A stretch of 64,000 nt of DNA from Fimbriosthenelais zetlandica (taxonomy: Eukaryota). This document shows, piece after piece, positions 1 to 64,000 of the stretch (its first letter is position 1; every line of letters begins with the position of its first letter). Where the stretch lies: contig OZ365113.1 in the NCBI GenBank assembly GCA_977030845.1, positions 33,852,001-33,916,000 on the forward strand, written 5' to 3'. The position numbers were made by a program, and so were the translations under genes. A model generated the notes under the pieces. It was not told the DNA's origin. It saw only the letters and a list, made by a program, of their open reading frames with translations, and ran no database searches.

Positions 1-296
1 AAGGGCTGATGATAGAATAATTGTGAATTGATCAACTTCTAAATGAAAAAATATGCATCTAAAGTGAATCAAGCAACCATACAATCAAATCATATGCAGT
101 GAATGTACGATATGCAGGAACCTGGTGAAACATGTAGTGTGTAACAAAGAGCCAGATGAACCTGTACCTACTTTGTATATCTCGGGATGAGACTGAAGAT
201 ATCAAACATTTTCAATTGAATGTAACAAGTCCATACATAAATTCACTCTTGAGTTGGGAAATATGGAGAATATGACTTGCAAAATGAACAAAAATT

Positions 297-3200
297 ACCT
301 TGGATCTGAATTAAGTCCCTTCAATGAATCATTTTCTTCCTTCTTCTCATTGGAGTCTCCCATGAGGAAGTATGTGTCCCTGGAAATACACAATTCTTTT
401 TCTACAATTTGGCTGATTTTCTGTCGTTGATAGATGAAAATACTTTTACTACATTCTTTGTCAGAATTTTGAAGTATGCTACACAATATATTCTCTAATA
501 CAGCCTCTGAAAAGTTTGGGGAACAATTGAAGGTCAGTTGCAAAGATATAAGGAAAGTAAACAAACATTTTGAAGTAAATTTATGTGTATTATATCAACC
601 AAGCAATTTCTAAAGCAATAATAGTACATAGATCAATCAATTTCACAAACCTGACATTAGGGAAATCATCTAGTAGGCCTAGGATGGCGTTGTAGTAAGA
701 AATAATCTGAGATCGGAGCGAGTACTGAGCAATGCGCTGATTGAAACGATAGCAAAACTCCATGATGAGTTTCCTGAAAACAAAATTGATTAAATCAAAC
801 AACTGAGACCCATGAAGAGCAATATCCTTTTTTGGAACCTTGTCCCTTGTATTGGAATCAGGATGGGAAAAGCGTAACTATATTTTCAGACTTTATTTAC
901 CTTTTCATTTTTTCCAATTCTTCTGGGTTTTTCAGTATCATGGACATGCTGGACTTCTTGTTGACAAAGTCGTTGGTTATGATATCACGGCTTGGCGTCT
1001 ACGAACAGAAAATGAATTATTTTCAAATCTCTGATATTGAATATATTTCTACAGACAAACAACATGAAAATGAGATGCACTAAACCTTAGGACAGAGTTA
1101 CAAACCCTGATAAAATAAGAGAAATTTACTGACCTTTTCTAGCTGAAGAGATACAAATGCATCAGGCGACCTGCCAGCTTTCTGATTGGTGAGGGAGAGT
1201 GAACTTTTAGAATCCGCTCCTGTTTTTTTCTCATCTTTGGAATCTGTACTTGGTGGTCGACCGCTGGAACTGCTTCAAACGAGTGAAAAATTGAGAAGTG
1301 TCAACGGTTTACAAAATCAAATAAAAAAGATCATGCCACTCATTGCAAGGCTTTGACCACAGACTAACCGGCGTTTTGACCCAAAGCTACACAGCATTTT
1401 GAAGGTACTATACTACGTTAGTATAGGGCTCTGTAGGCCTACTTACCCTCTAGTAGGTATAGACCTATACTGAAACCCACATGCCCTTAAGTAGGTTTTG
1501 TAAGCTTTTTAACCTTTGGTAGATAGGCCTATATTGAAAGCCTACTTACCCTTTATTAGGTTCTGTAGCGGGCTGGCAGGCATTAGCCTGGGTGACGGCA
1601 GCAATCAGCGCGTTCTTATGGACAATCTGAGCAGCTAACACAGTCTGTAAACTCTCCAAGCCTGTCAACTTCAAAATCTGAAACAATTAATTTCAAATAA
1701 TGAAAGATTAATCTTTATTTCGCCTGCAATCTATATATGGGAAAAAACCCACACAGGAATTTAGTTTTGGAGAGGAGAAAAACTCACCTGGAGAATGCCA
1801 TCTCTGCTCCTGAAGCTGAACCGACCCACGTGACCTTCGTCTAATTCATGGATGGCCAGATAGAGGGTGTTAGGAACGTATCTGCAAAATTTGATAAAGC
1901 AAACTTCGAATTTTGAAAAGAAAAAATATTCTGGAAAGCATCAATAGATAGAAAGAAAGATGATCAGCACAAGGCAGGGAGGAGGGAGAAGTAGGGAAGG
2001 TGGGAATGAGAGCTGTCCTGCATTTAGTTAGTGGGAAACCATTGTACGGGTCATATTTTCTTATCATTTCAAATAATTAATGTACATTGAATCGTGACTG
2101 ACCTGTCGACGCCTGAGTCGTCCTCCTGTATGGAGGAGATGAAGACAGGCGGTGGTTTACCCGCCTCGTGTTTATAAGGTGCAAACTCAAACTGAACGAT
2201 CCGCAGAAAGAGATGACAGTCATCGTACCCCATCTCCTTAGCCTGCTCCCGGTACACCTGGACAAAATCACATAATGGAAATTTCATTTTATAGCCCTAA
2301 ACTACTGATTATTGCCCTATACTAGTGATAATTTCCCTATACTACTGGCCATTGCCCTAGACAACCCACCCTTTCCATATGCTACTTACAATAATAGCCA
2401 TATGCAATTCACCTTTGTTCTGTACTACTAAGCATTGCCCTATACAATTTACCATTACCTTATAATACTTTACTACTAATACCATTGCCTTATACTATTG
2501 ACAAGTGCCATATACTACTTACCATTGCCTTATACAACTCATCCTTTCCCTATACTTCTCATTATTGCCCAATATTACTTATAGTAGCCAAAAGTACTGT
2601 TGAAACTTTTGATTTGGTTGACACAATAAGAAATCTTTGTGTATAGAAACTTACTGCAGACAGCACCTCACTCTCCCAGGCTGATTCAACCAGTCTGTAC
2701 CGGGTAGTTATCACCTGGAAAAGAGAGAAATAGGCTGAGAACGACAATCAACTAAATGTCTAATATCTATGTTCATAATCTGAACTTTAACTTACCGATT
2801 CATGTCATTTATGTTGCAGACAGTTGCAGATTATGCCAGAAAAAGTCTGTTGTAACTTGTCTCCGACATATATATTGTATTTATTACATAAAATGACATC
2901 AAATTGAGAGAATCTATTTTTTACCTCCAGTAATCGACCCACAGCCTCAGCCATGTGCATGTGGCGCTCTTTAGGAGACGCTCGCTGATGTGTAGTTTCA
3001 ACTTGAGCCACCAGGGTGTGAGCTATCTCAGAGATGAAGAGTGGGTCCTCCACGAAAACGTCAGAGAAAAGCTGAAGAGTAAGAGACAAACATAATATAA
3101 GGAGACCGCCTTAAATAACGGAATTAATTCAAAGGTTCAGCTAGTTTTCTAAGGGGGCACATGAGCCCCTCTGCCCCCTTCAGAATGGCTTGTTTTCTAG

Positions 3201-6200
3201 GGCACCTATAGAGGGGTCTATTTTCTAAGGACAAAAATTGGACTTTAATCTGAAATGGCTGAAAAAGACTAGCCTTATAAATAAAAAGTCTTACATCTTT
3301 TTGGACCTGTGTGGAGTAGGAGAAGCCGAGTTGAGGCAGGTTCTCCCACTCTATCAGACAGTGTTCTACCAGCTTCTTCTCCAGGACCAGGGTGTCTATC
3401 ACTGACTCAGGCTTGTGGATATGAACCAGTTCCTTTAACAGAAAGATCCAGAAAATATTTAAAAAAAATTCTGCATTTTGTCTCCAGTAACAGTCATTCA
3501 ATATAATTACTTCAAATATATATTCCCTTTACTTAGGCCTACACTAATTATTCTCATATAGGAAAAAAATGCATACACACCAAGAAGGCGTGGTTGAGGG
3601 CATCTGGCATACGACTGGCAATAGCAAGGGAGGGATGGAACTCCAGCATATAGACATTACGAAGAGCGGACCTAGAATTTAAAATATATAAAATATAAAC
3701 CATATATCAAATACACGGCCATCACAGCATGGAACGAATATCAAACATTACTAGACCAATATTAAACCATCCGGATTTTTAAACATAAATATTTACATTA
3801 ATATTTACATATACATGTACCAAAAACTAGAAATTTGATTCGAACGAGTTCAAAAGTGATGTCCAGAAAATATTTTTCTTAATTATTAATATTACCTGAA
3901 CATCATCCAACAACATTCTATTATTTCATAACATGTAGAACTGTGTTTTCTTGCAAAGTGAAGAGTCTATCTCACTCTGATGAAGCTAGTGAGATTATTG
4001 CACAGTAAATCAAATGTTAACAGAATACAAATGCGGCTTAGCATCAAACACATTGCTGATCACAGTCCAAAGAAATAACACAAATGAAGACAAATCAAGT
4101 TAGATGATACAATAGCAGAATCATTTTGAACAGAACAAGCATGACTGATAGAAATTAAATCTTCATCTCCAGCCAATGACACTGTTATTTGCACATTTTG
4201 CTGGAGCATGTTCCACACCCATAAAATCATAAGTGGGCACAACAAACTTTCTGAGAAACTTTCTCTAGTTCATCCTTCAAGGATTGCATCACAAATTGTT
4301 AGTTTCTTGAGGGTGATAGAGAAAGTAAGATTATGATTATTGTCTCGCATGTTAAATAGGGGTTTACCGGACTATGTCATCACTGCTGCAAGGGAAATGA
4401 TCACACGTGCATTTAAACAGATAGTTTCACCAATAATATTACCAAATATTAAATACATATACAGGTATCCTATGTACTATCCATGCAAATATATCTATGT
4501 AAAGTTTATGGAGATGAACAACACAATTTACATCACCAAGTATATACATAATATACAAGTGGAATTGAAATAGACAGCGGAGACAGATATTTTTTATGTT
4601 GAATGCCAAAGACAATTCGGACATGATCATATTGATTTTGATTCCAGTATACAGAGGCAAATGAAATTGACACTGCTCACAATAGAAGTCCATAGGGGAA
4701 AACACCAATTTAATTATGGTTCACACGGTTATTAATGGTTGGCGGGACTGGTATTGTACTTTAGCTGCGGGTGGAGGTGCGCTCGACTCCCATATATTCC
4801 TTTAAGAACAGACTAAGAGAATTCATGCAGAATTAGATAGACATAAATTGACTATAGATACCTGCTCATGTTGACAGAGATGGGTTGTTTGGGGATGACC
4901 TTGTGGGGCAGACCAAAGTCACTATCCCCCTCTCTACACACCTTCTGTATGTATTCTCTCTGCTCCTCAATCTGAACAAAAGGTGAATATTAGTAAAGTA
5001 CAATTTACATGTGTTCACTAGTATTGAGTTATATAGTTAGCAGGCAGTCCATTGGCAAGAGCTTAATTTTAATTTGGGCAGAGAAAATACTTTAAGCTGG
5101 TTGGGACAATACCTGGGTGTGGTCAGGACAATAGCTTGGAATTATCAGGACACAACTTGGGCAAGCCAGGACAATAATTAGGGATGGTTTGACTGTACTT
5201 TGGGACATAAGAATAAATATGAAAGATTAGGCTTTGAGCACAAATTATTTGTCCGATAATATAATGTAGAACTTCAAATAATGAATACAACATATTAATA
5301 GATGATGACAAACCTGTGTATCTAGGATGGTTTTCATGAGTTGAGACTTGTTTCTCAGGATGATACACTCAATCCGGTAACTCCTGACGAAGTAGGGACC
5401 GTTGAAGTCGTATCGAGGTCGCTGATGGATGATATTAGTCATGACCTGAGCGAGACGACGCTTCTCATCCCGGTCAAATACATGATGGTAGGCCTCCATG
5501 TAACAGTCCAACAACTGGTGGGAATAAAAAAAACCCATTATAAATCACTTAGAAATGAATATTCAGGTACAGTGAGCCGCGCCCAAGCGGCCAGAAAGAA
5601 ATACCAATACTCACCTCTTTTTTACATTCCATGAATGCTGCTTCATTGCTCCAAAGATCCAGAAGGACGGCAAAGCGGTCAATGTCGTTGTGGCTGTAGG
5701 TTGGGATGTCAACATCACTCACCGGCTGATGGAAAATACAATAACAATCCCTCTATCAATACATGTCAGTACTTGGTAGAGAAAATGGAAGGAATTCTGT
5801 GGTAGTATAACTGAGAGATTTAGGGGTCTCTGAAAGGAGGCTTTGGACATTCAGGACACCCTGTAAGAGTCTCTCTGGGAACTACCCAACTCCCAGAAAG
5901 TTTCCGAATGAGTTTTGGACCCTTTAAAGGAATCTATGGGAACCTAGACTCCCAGAAAGAATCCTTGCATGGGAGCCTTGAGCTCCATACAAGGACCCTG
6001 AACAGGATCACTGAGAAATTGATGACTCACCGCATTTTTGGATCGGGACGTTGCTGAGGCCAGCCTCTTATCCCTGTCCTTGGTGATATAGTAACTAGCA
6101 ATCAGTACAAGATCTGTCTCCAAACACCTGCAATTAACATCATCAAATATCAAAGTAATGAATAAAATACCTGAAGTAATTTCTATCTCATATGAAAGGC

Positions 6201-9200
6201 CTTTCATTCCTGAAATGACCCCAGAAGACTTCATGGCAACTATGATATCTTTAGCATCAATAATGAAATAATGCCCAAATATTTTCTACCCTGTAGTAAT
6301 GTACACTATGTAAAACATTTGTTCGTCTTGATTGTAACATATTTTCGCCTTACTTGAGGTCATCTATGGCGGTATCGTAGACAATGTAATATCCTCGCTG
6401 ATCCTGGACGTGTACACGACCTTCATCCATGACGTAAAAATCATCATGATTCTCAACGGCAGAGAACTCCATAAACTCCGACTCAGATATTCTGATACGA
6501 AAAAAAAACATTCGAAATTAATGATACATGTAAAAAAAATCATCACAGTAGAAGTATTAGTGGACTTTTTTGTGCCTCACATAAAAAGACTTACTTGTAG
6601 TCAGTCGGAGTATTGTGGATGTATTGGTGAGAACCCAGAGCCCCACCAGTGCCCATACTTCCATCCCCCACTGTCTTCCTATGGTTCTGAGAACTGGAAA
6701 TACAACAGAGTATGCTAATTAGAAGATAAACTTAAATATTTAATACTGATAGAAATAAATTGCTTAATTAAGAGGGGAGTGCTTTGTCAATGTTTTCGCA
6801 TTACCTTGAGGAGACAAGTTTGCCTGATTCCAGTGAGAGACCACCATCATTAATAGTCAATGTTCTCTCGATTGATCGGAAATAATTCAGGATGCTCAGG
6901 CTCTAGAAAAAGACGCAACAAGTTGGTTAAGTTGTTTGTGGTTTAATATCCACGGTCAGTTATGAACAAGGTTTCCAGTAAAACAGACTGATTCATTGTC
7001 CAAAACTACAAGTTAACAGGCTGTGCTCGATCATATGGAGGAATTCTGATTATAGGAACTGACTATAGCCACAGATATTCCAGTATCTTTGCTATCGCTT
7101 TAATATTAATGAATGTATGACTCACAGTTCTCTGTAGATCCCTGATTCTGAGATGCCTGAGCTGGAGGAATGAGAGATATCCGCCCTGGAGGGACGCTGG
7201 GTCGTCACTGTCGGTACTCCCTTCATCCAGACCTATGGTATACACATTAAACAATTCTCTGTTACATGTCTTTAGATGTGTTCTGTGGTTCATGGTTCAT
7301 GGGAGCAGACATAAAACACAAGTTCTCTTGATGTCTTGTAGCCATTAGAAATAGCATCTATATTGAACAGTAATTCCTCGCCATTTTTTCATTAGGAAAT
7401 ACAATTGTAGATCATATTTGTTATTACCCAGTAGTTGTACAGTGTCTACGTAGTCGTAGCTGTCCTTGCGTTTCCTCGCGCTTGGTCCTCGTTGTTTGTT
7501 GAGAGACACATTCTCCACATCCTTCTCATCAAACTCAAAATCTGTCACATTAGTTTCATCCTCTTCTTTAACTCTGAAAAGGAAAACATCAATAAGGCCA
7601 ATGATGAACCCCGTCCAAAGCTCAATGATGAATTTGTTTGAGCTAATATTGTATTGTATGGTTGTTGAACGTCTCCTTTCAACAATTTTTCAGTTATATC
7701 AGGACTGTGCCTACTTGTGACCGTGAGCCCAATGCTCATTTATAGTGCTGCCTCACTGAGGTGTCATGTCGCAGGCACATGACATGATACCTCACCCATA
7801 CTGATCCTTGACCAGTCCTAGCTTGGGCAGGTAGGGACAATATCAGCAGAATACGTACTTGGCATGGAGTTCAGGATTGGTGTAGATCTTCTTCCATATT
7901 TGGTGTGTGTGATAACTAGTTCGATGTGACGTCACTCTCACAGCGTGTATAGGTCGTGGGTCTCTCACCATGGCTGCATGGTCCCTCAAAGCATCCTGTA
8001 CTCTCTGGTTCATATTTAAAAACATAAAATGTAATACATGTATCCAAAAGAACACATTTTATTTTGGATATTGAAATTATGACATAATAATAACTCCATT
8101 AATGTACACTTTCTTGAGGTGTGGCATAGAGGCTCCTGCAGATTAGGGAACATTTAAGGAAAAGGAGATTCGACATCAATGGAACAATTTTGAGGCGATT
8201 CAAAGCAGTGCTGATAAAATTCCGAAATTTATGGACTAAAATAAAAGAAAATTTTCATATATGTTTCTTGTATATAATTATGAAGCTTACCTCAGAATCG
8301 ATGACATGGATGAATTTAGCCTGGACATTGAGGAGTTCATCTACATTGTTCCTGGCCCGGAGTTCCACCATTTTCTTCTCCTGGATGGCATCACGGTGAG
8401 GATGGAGCTGGATGAAGGGCGTCCAGTTACATTCCTGCTTCAAGGCGTGCATAGAGTGGTCCGCTCCCCAGTTCTCCTGCCCGACCTAATGACACAAGAA
8501 TATAGTAAAGACATTAGCATCAAATTTATTAGGAATTATTGTACCCTCCTCGCAGATATTTATGACGCAAATGTAGCTTCAAATAATCATCAAATTTGTT
8601 CTTCAGGAATGCACTTCAGGCAACTCAAAACATTATGGAATATTCTACTTTTGAGTGAGCACAAAGTATTTATTTAATTACTTGAGAACAATATTTCGGA
8701 CATATTTAGTTTCTGTCAGTTATAAATGACACATCATCAGCGGGAAGGAATAAGTATATTATTGGACAGTAGACTGTAGAGATGTAGTGTTCAATATGTC
8801 AAAGGCCAGATATTTCTGGATACTCTATTCCATGCAATATTTCTATGACTACAAAGCGTTTCAGAAGCCAGCAAAACTGTTTTTTACAGTAAAAAGCCTA
8901 CATAATTCAAGAAATTTATTACATAATGGAGCATACCTAATTGGATAAGAAGTGGTCATGCAAATCAACTAGATTACCATAAAAATAAAACAATTGTGAA
9001 ACTACAAGATTTTGTCAAAGGGGCAACATTCATGCAGCTCATCAACGCATGAAAGTGTCCTCAATATTAACTGAGAGTTGGAAGCAAAGTCTATCGAAGA
9101 GAAAACTGAAGAATAAAGATTTCAAGCTAATTGAAGAGGCTAAAATCTATAGAAAAATGATACAGTGAAGAACATTTTTTGTAAACTTACCTTCTACAGA

Positions 9201-12200
9201 TGTATCATAATACAAAATAAGTATATTTATTACTTTCTATGCCTCTAGTGTCTCGAGATCAATATATATCCAAAGTTTACGTTCATATCAGAAATAAAAG
9301 ATTCTTTTAAATCTTGTTTAGTCTAGGCATTATATATGTATTTTATCCATGAAAAATTACTGAAAAATGTGTATGTACCTACGACATATGCATCCAAATA
9401 TATAATCTATGGCATAATGATACCACATCAGCCTCCAAATGGTCAGCTTAAATTTAAATATATCAAATAGGTATATGAAAATTTGGTGCTTTACCTCAAT
9501 GCGGTCATAAGTCTTGAAGCTTTTCATATGCTCCTGTCTGGTGTACACTTGCCTAAACTTCCTGTTCACGGTAGCATAGAATTCCATTTCATCAGAAGAG
9601 GATTGAATAGTTTCCACATTCTGCAAACAGACAGACACAGACAATTTTGAAAATCAGATGACAAATCCTGAAAATAATCTTCCTGGTTCGAAACTTGGTT
9701 CAAATTGGAGACAATACATGCAGTTTAGTTGGGTATAGCCTAATATTTGAAAACAAATTTCCTGTGTTCAAATGAGCTTAGTACATACATGTGTATGCCT
9801 AGATTAAAATTACTTTCATTCGTTGAATTGCAATAACATATCGTGAAAACTCTTAAATTGAAAACAACTGTTTAAGTTATCTTCAGTTGAAAACTGAAAG
9901 GTAAAAGCAAAACTTCTGACCACTCCAATGGTGTAGAGATGGCTGAGGAAGTTAAGCATGGGTCGCAGACAGTCCAGATCATTCTGGTGAAGAGGTAGGC
10001 CGAGATTCTGCTCATCTGATGCTATACCGCCTCCTGGAAATGAATGAGAAATGTTTTAGATTAAATGAAAATAGAGCAATGGAAAAAGCCAGAGGTTCAG
10101 TGATTTTGCTCTATAGACTCTATTTGCTATTTTATAGGGAAGACCAAATTAAAACCATAACTCCTCCAAAGGCAAAAGACCAGTATAAAGGAAGTCTAAA
10201 AAGAAGTTAAAAGTTTAAAAGACCTTAATATTAAATTTTAATTATGACAATTATTTAAAAAAAATATATGCAAGATGTACGAACCTGAAGCAGCGGCCGC
10301 GTAGTTAAGTTGAGCGGCTGTGATAGGATTGGTGGTGAGGAGGTTTGGGTTGAGAGGGGGAGGCTGAGGGGGCTCGGCAATGAGAAGTGGTCGCTGAGCC
10401 GAGGGTGGTCGAGAGGAGGCCGAGGTGGGCCGAGCCATGAAGCTACTCTCATCCTGATACCGAGCGGGGATCCTGGTTGTTATAGCTGAGTCATCCTGAA
10501 ATACATATACAGTGGAACCTCACTAAAGCGACTACCTCAATAAAGGGACCACCTCAATAAAGCGACCATCTCAATAAAGCGACCATCTCAATAAAGCGAC
10601 CATCTCACTAAAGCGACCATCTCCTAATGTCACCAATATGTTATAACAAAACTCTAGGGATCGGGTGATTAATATTGAAATAATATCATCATGCAATTAT
10701 GGCAAAATATGGAACTTGAGTAAAGAATACCTAACCATCGTTTTCCCAGATATTTACATTATGTTTTCATATATTTGGATATTTCTTAAACTCATAAACA
10801 CACAAAACATAAATCACGGCGTACAATGTCTTAATCTCTATGATATAGAAAAACAGCAAAACGTAAGGATTATTTTAATCAAAAATAAATAATATTCTTT
10901 ACATTTACTACGAGTAAATGTAACACATAAAAGACAAAATGTATAAATTAAAAGTTCCTACACATAAACACAAAGTACAAATGAACATAAAATTCTGATC
11001 TGAGTCACAAAAACAGGGAAAAACACTTAAATAAATCAAAGAATTAATATAAAATACAAAATAAAGATAACCTTTACGGTACTTGAAAAGGACAAACATC
11101 GTGGGCAATGACTCAATGTCTACTATTCAATCTATAGTTGATTTTGTATGCTATGCCTATATACGGCACAACCGTGCTAAATATAGATCTAACATTCATG
11201 TTACGGACTTTTTGCATGCATTTTGATCGACAAGAATAGCACGTCTACCGTGAATGGGAATTATACCTACCACCACTGCGGGGCGCTGAAGAAATATCTT
11301 ATAAATGTTACCCTATTGTATACCAGCCAAGTTTCATGACAAAATTTTAAAGACAAGATAGGTCTGTTGCATAATAAAGTACCAATGTTAAGTCAATGGG
11401 CTAATTTGGAATACCATTTTAGCCCGCCGTCCAACCCATGTGTTGCTGCAGCAGAGAAGGGTTAAGACTAGCACCAGATAGTTGGCTTTGAGCCTAAAGA
11501 CAAGGCAGGGAAGCTTGAAAGTTAAGATTAGATGGGCTTATCAATGGTGAATGATAGGCTGAGGTGGTTGATACCACTGACACTGGCATGCAACGCAACC
11601 CTCGCTAACAAAGCCTGTAATATTACTTCATGTTCACTGATGGTGCTTCACACCAGCCATCGATCAAAGACACTTCCTCTACAGTAGCAATGATTTCCAG
11701 TAGCGGATTGCAATAGGTTCGGGGTGGGGGGAGGGGCGGGGTGGAAAAGATCCCTTTTAGAAGTTTCCTAACCTCCTGGACCCAGCCCGGATTTCATACC
11801 ATGAGTAATCTTTTTAATTTCGTGCGTTTTACACTAATTATTTCCAGACAATTCGAAAGGGATGCATCAGACTTTTCAGTTGAAAATAATATTCTCCGGA
11901 GATATTATTCTCAGTAATATGAGAAATCATATTCCATATCTCAGAACTGAGGAATACTTCCCACATTGATATCCTTTGAAACAAGACATTCCAAAAAGAA
12001 ATTAAAAAAATTAACATACGTGTCTCAGTGTTATAACATTCCCATTTCAAACAAAACTAAATTTTCAGAGCAAACAAAATATGTACAAGGTTTGAAATAT
12101 GGCACAGATTTGTGGAAAAAAAGGAGACAACATACCTCTTTGGTAAGCCGAGTGTCAGGCATAATTTCCATTCTGTGCGTGACTGGCATCCATTCCATCA

Positions 12201-14648
12201 CCTTGACAACAAAGTAAACATAAACATTTAATGATTAATGAAGATTCATGCCTTACAACCCTTCCCCATGCCATTAGGCAGAGAGATAGGACTCTAATCA
12301 GCATGCGTAGGATAGATGATACTAAATCTGTGGAGCTAGATAATGCAATAACCGTAATTAATTGTCTTAACAAGTTATTAGCAAAGATATATAATACAAA
12401 AAAACTCGGATCATAGAAGAAATAGCGAGGGAGAGGAAAGAGACAAGGAGAGAAGCAAAGAAAGATCAGAGTCGACTATTGTGGGGAGGGTGAAAAAGAG
12501 GGAGATAGGGAGAGAGAGAGGGAGGGAGAGGGGGAGAGAGGGGAAGGGGAGGGGGAGGCTCAGAAGGGGTGGGTAGGGAGGGTACGGAGGGCGGGAGAGA
12601 GCTATGGAGAGAGGGAGAGAGGAGGCAGAGATGGAGAGAAGAGAGACAAAGAAAGAGACGCACACAAAGACAGAGAGAGAAAGCTTACCTTTAAATACTG
12701 GTTGAATTTTTTCAGAGCGTGGAGATGGCAGACTAGATGTCTGAGGTAGATGAGTAGATCATCTAGCTGTACGGCCTGGACAGAGCCTTTACCTTTAGCC
12801 ATGTACGTCTCACGGGCGATGGCCAGGCGCTTAGACCGGGCGATACAGTCATTGTACTCACTCATTATATGCCTGCTCAAAGCAATCAAATGAAATTAAA
12901 ATAATTAAGTTATAGTTTATCATTAGACAAATAAATATTATGCTTCCAAATTAAATTTTCCCAAGATATTCTACGTATTATAGAATATAGTTATTTTGCA
13001 TCTCTATAGTTCACAATTATCAGACAAGTAAGACAAATTAGATAAGGGTCAGATACGGTCGCTCGGAAATGGGGACCTTGCTTTATTCTTATGCTGTTCA
13101 AATAAGATCATTAGAAAGTCTAAATCATTTTTTTAACAAAATGCACAAATTCTCAGATACATTTAGATAATATAATTTGATAAAAGAGAAAACTAGAGTA
13201 CTGACGCTAGTCGTTTGTTGTAGTGGGGGTAGAGAGCCTCTATGGTGCTTGTATGTTCACAGAAACGCTTCCATCGTAACATGTGCATATGTTTACACTG
13301 AACCAACTGCTGGATACGATCCACAAAGTACTGAAACATAGATATAATATAAGAGATAAAATAAGAGATAACAAAATGATAAAGATTAAGCAGTGAAAGC
13401 AGTAAATATATTGTATCTATTCCCCTGGTTAAATAAGATGATGATTCATATCATTCACTGAAGAGAAATTGATGGATAGATGGATGAATGATAAATTGGA
13501 TGAATGGATAGATGGATAGATGAATGAATGATAAATTGTATGAATGGTTGGATGGATGGATGATAAATTGGATGAATGATACGTGCATTGAAGCATGGAT
13601 GAATGGATGGGCGAACAGATATGGATTGTATAGCTGAGTAAATAAATTGCAGCTATTCCCCTAGTTAAATAAAATGACACATCGAAACGGCAAAAATTTG
13701 TATCCACGGATAGATTAATGGATGGATTGATATTAAAATGGGTGAATAAGTGAATGGATTTAGAGTGAATGGCTGGATGATTGGGTGGATGGATTGGTAG
13801 ATAGATCGATGCATGGATTAGATGGATAGGCGGATAAAATAACGGATAGATGAGTAATTGGATGGATGAATGAAATGGATGAATAGACGTACCTGATGTA
13901 GGAGTAAAGGCAGGCTCTCTGACGTGTACTCAAAGTTAGTCGCGGCCTGGAGTTCCTCCTGCATGACCTCAGCCTGGAGGGTCAGTGGTTGAGCCTCGCA
14001 TACCTTACAGAAATCAACAGTAAATAGTCACATAGATCATCATCGTTACACGCTAGTCTAACCTTCTCTATGTTACATTTTGCGTATCTCGTACCCAATA
14101 TTTGAACCCATTTAGAGATGTTTTATAAATGGACTCACCTCCAGCACTCTCTTCAAACAGAGCTCCCTTTCCTTTTGAAAGTGATTGGCCTCTTTTGGCA
14201 AGGGCACTGAACTGAAAAAAAAAATAGACACACAAAATATTACTTATATATTTCAACTCTAATAATGCCACAAGTTTAATTAAGTCGATTTTCAAAAGGG
14301 CTTGGTGAAGGCATTAGTTGTGACCTGATAGTCCTAGTAATGCCATGTATTAAATATTAGTTGTTACCTGATAGTCCTAGTAATGTCATGTATTAGTTGT
14401 GACCTGATAGTCCTAGTAATGCCATGTATTAGTTGTGACCTGATAGTCCTAGTAATGCCATGTATTAGTTGTTACCTGATAGTCCTAGTAATGCCATGTA
14501 TTAGTTGTTACCTGATAGTCCTAGTAATGCCATGGATCACTTTGTTGTCCTCTATTTCAGCATGGAGCTCCTCCAGTTCTTTCCTCAGTTCAGCTTCTTG
14601 GCTGCGGACCTTGTCAGTGACCCACACTCGATCCGGCAGGTCCTCCAT
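297..14648 (-). CDS. CCDC162: Multi-exon CCDC162/C6orf183-like (DUF4549) protein; 3' part probably continues beyond the window start
   Basis: Phase-consistent GT-AG exons: 14657-14512 (ATG 14648; MEDLPDRVWVTDKVRSQEAELRKELEELHAEIEDNKVIHGITRTI), 14211-14139 (SSVPLPKEANHFQKERELCLKRVLE), 14003-13893 (VCEAQPLTLQAEVMQEELQAATNFEYTSESLPLLLHQ), 13330-13206 (YFVDRIQQLVQCKHMHMLRWKRFCEH), 12872-12689 (HIMSEYNDCIARSKRLAIARETYM...LIYLRHLVCHLH), 12201-12136, 10495-10285, 10033-9921, 9620-9495 and 8485-8291. Further coding blocks lie near 7880-8005, 6030-6128, 5325-5504 and 297-560. The MLRWKRFC, LPLLLHQ and LVCHLH motifs match my recollection of the DUF4549 N-terminus. Downstream exon edges are not all resolved. 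Confidence 0.75.
2290..2590. repeat. Degenerate intronic minisatellite (ATTGCCCTATACTACT-like unit)
   Basis: Repeated attgccctatac / attgccttatac / tactact words. Confidence 0.6.
10508..10624 (+). mobile_element. Tc1/mariner (pogo/Tigger-like) terminus with six 17-bp subterminal tandem repeats
   Basis: TA+CAGTGGAACCTC start, then about six copies of (c/t)CTCAATAAAGCGACCA at 10518-10623. No matching right end was found. Confidence 0.5.
12470..12680. repeat. Purine-rich (GA/GGA) low-complexity tract
   Basis: Nearly pure G/A on the plus strand, directly after exon 12872-12689. Confidence 0.8.
13455..13885. repeat. Degenerate (GGAT/GAAT)n microsatellite
   Basis: Visible gatggat/gaatgaat runs. 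Confidence 0.85.
14313..14534. repeat. 36-bp tandem repeat (6 copies) containing an exon end and splice donor
   Basis: Unit ATTAGTTGT(G/T)ACCTGATAGTCCTAGTAATGCCATGT. The rightmost copy overlaps the end of exon 14657-14512. Confidence 0.9.
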
Positions 14649-16739
14649 CCTCCCAACCTGAAGTTAAAATTCATTTTATCATTTAAAAGTGCGTATTCAA
14701 GAATTTGGTGGGGGACGGGGCAAAATTGGGGGCGAGGCTATGAGCCAGGGTTGTGGGCCAAAGAAATTACTGTTTGAACGTCAAGAATTAATCATAGAAC
14801 TATCTCTATTCTCTGAAGAAATCATCTCCAAAGGGTCCTATCCCCCATATGATCTCCCTCTCCTCGATCCCTATACATGAACTGAATACGAAGTTTTATA
14901 ACTACTTGCACTATCATAGACATTCAGATGAACACATATCAACATAAGCCTACAATTTAACTCATCATAGGTCAGCAACAGTGAGGTTAAATCTATGAAA
15001 TAAATATTGAGAAATCCCCGAAATATTTTCTTTACAACGCAAGCATAAGCACTCAAGACAAACCATTGGGTCTAACAATATTGTACAATAAAATCAGGAG
15101 TATAATTAGAAAGCTTTTTAAAATGTAAATGTATCCACAGGTGCAACTTGCAGAAAACTTGCCTTACTGAGCAAAATTTTCAAAATCAAATTTCTTTACC
15201 TTAAAATAAACTGGAAGACTTGATAAATTGCAAGGTGCTCACAAGTTGACTAGGCTTTATACTATAGCGAGGCAGTAGTACTCTGGCCACATTATAATCT
15301 CTGATTAGGGAACACTTACTTTCACAGTGAACTATTTTACTAGGTCTCCAAATACTTTACCATATAGGAAGGTTTAAGTGAAGTGTACAGGGAAGGGAGG
15401 TTGTTAGTTTTAACTGGATGAAGGAGACTTATTGACATTGGACGACAAGGCTTATAAGGAGCTTATCAACAGTAACCGGCTTACAGAGTACTGGTCTATA
15501 CCAGCAACCAGGGAATGTGTCCACTCCTTCCTCATTCCCATTCCTGATAACGCTGATAGAAATAATGGGGGAGGGGGGAGGGATAGAAAGGGGGAGGGAA
15601 GAGAGTGAGGATGAGATGGGAGAGAGAAGAGGGAAAGAGGTAGGGGGAAAGAACTGTAGACGGGGCAGAGGGTGAGAGAGGGACAGAATCATATATTTTT
15701 AAAAGCCTCTCCATGGTATTTAACTTTCCACTTCATTATTATATTTTATCAGTAGCCTAGACTAGTATACGGTAGGCCTACATGTTTTAACTTATGTAGA
15801 CTATATAGTTTACTAGTACTACTCACGGCTTAAGTTACACTAGCCTAATGGGAGACTTAATTAACATAAGAGGTCACTGCACATAGGTTATAGGATATAC
15901 ACACACGGTTTGTGATTACATTTTAAGCTGAATGCCTAATCCACAAATTAAAACAACGCCACGGGAGCCATTAGCACTCGAGTGTTTGCAGGATTAGGGG
16001 TAGGCCTAGTTGGCCTATTATTTCTCGACACGTTCTATAGAAATGGTACCAAGCTTTATTAAGGCACCGGCTAGCCTATGTTTAAATGGCAGGGTGTTAT
16101 ATAATTGGCTTAATTGGAAAAAAACCTTATTTCTATGTAAAGTTATATGTTAATTTCCGGTATAGATATACCATACCGGTATAGGTCTAGAGCCTTCTTG
16201 AAAGGCAATACACTTTATAAAGGAAGGGTCAAATATAGAATCGAGTCGTCCCCAAATTTATCTGCATGTGCATATAAGATAGACCTGTTTAATAGTGCTG
16301 TAACTAGGATATATTCATGTATTATAAGGGGGTTCAATCAGTTGTGACTTGTGCATTCATTTGTGGCCCGCCCCCATTTAATAATAATACTAACAACCCA
16401 ATCCGAATGCAATCCAACCGAGGTCAGAATTCGACCCCTATTTTTGTCAATATTATTTATTACCCATGTCTTTCAGTTGTTCCTTTCCCATATAAATGTC
16501 CAGGGAGATGATAACAGTAATTTTTGCATAACCCATCGGTCGCACCCGCTATTAAAGTCAGTGTAAATAGTACGGGTCGGCCCCTCATCATGCACCGGGC
16601 CATGACTGGGGGGAAGCCCGGGAGCTACCAAAACACTACCCGCTCTCAACCAACAACAAACATTCACCATATCAAAACACAACAACCAGACATAAGTTGT
16701 CTTCCATATTTCTTCACCGACATAACAAATACATAGAAA

Positions 16740-16920
16740 GGCCACTCACCTAATCTCGACTTTCCTTATTCATGTATTTTAACTCCAGTTGGGTTTAAAC
16801 GTCAACCTGCAAGACCGCGTGGAGGAAAGTTGTTTACACTCCTCTCCAGAGCAACTGCGAAAACGAGGCTGTGCGTGAACAGGTGCTTCCGGTTTGCACA
16901 TTTCCCGCCACAGATTGCTT
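16740..16920. promoter_or_regulatory. Putative CpG-enriched promoter / non-coding first exon of the CCDC162-like gene, possibly bidirectional
   Basis: Minus-strand donor AG|GTGAGT near 16750. Forkhead-like TGTTTAC at 16831-16837, RFX-like half site AGCAAC at 16850-16855, ETS-like CTTCCGG at 16886-16892, E2F-like TTTCCCGCC at 16901-16909. Motif matches only. Confidence 0.4.
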
Positions 16921-19900
16921 CCTGTGCTAGCTTGTTGGGCCACAGAACTGTAGATCTTCCTCCAGTTTTATGGTTGGGCCTAGGTAGATGTATGTATGAT
17001 CATGTATGCATAGGTAGGCTTGCCTACCATAGGCGTCTAGGGCCTAGGCCTAGGCCCACGTGAGCAGGTATTCAGGTCTCGCAATTCCAAATAATTTTAT
17101 CTATGTAGAATAGGGTCTAAATTAAGGCTAACAAGAAATTTGGCTGATGCCAAGGAAAAAAGGTTTCCCCATGTAGGGGCTAGTGAAATGGTTAGGAAAA
17201 ATTATAAATATTTCTGCCGTAGCCGTAGCTAGGCTAGACCTAATAAGTAATATTAGCTAATATCCGGGACGGGGATTTAAGCTAAAAGGCTGATACAAGG
17301 CCTGACGTTAGTTCGCCATTATCTATGTCTGATTAGCCTTATACTTAGGCTATATTTAGGCGAACCAAAGATAACCTACTAGGCCTAACCATATCAATTC
17401 CTATAATATGGCCTAACATGGGCCTAGGCCAGTATAACCAGCCTACAGTGTAAGATAGGCCTACCATGAAGTATTGACTAGGCCTATAGGCCTATTAGGC
17501 CTATATAGCTATAGTCAGTTCGTGATTGCATTTGATTGCAAAAAAAAAATTATATTTAGGCATAGATATAGAGCTATATATAGTATAGTAGGCCTATGGT
17601 ATAAGCTAGGCCTATAATACTATTAGGCTTAACTAGCCTTATTAGGCCTATTATATGGGACGATAGCATTGTTTCTATGATCACCTCTCCATGGTGAGTA
17701 ACATGGCTTAGTAACGCTTAGTAACTTGAGATGACGTTGCGTCATCATACCTGGTACGTCATTGCCTCTCTCAGTTAAAAATGCCAAAATACAATCTGAG
17801 GCTACCTTAGAACCCCCGATACTGATAGAATGCAATTAGTCAAGACCTAAGCAGCAAAGGTTGCTACTTTTGAATTCATAAAACGTACTTTTGGAGTAAC
17901 ATTGTTGACTTACAGTGAGTCTTAGTTCTTACTTGTCCGACAAGCACCGTCCATGTCCATGAGTCTGATGAGACATGAGAAGTTTGTCATGAGCGGTGAC
18001 AGTGTCATTGATCCACAAGTCCTTGTAAACTATGATATATCAGCAGGAATAAATCCTAATACCAAATCCTAATACAATCTAGGTTATATTAATTAGTCCG
18101 AACATGGTCTGATCCACACTTGAACTGTCACTTGTTCCCTGCAGCAGGAGCCTGAGGAGGCTGGTTGGGACTGGAGGAGGGTGTGGATCTAGGCCTACTT
18201 TCGGAAAGTAGGACATAGAGATAAAATAGTTCCCAGAAGATTTGTATCTACAGTTTGCCTACTGTCTGATAAAAATAAGTTATCCTGTATTAAATCTATT
18301 TCTAGATATCTTTCAACAATTTGAGGGGATATCCTAGATATAGAAATTAACTCGAAGTTGACCTGCTCCAGTCTGCCAGTCATATCATTTTCAGGTCAAA
18401 AAACATTACCGTAAATTCGGGTAAAATGTGCAATTATAAAATAAGTTCTGATGTTTGAATAGGCTACAACAAATTCACATGGAATGAATTGCGCTGGGAA
18501 AGAATTATAAGATTAGGTCTAAATTGTTGGCCTAGGCTAGATATTCATTTACACTTTACAGGTCACTTTCAAGTCAAAAACAAACAGTAGGCCTGGCCTG
18601 TCCTATAGGCTCTAGGCCTAGGCCTACGGCTACATCCTCCAAGCTTTTCTATTAGGCTTAGATCTACCGCTAGGCCTAGATGATATGAATTATAAATCCT
18701 AGACCGTATGGAGCTTTTCGTTATGAATAGCCTGTACACAATATTTTGGAACGGCAGCGTTTTACGCGGTTTACGGTACCGGGTAACGCCCGTTTTTTTA
18801 GGCCGGGGAACCCAGGGAAGATGTCGAAGAGCTGCTTAGCATGGTTGACTGCATTTAACATCAATGGATTACCTCTATAGGACTCGAGGACTTATATTGT
18901 TTTATCAGACATTTCTTCATGACTTGTGCCAGATGTTAGTAGATAGCGGGTATTATTGGAGAGGCCAAACATTCAAGGACAGTTTCGGAAAGTTCAAACT
19001 GGGTCAATTTTCCTGACCCATGTTTCAAAATGACACCGACACAGTGACAGCAAATCACTCAGGACTTACTAGAGATCTAGATGCCTAAATCTAGACTATT
19101 TCCAACACTTTGGAGTCAAAATGGAGAACATAGATTAGATGTTCATGGAATTAATCGTTTGCTGGATTATAGGGCAATAGGTTTCAAAGTGGAGAAACTT
19201 TAGCTGATGTACGTAGGCCTACCGAACTACACTCTACACAGACTAGGCCTACAGTACAGAGATCGACTGGTGCTGACAAGGATCAGTTTTGGATTCAGAA
19301 TGGGATTTAGTAATTTATTCACATGAGAATTCATTGGATTTCCACGTAATGGATCGTTTGCTGGATTGTACCTAAATATGACAATAAGTTTCAAAGTCAA
19401 GGAGAGGCCTGTACGGTACTGTCACTGACACACTCACATAACACGGACACTCTCACTCAGACTCTCAGTGTCAGTGATGTCCAGTTCTCGGAATAATGCA
19501 GGTAAGTCAGACTTTAATATCGATGTCACTGTTTAAGTACCAAAGGTTCGATTTAAATGTGGCAGTGCAAGATTTTCCGATCACGACAGCAATAGTATTC
19601 AATGGGAGAAGGAATAATATTGTGCTTTCATGTTTCTTTACAGCGGGAGCCGGGGGCGGGAACGTAAGGATATGAAAGTGGCTGACTCACTGACGGGATC
19701 TATTTCCGACGTGTTGATGTCGCAGTGTTGTTATGCAGCATAGCAACCAGCATAAATAACATTTTATTTAAAGTGAAATATCACCTGAATGTGGTCTTAG
19801 ACAAGGACAAACTCATTGGTGGGCTAAAATTTCACTTTAGTAAATTAACTTTGGAGCTAGGAATGAACGTGGAAGGATATCTTGTTAACTTCATGTGGTG

Positions 19901-21581
19901 CCGAGGTCACTTACGGCAGAAATCTATATAGTTCCCACACATTTGCACATCAAACTCATTTAATGTTCAAAGAATGATTAAATATGGATGATATATGTGT
20001 AAACCTATTCCAGAAAATTTAATAAAATGACATTTAAGTATGTGAAAGTGCCTAGTTCTGAGATAGACCCAGCAACAAATTCCAAGATGGCAGCCACAGC
20101 GGCGGCCATCTTGGTAAAGTAAAATCTATATAGGTTGTCCCCACGTTTGATGCCGCCAGGGCGGCCTACGGCCGCGGGGAAACCTAAAAAAGGATCGACA
20201 CAAACTTTAAACGTTACAATATTTGTATATCATCCTTATTTCAATACCAGAATACTAAATAGGAGTCAAAATGTTACAGGGCGTGGCAAATTTTATCGCA
20301 GGCCGATTTCATATCGCAAACTGGGGGGGTTAGGTCTTGCACAAAGGTTGACGTCATCACCCACAATCCTTTGCGCTCCGATGTAAACATAAGCACGTGT
20401 GAGTGTGCAGGCAGGTCTGTGCAGGCAGATTGTCTCACCGCCAAAAGATGAAATTAAGTAGCAAAAACAATTTATGGTCCATAATACCGCATTAGGATGT
20501 TGCTAAAATGTGTAGATACTTCACCAACTCAACGCCAACCCTGTAAGTAGGAGGAATTTAAAGAAAATGACAAAAATCGGGGGACGCCTAGTGGACGATA
20601 ATAGGGTGGAATGAGCCGGTATTTCATGTTTAAATGGCCGTGAAATTTCACTGGATTGCGACATGTTTCTGAAACTTGGGTAAATCATAAAGGGGAACAA
20701 CCTTATTATGTGTGATAAATATCATGAAGATGTCGCATTTAGTGTGGTGACAGTCACTGTTTAAATGACATGATAGGCGGGTGGGCCCACCCCAAGAGCC
20801 TGAAGGCTGAAGTGAAGGCTGGTGTCAACATTCGACCGGTAAAATGGAAGATTTGAATGTATACGTTACTTCCCTTTTGAGAAAATGTGAGTATACTATC
20901 TACGTCTATGGTCCAATGGTTAAGATATTAGCTCCACCGTGTCAAGCGCGTCTCCTCGAGTCATATACTAGGAACTAGGATCCAAATTGTACATGTAACC
21001 AGTGACCTTTGCTCAAGACTGTTCTTCCCCCTCACTTTGTCTGCATATTTCCCTATCCCTGTTCATTTCTTTAATGGCTAAATTCATAATTCGAAGCGTT
21101 TTGCGCAATATTGTGCCTTTGTGCCTAGCCTACTGGGCGCCCCTTGCGCCACCTAGACAGTAGGCGGGAACCAAGCTAATCGCAATCCCTGGTAATTCAG
21201 GTGCGAATCAAGATATTTTTTATTGGTCTCAGAAATCATTTCAGTATAAGCCAATAATTTTTGTAGCATATTTTAATAATCAATCCAGCACACATACAAG
21301 CAATAGGCAGGGTATATCACATACTTTGATTCAGATCACAATTAACTAGCCTAATTAGGCTAAGGTAGCAATTTGGGTAGCAATTTAGGCCTAAACCTAT
21401 AGTCATAGGTTTATAAATATAAACCATAGCATTCAATGCAGATTCACATTTCAATATAAAATATAGATTTTGTGTTTTAAAAACACGCGTCACAAAAATA
21501 CAATTGTTAATAGGCCTACAGAAAGTAGGCCTAGCTATCGTCTTTGGGTCAACCCAAGTCTCAAAAGGCAAGATTTGAATT

Positions 21582-21739
21582 TCAAGTTTTGTCAGCACTT
21601 TTTTGGTTTTCCATCTCCGTCTCTTCGGTCACTTGGGAACGCTTCCACTTGTAGAATTTATACAAAACCAGATCGAAAAATTCAAATAATGAGATGACAC
21701 TTCCTCCGAGTAGCAGGCCCAGGTATCCCCCAACATCAC
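21582..21739 (-). CDS. DEG/ENaC last exon: TM2, GGS selectivity filter, short tail, TGA stop
   Basis: SDVGGYLGLLLGGSVISLFEFFDLVLYKFYKWKRSQVTEETEMENQKSADKT*. Confidence 0.92.
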
Positions 21740-24700
21740 CTAGAAAATAAAAATAACACTAAAATGGGGTTAAAAAAGGTTTCGTTATAAATCCCCTCCC
21801 AACAATGCATTTTACATAGAAGTTGTTAAAAAAATATAGGTTCCTTTTAATACTACAAATATGTTTTAATACTCACTTAAAAAGAGATCTATCGTGTATG
21901 TACGGATTTGTTTCACGTCTTGGTATTTTAGTTGAGCGAAATAGATGTCCACAGCAATAAAGTTCTTCCTGAATGAGGGGAAATATATTCAGAACTGTAT
22001 ACATTTATTTTAACTTCTAAGTTTTAAAAATTTGATTTGAAAATCCAAGGAAGAAAACTTACTTAAAGAATTCATCATCTAGACGGGTCTGTTGTATGTA
22101 TTTTTTATACTGATCTCCAGCTCTGGATAATAAACCTTTGATGTGGGCCCTTTTCCTCATCAAAGCTTGTGTGAGTTCAGATACAGCCTGATGGATTGGC
22201 TTATTGTGCCACACCACCAACTCCTCCAGAACCCTCGATGGGTTAGAAGCCAAAAACTGCTTCACTGATCCCATTGGAAACTTGTCCTCATCAAATATAA
22301 CAATTTCTGGTATCTCCACATTGGCCTTTGGGTAGTAAAATATCTTGAGTGATTTAAATGTGGAAGACTTATAATTGTTACCAAGGAAAAACGCGAGTTT
22401 GATTTCGACGTTTGCTAATGTTAAATATGTGTCCTCAGCTAGAGTTTGTAGCTGGATCAAGTGTTGCTTTATTGGATCAACAAAACTTGATGTAATGCTA
22501 GACACGAAGTAATCCACCTCCTCCAATGTTTTTGTTTGTTCTTCAAGACTGAGGAAATTGTTAAGGTCTTCCCATGTTAGGTACGCTGTGCGGAAGCTCT
22601 TTAAGTTTTTGGCAACTTTCTCTTGAAAATTCATCAGTGGTAGAGATGTATCGTAATAGTCCAATATGTTGTCAATGCTACCTTTTTTGTTAAAGGACAT
22701 TAACATTGTATTTACTCTTAGGATTGCATCTGCAAAGTTTTGCTTCCAAGATGCAATCGTCTCAAGTAAATTTGTATATTCCTCAGTGCATGGTAGGAAC
22801 TGTCTTGTTGTCATTTCCAAACGAATTATGTTGGTGACAAATTCTTGATTTGTTTTAAATTCCACACTGTCAAACTGTTGCTGGATTATGTCAAATCCAT
22901 GTCTAAGATTTAACAAACGTCCCTCACATTCATTACTAAACAGTTTCTGTGGTAGAAGCAGATGCATATCAGACCCTTCATCCACACCACTCATGATGGC
23001 AGCAATGGTATGGTTCAAATGAAAATATCCCTCTTTCAAAGCTAGAATTTGATTTCGAAGTAAAATTTCTTCCATCGTGCTGTTTGCACTTGGTTGTGGC
23101 ATAGTTGATAGTTGGTGCAATAGTCTGAGGCTAATGAGGAATCCCTGCAGCATTCCCTTTAGACTCCTGATGTTCAATCCATAAAAATAGTCAAAGGCAT
23201 TGTATAGATCTTCCACTTTCCATAATAACGTGTTGGATAAATCAGCAGAGAGTACATGATCAAGAAAACTTTGCATGACGAGGTGCATTCTCATGATTTG
23301 TGAACCTACTGGAGACCAAATCCTATTTCTTGTGAAAGCGAGGATGTCTTTGTATGCAACGTCCAGAGCTGAAAGTTTGTCCAAATCTTCCAGGAATGTG
23401 TCGGAATTGCTTCTGTAGTTGGTTTCTTGTATATCCAAGTATTTCGTTAGCAGGTGATCCAGGTTACCCTGGACAAGTTGACCAATGTTTAAGCTGGATA
23501 TGGCCCCATATGACAGCTGGCTTTCATATACCTTTCGGAAACAGGGTTCGATGCAGCCACAGTCAGAAAAAGATATGTCTGCAAAACCTGAAAGGATCCA
23601 AGACACTATTTTAGAACAACAAAAAGGTATGGTGGCATCTTTGCTCCTATCATATAGAAAAGTCATTGGTTGACTGAAGGCCGATATGACTTACCGGTCC
23701 TTTCAATAGTCAAGGCACAGTTGAGGTACTTGGACACATTACATATTGGCGGATTAACTGAAATGTCCAGAAAGATTGACTTTGACATCATTGAAATTAA
23801 AAATAATCATTATTAATGGAACATCACTGCAATACATTAAAATGTATTGGAGGACGAGGCAAATAGATCCAACACTCACCAGCACTGCAATACATTGTCT
23901 GCTTATACAGCAGGTCTTATTTGAAAGAAAAAATGTTTTAAATAATTTAAATTTCATTGATCTTTTGAACGCTTACATTCGTTGAAGCCAGGCATGTAAC
24001 TGTCCCTACAGCCACACATTTGAAGCATAGCCTGGGTCTCACACTCTCTGACACAGGAAGAAAACGTATAGGTATTGGTATAGTTGAGTGTTGCTGTACC
24101 ACAGGATCCCCAGGGTGGTCCTAGACTCTCCGTCTGTTAAAATATGGAGGTTAAAGAACTAAAATAAACTTACATTCCCTGTATGTATGCTACAAAAAGG
24201 CAGGAATAACATGGGTAGGTCAGTCAATGCATTCAATAAACACGAGTTTATAATTGCATTACTCCAGAAAAGAAATAAGATAATTTCTCATAATTGCACT
24301 GTTAACTTAAAAAAATAACCAGAAAACTATGTATAGAGACAGATCAGAGATTGTGCCATGGTTTGTATTCACCTGGGTCAGCTTAACTGCCACCAGGGCG
24401 TGACTTCCTGGACCGACAGAAAAGCCCAGGTCTCGGACAAAAGGCACCTCCTGCTGATCGTGCAGGAATATCTGCAAGAAAAAGTCTTTGCGTATTAGAT
24501 GAACATTAAATATGGATATTCAATATAATGTATGGACTCCATTCCCAGTATATTCACAAACGACATATTTATGACACAACAGCAGCGGATCCAGTATTTT
24601 GGAAAGTGGTGCACTGTCCAGAACTGAAGGCAATTACTTTAAGGTCTTACTTTAATTATAGGTAGCCAAAATGACCAAAGGACCTGCAGGGATATTTTAC

Positions 24701-27700
24701 CTTCATCCCAGCGTCTCCATGAGGCCCTTTCATGTACTCATATTGTTCTATGTTGAGTAACAGTCTCAAGCCAGATGAAGCTCCTGTGGAGAAAAGACGC
24801 GAATAAGACCAAGAACTATATATGTACGTGTATTGGACATATATTGTCCATAGATACATGAGTACAAAGTATTTGTGAATAGTTTATATGTTCTTACCAG
24901 TTCTAGCTGTGAGCAAGGTGTTATTAAATGTGCCTATGTTGAAGGTGTGACAGAGGCCATAATCTGTGATCTGAGTTGTAAAGTTCTCCCCAGAGCAGGG
25001 ACTTCCTCCCCACGAACATCTGCAAAGTTAGACTTCCTTATATTTTTGTATTATATGATTGTGTATTGTGTGAGAATTAACATTGTATATGGACATCACC
25101 TATACCAACTTTATTACACTGTTGATCTGAAAACCTGCTTCTTAATTTCTAGATGTATCAAATCCCATTTAAACTTATACATGTACTTGTAAAAGAAAAT
25201 GTATCGGGCAAATAATTAGATGAAGACTAACCCATGTATTAGGTCCTCTACTTGATGTCCAAGCTCATAGAACATGCTTGTCAAGTCATCAGCTGAAAGG
25301 AGGGTCAATGATTCATTTAATGCGGCAAATAGCATCACAATATTGACATACAGATATTAAACCACAGATAGTTGAATATGGTGGCGGATCCAGAGGCCCT
25401 TTTCGACCCCCAAGTGTCCTTCACGGACTACAAATGCCCTTTCTGACTCCTAAGTGACCTTTCTGACCCCCAAATAGGTTATTCAAAGGCAGATAGTGGA
25501 CATTAATTGCAGAAAGAAATCTAGGCCCTAGAGTTCCTGTTTAGTATAGTGCATCTGGGGTCCAAAAAGCGATGCTGCCACCCCCTACCACTGCCCTCTG
25601 CTATTGTCTCCGTATTCTGGGTGCAATGGGATGTAAACTGCCCATTTCCCATAGCACCCTTCCTCTGGAAAATCCTGGATCCACCCCTGAAGTGGTACAA
25701 ACGGTCATATATTGTTGTTGGTATATACCATCCCTGTATGTATCCTCCAGTGTTCTGTCCTCATCTTCAAAAATAGTGTCAACGGCTCCAGGATCTCCTG
25801 GTGCACCTGGAACCCCATGATGTCCTCTCATGTCATAATCTGAAATATTATGTAATAAGAATACAGAATTATGTTACAGAGGTCCAAGGGTTTACTCGAA
25901 ATAACCCCCAGAAAAATAACCAATTCTTTCAAGGAAAAGATGAAAATATCAAATGACGCTTATGTAGACTAAAGCCTGGAGCACACTAATCCAATTCTCT
26001 ATCCGGCTCCATCCGATAGCTGTCGGAAACTATATTTCTATTCACACAAATTTGAAAGACCTTTACACCTAGGTGAGGGTGACGATTGACAAAATTTCAA
26101 TCGTTGGATGCCATTAGAAATTTTGGTATGAATGGTGACTTATTGGAGAATCGGATTAGGGTGTTCCAAGCTTTAGTTTATAAAGTATTTTCAGGCCTCA
26201 CCACCACGATTACGATCACCCACTGGACCTGGACAATAAGGGGGTAGTTCATCATCTCCAAGCCAACAATCACGCTTCCCATCACACAACAAGAATCTAT
26301 CAAGACATTTGTAAAACTTTCCAGAACACACATAGCCTGGACAGGCACCTGTAAATAATCAATAAGATTAATTTGGAACGTTGATTGTTTAAAGACGGCC
26401 AAGTACAGTGCTCCTCCCCTAAATCGACCGGACGGTCGGATGTGGAGGAGCGATGCTTTTGCTGCTGTAGCATATATAAGCATTGATGAGGCCATGGGCT
26501 AAACTGGTTCTCTAATAATTTGGATTCGATGATAATTAAGAAAATGAAGAAATAACTCATACAACGCAAATCAACCCACCTGGAACTTCACACTGTCCTG
26601 GTTCTGCTTTGATCGCTGATATAGTTAATCCTGAATCTTCATATAATCCAGCACTCACCAAAAGTCTGTAACTACCAGGGGACACCTGAAACTTCACCAA
26701 AGCTTCACCGACTTCTCCAGAATACACGTTCTCAGCCCATAACAGTAATGAGCTTTCTCCCTCGTTTACATCGGTATTATTAGGCTCAAGGCCTGAAGCC
26801 AATTCTCTGTTTGTCCATCTCTGTTCGTCTATTCCATATGAAGCATTATAAACATTTAGTTTTATGGGATCTCTACCACTAGTCCTGATCTTGGTGAGGT
26901 TTAAAGTCACACAGTGATAGAGTTCTGAGGTCAAGGTCGGGGAAAGTACCAATGCTTCTCCTCTACGTATTGGGCCTCCCAAAGGCAGGTGTGTTCTCAA
27001 CCCTAGGATTAATAATAAAGGGAAAATAACCTCGGGATTATTCACAATTGATATCGAAGTATATTTGCATGCAGTACATACATGGCCTTTTTATTTATCG
27101 AATACATGAGAAGTGAGAAATGTTCTTTTTCTTACCTCGATCATGAAGAAGCCACGAGGCAAATGATCTAGAAACATCCAAGTAATTGCACACTTCCCCA
27201 CTATAAAACTCACAGTCAAGGCCACCATCTTTGACTGAAATTTGAAAAACTGCAGGTAAATATTTGAAACAATTTGGAAAGAGCATCTAATTGCACTGTT
27301 ATGTATACTTACATTTTTCCACGCACGTTTCATGGCTGATATTCACATTGTTCAACTTGATCCTGTAATCGTCGACCTCTCCTGTACAGTTGAAGACAAA
27401 CTGCAGCCGTGTCAGATTATTTAGAGACAAGAGACTCACAAAAGTCGAACGCCAATAGTTAGACCCAGCTCTGAGTTGCTCAGCATCTCCCGAAACAATG
27501 TCGAGGAGCGTTTGTGAATCCGGATGCAACTGATAAACAGAGAGACTACAAATGCCAGAGGAGATGGCCATGTTGTGGTCTATCTGGAGGCAGCTGGGTC
27601 CAGCCAGCATCAGCCAGGCAGATGACAGGATCTTCCTTTGTAATTCAGAGACAGAGGATGCTGTGATGGAGACAAAACTGCCTGGAAAAATCATATTAAG

Positions 27701-30700
27701 TACAGTTAAGAGATGGAGGTGTAAAATAATTCCGTTCAATTTCCTTTGGATAGCCTGCAATTATTATTATGGATTTAATGACAGAATCTCAAGCCTACCG
27801 TCTCTTTCCTGTGTGAATTGCCAGCCTTCCATATCAGGATTAGAATAATCAATATAACCACATATAAAGCTCTCACTGAAATCACAGTCAAATCTCCTCT
27901 CTAGAAGTCAAAATGCAAAGCAATAATATATTAAGTGCTAAATCACCATCTATGACCCATATTGCAGGACTAATTTACCAGATTACTAAATTAATTGACT
28001 TTCTTAGGATCACAATTAGGTTCTGGTAAACTATAGCTAATTAAGTTTCTAAGGAAATTCACCTCTTAAGGTCATAAGGACAAACTTTAGGAAGGTCAAT
28101 TAGATGTTTTTCTGATTCCTCTTCGAATGACACAAGGTTTTATATTGGATTACATGTTAAAGTTAGAAATTGGAAAGTATATTATTAGCATTTTAGATTT
28201 CTAGTCATACTTGGATCACACACTGCACCATCCTCATCTGAGAAGTCCTGACAGTGGACCACCCCGTCACATAATGACGTCATGGAGACGCACTCACTTC
28301 CGCTGTCACAGAGTACCTCGTCTGGCCAACACAATCCTACATTACAAACAATTTATGTGTCATTAAACATCAAAAGTTCACAATTTACTCCACTTTTTTT
28401 GTAAACTATAATCAGCATGATGACCCCCATATTTGAGATAATGGCAGCAAGTGACGTTTGCTATGCCTTGGTCAATTCCGACCAATCAGAGGTCCCCAAA
28501 CTTTTCCTGCATCATGGCACATATTGGTTCATTCTGATCATTCTGATCTAACCATAGAAATATATATAGTTCTATGGACTAACGAAAGAGCTACCTTGAA
28601 AAGTAACTTTCCCTTTGGCCTCGCAGAACTTACGTGTATCTTGGTTTTCACAGTCATGTCTCAGCTTCACGTCATCAATGGCCATGTCACTCAGGTATGG
28701 TTCACCAAGCACCGCCTCAAACACAATCCAGTAAGCCACTACTTCATTCACAGTCATATTCCTGCTGTAGTACCTCCATATATCACTCAGATCACTAGTA
28801 CCACTCACTCTGACCAATCTCTGACGGAGATATTTCCCAGTGTATTTATACACAATGATTTCCCCCATAGACTCCGGGAAGAAGGTGTCCTTAGCTGTGT
28901 AAGCATGGAATTCTAGGCATTCTGGAATATCGTTTGATGAAATGTGCATTGGGGTAGATATACTGATGCGTTCTCTTTCAGTTCGTGTGATGGTTCCAGA
29001 ATCTAAATAGAGGTAATGACCTGAAAGGGAAAAAAATAATTATATTCAAGAGATTAGAATCAAGGTAAAAGGGTGGAAAGTATTTTAAGGTTTTACCTTT
29101 GGCTGTTTGTGTGGTATGATCCAATGTTAAACGGCCATTTCTCATCCGGCCCTGATGTCTCTGCCACTGTGTCTTTTTCCTACTTCCTCCTTCATACCCA
29201 CAGATTTTTGGTGATTCAAAGTTGCAATCGACTTCTTTGACTTGAAATTCAAGTGATAATATTTCAATTAGAAGGCTGAGGCATTCTGAGCGGGCAGTTT
29301 CAGTCGGTCAAATATGCCTGAACCTTTCGACCTCCACTATTAAAATTGCATGAGATGTATGAGAAAACTTACTACAAGTATTGATTTCATCCGAGAGGTC
29401 AAAGCAGTCATATGTCCCATCACAAATAGCTATCAGAGGCACACATTGCCCACTCTTGCATCTAAACTGGTCATCCCTGCATTCTGTTAAAGAAAAACAT
29501 ATTATTACCTGTACCCACTTCTATAGGAAGATTTCTTACTTCTCAGATTGACAAGTATGCACATTCCCGACAAGGATCTATATATTCTTGAATTGCATCT
29601 CAGAAGTCTAGACTGATTTTTCAGAATTGAATAGACCAGAACTACCTAATGCAGTATAGGCCTATAATAAAAACACAAATTATTAAATATTTTACCACAA
29701 TATGGAATGGAACAACCAGAAGTTTCAGGGAACACTGAGTTCCCGCGCGTGAAGCACCAGGGCCCATTGGGATTGTCATCTGGGTTTCGGCAGTATGAGG
29801 CAGCGCCATCTACCGACCCTTCCAGGAAGTCACTGTCTGCTGTAAACGACCTGATGCTGGGGTCTGACCAAGGCAGGCAGGGGAAACCATCAGACGCCAG
29901 GGAAATATTACCAAGATATTCAGTACCAAGAACGGTCATTCTGCATTCCCGATAACCCAAAGCTGAAAATATTTAAAAACAATTATAAATGTCGTGTGCT
30001 TTATTCTCACGATGCATATAGAACCATCTGTTATGGGTCCTCAAAATTCTGCTAAGAATCGCTTGTTAAAATTCAGGGTGTTTGATTTATTATGAAATAC
30101 TCGTCTATTACGTCCATTTTCCTACTGCTTCATTTTGGTTAATGTGCTAACAGGTTGCGATCAGGTCATCTACTGCCACCATGTAGCAAAACCTGGAACT
30201 ATGGTGGATTTGACCCGGAAGTGGAATAACAATAACAACGCATGCGTGCGTGAGTCCAAGATTCCAAGATGGCCGACATGGCAGCCAAAAGGGGCATATT
30301 TAACATTTCAACAGTTGAAAAAGCAGGAATTACTTCACTTTGAGGAATTGTCAAGATCCCCAAAACAAAGAGAAGCTGTATGAGTACATGGCCGTGTGTT
30401 GTGAGGGGTTGAGCCTCCATGTCATTCGTTTTTTGGTCTACTAACATCATGAAAACCTGGGCGCTCCAGTTTCATCACATGGTCATGGCTGCTGCAAACG
30501 GTGAAGGTAAGTTCTTATTCTAGTAATATTAAAACTATTAAAGGGGGTATAGTCAAAACTATAAACTTACTCAATGTTTCACATCTGTCTATCTTTACAT
30601 CATCCAATGCTACATGGCCTTTACTGTTAAGGTTGTTTATCCCAGGCTTAACATGGACTTGGTAGAGTCCTGTGCCCAGGTAGAGGAACTGCCTGTTCCA

Positions 30701-33700
30701 CAGTTGTCCCTTTGTTACGGTCAGGCGGTGTGTTGTGATTATATTCTCACTACTGTCAACCAGGTTGACACTGAGAGAGTACCTAGTGAAACAGAGAGAG
30801 TACTTTGGTGTCGAATTTTCACCAAAAAAATCAGAAATATGATTAATAAATCTTAGATGTATGATAATGACGGAATTTTCAAGCTGAAACAAATTCACAT
30901 TTACAAAATGATTTACTACTGTCAATTGGCTATAATGCTTCCAGTACCTGCTGCTTTCCAATGTTGCATTAGAAAAGCTATAAGAAATATCCATACAGAG
31001 CGGCTGCTGAGCTTGTAGGTAAGGAGTGAAGAGGTACGGAGGTGAGAGGGGATTGGCTAATGCTGTATCATCCAAATACAAATAGGAACCTATAAGTAAA
31101 AGTGAGATACAGTTCAGATCATTACAGCAATTCTATTTATTATTAAAGGCATAGATTAAACGAATTATTTCAAATCAGGTTGATCGGATCTTGCGGTTCC
31201 AAGTGGTGCACATATGCATTTAATAAAATGAATAGACAATAAGTTGGGCCTAGACTAACCTATACGTGTATAGATATAGCAAGAAGATAAGCTCACGAGC
31301 AACATATAGCCATAATTTTATGATAGATCAAGATAGATAATAGAAAGACACAGTACATGACATGCTGGAAGGCACTTCTCCGAAATATTCAAAAGCCCTT
31401 TAGCCGTTTTATGGAGTTGTAACATACGAGGGAGGTCCTTGCAATAGTTGATCCATCAATATTATAAAGGAATACTTGAGCTATATAGGATTATAACTTG
31501 AGAGCGTATAGATCTTGGCTGCCTTTGAAGAAAGAAAGGAATTTTTAAGCTTATTTATAGATCTATGATATAATTTCAGGGCAAAAATATCTCATTGTCA
31601 AAGAAAACGCTCCCAGATCCAGTAAAGTAACTGTGAATAAAGGCCTTGTATAGAGATGATCCAACCTGAATCCAGATGGCAGAGGTGTAATGTTGGGTCG
31701 GGTCCTGCTCATGACATATATAACAGAGGATGCAAACAACATATTATCTTAATCCAGAGAAATATCGCCACTTATTCCATGGTTAATGTGAGGGTGGGCA
31801 GTATGGAGCCAATACTGCACGCTCCCAAAACAAGCCATACTAATTTCTACTAGAGACTGGCAGCATTCGTGATAGGCCCCTTAAATTTTCCCTCTAACTA
31901 CTGTAGTTTTAGCTTTAATAACTGACTCTAATAACAAGTAAACTGAAAGAATGTGTTACATTACCGAATTGTCTATTAAAAATTCAAGTGAAAAAACTAG
32001 TAAAAGCTAATTTCCATGTATGTAAATCCACAAAATGCTCTTTCAGTATTTGTCAATAGGATGGCAACATGCTGCCTTTGACAACATGGGGATATATTCA
32101 TAGGATAGTTTCCATTAGTATATGATATAAAACACTTACTATGAGACTTTTGATAAGTTTCAATATTTACCATAGATCTTAGTATGGTCACGATTTGGAC
32201 CTCTCTTGAATGTTTCTGGGGTTCCCCTCCTCCATACATCCCCGGAATACTGCTTGTCCTCATATAAAGGACATGGCCGACCTCCTTCAAAGTCACATAC
32301 AATACTCACTGCAACAAAATTCATAGATTATCTCTAACCCATCAATGGTTATAATGAAGTCCTATCTTGCCAGGTGCCATAACCGTCTGTGAGGACATTA
32401 ACTAAGCTAGGGATAAAACATGTATTCTCGATCAGGGATGCCAAAGAACACTTGTTATGAATGAATGAATGAATGAATGAATGAAGTTATTTGCCTATAT
32501 AGGCAGTTCTGACCTTAGATATATAGTTAATTAAACTACAAGTTATAGCTGGTTGATGTATCAGTTAATAGAAATCAATTCCTAAACATGACATCACTGA
32601 ATTCTTAAAGGGAGGCCAAACACTTTGTATAAAGTTATTTTCCTTAGATAGTTGATTTCACCACAAATAATGTCACAGGATGTCACATGTTGGTTAGCCA
32701 ATCAGAGTGAGGAAGGGGCTGGGCACTGTCATTTTTCTACACAAGGTGCGCCTTGTAGTAAAGGAGCCAGTGTTGTTCTTCGGGGCCTTAAAAGTGCAAT
32801 GAAATATGAGATCAGAACTCACCTGGACATCGTTTCCTCACATAGACATCCGATTCTCCATGAAAGACTTTCCTAATAAGTGCATTTTCAGGGATCAAAG
32901 TGAAGATATCACAATATTTCATGTAATTGTCGTACATAAAAGAGTTACAAGTGTTCCCATGATACTTCACACAGAGCATTCTACACAGCTTTTTGGTGAT
33001 TTTCCGATACCGTGTCGTCCTTCTTCCAAACATAACAATTCCTCGTTGTATATCAAAATCATCTTCTTGGCAACCTATATCAGGATACAAAGAACAAGAA
33101 GATATGATAATTCATGATATACATTCAGTATAGATTAAAGTGAAATCAATGGGGAGTGGATTTGAAGCTTTTAATTGCAGAGTCCAGAAAAAGTTCTTAA
33201 AAAGCATAAAAATTAAATCAGTTTCTCTGGACTATGGTTGTGAACACCCATCCACCACCTCTTGCGTTACCTAATTTATGGAGGGCCCTATATCTTACTT
33301 TATACTCCATCTATGCCTGGAATATATCAAGAGGCCTTTTATCTTAATATCCGACCAGAGGACTCTTATCCATGGCAAGGCAAAAAACATACCATGGATA
33401 TTTACCCTGGGTGGACACGCCCAGACCAGCAAACACGCCTCTTAAGCAGTGATCATAGAAGCGGGGCAATATTGAAGATTGCAATAATGGTCAGTGGTCC
33501 AGGGTCATCAAAACAGGCAGTGAGAGGTTGGGCAAGAAAGTGGCAAAAAACAATTTGGGCAAATAAAATGATATCTGAAATGAGGTTCCTGACTTCATAA
33601 CCTCCAGATCCACCATTTCAGATCAATTGGACATGGAATTCCTTGATTAAATGAGGATAATAGTCTACAGGTTAATAATTATTATTATAGTATTAATGCG

Positions 33701-34388
33701 GACTCACCGTCGGTAGGAGAACTATACTTGTGAATTGAATTGTTGAAGGTATCTTCGATGACATCGTAGACACCAATTTTGAAGGCTTTAGATGCCCTGA
33801 AATCGTATGAATAATTTATTGATGCAGCAATTGTTTTGCTTCCTAAAATTGATATAGTAATCTGTAAAAATACTCACCTGAAAGTATTTTGATTGCAAAG
33901 GGTGACAGCAGGAAAGGGAAGTTCTTGAGTGTATATAATTTCAACATTCACAGCTTTTGGATGAGACGAAAGACTCAAAATTTGTGTGATGACAAAATAG
34001 AGGAAGCCAGCCAGAGCTGCCAAGGTTACCAATGCCCATAGCAACCTGAAAATACGAACCACAATAATATCATTTGAGATATAAAATTCAGGTATACGAA
34101 AATGATGGGGAAATGATATATGAGGTATTGTAAATAATCTCATGTTCTAGACCTTCTAATGACAGGTAGGAATTTAAAAAAATACAAGGAATGTTTTCGG
34201 TGAGATACATTATTTATTAAGCCATGTTCACTGACATCTACAAGTTAAATGTTTTTAAAATAAATATAACTCAAATATTGTCTACCTCCTTGAAAAGTGA
34301 GAAGTTTTGTCGGCAACATATCGGATACCGTGAAATGTTGTTTCTTCTGAGAAATCCACAAGAATTTTTTTCAATTTCTTGGAGGCAC
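21582..34388 (-). CDS. DEG/ENaC (amiloride-sensitive) superfamily channel with multi-domain finger insertion and long helical knuckle insertion, ~1,920 aa, 27 exons; start exon upstream not fixed
   Basis: Family motifs appear in the correct order: ETTFHGIRY, TM1, FPAVTLCNQN, LGHQVEDLIHGCSWGG..C, TDYGLCHTFN, GLRLLLNIEQ, LHDQQEVP..GF.V.PG, YTFSSC..EC....CGC, C.C..PC...Y, NFIAVDIYF..L.Y, SDVGGYLGLLLGGSVISLFEFFD. Exons: 34388-34286, 34045-33878, 33796-33708, 33074-32823, 32308-32171, 31089-30948, 30782-30571, 29962-29696, 29483-29373, 29240-29097, 29020-28634, 28336-28211, 27900-27799, 27681-27313, 27249-27136, 27002-26580, 26348-26202, 25839-25729, 25292-25232, 25019-24898, 24783-24701, 24471-24373, 24133-23977, 23757-23695, 23578-22063, 21968-21877, 21739-21582. 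All junctions are GT-AG and frame-consistent. Confidence 0.9.
22063..23578 (-). CDS. DEG/ENaC 1.5-kb exon: end of thumb/beta10 plus ~460-aa helical insert
   Basis: The 535-aa ORF in the track. The exon begins DISFSDCGCIEPCFRKVYESQLSY (acceptor could also be 23587) and ends RLDDEFF|K, joining NFIAVDIYF. Confidence 0.85.
25379..25689. mobile_element. MITE-like element with imperfect CAGGGGCGGATCCAG-type terminal inverted repeats
   Basis: Left TGGTGGCGGATCCAG (25379-25393), right CTGGATCCACCCCTG (25675-25689). Intronic. No target-site duplication seen. Confidence 0.5.
26202..26348 (-). CDS. Channel exon: LDL-receptor class A module 3 (divergent)
   Basis: CPGYVCSGKFYKCLDRFLLCDGKRDCWLGDDELPPYC. 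Confidence 0.75.
26580..27249 (-). CDS. Channel exons: MAM-like domain 4 (27249-27136, 27002-26580)
   Basis: LDCEFYSGEVCNY...SW ... LSPTL....HCV ... ISAIKAEPGQC. Divergent MAM pattern. Confidence 0.65.
27313..27900 (-). CDS. Channel exons: MAM-like domain 3 (27900-27799, 27681-27313)
   Basis: FDCDFSESFICGY.....GW ... ILSSAW....PSCLQI ... YWRSTFV ... LNNVNISHETC. Confidence 0.7.
28211..28336 (-). CDS. Channel exon: LDL-receptor class A module 2
   Basis: CWPDEVLCDSGSECVSMTSLCDGVVHCQDFSDEDGAVC. Confidence 0.85.
28634..29240 (-). CDS. Channel exons: MAM domain 2 (29240-29097, 29020-28634)
   Basis: CNFESPKICGY...QW...LDHTTQTAKGHYLYLDS ... ECLEFH ... MAIDDVKLRHDC. Confidence 0.85.
29373..29483 (-). 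CDS. Channel exon: LDL-receptor class A module 1
   Basis: CRDDQFRCKSGQCVPLIAICDGTYDCFDLSDEINTC. Confidence 0.9.
29696..29962 (-). CDS. Channel exon: kringle domain
   Basis: ECRMTVLGTEYLG......G.PCLPW ... SYCRNPDDNPNGPWCFT ... CSIPYC. Confidence 0.92.
30571..32308 (-). CDS. Channel exons: MAM domain 1 (32308-32171, 31089-30948, 30782-30571)
   Basis: CDFEGGRPC...W...GPNRDHTKIYGSYLYLD ... PLCMDISY ... W ... GHVALDDVKIDRC. Confidence 0.85.
32823..33074 (-). CDS. Channel exon: PAN/apple-like domain
   Basis: CQEDDFDIQRG...ITKKLCRMLCV....TCNSFMYDNYMKYCDIF...SDVYVRKRC. Has the C...C..CxSFxY...C spacing and the terminal YxRxC typical of PAN. Confidence 0.75.
33878..34388 (-). CDS. Channel exons: pre-TM1 HG gating motif (34388-34286) and TM1-beta1-beta2 (34045-33878)
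   Basis: KKILVDFSEETTFHGIRYVADKTSHFSRR|LLWALVTLAALAGFLYFVITQILSLSSHPKAVNVEIIYTQELPFPAVTLCNQNTFR. Confidence 0.9.
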
Positions 34389-35641
34389 CTGAAACTTGAA
34401 ATAAGACACTGATAAAAAGGATTTAAAGCGGCTCTATCACCAATCTTAACCTAGTACAGAGAGTCAACTCCCCAGCCAATGAAAAGCCTAGAATATGGGT
34501 CAAACTGTGCGAATTTAGGTCAAACTGGCATAGATGCAATAGATCTCAGCTGAAATAGACTGTCACTTGAGCTATCAGCACAGATGTGGGATGGTGCTGC
34601 TTCATGTGATAGTTCTGAAGTGAAGAGCTGGTGGAGAGGAGATATGGACCGTTATATAGATGACGGGTTCTTTAGTAAACTCAGTGTTTTCCTCTTACAA
34701 GATGCAGTGTACGATAACTGTGAGTTTGTAAATTTATGTCAGTGTTTTGACAGAAGTCACCTGAAAACTCTACAAAGCGAGAGATGCTGATATAAAAAAC
34801 TTCCTCCAAATGTTCAGAGGATGTTCCAAAAGCTGAGTGTTATTAAAGGTGTCCACACACTAATCCGATTTTCCACTCGTCGCCATCTGATCCCCCATTT
34901 TTAATGACATCCAATGACTGAAATTGTGTCCAAGTGGTTACCCCTTACCCTATAGTCTGATTTTGATAGTGATCAGTGTTATGTAGCAATACATTAAAAT
35001 TATCTTTTATTACATGTCCTAGCTCACTACAAATCACAGCTAGCTAGCCAGCTAGCTATAGATATCTTGCTTTTGTCTGCTGTCTGAACTATAACATATT
35101 CATAGCAATTCATGTACCAGGAACTTTGGAAACATCAAAATGATTTTTGTCGAAGACTACTCGGTAGTAGGCACCATTACTAGGTAATTACTTGGCAGTT
35201 GCACAACTATATACTATAGTTAGAAGATATATATACTAAGACGGCCACGGCCGAGCGAGCTTTCTCGCTTCTCCCAACAGGGCAGCTGGCTTTTGGGTCA
35301 GGGGTAAAAAGTATATTTGCCATAGAACCATGGGATTCGGATTAATAACTTTTATAAGACTTAAAAAAGGGATGGGCGGGGTTGGGGGCACATTCACTGG
35401 TGCATATAACGCGAAGCTAATTTACATCAGATACTTTTTTATTTTAGACACAAATAGAATGTTATAACATCATTGCATGGATAAAAATTGTAGACAAACT
35501 TTACTGGACACAAATTAATGAACTTCTTTATGATATTCACTTTTGTTTCTTTCATTTCAGTTTAAATTCCTTGTGTCATGCATTATGATAACTTCAGATA
35601 CCAGTACCTGTGACAAGCAATGACTGAATTAGACTTTTTCT

Positions 35642-36913
35642 CTAAGAAGTGTAAAGTGTCTTATTCCTGCAAGCATTCCAGTAGGTGGTGAAGTATTGTG
35701 GTCGTACCCCATGAATTGCCATCCAGTTTTTGTCATAAGGACATGTAATGTTAGCGTTCACGGTGGCCATTGATGGGTGCGGCACCAAATGAAATCCCCC
35801 TAAATTCATTACAGTCGCTTTCTTCGTACCTTTATACATCGCTTGCATCACTAGTGCGAAATAAATATCCTCTAGAACAAATATAGGAACATTTGGTGAC
35901 GTGTTCATCATTTGAAGTGTCAAATTGTAGGATGTTATAAAGTTTGTACCTACACAATAAGGAGGGAGTGATTTATTCGGGTATTCATTCCAGGTTAAGT
36001 AAAATTTGGACTTTACGTAGCGGACTGGTTTTGACCATACGTAACATTTTCCTACGATAGCTGACTGTAATTTATCTCTGTCTCTGTTGACTAGTTCAAT
36101 GATATTCGGTACATTGAGAAAATTATCATCAGCTGTTCTCACCACAAAGCGCGCCATGTTGCAATGTTTCTTAAACCAATGATATCCACCAAGGACTTTG
36201 ATGGAGAGATTGTAGTAAGAATCGATATAGTCATCCTGCTGTATGTCACCAAATTCTCTAGATTCAGCATCCACTATTTTCTGCTGGTCTATGGGCCAGC
36301 CCGCCCCAAACAGAAAGATATGCCTTGAAATATTACCAGTTATTTTCTTACTAAATGAGGCCCAAGTTTGACGAATGGCCTTTCTCTCAGCAACAGCACT
36401 AGGCACTGTAGTTATCAGCAGTATAATATCCACTTTTGAATGCCCATCACAGACTTTGGGGACAATTAAATTTTTATATTGGTATTTGAAACAATTGTTA
36501 CATTCTTTTTGTCTCACATGTCTTGGAAACGTCCTTTGCCACAAATACTGATGACCTCCGAGAAAACGTATTTCAGTGGGCAAGTAACCTTTAGAATTTG
36601 TATCCCGTTTCCATGGCATAAATCCATCCTTAGGTAGATCTTGCTTTCTACTTCCTCCGTTTTCTGACCCGTTTCCTATGCTTCCTAATTTGGTTGCTGT
36701 TTTTTTCATAACTACATAGTATCTGTTAATATGTTCTCTCATAAATCCGACAAAGTCCTTTCCACTTTTTTCCAGATTTTCAAACGTGGATAGGATAATT
36801 GGTTTAGAAGAAGTTTGTGTCGTTCTGATAGTGTGTACCTGTGTTTTAAGTATAATCACAAAAGGGGAATAGAAACATAGACAAGCTAGTAACAGACGGT
36901 AGGTACATGCCAT
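35642..36913 (-). CDS. GT31-family beta-1,3-galactosyltransferase-like type II membrane protein, single coding exon
   Basis: Likely start ATG 36913 (AATATGG). N-terminal hydrophobic anchor, then LLITTVP...ERKAIRQTW, HIFLFG, ESREFGDIQQDDYIDSYYNLSIK, RTADDNFLN, YPNKSLPPYC.G, EDIYF and IHG motifs. The exact subfamily cannot be assigned. Confidence 0.88.
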   Translation of the reverse strand: MACTYRLLLACLCFYSPFVIILKTQVHTIRTTQTSSKPIILSTFENLEKSGKDFVGFMREHINRYYVVMKKTATKLGSIGNGSENGGSRKQDLPKDGFMPWKRDTNSKGYLPTEIRFLGGHQYLWQRTFPRHVRQKECNNCFKYQYKNLIVPKVCDGHSKVDIILLITTVPSAVAERKAIRQTWASFSKKITGNISRHIFLFGAGWPIDQQKIVDAESREFGDIQQDDYIDSYYNLSIKVLGGYHWFKKHCNMARFVVRTADDNFLNVPNIIELVNRDRDKLQSAIVGKCYVWSKPVRYVKSKFYLTWNEYPNKSLPPYCVGTNFITSYNLTLQMMNTSPNVPIFVLEDIYFALVMQAMYKGTKKATVMNLGGFHLVPHPSMATVNANITCPYDKNWMAIHGVRPQYFTTYWNACRNKTLYTS

Positions 36914-38955
36914 ATTTCCATACACATACTCCTGTTATAGGCCTAATCATTATGTGTAGGTCTATACTTAGGCCTATAACCGCTTACGTATTGGTCCCAT
37001 TCAGCTCTGGATACTAGGCTTGAGTTTAGCTTGACAGGCTAGACAGTCTCCTCAACTTTGGTCAAAGAGTATTTGTGCCCTATATAATATACTCCTTGTT
37101 TTGGTGTAGAAATTTTGAGTAAAAATGAAATTGTTCAGTAGAGCAACTGGGTGACTGGAGCCGGGGAGATTATGAAACTTGGTCAGGGACCTTTTCCAAG
37201 ATGCGGAGGTATATGACTGCTAGTGCATAAAACTACGAGAAGTGGGCCAAAATATAATTAGAGCAGAAACAAGCTTCTCAACAAATCAGGGAATGGCCAG
37301 GCCTATATGACTACAGGGTGACAGCTCTTGTATTCTCATGGGATTTAACAGTTCCCTCCGTGACACAAGTATAGGCATATAACCCATATAAGTCTACAAT
37401 GTATACGATAATGACTATCATGGCAGACATGCTACATACATAATATGCCACTAATGTTGGAAAGAAGGGTACATTTATAGGGGACCTTTTAGCTTGCTAT
37501 TAGGGTATAGGAAAACATTTGAATCTATTCAGCGCGTCATCCCTCTTGACTGAAATAATAAACGGGAATCGAAATCATCTGTATGTTTCTCTATATTGCT
37601 TCAGTACTTCACCAGTTGGCCAATTCATATAAAAGGCTTCTGCAGGTTTACCCGCGGCTCTATCATTTCACCTCTGTTCTTCAACTCATTAGGGCTATTC
37701 AAATTTTTAGACACTTTTTGTTCAAAAACTTTGAACTTGAAATAGCCACCTCCACTAACCAATAAGCGCCCACAATTTTAAAAGAACCTGGATCATCTGC
37801 CCTTTTTCTACCCCTGTAACGCCTGAAAATGGCGTATTAATGAATATTACAGCAATAATAAATCGTACAAGGTACAACACAATTTAATGCTTGACATAAA
37901 AGTGTGACTAGAACTATATAATTCTGCTGACATCTACCAGACAATGATCAACCTAGAATATCTTAGAATCTGGGTCAAACAATGCGCATCTAGCACGAAA
38001 TTTCTAATTGTCATGAGGAGAGAAGCTTTACGTTCAGTGATAGTGATAGTGCAACTTTAATAATTTTATGCCAGGCATGCGTGGGAGTGTGGGACATATA
38101 TTTGACATGATTCTTTGTGACTCTATAAGCTACTTCTATATAGAATCACCGGGTAATTTTATTACCATTGTCGTGATGTTAGCCTAAATATACCCTATGC
38201 TAATATATTGATCTTTACTTAATGGTTTTTTTTTTAATCAGCAACTACATGGTAAAGCTCTATATTTTATCAACTGGAGGTACTCATGGGTTATCATGGG
38301 TATAAATGGAGCATATAAAACAAACCAAGATAGATGTTCATGTACTTAGAAAAAGATTATCTTTAAATCAAATTTTTACCCAGAAATTTCTCGGAAGAGG
38401 TGATAAACACATGAGCTGTTGCTTGGTGTTGAGTCTTTGGTTATAAATAATGAGTATATTTATGTATAGTGCGCATGGAACAGGCGGAGTTAAAGAGCTG
38501 GAGATGAGATGTAATGAGTCGAAGGAACTGATAGGGAGGTACTGCAGTGATACATGTATACATAGTTATATATAATGGCTCTATTTTAATTTAACATATT
38601 TAGAACCGTACTAGAAATTTCTGAGGGGGCCTCTTGGGGCTGCATGTCTCCTGCAAGGAACAGCCATCGATACTTATCTTTGTTCCAAATCTCGCAATGT
38701 TTAAACATAAGTTGTACATAAAAAGGGCTAGAAGTGTTAATATATGTATTGAAAATGCATTATGCTTTCCCTTCTAATCGTATTCTTTACATGTACATTA
38801 TATTGTGTGTATATATCAAACTAGATATCAAATTTCAAATTTATAGACCTTGATCTGAAGCCTACTGTAGGCTGAAAAGTAGGTTGAAACAACCGAAAGT
38901 GGTATGGTGAAACAAAAGGTCTATAATAATAAAATGAAGAAGAACGTCAACTAAC

Positions 38956-38968
38956 CTTTGCCTGCCAT
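38956..38968 (-). CDS. Candidate 13-nt first coding exon (MAGK + G) in a CpG-rich stretch
   Basis: ACTATGG Kozak context followed by a G|GTTAGT donor in phase 1, compatible with channel exon 34388. Confidence 0.3.
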
Positions 38969-39545
38969 AGTGCGATGCTCGCGGTCTGCTAGCCGGCTGT
39001 TAAATGCTCATGAGCAGCTCGTCTTTTCTACGAGTGCAGCTCACTCACAGAAGTGGATGCATACATATTGCTAACACTGAACAGGATGCTTTATCTCCGC
39101 ACACACAAACACTTAGCCTGGCACGAGGTCAGTGAAATGAATGGGTCACATTTGTAAATAACTCTTCGGGCCATGATTGTCAAATGATAGCAATAATGGG
39201 TCTCTATAGGTCAGGGGTTCATTCGTCATTCCAAATGCCTTACTTTTTAATTTGGTAGGCCCTATTACTTTTCCTATTACGTCTTCCTGTCATTATTTTG
39301 TACTCTCGAACGTACGACGTATGAAAATAAATTAATAAATCATTAAACGTTGGATATTTTATTGTATAAATGACATGAATATATTAACCGGGAATAGGTA
39401 GCTATAACTTGGTCTGGACCGCCTAGTGGCAAATCCTGCATACATGCCTGACACTGGTGCATCCACGCCAGAGAATGTTACACAGAGGAGTTGAGGAAAT
39501 AGAGGCCAGCCACCTTGTGGTAGGGACAAGAACCAAGAATCAGTC

Positions 39546-39719
39546 CTGGGGCCCATTTTACTAAGACAACGAGACCCAACGACCCCTCGTAGAAGCATTT
39601 CCATTGTACCATCGTTGAAAATGCTTATTGTTGACAGCTAAGATTGTCAACGATGGTACAATGGAAATGGTTCTACGAGGGGTCGTTGGGTCTCGTTGGC
39701 TTAGTTAAATGGGCCCCAG
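39546..39719. mobile_element. MITE-like palindrome with ~73-bp inverted arms
   Basis: 39546-39618 is the near-perfect reverse complement of 39647-39719. Confidence 0.8.
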
Positions 39720-39971
39720 TTGCAATACTGTAATCCAATTCCCCAAGCCACAATTATCTTCTCTTAAAAATATCTACTGGGGCCATGGAAGATTTATGCG
39801 TTGGAGAAGGTGGGTTGGGTATATAGAGGGTGTCATTCAGGTGTTTGATACAGTGATATGCTCCCACGCCCTTTCCTGTCCGTCTTCTATCTCCCTTTCC
39901 AAAATCCTGGATTCGCCCCAAACCAGATATCCGGTTCTGCTGCCTTACAGTGTGTGTTCCTCAACCCCTTT

Positions 39972-42900
39972 TTATCCAGAATTACTGATAGATAGTGTCT
40001 TTGTTGAACCACTCGCTTCGCCACTACTAAGCCGTCCACATATGTCCTCCGCCACTTTCTTTCTCAAAACATAACTGACGAATATAACCACCCCTTGTGA
40101 CGCATTGAGAATAATGAATATAATCCATAGAGCCTCGTGGCCAACAAAAGCAGCCACGAAGCCCACAATCCAGCACACTCCCATGAGAGCGGCCAGTCGT
40201 AGGTGGACTGTGGCGTTAGGCCGCTGAACTGTAGACCTGATCTTGGTCTGAATGATTCTACGTAGGTTCAATATTGTCATCACCAGAAACACAATAGTTA
40301 AGATCTGACAAACGGCCATAACCACTCCAAAATATACCAACAGGGCATACCTCTGATTGAACCAACAAAGCTGTCGTCCAAAATCTGGTTTAAACCTGGA
40401 GTCAATGTCGGCAAAGTCTAAGCCGATGGCAGCCATTGTAATCAAGGCGGAAAACCCCCATGAGAAGGCTATGTATAGACAAAGGGTCGTGCGTCGCCGA
40501 CTTGGTGCGACTAGGGTGCGAGAAGGGCGAAAAGTGGTCCAGGTATCTATTGATACAGTCATCATGGAGAAAAAGGCCGCCATGAAGAACCAATACAGAA
40601 GAGCTCCACTAACAGCGCAGCCTAGACTCCCTCTGGTCTCCTCCCCTCCACTAAATACAGTAAACCTCCCATCCTGAGACAGGCCAGTGGATGGCTTGTG
40701 ATCCTGACCGACCCTACCAGCCACGAGAATCATGAGAAACGCCAGCATGAGAGCCAGGCAGAGATTAGCCTGCATGCGGCCAGCGAAACTATCAAAGTAC
40801 TTAATAAACAACTGGAGTATTAACCTGATGAAGAGACAGATAATAGATAGGGACAGGAGAACCAAAGAGAGGATAGACAGAATGTTTGTTACATGAAGGT
40901 TGACTCCATTCGCCATCTCTGACTCTGGCACACAGACAAAAGCCTTATCCCCTGATATCTCAAACTCCTCTTCTATGAAATCTTTTTTCACAGTTTTTAA
41001 ATTCAAAGTACCATTGATTAAGCTGAACTCGTCCTTGTCAAACGAAAACCATTTACACCTCATTAATCTTTGGTGACTGAAGACAATGGATTCATCGATG
41101 TCTACTTGAACTAGTCCAAGATCTACGTCACCTTCTCTTAAAGCTAACAGTATCTGATCTTTCAAAAAATGACTGACATTCACAGTCATTGACAAGAACT
41201 CAAATTGAAAGGTAGAATTAGCATCTACTTCTAAATACAAACTGAACAGTACTTCCATATGATAAAGAGATGTCGCATTCACACTTTGGACAACTTTCAT
41301 CACTAGATCTGGCTGATTGTTCGTATGGCCAGATTCGTTCAGCTGTTTTTGAATGACTCGCTCAATTTTTTCTGGAAGTTCTTGTCTCTTGAGCCATTTT
41401 TCCATGAGTTTTCCATCGTCAGACCTGTTAAATATCAGCGACAATGTCGCAAGTTGGACCGTTTGATTGAGAAGGTGGCATTCATCGTCAATCAGTCGTA
41501 GGTTTCCAGGACAAGCATACCGCTGACATTGCGTTGATCCGCTGACTCGGGCATGGTGCTCCGGGCAGGGATGCTGTCCTACAGTTAACCCAGCTGCCGG
41601 GTTAAAATCAAATAATATATTCAAAGCAGTTCCAGGTGGGCGGATCCCAACAAGACAGTTTGCTTCATAAAGACACTGCGACATTCCCGCATGACCTGCA
41701 CACATTGCACAGTACCTATTCCTGTAAATATCTGACCCCGCCTCAACAAAGTCTGAGGTGCCATTTCCCTCACATGCAGCCACTAATTCAGGGTTGTCAC
41801 AGGAGGTTTCACATTCCTTGATATGCGGTATGCAATATGGCCGTAAGTAATCTCCTGCTCTATAATCAAGAACAAAACCAATGAAGCATTCTGGGTCACT
41901 GAGCTGTTGCAGCAGATCATCTTGCGTACTAATATTTCTCATCTCGATGTCATCGTCTTGTGGCTGAGCTTCTGGATCATAATCATAATCTGAATCATAA
42001 TAATAAAATGGAGAATCCCTGGTGCAGAATACCTGCGGCTCTAGATGAGCCGTCCGAGTTGCTCCGTTGCACTGAGCGCATCTGAAGTTAACATAGGTAA
42101 TTCCACTGTCAAGATCTGTCACTGGGATTCCCAGATTTGGATCTGTCAAGTCCCCAATACGGATCTCGCAGGTCTGGCCCGTGGGTCCACAGATAGAAAC
42201 AAAGCTGTACGACTCGTGAGGACATCCCATACCGCCGCCACTGATCTCTCCATCAAGGATTGTTGGAAGATCGATACACACACTCTGCCTGTACTTGAAT
42301 TGTCTCAGATATGGTTCAACTGTCGCTAATTCCTCCGGACAAACCTGTTGGAAATCTGGGCAGCAATCTTCATAAATCAGGCAGAGCGCATCACAGGAAC
42401 AGAACCGAGAGTAGAAATAGTCTTTATGGACGCCACAGTTCTCCTGACATGTACCGCAGTTGGGTAAGGGTGGAGGCAATGGGGATCCTGGTTGACAGTA
42501 AAGATTGACAGCTGACACAGACATGGGAGCTGTCACTGTCAACAACCAAACGACCCACCATACCTAAACATGAAAAACAAGAATTAGAATGTGTGTCTGA
42601 TTCCCAAGCTTTCAAGCAAAAGTGCAAAATAACAGAAAGTTTGAGAAAAGATTTAATTAAAAATGAAACCACATACAGTACATGTACACTGACTCTTTCA
42701 TAATGAAGCAGGTTAGAGAGATAAGTCGATATTGAATTACCTTAAGTTGCATTCATAGTCGCTATATGATTTCTGGGTTCTTCAAATGAGTTACACTTTG
42801 CACATCGATATCTTCATAATCTTACTCTGTAAACTTGCATAAAATAACGCATGGTCCTAGCTAAAGTGTGCCCTTTTAACCAGATATCATCCTTTATTGC

Positions 42901-43003
42901 GGTGAAAATCAACTGCGTTAAAAATATAAAACTATAATATCTATAATAACATAAAAACATAGATATTGGAATAGACGTTGAGTCACCCTACCTTATAAGC
43001 CAT
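39972..43003 (-). CDS. Family-B (Methuselah-like/adhesion-related) GPCR with N-terminal somatomedin-B domain, ~867 aa; exons 43003-42992 and 42563-39972
   Basis: The spliced signal peptide reads MAYK|VWWVVWLLTVTAPMSVSA (ACCATGG Kozak). SMB motif C.C...C....DCC.D...C, Cys-rich region, Mth-like juxtamembrane C..FSFDKDEF...NG.L...AFVC, and seven hydrophobic helices with GC (TM3), CWF (ECL2) and LNASQGVVIF (TM7). Confidence 0.88.
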
Positions 43004-43388
43004 GGTCTGCAATGTCTAGTAGGCCTGTCACTAGTTGGCTATATATTTGCTTATTTACAAACGAATTGCCTACTGGTTTACTGGAGAGGGAAGTGTGAAC
43101 TAGAGCAAAATATGGCGTAAAACACAGCCGAGGACGTCGGTGGTTTAGAAGTCTATGGACACATTTGCACGTACAGCTTAGCACACGGTTGGGCCATCTA
43201 TAATACCCTTAGCTAGATAAATCCCTCTGTCCCCTCATTGGTACATTTAAATATTACCCAGAATTCCCCATTTTATGTTATTGTCCCTTTGTTTGCTACA
43301 AGCTGACCAAGCCGCTATTATGCTTGCATTGATGCTGGCCACTCACTGTTGCTCATACATTTCAATTACACAGACCAATTTCTTAGTG

Positions 43389-43466
43389 AATCGAGACCGG
43401 GTAGGCTTGGACTGAAGGCAATGTTGCCGAAGATTGCCTGAAGTCCAAGCCTACCCGGTCTCGATT
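43389..43466. repeat. 78-nt near-perfect hairpin (34-bp arms, 10-nt loop)
   Basis: AATCGAGACCGGGTAGGCTTGGACTGAAGGCAAT / ATTGCCTGAAGTCCAAGCCTACCCGGTCTCGATT with one 2-nt mismatch. Confidence 0.85.
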
Positions 43467-44446
43467 TACGTTCTACCACGACCAAACAACCAAGTGATAT
43501 CGTCTACCCAATTGAGTATTCTATGAAGTTGATTGTTATGCCGTAACAGATATTTGTCATCGATTGTTTGTCTTGACTTGACCAGCTCCCAAGCAGTACC
43601 AGAAAGCCAGTTTCAGTTATGTAACATACTTGACTAGCAATATTCTGGGTCAAGGTGTGCATTTTTGGTCTCTAAGTGTAGATTAGAGACGCCTGTGGAA
43701 GGGTAGGCCCTACTAACCAAGCTGGGAGTGGTAGAAAGTGGGATTGTTTAACATTGACAGATCCGATCAGGAAGCTATAGGCCTACCGCCACCATGCGCA
43801 GCTTGACCGCTCTATGGCTCAACTCATGGTACTGACAAGAAACAGAGCTGCCACCTGGTGGATTCCAACTGAAGTAACGGCACGGCGGAGCTTAGTTTAC
43901 TCGCTACAAACCAGGGGCAGCACAAAACCCCTATTATCGCCAAAAACAATGTAGCCTAAGTCTCATAAAACTCACAATGTAAGTGACTCTGTTCGTTTAC
44001 ATGCGAAGAATTCTTCATGAAAATCTACCCACGGATTTCGATTTTAGCTCATGTGGGTGATTTCATAAATTTGCAAACGCCGTCTGAAGATTCCAAGCGG
44101 TCAAAACCCCTATTATCACCCACAACAAACTGCCTACAACGTAGACTGTAGTTCCACTCCCGTCCGCTTGAGGGCTGCCCCGCCAAGAATAGGAGGGAGT
44201 GAGCGAAAATTCCAAGATCTTCCAAGCTACGCCCCATTGATTTAGCATTAGGGCCTAGATCCCACATAGAACGTGTTCCAGTCAATAATTGGTTTAGTGG
44301 ATTTCTTTAAAAAAAACCATGACCCCGAAGTCATTTGAACAGGCAACCTTCTGATCAGGAGTCAGACGTGCTACCTTTGCGCTCCGGAGTTAGTTGAGCT
44401 AGCCTACTTGTATCTAATGTAGGCCTAAATAGCCTACATTGGAATA

Positions 44447-46887
44447 GGTACTGCCCATAGGGTCCAATGTTTAAAAATTATTTAGCCCCCCCCCCCCGGA
44501 CCCCTCTCCGCCCCGCAACCTCCATCCCTACTCCACATGTCTACGCACAGCACCCCAACCAACACTCACCCAAAATTTCAGCCCGATTCTATACTTTTAA
44601 CCTGTCTAAATCCACTGGATTCTGCCAAAGTGTCCCACCCATAGGCTCAATTTTAAAAATCACTCACGATTACATGGATGTGTGCTACAGAGCCGGTTTG
44701 CCACTCCGCTATAATCGGCTTTTTCTCTACATATTAATTCCACTCAAGACCACGGTTATGTATAGGCTACGGTACTATATGACTTCTACTGATAAACCCC
44801 CAGAAAGCGGAAAAGAAAAACGAGGAATACCCCAATTTGACAAATCGGCCGCGCGAATACAGGCCTATTATATTTGTATCTAATACCATGTAAAAGAGAC
44901 TCTTTCAGGGAAAATGAGCCTTTCAGATCGAGGTTCGAACCGGCGACCCTTCACTTCTTGTGCCAGCGCTCTAACCACTTGACCACAATACACATGACTG
45001 GCATGGTATGGTATAAATCCTGGTCTGATTCCTGAGGCAGCTTACTACTCTCCATAGGGCAAAAATTATTTAGCCCCCCGTACCCCTCCCGGGTCCCCAA
45101 CCTTCACCCCCAGCCCCATGTCCACCCCAGACACCTACCCCATCCAGCCCCCAAAATTTCAGCGCTTATCTATATCGGTAACATGTCAAAATCCATCGAA
45201 TTCATCAAAAGTGTCCCGCCCATAGGCTCAATGTTAAAAATCACTCACGATTACAGGAATGTGTGCTACTGAGCCGGTTTGTCAGTCCACTCCAATCGAC
45301 CTTTTTCTCCATTTAATCTGCATTATTTCCACTCAAGCCTACGGCTATTTCGTAAGTATGACTCATACTAACAAATGTCAGAAGAACATGGAAGAAAAAC
45401 GAGGAAAGCAACGATTTTGACAAAGTTGATAAATCGGCCGAGCGTATACCGGCCTATAATTTGGCCTTTTAAAAACCTTAACAGCGCCCTCTCACTAAAA
45501 GTCGAAAAAGTTGAATAACTCTGTAAATAATGGGTCTAAAATTACAATTTAAACGGATTATTCTTAGTTGGGGGACCCTTCAGATGTCTATGTGATTTTT
45601 GATCCAATAAAATTGATTTAAAATTTCTGATTTTGAAAATTGACTGAATTTCTTCAATTAGCATTACAGTCAATGGAAGGAGGCGGCCGAACGCCAGTGG
45701 CGACCCGAGAACGGCGAGAACGTGAACTACTATGAGCAAGCCAGCATAGCCTCGCCTTCCAGCCGGGATAGAGACTTGGGGCTCGGGGCCGTAACCGTAG
45801 GCCTAGGCCAAGGTGGATATCGGGCGTTGGATGGTGTGGGGGGGGGGGGGGGGGGGGGGGGGGGGCTCACGTGGGTAGGGGAGGGTGTGCAGAATTCATT
45901 CCTGCATCTCAAACAAAATAAAAGAACAAAACCCCCTATACCCGTAGGTCTATAAATGCGTAGGATTTTACCTTGTAGCATACTCAAGACCCCGAAAAAA
46001 TAGCCACCACGGCCGTCACCCATCCCTACCACCCCCTGCCCTTAGCCTATATTCCATTATCAGTTTTGAACCCAAGGCCGTCGGCAGTAGGGAAGGAGTA
46101 GGTATCCTTGGCTTGATCGTAGTTCATCTTTTTGCCGCTGCTAATCTCGAGTCTCTGTCCCGGCTGGAAGGCGAGGCTTGTCCTACAGGCGATGGTTGCT
46201 TGGGCATAGTAGTTCACGTTCTCGCCGTTCTCGGGTCGCCACTGGCGCTTGGGAGCCTCCTTCCATTCACTCCAATGCTAACAGAAGAAATTCAGTCCAT
46301 TTTGAAAATCCAAAATTTTAAATGAATTTTATTTGAACAAAAACCACATAGACAGCAGAAGGGTCTCCTAACTAAGAATAATCCGTTTGAATTGTAATTT
46401 TAGACCCATTATTTACAAAGTTATTCAACGTTTACGACTTTTAGTGAGAGGGCGCTGTTAAGGTTTTTAAAAGGCCAAATTATAGGCCGGTATGCGCTCG
46501 GCCGATTTGTCAACTTTCCAGAAATCGAGGTTTTCCTCGTTTTTCTTCTCCATTTTCTGGGGGGTTTATCGGTAGAAGTCATATAGTGTACATAACCGTG
46601 GTGTTGAGTGGAAATAATATGTATTAGATAGAGAAAAAGCCGATTATAGCGGACTAGCAAACCGGCTCTGGAGCACACAGCCATGTAACATTGCGCCTAT
46701 GGGAGGGACACTTTTGAAGAAACCAGTGGATTTAGACAGGTTAGAATCATAGAATCGGGCTGAAATTTTGGGAGAGGGTTGGTTGGGGTGGTGGGCGTAG
46801 ACATGGGGGATTGGGTTGGAGATTGGGGGGCCGGAGAGGGGTCGGGGGGCTAAATAATTTTTAACATTGGAGCCTATGGGCAGTACC
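44447..46887. mobile_element. Non-autonomous foldback-type DNA element with long inverted arms, TA-flanked
   Basis: TA|GGTACTGCCCATAGG ... CCTATGGGCAGTACC|TA. 45044-45790 is inverted at 46130-46887. The left side carries an extra tandem copy (44447-44880). Poly-G spacer, no transposase ORF. Confidence 0.75.
44925..44995 (-). mobile_element. tRNA-derived SINE head
   Basis: The minus strand reads TGGTCAAGTGG (A box) ... GGTTCGAACC (B box). No intact cloverleaf. Confidence 0.55.
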
Positions 46888-47110
46888 TACACACTGGGCT
46901 ATTCAAAGCGATTTTGACAGGTTAACTGTTTCAAATCGGGCTGGCGTTTTTGCATAGCGATGGTAGGAGCTCTGGAGGTAGACATGCGGGTTGGGGTGGA
47001 GGTTGGGGGACCGGGAGGAGTCCGGGGGTCAAAATAATTTTAAACATTGTGATTCAGTCTTGCCCTCGGCGGGGTGTAATGAAGTGACCTGAGAGACTGT
47101 GACACTGCGT

Positions 47111-47180
47111 GGGGCCGGTAGAGTAGAGGTAAGACACTCGCCTGGAACGCGAGCGACCGGGTTTCGTTTCTCCGTTACAC
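47111..47180 (+). pseudogene. tRNA-like relic (Gly/Asp-like scaffold; pseudo-tRNA or SINE head)
   Basis: A-box-like TAGAGTAGAGG; perfect anticodon stem CTCGC/GCGAG around loop CTGGAAC; degenerate T arm. Confidence 0.5.
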
Positions 47181-47711
47181 ACTGCCCTTTTTGTTATATG
47201 ATTCAATAAAAGAAATAAAGTAATTCATTTCGATTGATTTGATTTATTTCTCAGATCCAATATTGGTTGTATATATAGGTAGGCTACTTAAGATGCTGGA
47301 TGCAGTCGAACAATGATCCCAAGAAAGTATACCTTGAATAGAACTGCAAAGAAAGAAATGCAAATTGATAAATATATAGTTTAATCAAGTAAATGACCCA
47401 AATTTACTTACGCCCCTACACTTGCCCCTTGAATATCAATGCATTGCGTCGTAAGTGACGACTGCGTAATTGTAATTTCCACTACCTTTGCGAGATTGTC
47501 CAGGAGTTAATAACATTCAAGGACTATAGTCCATGACAGCTGTATACAATGTATAGTCATTAATTACCAGTCCAATTTGTAATTAAAAACCCCCACATAT
47601 TTATACTACGGCCCCCTACAGAATTTTTATTTCTTGTGACTCCCATTAGATCTTACTTAAAGACATGAATTAATTATTGCTAAAATATAAGATAAAAAAC
47701 AAGAACAAACA

Positions 47712-47743
<32 letters not shown>

Positions 47744-50700
47744 ATGCAGGTAACGTTTTATTTCAGCCTGTACACTGCCCTTGGAACTATTGCACGAAAC
47801 TACTTTGCTATGGTTCACCCGATTCTCGCCAGGTGGACACACAGCTCCTCTAGTGGGGGAACCAACAACTAACGTGCGAATATGACCAATGACTGTTGGT
47901 TTTCACCATCAGGTGACCCGTCACCTGACACGTGACAGTTCAAAGATGGCAGAAGTCCTACATGGAAGGATGATTTAGCCAAGAACGTTCAGTTTCTCTT
48001 TAAATGGAATCAATTCTTCACCGTTAGTTCCCTTTCTTCAAAGAATTTTTTTCACAAGTTGAATTAGACAGTCTACCAAAACATGATTTACTCTTTGTTT
48101 GTTTTATAGACTCCATGAAGAAATAGACGCCTGCTCTTAGTGTGGTGGGACAACTGACAATCTCTGCTCAGGAAACAGAGAGGCAAACTTAATCTCAGTT
48201 TTTATCAATAATAAAAATAGACTATTGTCTTACTAAACAGTTACTGGTTTCTTTACAAACGAATAGAATTATACAGGAATACAATTCAAAATTCATAAAT
48301 AAGTCAAGAGCAGAAATGGTGGGTCTCACTTTGAATGAATCAGCCCAAGCAAAGTTCTTTTCCCAACTGCAAAATTTAAAAAATTTGCGGCACCACAATG
48401 AGAGGAGACTTCTAATTTGGAGTACTTGTATTTTTTGGCAAATATTGACCATTTCTTGGGTAGAGCAGTGTAATACTCGTTTCTGTCATCAGCCTTTATT
48501 TTATGCCGTGGAAAATTTTGTTGTTGTCAATTAAGTAAAGTCCAGAATCTCAGAGAGTTGATGGACTACCTTTGTTGTTGATTCAAAGCAGGAGGAGACA
48601 TGAGGCTTAGTTTTACTAGGCCTTCTGTTAGTAGTACGGTACTCGAGTGAGACAAGGATGATCTATCTGGTATGTTGCTTGCAAACCTTTGTTTTAATAT
48701 GATTTTTAACTTGGTTGTTACACGTAGGGAGGTTTATCGATTCTGAAAAGAGTGAGCATTGGACACTGTCTCGTTAAGACCTCAAGCTTGTTATTACACT
48801 TCTGGGTCGGCGGGGATGGCATTTATATTATGACTTGATCATAGTCAATCCCCTCCAGCATCACATCAATATATGAAGGAAAAAATAGAACATTCAAGTA
48901 GATGAATGATAACTCTCAACTGTTAGGTGATATCTGTGAACCTCTCTCTGTAGATAGGAACCTTTCCATCACTTCCTTTCTTGTCATCTAAAGAATCAGC
49001 ATCTTTATCAGCATGATCTTCATTTTTTCATCACAATGTACATCAGATTAAAAGTGCAAAGTCATGATTATTAGCTCCCTCTCAACATCCTTAACCATGT
49101 TGCTATTTACAAAATGCACATGGTTGCCTGACATGCTAGAAGTTAGCTAGTGGAGGGGAAACGGTCCTTCTCAATATAGAAAAATCTCACATGTTTAGCA
49201 CTTGTAGTGAAATGGTCCAGTTTCCGGGCTCCACCCACTTTGCATTGACACATATTGACTCTGCCCACCACAACCCTCAGTGACGACACGACTGCTTGTA
49301 AAAAGAGTTTAAAAATAATACTGAATAGAGAACAATTACTCTAATTTGACAACAAACAAATCAAAAAATGATGATAAGACACAATAAAGCTAAGGGTTGC
49401 ACTATTTCTTGGTTTGCAGAAAGAGCTCCGTGCTACAAAATGATCAGGGTATGGGTTGCGAAATTTCGCAACCCCCTTTCGCACTCGTAGTACACAAAGT
49501 AGATGAACATTACACTACCCCCACTGGAGTCTCTTTCAAGATAAGGACATTGAGAAGCCAGGTCTCTCTCTATATATTTATACATATAGATATCTAGGAG
49601 TACATAAGAGCCTTAGATTACTTGGTACTTGGAAATGTCTTCACATGGGATACCTAACAACTAGGCGATGGGGGATTTCAGCCCCCAATCGCATAAATCC
49701 CATGTAATAATAAAAACTCCTTGAAACACACAGCATTATGATTACAAATTATGACACAAGATGGCATTCCTGTTTGACAGGCAAAAGACATCTTCAATTA
49801 ACTTAGTGATTTTTATGTGTTCTCTTAATGCAATGCAGAACATTCACATTTGTACCTATATTTGTCACTCTTACTCTGACCCTGTCATTCTGTGCCCAAA
49901 CTCATGACCTTTAACCTTTCTCTCTTTTCTCTATTTTTCTTCATATGACATATTTTTCCTCTCATGTGATTTACATATCTGAGCCTCAATGGCTGCCTCC
50001 TTTAACCTTGTGACCTTGTGAAAGCGCATCGTTATTAATAATAGTAATAATAATGTTCTCCTTCAAGTTACCACAGTGATTTAATGACAATTTTCTTTAC
50101 ACACTTCAAACAAACAGAAAGACATAGTTTGGTTTATTACTGCATCAGTTTATAACATAGCCTGGTATCTACTTGCTGCAGAGGCTGCATTGACAGCAGG
50201 TGGTAATGTATATATTAGTGTATATTTAAAGCATATTCTCGGTCAAAGTGTCAATTGAACGTGAACCTCCGCTTCAGTTAAAGCAACGCAGCCAAATCAA
50301 ATCCCCAAAAATTTAAGTCCAAATTAACCAAGAAGAGGAAATGATATCAGAAAAATAAAGGACATCTTCAATAATTATCACTCTTTTATGCATGACCAAT
50401 AATTAAGAGAACTGAATGGCAATTCAGCAACAAAATGTGACACCAGGATTGTAGCAGTGTGATGTCACCAATTATAGAAAGGAAGGCAAATGCCTTTTTC
50501 TGTAAACATTTTACAGGGAATGAACTGCAGTTGCTTTATCTGTCATGCTTACTAGTTACAGAAAGACCAGGAGGCTCATGTTCAGTCTACAGGGTGTTCT
50601 CTTTTTGAGGGATAACAGTTTATTAATGTATTCACCAACTTTCAATCTGATACCTTTCTTCGCATTGACCCCTTAAGGGCATTTCAAGTGTTGTCATTGG

Positions 50701-53700
50701 CATTGCCATTTGTATTGTTTTTTTTAGGCCAGCATGCTTAGAGCTAACCACAAGGGGGAAAACTTGATACTTAATTAATCTAGTGAACAACAGAACTTGA
50801 CTTGACATATACAACATTCAATTGTGGGGGAGAGGATGACTGGAAAGGTGAATGTAATAGTAGTATAATAGTAGTTGTCAGCACCTAGGGCAGGGCCTTT
50901 ATTGTCAGTGCCCACCATTGTCAAACAAGCAAGGGGGTTATAATTTGAGATCACGAACAGACTAAAGCTGGCTCTTCCTTTCACAGCAGAGAAATGAGTT
51001 GCATTTATTGTACAATAAGTGAAACATGACACATTATCGGTAGGGACCTCTTCTTGGAAGGGAACCTCCATTCACATAACAAGACAATCTCGGTCTACTC
51101 ACGGGTTAGCACAGGTCAAGAACCTTATTTAGATACTTTATCTTCTGTTTCAGTATAAAAAAGCAAGCAAAGTTCATGTGTGCAACAAGAAAAATCGTCC
51201 CCGGTCTTGTTCTCGCTTGGGGGTGTGGTTTCTGAATTAGGTCCAGGGTGATAGCAAAGCTAGCTACTGGCACCAAGGATTTGTGAATGGCCGCTATATT
51301 TTCAGAGCTTGTTTGCAGGAAAGGAAGGGGCATCTTGAATAAACATAGTGTAAAGACTGAGAAGCCCACAATAGGACAGCAGACTGTATCACTGAAGTGC
51401 TGGTAACATTATTTCTATCCAATCTGTTTCTCCTTTTCTTCCAAAAATTCTACACTAATGAGATCGCAATAAGTAGAACAGAATACAAGCTGAATGGTAC
51501 AAGCAATGGCATGGTAGAGCAAATTTTTCCTCTGTGATTCTGATATCGGGGTATAACAATATTTTCGGGGGTATCATTAATGCAACTGTCTTTAAAAGAC
51601 AAATAAAATAGATCTATGACAGTGACAAGTCAGCAAACACATTTTCACTCAAGCACCGGTTGCCAATCCCCTTTATGTAAGATAAGGTGAAACTAGGGCC
51701 AAAACACCTTGATATTTCGGTCTGGTTAGTGTACTTAGGGACGAGGCAATTCATTTTTGTCAATGCCTTGGTCGTTGGATCTCTTGTTTCTGACCCTTCA
51801 AAGGTAGGCTACATGCAAAGCACAAGACCTCTTGAATGGACCATACATAGCATAAAACCAGACGCACGTACAATCCCTCAGCAATTAACAATGGTCTGGC
51901 ATGCTTGTCAAGACAGCAATGGACGCCAGAATGAGTGGTTGGCAACCGATGCTTGGTAAAGAAAGCATTCACTGGTCCAGTAATGAGTAGCACCGCAACA
52001 GAGTCGGCCTCTGTATTGTTGTTTGTAAATCAACAAACACACGTCCTCCTCTTTCAATTACTCAAGTAGTGTTAAATTGTCTCTACACTGGGTACAACCT
52101 TAGAGTAAAAGGAACCCTAAGGTACAACTGACTATATACAATCATATATAATTGATGGCTATTATAATTATTATCATTAGAATATCATAATCAGTGATAC
52201 ATATGTGCTAGCCTATAGCAACAGCTCTCGCATGGGTCTCACACGGTCGAGCATCGATGAAGCAAAGTTATAAACTTTTGTTGTTTTTTCACTTTTTTGT
52301 TAGAAGGAGGCAAGTTTTGTCTGAGCCGGGAGATGATAGTGGGTGGAGCCACCTAGTGAGGTACAGCGTCATCTTGCACACACCGACCAACATTTATACC
52401 GACACCGATACACACGCATGAACGTCACTCATCACACTCTCATATATACCACACTGAATGCCCATGAAATCACACAGCGTCAACCCTCAGACACTTTATC
52501 ACTTGCTATGAATCTCCATGTCTTAGCAGAGTCCTTATAGATACTGAAAAAGGATCATAATAATACTAATAAATATGAAGGGGGTTCCCTAGAATGTTCG
52601 TCCTGGCCGTCTAACATTTCTCATTATTATAATTACCAGAACCTTTGATTAACTGAGTGCCATTTTACAAATAATAAAATTTACGCAATTTGTTTAAAAT
52701 TACTTAAATTAACCAATCAACAAAAATCTTTTCAATTGCATGACAATTTGGAAATATCTTATGTCATGATTCTAGACTAATTTGCGGCCTCATTTACCAT
52801 GTATTTGACTGGTTTGTACATGTTGTAGAGCCCACAACAAATACATATATGTATATATATCCTATAATATATAATATACATATAGCACATATACATATAT
52901 ATTTCAAGAAATCCCAATCTTTGTTTCCCATTGGATTGTTCCAAATACCCTACATCACAGTCGACCCTGGTGCACTCCCACCCTCCCTTCTGTGTTCTTT
53001 TAGACCCTTTTCCCCCCACTTCAAACTTCCATACGATCACAACTTTCCAACCTGCCATTTCTGGCACATTCAAATGACAGACATATCTCACAATCATACT
53101 TGAAGTAGCGTTTATATGTGATAAGAATAGCATTCTCACCCCCACCCATGAAGTAAACATTGTCTAAATACATGGAACAAGTACAAACCAAGCAAACGTC
53201 CCTGAATTAACCATTATCATTGTCATAATCATTTCAACTGTAATCATCTTCATCATATTCGTTAATAACATCACTTATTTTTCCCATCACAAGATCATTA
53301 TAATGCCACTTGTTGTCAGTAGTCAGAGGGTTGACCTGTTATATCCAAGTACTAGAATGAATCAAGACGCCACATGCTCAAAGACGTTGACAGACTGGAG
53401 GTGAAACAACAGGATAATACCCCGAGTCTGTAACCATTCAAACACAATCACATACCACAATCAATACTCAGATGAGGTGAGAGACATTTATAGAGGCCTT
53501 AGCAACATCACCATGATCAACATCTTACTAGATTCTTTGTTAATTTGGTCATTGATTTTTGTCAGTTTCATGATCATCATCGTCACCTTTGGTGGTTTGT
53601 ATTCATCATAACAAGCATTTGTTTTTAAACTAAGGAAGAATGCAGGCAGTCTGCAGACTAACCATCAGCAGCAGTGGATGGCTGGACATTTCTCCCCTCA

Positions 53701-54619
53701 GCCATCTTCAAATCTTCAGCCAACGGGAGGTTTCTCTCCGACAACCAAGAAAAATAATTCCTATCCTCCATAAACCTCCTCCAAGCATCTTAACAACTAA
53801 GCTTGGTGTGAAAAAAAATCTTAAACTGGTTAAAACTGTAATGTTGAATCTGCGTAAGCTTTCGCGTGGTTAAAGCAGCACAGAAGTTTATAGTCGTGGC
53901 GACTTTGGCTCGGGTGATGGTTTTTGATGGTCACTGGCTGTCTAGATTTTTCATATGCATTGCAACTGGCTCGGTTCATCAGCAAAAGATGATACAATAG
54001 GTCCTCTTTTTAATTCTTTAAGATTTATATGGTGTCCCAGTTTGTACAGATTATAGTGCGGAACCAACCTTAGGAGTTAGCACTAATACACCAGCTTGTC
54101 AAAACAAGCTTGCTCCATGGAAAAATGACATGTTTGAATGTTTTAACATGTCATTCATTTTCTTCCTCCTAGACCAACAAATATGGGTCATATGACTGGA
54201 AGAAGCAATGGAAAACAACTTAACATTACAGAACAAAATATTCACAACAAATAACATACTTTTCATCCACAATTTCCATATTCAGCTTTTACCACACACT
54301 TAACTAGGTCACATTCATACTTTTTGCACTTGGCACCAAGCAGGATCTTCAAGATCCCCATGTTGATGCCCCCTGGCATGAGAAATTTGAGCAAGTCACA
54401 AACACTTGTAGCAGCATAGCCATACACACCATAGTAAAATTATCAGTATTTATAATTATTATAATTATCATTAATATTATCTTCCAGGGGCAGCTTTATC
54501 TAGAATGCGCGGTGAGAGAGCAAAGTTCACCAAAACAAAAAAAGTTTTTTTTAAGCAGCTTGCTTTGCAATGACATCTGGTGTCATACAACAGTGTCAGA
54601 GCAGCACTGCCCCCTTGTG

Positions 54620-55573
54620 TCATACATCTGAGTCTGAATGGTGAGTGAATACATTATGACAGTTTGTGACAACATCCGAATAGTTAGGTGGCGGGCCCCG
54701 TCCTGGGGATGTCAGTGTTGCAGCCGTTGCTGTTGTTGTTGCTGGTGGTGGTGTTGATGTTGCATCTTGGGATGTATACATGGCAGCATCAGTACTATGA
54801 CGGGTTGTGGGGAGTTGCTGGTCAGAAGTTGAGTGAGTTCTCTTAGTCCCCCCACCACCACCTTGGCCAGGTTGTTGTTGTTGTTGTTGCGTACATGGAT
54901 GATTTAATTGTGGTAGTGATTGTGGTTTGTGTTGTCGCTGATGCTCATTCTGGAGGAGGTGGTGGTTATCATCATGATGTGTGAGACACATGCGAGGAGG
55001 GGGTTGCTCATAAGCAGTCAGATTATCATAGGGGGGTAAGCCTGGGGCTCCCATACCACCATCAGGTCTACCACATCTAAACATAGTGGGGGACAAGCCT
55101 ACCCCTCCTCCCCCTCCACCTCCCAGTCCCACTCCACAAGGAGTAGAAACCGCAGCATTATTGAGATTGGAGTTCCTAGTGTTATTTATGTCATTATTAG
55201 TGATTGTAGAGTAGCATGTTACTGAACTGCCCGTTGCTCCTCTATAGTTATGAGTAGCAGCTGCAGACTTGCTCATAGATCGGTCAGGCAGGCTGACTGA
55301 ATGCGACCTATAAGGGGGTGGGCTCCTCCGTTCGAATACACTCCGGTTAGGGGGTGGCCCAAAGGTTTTGCCCTCTCCCTGTTCCCAGGAGGAGGGACGG
55401 CGTTGGCTCACTAGGTAACCCTCTTCACCGTCATATGAGCGAATGATGTTGGGAGGGTAATTTGCCACTACCTCCTCTTTAGTTTGCACAGTTTCTAAGT
55501 TGGGTGGGTACCCAGAGTCACCTTCAGATACCTGTGGCATTTCCTGTTCAAAGCTCTCTTGGTGTGGTACGAC
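54620..55573 (-). CDS. Terminal coding exon (317 aa + stop) of an unidentified gene; low-complexity tail with PPxY/LPxY motifs
   Basis: Strong acceptor tttgttatttttcag|GTC, open 954-nt frame ending in TGA. Contains SPPPY, LPPY and PPNY, plus poly-G, poly-Q and poly-T tracts. Confidence 0.7.
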   Translation of the reverse strand, partial: VVPHQESFEQEMPQVSEGDSGYPPNLETVQTKEEVVANYPPNIIRSYDGEEGYLVSQRRPSSWEQGEGKTFGPPPNRSVFERRSPPPYRSHSVSLPDRSMSKSAAATHNYRGATGSSVTCYSTITNNDINNTRNSNLNNAAVSTPCGVGLGGGGGGGVGLSPTMFRCGRPDGGMGAPGLPPYDNLTAYEQPPPRMCLTHHDDNHHLLQNEHQRQHKPQSLPQLNHPCTQQQQQQPGQGGGGGTKRTHSTSDQQLPTTRHSTDAAMYTSQDATSTPPPATTTATAATLTSPGRGPPPNYSDVVTNCHNVFTHHSDSDV

Positions 55574-56339
55574 CTGAAAAATAACAAAAACAATCATGTT
55601 AATACATTATTTTACATTATTCCATTCTATTGTTAACAGATTATGTATGTCTGTATTGACAAAATAAAGATTTCACTCCATCTTTATGGCAGGGGTCTTC
55701 AACCAGACCTTGATACCTGAAATTGCCTTTATTCCCAAGAAGTAGGACATAAAAAGTACCCGTTTTTTCAGGTACCGGTAGCCTATTTCACTTTCCTTGC
55801 TGTGGGTCTCAGAAAGTATCCCTTTAGTAACCTACTGTGGTTCCAAGGGCCCCCCTGGGGCAAAATTAAACGGATTTCATCATAAAGCCCTTGAAGGCCC
55901 CCTTCCAGGCCTACTTCATATTGAAAGATGTAATTGGGGAAAGCCATAAGAAACTAGTGAGCGATAATAGGCCACCCAGGAGATGGCTCAGCCAGCCAGA
56001 CGGCCTCCAGACGCCGTCAATAAATGCTAGGCTATCAGCAAATGAGGGGGGCGGGGTTAGTGTTGGTGGGGGATTACCAATACTATGGAAGCCACACCCC
56101 CTAGCACCACCGCCACCAGAGCCAGCACCACCTCTCACCTGGCCAGACACACAGACAGACAGAGGACATTAGCCTCATTCAGTGTCTGGGAGGATATTAT
56201 CCCCTCATATGACGCAATCTCAGCCCCTTATTCCCTCCCCGCACACCAGGAGGAGCCACTGGGCTGCCCTTCCTCAGAGGTGTTTCAGTTCAGTTCCCAT
56301 GTCACCACCCCTTACTATTCTTATTGTGTCACTATTAGT

Positions 56340-56620
56340 TTATATTTTTGTGGGTATCTATCTATCTCTCTCCATCCCCAATCTCCAAGACCATCCCTCC
56401 ACCACCCTCACTCTTTCTCTCCCCTGTTCCATACATCTACCCCTTCCCCATCCCTCTGACCCCTTTTCTTCTTCTCCATCTCTCTACCCGCCTCTTCCAC
56501 TCCCCTTCTGGCCTTCTCCATCCCTCTTCCCCTCTTCCTCTCCCCTTCTACATCCCTCTGCATGTCCCTTCCCTTGCCCCGCTCCTCTCCATGATATAAC
56601 CATCCATAATAGAACCAGGA
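56340..56620. repeat. Pyrimidine-rich (CT/CCT) low-complexity tract
   Basis: Plus strand is almost entirely C/T. Confidence 0.7.
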
Positions 56621-59600
56621 CCTAAATTTTGTCTGCAGACCTACTACCTATACAGCCTTGCCCCTGCCCTCTAATGTCCCCCAGGTCAGCTTCAACTTGC
56701 CCCTGTGCCTATCCTCTTTTTCTTGAACCCATCTGGACCCTGATTCACCCCCGTGAAACCCTTAGGACTAAAATGCCGCCTATTCCCATCTGCCTACAAT
56801 GTTGCAATGTCTGGGGGCATTTTGACTTCTCACATCTATCCTTTATTAATTGTTCAATACAAATTTCCCACCTGTAAAGTCACCGTGCCTGAATGTCAAC
56901 CTTCCCCTCCCGATTCTCCATTCAGATTCCATTTTATTCCTAGAATTTCTGCCCCCGTCTTCTCCAGAAATGTCCATCCAATTACTAATCCAATTCTCCC
57001 AAAGTCCCCAAACCCAAGATGTCCTAAAACACCCACAAAATTACTGGTGAATGCTCCATACAGGACTCAGGAGACATAATGCAGGTCTTTGTTTTGCCAA
57101 GAGGGACAAATGACGGGACTGGGTTCTATACTGTGTTTTTTCTTATGGCACTTCCTTAAGACATTAAGAGATTCAATCTGAAATATTCCAGATTTTGGCA
57201 ATTATTAGTACATTATACAAAATATAGGCGAGTTGTCAAGTTCATATCTTCTTATATATATCAGAGATTTTTCTTGAAATCAGAAATATTAATATTATGG
57301 TGAGGCCTAGGTAAGTCACTGCCTTCTTAATCTAAAGGTAATGTCTAAGGCGAGCATAGCCTCATGTATATTCTCTGGAAGGCCTCGTCTAGTCTAACTT
57401 GCTATTGGCGACTATATTTGCCGCATGCGCGCCTGTCTGGTCCGTCACAATTTAGACTAGTCTTGCACCACGTCCGCCCATGCATTTTTAATGCAGGCTG
57501 AGTGGTAGACGCCCTGGGCGTTGTGGGCGCAAGGCAGGCACATGTAGACGAAGCGATCGATGGTAGACTAATCAATCATTAGCTAACCGGGAGCTGCTAC
57601 CTGAAGCAGGCAGACAGAAGTGGTGGGAAGAGGGAGGGAAAGGGGAGGGAGGGATAGAACATGTTAAATGACATGACCTACATGTACTCATAATTATAGG
57701 CCTAAAGGTGATTCGCAGCAATCTGCGATAGAATAGTAATTTATTATACAGTCTTATGCAATTATAGTCTTCTACATGAGAGCTAGCCGTCACATCATTA
57801 ACATTTTAATCTTAAAAATTAAATTAACTATTATTAAATGGACCAGGCCTATTGATTAAACATCCATGTACTGATCGTTGCCTCAAAAATAAAATATTAC
57901 ACTAGATTTTTTTTTTAAATACAATAAATCTATTTCGAATTTGAGCAAAATTCAGACCTTCAGTATTTAAAGGTCTAGGCAAATCATTCACAAAAGTTGG
58001 AGAGTCGGTGGGGGTATGGGGCGGGGTCATGCAATGGGGGACTTCGTTATCCCCTACCCTGGAGCACAGTTAAAAAGCCAGAATATAGTCAAGGCTGGAA
58101 AAAAACCATCTGGCTTTGACATAATGGAATCAAGTCGGGGCATGTTCTTCTCCATGATCACCCGAGCGCCAAACTCAAAGACTAGGAGCAAAGTGCAATA
58201 CATCAATCAACCTCAATTCCCAATCAATGGACATATGGACAAGGCCAAAAAAGTGGCCGCTTTGTTTACCACAAGGTCTTCCTGGCAATGCCATGTTGTT
58301 CCTTTACAAACAAAATATGCCCACAGAATTTTGCGAACAAAGGGATTTGGGTATGAATTTATTTGCCACGCACATCAAGAAATTGAGCATTTATATATGT
58401 GCCTATAAATTGGGTGATAAGTTAGGTACTTATATATGACAGTCTATGACTAGAATGACCGATCATGTAAGTACACTGCATGGCATGTTTTGCAGTATTC
58501 TATATAACAGATACTTCAACATCAATTACTCATAGACTTTATAATATTTTAAATTAAATTAAAAATTAATTAAATTAAATCCCTTTATATCATTTAAACT
58601 ATAATATCGGTCATTTTTTAAAATATTTTTCATTACACCGATGTTATAGAAGTGTGGAAGAAGCAGGTTGGGGCACAGACCGTTGCCATCTTCCATGATA
58701 GAAGCTGTACTTGATGTTTTATAACAAAACAAGTTGAAGGACATTACAGAACATTACCACATCCTTATTTTTCATTCAGAATCTCCAAGTTCAACCACAC
58801 CCATCTTCTCTAGTCTTATACTAACTTATCCTCCTCCAAATTTAACGATTATTCAAGCTAGTACCCCTGTCATTTATACAATTTGAACCACATCTTATAT
58901 TTGATAAATATTCATCCATAATTCTGTGCAAATAATATGATATACATTTTCAAAAGTGCTGGCTTGAAAAAGAGTCAAGGTCACCCCACCTCTCTTAGAT
59001 ATATATATATTAAATTTCGAGCCTGAAAGGTGTATTTAATTTTCTCTGGATCCAAAGTGTTTCAATCCCCGAGTGGGTGATTTTCAGTCTGCCTGGGAAA
59101 AAGTGCCATATATAATATTAAAGGGAACCACGGCTCTAGAAATGTAAATATATGCTCCGTCAGGTATCCAGCTGTGACCTTTCAGTGACCTTGACCCCTA
59201 GCCTTGACCCCGGTCTCAGTATAGAGCTACAGGTGGTCTACATTGTCTGGCGCAGTGATACAGTGTTTATACTACTGCTGCGGAAGAAAAGAGGTGTGTA
59301 AAAAGAGGCATTCATACACACCCTATTAGACAACAACAGAAGTACTGGCACTAGACACTAGCGACACACAGTGGGGCTATGACTAACCATAACACCGGCC
59401 CAGATATTATCGCTCTCTTCCATTATGGTCACACGCAGTCCCTTTAATATTTATCAATCGTTTCATAACAAAAATAATCCAAGAAAATATGAATGCCAAT
59501 GGAATAATACGGGGTGTTAGTCAATGTTATTCTCTCCAATCCCATCTACAATTCCATATACCCCACTGGCATTCGCATGTGGCCAATAATTCCATATATC

Positions 59601-60044
59601 GCACTGGCATTCATCTATGCATGTTGCTCAGTGTAAAAGCGACTTGCCAATTTTTAATCAATTTGAAGATGAATATTTTCAAATCCAATACTTTACTTAA
59701 ACCCCAAGCGGTAATATAATATATTGGCAAATAGGAGTTGGTTTGTTATATCACCCATCTTCAGCCAACAGATTGTGTTCATACATGCAAATGCCAATGA
59801 GATGAGATGATAGCGCTGTAATCACTTACATACTGTGGCTATACACTCCTGACATTTCGCTTCTATGTATCTGAGGCAGACATTCATATTAAACGGAACC
59901 ATGTGTAGTGTAAAGAGCCCAGGGTATGGAGTGATTGCCGACAGATTTCTCAACAGATTAAAGAGATAAACGGGTAAGGTAGGTCCAGTAAAGTAGACCT
60001 AGGTGAGTCGATAAAACATTAGTGGTCAGAAATGTAGGAAAGGG

Positions 60045-60218
60045 TGGATGAATATGATTGAATGAATAGGATTGAATGAATAGATAGTTGGATAGGATTG
60101 AATGAATAGATAGTTGGATGGATAGAAGGGCTAAATGATTGAATGGATGAATGAATGAATGAATGAATGAATGAATGAATGAATGAATCGGATGGATGGA
60201 TGGATGGATGGATGGCAG
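60045..60218. repeat. (GAAT)n/(GGAT)n microsatellite
   Basis: Perfect GAAT run followed by a GGAT run. Confidence 0.9.
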
Positions 60219-61089
60219 GATCTGATAAAAAAAAAAGGGGGAGAAGCTCATAGGGAGGTCTTAATAGGACTTTAGGAGTCAGTGAGCCAATGAGTAAAAT
60301 GAAGGAATGAATGAGTGAAACAATCAAGCATTCGACGATCATTTATCAATGAAACAAAAAAGGTAGGAATGCAAGAAAATCCTATTAGGGAGAGGAGGAA
60401 TGAATGAGGAGCTGCAATGGGAACCAAATATTATGTTTAAAGTGAAAGGGTGGAAGAGAAGCAAAAGCATGCAAGTGGGTAAAACGTATCTATATATTCT
60501 GTGGGATGGATGGGGGGAAGAGCATGAGGATCAGAGGCTGGATGTGGCGGGGGAAGGGGAGAAGCAGGGGGAGGATGAGGAGGGCTCGTCTAGCCACCAC
60601 CGGTGACGTATGCATGTCTAATACAAGCGTCTGGGCAGGCCAGACACTGAGACGCACAGACAGACGAGCAGCTCCCGAGCGCCACCACGCGACAGGCCTC
60701 TCAACTACTGCCAAGCTCAGACACACGAGTAGAAAAAGACAGGTGGGGCAATCTCCACCACCCCCAACATTCAATCTCCACCACCCCCAACATTCAATTA
60801 ATCTATCCTTTCATTTTTATCTCCATGTTCCTTTCTCCTAAGCTGGCAGATTGCGCTAGAAAATTTCCATTGATTGGTTTCCCCATAAAAATTGTGATTT
60901 TAGTGAGCATCAAATTCCATCAATTTCCATTAAATTCCTATCAGTAGGTAGTCCCAGATACCCTATATGAGGTAATATAAGGTGTCTGGTAGTCCTAACG
61001 GATACGCATTGGGAGGTATGTAAAATGCTTTTATTTTAAAAATTAAGAAATTATTGAACGTGAATTAACCAATGAACAGGAAGGCTTAC

Positions 61090-61140
61090 CCTGACACCTG
61101 GCGTGAGACAAGGTAAACAGTCCGCGGGCCTCATACTTAC
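61090..61140 (-). other. 51-nt candidate exon whose acceptor is immediately followed by a consensus donor
   Basis: ttttttcttcttttccag|GTAAGT ... CAGG|gtaagc. Confidence 0.5.
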
Positions 61141-64000
61141 CTGGAAAAGAAGAAAAAATTGTCATCAATATTATTCATTCAAAATCCCAATGCAAATCAA
61201 TCGTATCTCAAGTTAACTATTTCTTATTAGGATGTACATGAATAACAACATTGAAAAACAGCAACTTATATATGAAAAGCAAATATATTTCTCAACCCTT
61301 TTCCATTATCAGCAAAGGAAAAAAAAACATAATCATTCTTCTATAATTCTCCTCACACCCACACATGTCGAGCCCACACACACATGGTTGCTTCCCAATG
61401 CAGTAGGTAAATTGCCTATAATAATAGATGTCAAGACTTGTTTTGTTTCTATGAATATGGGACAGTTTTTGGGCTCCCACCCCCCTCCCCATTCTCCTAG
61501 CCCTACAGACTTGATATGTGTAGTGGAAAAAACTACAACATGGTGACATGTGATTTTTTCCTAACCTCTCCTAGTATAGTACTGCGCACCCAGACACAAA
61601 CATGAGGCAGACTGAAAACTGTTTCTGTACAACTCTTCGCCACTTATTTTTAGTGGAAAAAGTGTTTTGATATCCAGGTTCGTTCGAATATTCACCAATT
61701 CCTGAGCCATAACATTCTCCCGCAGCATAAAGATTGATTCTACCCATGAAAAGCCCACACAATCCAATTAAACCTATACTTCAACAATACCATTGGGTTA
61801 TTTCAAAGAGATTAAAAACTTATATTTCGGTTTTATAATCAATTTGAAATCACCCCTTTTCAAAGGATTGTTTGCATTTGTCACTATCAAACCCAAGAGC
61901 AGCGTTCAAAGAAAAAGTATAAAGCCCTTGACGAAATTAACAGTATAAAAAATAGAAGAAACCTGGGTGTGTATTGCAATGTAATATATCTCTCTCGGGG
62001 AAAAAATATTCCAAGCTTGGCATTGTGAGCAGCAATAAAAGAGTCCCATTTTACCATACACTCTAAATTTCACAGTTGATTCAAATCTGACCCATCCCAT
62101 CACCTATCAGTACACTTGAGTTATAGAGAATGCTTGGGTTGAATGAACTTTACATATATATGTGTGACTACACTTTGAATATCAAATTTGTGGGACTTTT
62201 TTTCATTTGGAATTCCATTATCAACCCCTTCCCTCCAATGAAAGGAATGCAGTACTAATAAAAACCAACCGTCCATATCACAGTCTGATACAGAAAAATT
62301 CAATGTAGATAATTCATTTTTACTTCACTAGATCAGTTCCAAAATCTTTCTATAGTCAAATTACAAATGGGAGAGTAAAAACCGTCTGGGCATGGCAAAC
62401 AGCAGACTATAGCTGGAAGGTTATTACACCGTCTGCAGGAACGATAATTAAAAACAGGCCAATTTTCAGTCGACTGGAATTGGATCAAACAGGTCATACA
62501 TACAATGCAAAAAAGACATACGATACTAGTTGTTTCCAACAACAAAGGATATCCGATTGAATAGGGACAATATGAGACATGAAACATTAAAGTGCCTTAG
62601 CCTACAACTGTGACATTTCTGCACTGGTCTCACATCCCGCGTCCATGAGAACCTATCCGGGTCACCTGTATTTTATGCCTATAGTTTTTTTATTAACCCT
62701 CTCTCCACCAACAATAAGGTTGTTTAGTAACCCTTTCTGTCTGGTGCAGATTTTTTCCTGAAATTATCTTCTGACTTGTTTGAGCGTTCAAGGAATTCGA
62801 GGTAGAGAGAAGGCTCTTTATCGGCAGCCTCGTTATGGATGAAAGGGAGGTGAGGAAAGACAGGGAACCAGTCAAGGGTTGCCAGGCGACCTGACGTAAA
62901 AAAACGTCAAAAATAAAAATCACACTTTGAGTGAAGATCTCAACCTTAACAGTTTGTTTTAACTGGTCTACAAACACCTTTTTAACCACAAATAAAAAAC
63001 AAGCTTGAAATATATCCTGGAACGACTCTAGTGCAGACGCTGGGATAAACCAAAGTCCCCTCACGAATTATTTTCTACTGGAACTAAATTCTGAACAAAT
63101 TATTCATAAATAAGTCAAATTAAAAACAACACGGAAATATAACCGTTCATTAAAAGCCAAAGAAATAATTTGAAGAAGGGGAAAAATATCATTAATTATA
63201 AAGGTGTATTTAAAATCAAAAACAGTTATACTATAAAACATGCTATTAGGATAATAGGAAGACTACACCCCGTGGTATAGCTGCTCAAGCATGCAATACG
63301 TGTAATAAATACAGGCGCCGGTCATATATTCAGCCTCACAGAAGTCTAAAATTATCTATGTTTGCTCATATTTTGAAACGTGCGCATGCATGGATGCGTG
63401 AGCGAGTGGAAGGTAAGGCAATAAGAGGACGTAATAAATCTGTTTTTTCATCGTTTTTTCATAGTAACATTGTTTTTATTAGAGGAGAAGAACCCTGCTG
63501 TCTAGACACTAGATCCTCGTCACACCCCAGACAGATCTACACATCCGCATACACAGGCGTATTAATACATGTATGTACAACTCAAAAATAGATCCTCAAA
63601 CCTAACACACTTACTATAATATGGTATCATTGCGATATCAAAAATGAATCCAGATGTATTACATATTTTATAAGAAATCTCCAATACATATATAAATCTG
63701 GATTCTGTTTGGTAACTTGAGCCAAGTGTTTGTATTCCAACTCAAAAGGTCATGAGTTCGAAACTTGACCTATCTATATTATTGTTCTCCATTTATCTAT
63801 CTTTTCAAGGAAACATTTTATCATCCCTATAGGTAATTTTCTATCTTCCCTAGGTAACTTTCTATCTTCCATGAGCAATCTTCTATCTTTCCGAAGCCAC
63901 CTTCTATACCTTCTCTATGTTACCTTCCATCTTTCCTATACATATAGTTAACTTTTTATACCTCAATGTAAACCTGGTTTTTCAATGAGATATATCAGCA

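What the first reader, a model, noticed from the sequence alone, without database searches (positions are those of the whole stretch)
22063..23578. ~460-aa Cys-poor helical insertion at the knuckle position, encoded by one large exon
In canonical subunits only ~25-30 residues (alpha6/alpha7 knuckle) separate the C.C..PC...Y..LS motif from NFxxLDIYF. Here ~460 residues rich in L/I/E/K/Q with amphipathic periodicity intervene, and only two cysteines lie in this stretch. The knuckle is near the three-fold axis at the channel apex, so three copies could form a helical bundle or stalk. The intronless state contrasts with the finely interrupted rest of the gene and suggests a separate origin.
Basis: partly seen in the sequence, partly recalled or inferred. 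Interest (0 to 1): 0.72.

Follow-up and report, generated by a model that had tools for sequence, protein, structure and literature searches.

The report
Helical rod domain in channel knuckle
One large exon of an invertebrate DEG/ENaC sodium-channel gene encodes a real, conserved, roughly 455-residue all-helical extracellular domain placed between the two short "knuckle" helices. At least 20 sister genes in this genome and several other animal assemblies carry the same domain, and I found no paper that describes it.

Summary
On the minus strand, one exon (23587 or 23578 to 22063) stays open for 508 codons. It starts with the canonical C.C..PC…Y..LS motif. It splices in frame (AA|GTAAGT … CATTCAG|G) into the exon encoding KNFIAVDIYF and then into the TM2 exon.

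About 455 residues lie between the equivalents of knuckle helices α6 and α7. Only two of them are cysteines.

The insert is not a one-off. At least 20 paralogous loci in this genome carry the homologous domain at the same site, as do 29 protein clusters from other assemblies. Each paralogue tested pairs with a protein from another assembly, so the family is older than those species splits.

AlphaFold2 gives confident all-α models for two members that share only 18% identity (pLDDT 87.5 and 88.5). No Pfam, PDB or Swiss-Prot relative turned up beyond generic four-helix bundles. The two cysteines are nearly invariant and sit in register across a helical hairpin, which fits a disulfide.

My best reading is a self-folding rod mounted on the static knuckle scaffold that acts as a tether or partner-binding arm. 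That function is inferred, not shown. No RNA data could be had. The scan had already noted this kind of domain on other pieces of this genome (s1-214053).

The parts
23695..23757 (-). Small exon (63 nt) encoding the end of the thumb (..PPICNVSKYLNCALTIERT). Acceptor TTTCAG|, donor ACCG|GTAAGT, leaves in phase 1.
   Evidence: The same exon is present in the ortholog contig L011. It matches the contiguous sequence of P0025 from another species.
22063..23587 (-). The large exon (1525 nt, or 1516 nt if the alternative in-frame acceptor at 23578 is used). It encodes the beta10 motif, alpha6, the helical insert and an alpha7-like end.
   Evidence: The acceptor is conserved in L011. The phase-2 donor is conserved in L011 and L012.
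23493..23561 (-). Canonical DEG/ENaC segment C.C..PC....Y..LSY..IS (residues 10-32 of the exon product), the end of the thumb and palm strand beta10.
   Evidence: Conserved in 29-32 of the aligned homologues. It aligns to ASIC2 residues 357-390 through P0025. ASC Pfam hits 25 of 35 family members through this segment.
22089..23456 (-). The insert proper (residues about 45-500), an all-alpha domain of long helices. Model helices: H32-60, 62-91, 97-118, 121-162, 171-200, 219-239, 248-297, 311-333, 348-405, 450-501.
   Evidence: AlphaFold2 pLDDT 87.5, pTM 0.79. A member with 18% identity gives the same helix order, with 87.5% agreement in secondary structure.
22788..22928 (-). Hairpin carrying the two nearly invariant cysteines, C221 (22928-22926) and C267 (22790-22788). 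A likely disulfide staple.
   Evidence: Both are Cys in every one of the 32-33 sequences that have a residue there. The register rule 221+267=488 against 239+248=487 holds, and likewise 529 against 528 in the second model.
22242..22373 (-). Conserved non-helical segment (residues 406-449) with a short beta-bridge. The family consensus here reads W..P..N.E.P......F, and the query has F417, P420 and F445. It is the best-conserved part of the C-terminal half.
22065..22088 (-). The alpha7-like end (..RLDDEFF). The family consensus ends I[DG]..F[VI][KR], comparable with ASIC ..QYIGEN before beta11.
   Evidence: The comparison with the ASIC motif is from my own knowledge of the cASIC1 sequence.
21877..21968 (-). 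Next exon (92 nt), encoding KNFIAVDIYFAQLKYQDVKQIRTYTIDLFL, palm strands beta11-beta12.
   Evidence: Pfam ASC positions 401-433. In-frame splice. The same exon lies 35-770 nt downstream of the big ORF in 7 of 9 related loci.
21582..21739 (-). Last coding exon: TM2 (GGYLGLLLGGSVISLFEFFD), a short C-terminus and the stop codon.
   Evidence: Pfam ASC positions 430-454. Open frame to the stop.

Best explanation
The exon is a genuine coding exon of a DEG/ENaC channel gene. It keeps both short knuckle helices and places about 455 extra residues in the loop between them. Those residues fold on their own into an elongated all-helical domain. Its longest helices have 50-58 residues, so the rod is roughly 80-90 A long, about the height of the rest of the ectodomain. 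A central four-helix bundle and one conserved disulfide-type cysteine pair are part of it. The domain defines an old, large subfamily of these channels. All of this is shown or directly computed. What follows is inferred. [quoted passage not shown] The rod is therefore most likely a rigid arm on a fixed platform that reaches out of the channel to bind matrix or partner proteins. It could act as a built-in extracellular tether (force-from-filament) or as a docking or clustering arm. It is less likely to be a moving gating element. I give the structural part about 0.85 and the tether or docking function about 0.35.
For: Coding and in-frame. Position between ASC model positions 329 and 401. Homology to ASIC2 runs up to the start of alpha6. 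Conservation: 29 clusters among 1.84 billion representatives, all starting with the C.C..PC motif and ending I[DG]..F[VI][KR]; about 25 loci in this genome, at least 20 of them with a long open frame after the motif. Each of five tested paralogues pairs with a protein from another assembly at 100% bootstrap. Purifying selection: dN/dS 0.31, from 13 synonymous and 15 non-synonymous changes, binomial P = 0.0026, in two copies from another species. Fold: two confident AlphaFold2 models, 87.5% secondary-structure agreement at 18% identity. Nearly invariant C221 and C267 in hairpin register. Static knuckle and upper-palm scaffold: PMC3536724. Knuckle-finger collar at the top of ENaC: PMC6197857. 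Knuckle N-glycans proposed as matrix tethers for shear sensing: PMC6955349.
Against: There is no transcript evidence for this gene: no sequencing run could be listed. The alignments behind the models are shallow (35-36 sequences) and I could not inspect the coordinates, so the packing of the helices and the direction in which the rod points are inferred. No binding partner, ligand or expression site is known. Between orthologues the insert keeps only 40% identity, against 76% for the flanking channel exons. That fits a spacer or a fast-evolving interface equally well. In DEG/ENaC channels tethering has so far been proposed for glycans and matrix proteins, not for a built-in domain.
Confidence: 0.6

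Rival explanations
1. Trimeric stalk. The three inserts of a channel trimer combine along the three-fold axis into one shared coiled-coil or helical bundle that stabilises or extends the trimer.
For: The knuckles lie at the top of the trimer, close to one another (PMC6197857). The insert is amphipathic and 82% helical, with very long helices.
Against: A single chain is predicted to bury its own helices in a confident compact fold (pTM 0.79 in two members). The conserved cysteine pair is within one chain. The only self-association run gave no verdict because that program did not fold the chain, so there is no positive evidence.
Confidence: 0.15
2. Built-in ligand sensor. The central four-helix bundle (residues about 120-285) binds a small molecule or peptide, as the periplasmic four-helix-bundle domains of bacterial chemoreceptors do, and passes the signal to the finger and palm to gate the channel.
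For: Among the best structural matches for residues 105-291 are Tar, Tsr, PcaY, NarQ and other sensor domains at Z 10-11.6, and the best Foldseek PDB hit is the McpZ sensing domain. DEG/ENaC channels are often ligand-gated.
Against: De novo designed bundles score as high or higher (Z up to 12.2), and the tool's own note puts helical noise at about Z 13. There is no sequence match to 4HB_MCP or any other Pfam family. The knuckle is the static part of the ectodomain. Conservation is lowest across much of this bundle.
Confidence: 0.15
3. Not part of the mature protein. The long open frame is removed by splicing, or it belongs to an intronic element or a decaying pseudo-exon.
For: No RNA data were available for this genome.
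Against: The frame starts with an indispensable channel motif and leaves in the phase the next exon needs. It is conserved over its whole length in paralogues and other species, with invariant residues in its middle and end. dN/dS is 0.31. The fold is confident throughout. There are no transposon or other Pfam domains.
Confidence: 0.03

Closest known systems
Knuckle domain (helices alpha6 and alpha7) of ASIC1 and ENaC
   Same: Same site in the fold, between palm strands beta10 and beta11. The flanking motifs are kept: C.C..PC..Y..LS and the start of alpha6 before it, and an alpha7-like ..EFFKKN followed by F.AVDIYF after it.
   Different: The canonical knuckle is two short helices of some 25-30 residues. 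Here about 455 residues of long helices sit between them.
Other lineage-specific ectodomain additions in DEG/ENaC: the ENaC GRIP domain, the finger insertions of FaNaC, and the extracellular regulatory and cysteine-rich extensions of nematode degenerins such as MEC-4
   Same: Extra modules grafted onto the conserved hand-shaped ectodomain that give a subfamily its own regulation. GRIP is described in PMC6197857. The FaNaC and MEC-4 cases are from my own knowledge.
   Different: Those additions lie in or next to the finger, are smaller, and are beta-rich or cysteine-rich. This one lies in the knuckle, is all-helical and is nearly free of cysteine.
Bacterial chemoreceptor and sensor-kinase four-helix-bundle ligand-binding domains (Tar, Tsr, NarQ, McpZ)
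   Same: The shape of the central bundle (residues about 105-291) superposes at Z 10-11.6.
   Different: There is no sequence relationship. Designed bundles match equally well. This is a resemblance of a common arrangement, not membership.
Unreviewed database proteins K1PHY3 ('Amiloride-sensitive cation channel 4-B', 678 aa) and R7T5W4 (654 aa) in AlphaFold DB
   Same: Predicted structures match the whole insert (query residues 37-507 and 1-507), probability 1.00, E 6e-5 and 6e-4. Gene models containing this domain inside channel proteins therefore already sit in public databases.
   Different: Only 11-12% identity, and the models are fragments. By my memory of the accession series they come from an oyster and from the annelid Capitella; the tool did not show the organism. 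No paper mentions them.
Earlier notes of this scan on the same genome (s1-214053, s1-188465)
   Same: They report a roughly 500-residue helical rod at the knuckle of other DEG/ENaC genes of this genome. My profile search finds three neighbouring loci on contig C1 at 44.16-44.20 Mb that may be the genes meant.
   Different: That is different DNA. This gene is the member that also carries a large finger cassette.

Membership tests
DEG/ENaC (Pfam ASC, PF00858) | ASC-domain sequence on both sides of the insert, on the same strand and in order | tested here: met
   Exon hits at model positions 21-79, 154-191, 230-267 and 267-329 upstream, and 401-433 and 430-454 downstream.
DEG/ENaC (Pfam ASC, PF00858) | N-terminal HG motif, TM1, and the post-TM1 FP.vT.C motif | tested here: met
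   Open frames at 34422-34285 (..TTFHGIRYV..) and 34146-33877 (hydrophobic TM1..LPFPAVTLCNQN..). Pfam ASC 21-79, E 1e-12.
DEG/ENaC (Pfam ASC, PF00858) | TM2 with the G-x-S selectivity-filter triplet and a conserved acidic residue | tested here: met
   The spliced frame reads GGYLGLLLGGSVISLFEFFD. Pfam ASC 430-454.
DEG/ENaC (Pfam ASC, PF00858) | Cysteine-rich thumb ending in C.C..PC | tested here: met
   CGCRDSYMPG....ICNVSKYLNC.. and ..DCGCIEPC. The orthologous contiguous segment aligns to ASIC2 at E 1e-34.
DEG/ENaC (Pfam ASC, PF00858) | Assembly as a trimeric, amiloride-sensitive cation channel | not testable with these tools
   Needs expression and electrophysiology.
Four-helix-bundle chemoreceptor sensing domain (4HB_MCP, PF12729 and relatives) | Sequence match to the family profile | tested here: not met
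   No such hit in any of the 35 family members at E up to 0.1.
Four-helix-bundle chemoreceptor sensing domain (4HB_MCP, PF12729 and relatives) | Structural match standing clearly above unrelated helical bundles | tested here: not met
   Z 10-11.6 for the sensors against 12.2 for de novo designed bundles, which is under the tool's helical noise mark of about 13.
Trimeric coiled-coil stalk | Predicted or observed contact between copies of the insert | tested here: inconclusive
   A run with two copies gave no verdict because the chains were not folded (pLDDT 38).
Prominin and tweety-type extracellular helical bundles | Fold match | tested here: not met
   Foldseek E 7e-3 to 1e-1, TM at most 0.14.

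The most novel reading that the evidence does not exclude
The knuckle rod is a channel-integral extracellular tether or gating spring. In that case this subfamily would be DEG/ENaC mechanosensors, or contact sensors, that carry their own link to the matrix or to a neighbouring cell instead of relying on separate tether proteins. A paralogue that adds about 500 residues of mucin-like sequence inside the rod points the same way.
Probability: 0.2. Interest if true: 0.8.

Novelty: new variant of a known kind. Interest (0 to 1): 0.55.

Why it matters
DEG/ENaC channels are gated by protons, peptides, proteases and force. How force or external structures reach the channel is a long-standing open question, with the matrix proteins of C. 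elegans and the knuckle glycans of ENaC as the known leads. Here a whole subfamily, perhaps a third of the DEG/ENaC loci I could count in this genome, has a rigid helical domain the size of the channel's own ectodomain. It is mounted exactly on the static top of the channel and has been kept through many gene duplications and species splits. That gives a concrete, deletable module with which to test built-in tethering or partner docking. It also adds a domain family with no Pfam entry or solved relative. It is a warning for phylogenies and annotation too: gene finders and alignments that trim long inserts will miss or truncate these channels.

Tried and rejected
RNA evidence: two look-ups for sequencing runs listed none (one further call failed as busy). 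This means none was listed, not that none exists.

Self-association: complex prediction with two copies of residues 36-508 gave no verdict. The program did not use the alignment and did not fold the chains (pLDDT 38). It is no evidence either way.

With P0012 it returned three proteins. Neither search found a full-length annotated relative.

ESM Atlas by features gave no usable hit, and by shape only generic bundles. Pfam gave nothing on the exon product except a sub-threshold Kdo match. A PDB profile search returned only designed helical proteins, MCP cytoplasmic bundles, TBK1 and apolipoprotein at E of 1e-4 or weaker, which I read as composition.

Internal duplication: hhalign between five segments and between the two halves of the family alignment gave probabilities of 7% or less, so there is no sign of a repeat origin.

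Transposon or nested-gene origin is rejected, because the frame begins with a channel motif and has no other domain.

Literature: seven full-text searches and seven papers opened. None mentions a large knuckle insertion. Subscription-only papers are not covered.

Coordinates of the models were not available to scripts, so I could not measure the Cys-Cys distance or the length of the rod directly. Both are inferred from helix lengths and register.

Full report
WHAT IS THERE. The window is contig C19, 33852001-33916000, of a 447-Mb animal assembly. On the minus strand lies a DEG/ENaC gene cut into many small exons. Pfam ASC hits fall at 34056-33817 (TM1), 25042-24698 and 24625-23969. Single exons match ASC model positions 21-79, 154-191, 230-267 and 267-329.

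Downstream of these, one frame is open from 23690 to 22062. Its likely exon starts at the acceptor TTTCAG|GT (23587) or at TTGCAG|AC (23578), 9 nt further on; both are in frame. It ends at AA|GTAAGT (22063).

I joined the preceding 63-nt exon (23757-23695), this exon, the 92-nt exon 21968-21877 and the last exon 21739-21582. That gives a single open frame. It reads ..RLDDEFF-K-KNFIAVDIYFAQLKYQ.. and then the TM2 motif GGYLGLLLGGS, up to a stop. The two downstream exons match ASC positions 401-433 and 430-454. A run of 508 open codons at 39% GC has a chance probability of about 2e-15.

WHERE IN THE FOLD. The exon product begins with ..DCGCIEPCFRKVYESQLSYGAISS. A homologue from another species (P0025) has the channel core and the start of the insert in one open frame. 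Through it, homology to ASIC2 (6l6p, E 1e-34) runs up to ..[31 protein letters not shown], which is through palm strand beta10 into the first knuckle helix alpha6.

The family's invariant ending, I[DG]..F[VI][KR] followed by KNF...D[IV][YF]F, corresponds to ..QYIGEN-ILVLDIFF of ASIC1, that is alpha7 and beta11. That comparison rests on my own knowledge of the cASIC1 sequence. Both knuckle helices are thus kept, and about 455 residues (about 45-500 of the exon product, window 23456-22089) stand in the loop between them.

IT IS A FAMILY TRAIT. An exhaustive phmmer search of 1.84 billion representatives found 29 proteins. All are unnamed ORF calls of about 400-575 residues from Logan or ENA assemblies. 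Those that are complete at the ends start with the C.C..PC..Y.P.LSY..LS motif and end with the I[DG]..F[VI][KR] motif. So the domain was found only inside DEG/ENaC genes.

In the window's own genome, the protein found six further loci. The family profile found about 25 loci, at least 20 of them with a long open frame after the motif. From the TM1-exon and full-length hits I count at least 60 DEG/ENaC loci, so roughly a third carry the domain. Both numbers are lower bounds. In 7 of 9 related loci the KNF...DIYF exon lies 35-770 nt downstream of the big frame.

In a maximum-likelihood tree of 30 members, each of five tested paralogues of this genome pairs with a protein from another assembly: window with P0001, L002 with P0007, L003 with P0017, L006 with P0019, L009 with P0013, all at 100% bootstrap. 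The seven own-genome rows need seven changes of label. The paralogues therefore arose before those species split.

The orthologous contig L011 has the same exon layout, the same phase-2 donor and the first acceptor only. Between the two orthologues the flanking channel exons are 76% identical (123 of 161 positions), but the insert only 40%.

Two copies in one other assembly (L014, L015) differ by 13 synonymous and 15 non-synonymous changes. That gives dN/dS 0.31, with P = 0.0026 for an excess of synonymous change.

FOLD. With the 35-sequence alignment A1, AlphaFold2 gives mean pLDDT 87.5 and pTM 0.79. Confidence is low only in residues 1-34, the beta10 segment torn out of its sheet, and in one loop. 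82% of residues 45-500 are helical, in ten helices of more than 20 residues, the longest with 50-58.

A member of another subclade (P0012, 18% identical) gives pLDDT 88.5 and pTM 0.79 with the same order of elements. Secondary structure agrees at 87.5% of 489 aligned positions. Helices of 50-58 residues imply a rod of some 75-90 A, which is an inference from 1.5 A per residue.

The only two cysteines, C221 and C267, are Cys in every sequence that has a residue there. In both models they lie at matching heights of two successive antiparallel helices: 221+267=488 against 239+248=487, and 236+293=529 against 262+266=528. That is what a disulfide staple in an extracellular domain would look like.

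Other nearly invariant positions are D116, P213, Y271 and Y388, plus a conserved non-helical stretch at 406-449 whose consensus reads W..P..N.E.P...F. The hydrophobic moment peaks at 100 degrees, z = 3.5.

NO KNOWN RELATIVE. Pfam finds only ASC, through the short N-terminal motif, in 25 of 35 members. A PDB profile search returns designed helical proteins and similar noise. Foldseek against the PDB has no match at E of 1e-3 or better; the best is the McpZ sensing domain at E 0.02.

The aligner that does not rely on Foldseek matches residues about 105-291 to four-helix bundles at Z up to 12.2. De novo designed bundles score above the Tar, Tsr and NarQ sensors, and all stay under the tool's own noise mark for helical proteins. 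Swiss-Prot models (prominin and tweety at E about 1e-2, TM at most 0.14) and the ESM Atlas add nothing.

The AlphaFold DB clusters do give two whole-domain matches with probability 1.00. One is K1PHY3, named 'Amiloride-sensitive cation channel 4-B' (E 6e-5, TM 0.47). The other is R7T5W4 (E 6e-4). By my memory of the accession series these are an oyster protein and a Capitella protein, which would place the subfamily in molluscs and annelids. The tool did not show the organisms, so this is a lead, not a result. There is no sign of internal repeats.

ORIGIN. The evidence does not support this.
- The exon is not a clean cassette. It also encodes beta10 and alpha6, it enters in phase 1 and it leaves in phase 2.
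- Several paralogues encode the same domain in 2 to 5 exons: contig C25 at 5.905 Mb has five pieces, C11 at 12.28 Mb has two, and C13 at 2.52 Mb has at least three.
- The gene on L012 has an intron of about 107 nt inside the domain, while its channel core is less interrupted than here.
- No free-standing donor protein was found.

The origin stays open.

HOW IT MOST LIKELY WORKS. Shown: this is a self-folding, conserved, extracellular helical rod on the knuckle. Established knowledge adds three points. [quoted passage not shown] N-glycans in the palm and knuckle of alpha-ENaC were proposed as tethers to the extracellular matrix for shear sensing (PMC6955349).

My inference is that a rigid arm on the non-moving top of the channel is best placed to hold on to something outside, whether matrix, a partner protein or another cell. 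It would act as a tether or docking arm rather than as a moving gate. Three observations fit this reading:
- The insert diverges faster than the core.
- The same gene carries MAM, LDLa and kringle-like modules in its finger (note s1-223617).
- A paralogue interrupts the rod with about 500 residues of Ser/Tyr/Pro/Thr-rich, mucin-like sequence.

LIMITS. No RNA run could be listed for this genome. The self-association test gave no verdict. Model coordinates could not be inspected. The taxon is not known to me. In seven searches and seven opened papers I found no description of a large knuckle insertion, but subscription journals are not covered.

The scan itself had already noted the same kind of domain on other pieces of this genome (s1-214053, s1-188465). 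That agrees with my profile search and does not change the scores.

VERDICT. This is a new variant of a known kind, namely a DEG/ENaC subfamily defined by an undescribed helical ectodomain. Interest 0.55.

Noticed in passing
L016:5443-8682 (G000 contig C1, 62005443-62008682): A paralogue has a single open frame of 1079 codons in which the helical knuckle domain is itself interrupted by about 500 residues of Ser/Tyr/Pro-rich repeats (SSYPSYSSSS..), a Pro-rich run and a Thr-rich mucin-like stretch. It has no Pfam match.
   Followed up: partly
window 23578-23587: Two in-frame acceptor sites lie 9 nt apart (TTTCAG|GTTTTGCAG|AC). They would add or drop three residues (G-F-A) just before the C.C..PC motif. 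The ortholog L011 has only the upstream one.
   Followed up: partly
window 26200-33110, minus strand: Between the TM1/beta1 exons and the next ASC exon, on the same strand, lie open frames that look like MAM, LDL-receptor class A, kringle and PAN/apple modules. This is the 'finger cassette' of notes s1-223617 and s1-223605. I saw them only in the frame listing and did not test them.
   Followed up: no
window 35648-36934, minus strand: An intronless 429-codon frame directly upstream of the channel gene matches Pfam Galactosyl_T (PF01762, E 3e-29). It is a beta-1,3-galactosyltransferase-type neighbour.
   Followed up: partly
window 12400-13930: A stretch with strong G-over-C skew (0.26-0.33) gives long low-complexity frames on the minus strand, rich in Ser, Pro, Leu, Ile and His (IHPSIHP.., LSLSL..). 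It is probably a simple-repeat tract.
   Followed up: no
L012:1-3100 (Logan SRR23372229 contig): In another, AT-rich species the homologous gene has the finger-to-thumb core in one exon, an intron of about 107 nt inside the knuckle domain and an intron of about 55 nt after it. Intron positions in this subfamily are therefore fluid. Upstream lies a Pro/Ser/Gly-rich low-complexity frame.
   Followed up: partly
G000 contig C13 (e.g. 15273982-15275517, 21918991-21920538, 14710837-14712372): Many canonical DEG/ENaC genes in this genome are intronless and lack the insert, with ASC positions 1-455 in about 1.5 kb. They are clustered on contig C13, in contrast with the finely split, insert-bearing genes.
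   Followed up: no
L014 and L015 (ENA ERZ25767047, two contigs): One other assembly holds two 97%-identical copies of an insert exon on different multi-megabase contigs. They are haplotypes or a recent duplication, and I used them for dN/dS.
   Followed up: partly

Follow-up and report, generated by a model that had tools for sequence, protein, structure and literature searches.

A probable giant DEG/ENaC channel subunit with a cassette of extracellular binding modules in its finger

Gating of DEG/ENaC channels is thought to act via a compact finger, in response to protons, peptides, proteases, or force. The finger sets gating in ASIC, ENaC, and FaNaC: in FaNaC and ASIC it is the site of action of peptide ligands and modulators, and in ENaC the corresponding interval holds inhibitory tracts that are released by proteases. 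The MEC-4/MEC-10 touch channel, also a DEG/ENaC channel, is believed to couple with extracellular proteins that bear binding modules. How extracellular tethers are coupled to DEG/ENaC channels is a long-standing question. Here, we describe a DEG/ENaC gene whose finger probably carries an array of such modules.

The gene lies on the minus strand of the window (the whole 64,000-nt stretch of DNA that we analyzed). The channel core around the cassette is complete: it includes an HG motif, TM1, the palm and thumb, and TM2 with a GGS tract. Both of the membrane-spanning exons match the DEG/ENaC family (Pfam ASC, PF00858; 48.4 bits for the TM1 exon and 21.6 bits for the TM2 exon). By direct reading, the HG motif is present before TM1 (TTFHGIRYV, in the open frame at 34285-34422), and the G/S-x-S tract is present in the TM2 exon (GLLLGGSVISLFE). 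For the beta-ball, palm, and thumb, successive exons match positions 154-191, 192-231, 230-267, 267-329, and 401-433 of the ASC profile, and the flanking exons combined cover positions 21-79, 154-329, and 401-454. In the PDB, the channel core matches ASIC1, ASIC2, ASIC5, FaNaC, and ENaC; the closest solved structures by sequence are ASIC5, FaNaC1, and ASIC. As is typical of this family, the product may form a trimeric, amiloride-sensitive cation channel. A second long insert, which is helical, lies at the knuckle, later in the channel gene, and is carried by a 543-aa exon. This exon had zero matches at E <= 0.001 when used as a database query. A galactosyltransferase gene is the neighbor of the channel gene. 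We also checked the window for a second copy of the gene, but tblastn found only weak module-to-module matches within the cassette, and none outside the gene.

The anchor exons place the cassette in the finger, as a previous reading from the letters of the DNA (the sequence-only reading) had proposed. Specifically, the insert falls between residues 100 and 171 of chicken ASIC1 (6ave). For ENaC, these two exons align at ~105 in the gamma chain and ~248 in the beta chain; for FaNaC, they align at 84 in one structure (8on7) and at 208 in another (7yvb). ENaC and FaNaC, too, have a longer finger interval than ASIC1.

In our splice model, the cassette comprises 14 exons from 33074 to 26202 (minus strand), or 2,919 nt and 973 codons with zero stops. 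All of its introns are GT-AG, and the module borders are uniformly in phase 1. Read from the spliced frame, the modules are PAN-MAM-kringle-LDLa-MAM-LDLa-MAM-MAM-LDLa. This is the cassette that the sequence-only reading had outlined, and we found all of its exons and motifs on the minus strand at the positions that were proposed; the spliced product contains DLSDE, DFSDE, LGDDE, NPDDNPNGPW, RRTTRYRK, and PKRRF. The proposed placement between LCNQNTFR..SPTD and FYELGHQVEDL also holds up: the cassette is compatible in phase with the channel on both sides (a phase-1 donor at 33708 and a phase-1 acceptor at 25839), and the nested build is conserved in two other loci (L001 and L002, see below). All of the modules in the arm are of extracellular types and are located in the extracellular loop. 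The arm has 10 N-glycosylation sequons and is without a membrane-like stretch. The 165-nt intron between MAM1 exons 2 and 3 (30783-30947) is open in frame.

We compared the window to three loci from unannotated animal assemblies. L001 and L002 are long contigs from other assemblies, and L003 is a short genomic contig. In both L001 and L002, the order of the cassette exons, the positions of the introns, and the phases agree with those of the window, and the cassette adjoins channel exons. L002 is collinear with the window from the N-terminal part of the channel and TM1, through alpha1, all of the cassette, the linker exon, and alpha3, into exons farther along the channel. L001 has the TM1 and alpha1 exons and a complete cassette; in the 5.4 kb available beyond it, we found no further channel exons. 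L003 contains three cassette exons, in order. The proteins from the window, L001, and L002 are 33-36% identical to each other, with 47/48 and 46/48 cysteines retained. The MAM2 body exon is 62% identical to L003 (dN/dS ~0.17), 48% identical to L001, and 41% identical to L002. Conservation is confined to the exons, and the introns have diverged. To have 973 open codons in 14 phase-matched exons, with 46-47 of 48 cysteines kept at 33-36% identity, is far beyond chance.

Table 1. Exons of the cassette and of the surrounding channel gene. Positions are in the window, except for the last row, which is in L002.
Feature	Position	Strand	Evidence and notes
DEG/ENaC exon with TM1 and the initial beta strands; last residues LCNQNTFR	33878..34045	-	Pfam ASC 48.4 bits, profile 21-79; phase-2 acceptor and donor; exon end aligned to residue 100 of chicken ASIC1 (6ave)
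DEG/ENaC finger exon, alpha1-like, ends in SSPTD	33708..33796	-	Phase-1 donor, score 7.5, in the same place in L001 and L002; L001 equivalent 59% identical
PAN/apple exon	32823..33074	-	252 nt, phase 1-1; Pfam PAN_1 16.9 bits
MAM1 exon 1	32171..32308	-	Pfam MAM 20.7 bits, profile 1-44
MAM1 exon 2	30948..31089	-	Splice model; aligns with the single MAM1 body exon of L001 and L002
MAM1 exon 3	30571..30782	-	Pfam MAM 23.2 bits, profile 87-157
Kringle exon	29696..29962	-	267 nt, phase 1-1; Pfam Kringle 53.2 bits, E 3.8e-14; 40-44% identity with the L002 and L001 kringles
LDLa1 exon	29373..29483	-	Pfam Ldl_recept_a 43.0 bits; DLSDE
MAM2 exon 1	29097..29240	-	Pfam MAM 26.3 bits, profile 1-43
MAM2 exon 2 (body)	28634..29020	-	Pfam MAM 41.8 bits
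LDLa2 exon	28211..28336	-	Pfam Ldl_recept_a 30.7 bits; DFSDE, kept at all loci
MAM3 exon 1, starts with KRRFDCDF	27799..27900	-	50% identical to L001, L002, and L003 by tblastn
MAM3 exon 2	27313..27681	-	Pfam MAM 27.2 bits; homologues 31.4 and 30.0
MAM4 exon 1	27136..27234	-	C-x-F...C-x-Y MAM start; tblastn/tblastx matches in L001 and L002
MAM4 exon 2, divergent MAM	26580..27002	-	hhalign to MAM1-3 profile, 96.7%, E 4e-10
LDLa3 exon	26202..26348	-	Variant cage W-x-G-D/E-D-E; Pfam 20.6 bits, L001 24.2; six Cys kept
Linker exon 3' of the cassette	25729..25839	-	Run of five Gly-X-Y triplets followed by acidic residues; phase 1-1
DEG/ENaC finger exon, alpha3-like, FYELGHQVEDL	25232..25292	-	tblastx, 45% identity to L002 15429-15488; phase-1 acceptor and phase-2 donor, likewise in L002
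DEG/ENaC exon, YGLCHTFN, first post-finger strand	24898..25019	-	Pfam ASC 30 bits, profile 154-191; aligned to 6ave residues 171-211
TM2 exon	21585-21758	-	Pfam ASC 21.6 bits, profile 430-454
Linker equivalent in L002	14936-15085		Four Gly-X-Y triplets

To check the identities of the modules, we compared the exons' open frames to Pfam (with cut-offs of 24.1 bits for Ldl_recept_a, 21.4 bits for PAN, and 26.4 bits for MAM). The kringle, LDLa1, LDLa2, and MAM1-3 from the sequence-only reading all score against their families. Its PAN and LDLa3 are below the cut-off in the window but above it in homologous loci, and its MAM4 is unmatched. For MAM (PF00629), a family with conserved cysteines at its start and end, the pieces of MAM1-3 score 20.7-41.8 bits, and the halves of each domain sum to more than 26.4 bits. 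MAM4 has no Pfam match at any of the three loci (the window, L001, and L002) and was recognized by profile-profile comparison only (to the profile of MAM1-3, across 137 columns). For PAN (PF00024), the homologues in L002 and L001 pass with 26.2 and 25.2 bits, and from these scores we accept the assignment at the level of the family. LDLa1 and LDLa2 have the six cysteines and the acidic calcium cage (D-x-S-D-E) of LDLa (PF00057), and L001 and L002 retain DLSDE or DFSDE as well. LDLa3 has the six cysteines but not the complete calcium cage (W-L-G-D-D-E here and W-Y/F-G-E-D-E in the homologues); as judged from these residues, it is a conserved variant module. The kringle matches its profile (PF00051) and has the six-cysteine framework. 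The paired Asp of the anionic center (NPD-x-D) in lysine-binding, plasminogen-type kringles is not conserved across this family: the sequence is NPDDN in the window, NPDDD in L002, and NPTAD in L001. Among the exon pieces, there were zero Pfam matches for EGF modules. The sequence-only reading had likened the PAN and the kringle to the plasminogen/HGF-type pairing, but a MAM domain separates the two, so this likeness does not hold.

The best reading of these results, and probably the correct one, is that a single gene encodes a giant DEG/ENaC channel subunit that carries its own binding arm on the extracellular side. Since the 14 exons are open, with conserved cysteines, at 33-36% identity in three loci, they are evidently used enough to be under selection. 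They are genuine coding exons and quite likely part of the surrounding DEG/ENaC gene. Presumably, the cassette exons are included in the mRNA.

Alternatively, the cassette might be facultative. In the main mRNA, the 14 exons would be largely or entirely skipped, giving a channel of ordinary size, and the arm would be present only in some cells or stages, possibly with variable sets of modules. The modules are all symmetrical (phase 1-1), so any or all of them could be skipped with the frame intact. In the splice model, a direct join from 33708 to 25839 is also in frame, and the splice-site scores are modest at several sites in the cassette (for example, the kringle donor and the acceptor of the first MAM2 exon). 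However, the conservation of the exons indicates enough use for selection to act, and we consider this alternative unlikely. It also overlaps with the giant-subunit reading and does not exclude it.

Another alternative, which seems quite improbable, is that the arm is under proteolytic control like that of ENaC: it would be an auto-inhibitory plug, and its excision by a protease would open the channel. The insert does lie in an interval that is also longer in ENaC, and the window's copy has basic clusters, which the sequence-only reading took for candidate cleavage sites. But R-x-K/R-R does not occur at any of the three loci, and the clusters are absent from L002 and partial in L001, with neither RRTTRYRK nor KRRF conserved at the aligned positions. 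A disulfide-rich array of ~970 amino acids also far exceeds the size of an inhibitory tract. Finally, it is very improbable that the 14 exons form a nested, independent gene for a secreted MAM/LDLa protein that happens to occupy a channel-gene intron on the same strand. In favor of this, stand-alone MAM/LDLa proteins are, among the matches listed, the nearest named relatives of the MAM2 exon, the pre-PAN intron of L001 has a Met-plus-hydrophobic open frame that runs to a phase-1 donor (L001:3400-3478), and the window's frame ends 3 codons beyond the LDLa3 donor. Against it, the alpha1-to-PAN intron is just 307-633 nt across the loci, and there is no such frame in the window or in L002 (307 nt). 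The sequence-only reading had also judged that the exons cannot form an independent gene; in the window, we found no exon with a start and signal peptide in the 633-nt pre-PAN intron, and the intron that follows LDLa3 lacks a poly(A) signal. The read-through tails vary in length and sequence among the loci, and the nesting, the order, and the match in phase with the channel have been maintained over deep divergence.

If the giant-subunit reading is correct, then the modules would have entered the channel gene through exon shuffling, because each is a symmetrical phase 1-1 unit. They lie in an intron that interrupts the finger, with the alpha1-like exon on one side and the alpha3-like exon on the other. 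This would give a giant subunit of ~1,900 amino acids, with an otherwise complete core and a finger that bears a cysteine-rich, glycosylated extracellular arm of ~970 amino acids. Since the solved members of the family are trimers, one channel would display three arms. The folds of the MAM, PAN, and kringle modules bind proteins, and LDLa1 and LDLa2 keep the calcium-cage motif; the arm might be a built-in receptor or tether. It would bind a matrix, cell-surface, or soluble partner, and the finger would be pulled or repositioned. We infer the binding and gating steps from the roles of these types of modules elsewhere, and both the assembly of the trimer and the coupling of the arm to gating are presumptive.

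More tentatively, this could be a new class of receptor-channel, in which three built-in arms in a DEG/ENaC trimer take hold of a partner from the matrix or the cell surface and directly control the gating of the pore. The arms might cooperate with the helical insert at the knuckle and with the short Gly-X-Y run after LDLa3. If so, this would be a self-contained tethered mechanosensor or a macromolecule-gated sodium channel. A natural fusion of ~970 amino acids of binding modules in the finger would offer a ready means of asking whether the pore is gated when the finger is pulled or occupied, and the arm provides a handle for seeking the physiological partner. The fusion would also be a clear example of modules shuffled as exons into the interior of an ion-channel fold.

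We did not find a published description or an annotated protein with this channel build. Comparing the MAM2 body exon to 1.84 billion representatives identified, among the matches listed, no protein with both a channel and MAM, and no match to itself; a word-based search with the same exon had one match, which was L003. In the literature that we searched, nothing relevant joins ENaC/degenerin (PF00858) with MAM, kringle, or LDLa. Such a receptor-channel would appear to be confined to a poorly sampled invertebrate lineage.

Of the named proteins among the matches listed, those closest to the MAM2 exon (~30% identity) are MAM/LDL-receptor class A domain-containing proteins (MALRD1/2-like), such as XP_035827621.1 from Aplysia and XP_055957693.1 from Patella. 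These have MAM arrays, and LDLa was confirmed in one of the five that were scanned. They are stand-alone proteins, and the channel segment is absent from all 150 of the closest MAM2 relatives listed, so the join of channel and cassette is without a curated gene model. MALRD1/2-like proteins are the likely source of what was shuffled.

EGAS-type subunits (EGF plus ASC) likewise combine DEG/ENaC with extra extracellular cysteine-rich modules, and in the cited study they gave no currents in oocytes. As described there, the extra modules are EGF, whereas here they are PAN, MAM, kringle, and LDLa, with ~970 amino acids in the finger, and the gene carries another long, helical insert farther along. 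The finger insertion of ENaC alpha and gamma (6wth, 9blr) expands the same interval, with the post-finger strand at ~248 in ENaC beta versus 171 in ASIC1. However, ENaC's insert is ~70-80 amino acids and is flanked by furin-type sites, while this one has ~970 amino acids of autonomous modules and no such sites. FaNaC1 (8on7), FaNaC (7yvb), and ASIC1 (6ave) have a compact finger and small ligands; in this gene, the finger would bear a multi-domain arm. For MEC-4/MEC-10, the partners are separate gene products, while here the binding modules would be within the channel polypeptide.

The window consists of animal DNA that is AT-rich (G+C of about 39%) and has short exons. On the minus strand, open frames with the hallmarks of the DEG/ENaC family extend between about 34.4 and 21.6 kb. 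In its core, the channel is a typical member of this family (see the table), and no 5' coding exon was located upstream of 34388. The open frames of the proposed cassette, which is an array of extracellular modules inserted in the finger of the channel, lie between the alpha1-like and alpha3-like finger exons. The same gene also has a 543-codon exon that holds the end of the thumb (CGCIEPC...) and a long, cysteine-poor, helix-like stretch; the last strands and TM2 come after this stretch. This exon matched no Pfam family and had no database relative of 300-950 amino acids.

Features of the channel gene and of neighboring open frames (positions in the window)
Feature	Position	Strand	Remarks
857-aa open frame	39972-42545	-	Intronless
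427-aa open frame	35642-36925	-	Intronless
HG motif TTFHGIRYV		-	DEG/ENaC hallmark
TM1 exon, ending ...LCNQNTFR		-	Pfam ASC, 48.4 bits, profile positions 21-79
Alpha1-like exon, ending ...SSPTD	donor 33708	-	Channel finger, before the cassette
Cassette	33074-26202	-	14 exons
Intron in MAM1	30783-30947	-	165 nt
Linker exon	25839-25729	-	Phase 1-1 unit; Gly-X-Y triplets, then acidic stretch; joins alpha3-like exon
Alpha3-like exon, FYELGHQVEDL	25292-25232	-	Channel finger, after the cassette
Later channel exons		-	ASC profile positions 154-329 and 401-454
543-codon exon	22062-23690	-	Single exon
TM2 exon with GLLLGGSVISLFE		-	Read in the open frame and by Pfam ASC

We built the exon chain by scoring every GT and AG site for each open frame, and one consistent chain resulted. 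The cassette's exons total 2,919 nt (973 codons) without a stop, and all of the introns are GT-AG. Every module border is in phase 1, and a further phase-1 intron splits the MAM bodies. The channel donor before the array (33708) and the acceptor that follows it (25839) share this phase, which keeps the array in the reading frame of the channel at both ends. MAM1 has an extra intron whose length is a multiple of three and which is open in frame; two related loci, L001 and L002 (described below), have an uninterrupted single exon at this place. Either this intron was gained in the window's lineage or, if it is retained, MAM1 has a 55-aa insert. Directly after LDLa3, the linker exon starts with five Gly-X-Y triplets (GHH GVP GAP GDP GAV), and the equivalent site in L002 (14936-15085) has four. 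The triplets form a short, collagen-like run, and the family to which this protein belongs assembles as trimers. The acidic second half of the linker exon may correspond to the finger's native alpha2.

We compared the separate exon frames to Pfam. The sequence-only reading had expected the modules to match their families, and this held for the kringle (53.2 bits), LDLa1 (43.0 bits), LDLa2 (30.7 bits), and MAM1-3 (pieces at 20.7 and 23.2, 26.3 and 41.8, and 27.2 bits), but in the window, LDLa3 (20.6 bits) and PAN (16.9 bits) fell below their own cut-offs, and MAM4 had no match. The equivalent exons of related loci scored higher for PAN (26.2 and 25.2 bits) and for LDLa3 (24.2 bits). When a profile built from three MAM4 sequences was compared to one built from nine MAM1-3 sequences, the two aligned end to end (hhalign, 96.7%, E = 4e-10), so by profile comparison, MAM4 is a divergent MAM copy. 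Therefore, the proposed order of PAN-MAM-kringle-LDLa-MAM-LDLa-MAM-MAM-LDLa stands, and all of the motifs quoted for it were found in the spliced product. The calcium-cage motifs of LDLa1 and LDLa2 are kept in the window, L001, and L002, and LDLa3 has a variant form that is itself conserved (W-x-G-D/E-D-E). The lysine-site residues of the kringle vary between loci. No EGF domain was found in the gene. The arm (the protein encoded by the cassette) has no membrane-like segment, has 10 N-glycosylation sequons, and consists exclusively of extracellular disulphide-rich modules in an extracellular loop, so its topology is coherent.

We searched for relatives of the MAM2 body exon with phmmer. None of the 150 relatives listed includes a channel segment; the named top matches are stand-alone MAM and LDL-receptor class A domain-containing proteins from Aplysia, Patella, Ptychodera, Branchiostoma, and Diadema. 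Two short matches led to long contigs in unannotated ENA assemblies (L001 from ERZ25767047 and L002 from ERZ26222911), and a third led to a Logan contig (L003). According to tblastn and tblastx, L002 encodes, collinearly and on one strand, the channel's N-terminus, TM1, the alpha1-like exon, all nine modules in the same order, the Gly-X-Y linker, the alpha3-like exon, and three more channel exons. L001 has TM1, alpha1, and the complete array, with no downstream channel exons within the available 5.4 kb. L003 has MAM2b (the MAM2 body exon), LDLa2, and MAM3a (the first MAM3 exon), with introns (tblastn). Intron positions and phases in L001 and L002 are the same as in the window, and their spliced products are open (for L001, with a neighboring donor chosen, which avoids one junction stop). 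Identity among the three arms is just 33-36%, and the alignment between loci is confined to exons, yet of the 48 cysteines in the window's arm, 46 and 47 are kept in the other two. For MAM2b, comparison to L003 gave dN/dS of about 0.17, with dS saturated. Because three queries from the window (the MAM2 exon, the helical exon, and the neighboring galactosyltransferase) found no identical protein in the collection, the window's own genome is absent from it, and these loci belong to other organisms. A second contig of ERZ26222911 (383 kb) has MAM exons related to MAM2 (P0136, 48% identity), so the organism of L002 probably has several arm paralogues. Also, the long MAM1-kringle intron of L002 contains a tandem repeat (6063-6708) without stops in any of the three frames.

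Alternatively, the cassette could be a separate gene nested within the channel gene. In L001, the intron before PAN does contain a Met-initiated hydrophobic open frame that runs up to a phase-1 GT (3400-3478). This frame could be an alternative first exon with a signal peptide, through which that organism would secrete the arm, or it may have arisen by chance. Against a nested gene, the window and L002 have no such frame in this intron, the intron is short in all three loci (633, 307, and 440 nt), and the window's intron downstream of LDLa3 lacks a poly(A) signal. Our conclusion from sequence comparison is that cassette and channel probably form one conserved transcription unit.

Two other open frames lie nearby. 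Relatives of the 427-aa frame, just upstream, carry the galactosyltransferase family PF01762, and the closest database match shares just 51% identity with it. The 857-aa frame, which looks like a secretin/adhesion-type receptor, is rich in cysteine in its N-terminal part and has several hydrophobic segments close to its C-terminus.

Given its module types and its position, the arm is best read as a built-in receptor or tether, which would act on the finger. Such a role in binding or tethering is more likely than an ENaC-like mechanism in which the arm is cut and released, because the basic clusters proposed as cleavage sites (RRTTRYRK in PAN and PKRRF before MAM3) are not conserved and furin-type R-x-K/R-R motifs are absent from all three loci.

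Full-text literature searches for ENaC or degenerin together with MAM domains, kringles, LDLa, or PF00858 found nothing relevant; the architecture of channel plus cassette is a new variation within the family. In chicken ASIC1 (6ave numbering), the end of the TM1 exon corresponds to residue 100 and the start of the YGLCHTFN exon to residue 171, an interval that is the finger (alpha1-alpha3) in the ASIC1 structure. In the window's gene, this interval is over 1,100 residues. It is also longer in ENaC and FaNaC, as judged by anchors from different chains: the end of the TM1 exon aligns near residue 105 in the gamma chain of ENaC and residue 84 in FaNaC1 (8on7), and the post-finger exon aligns near residue 248 in the beta chain of ENaC and residue 208 in FaNaC (7yvb).
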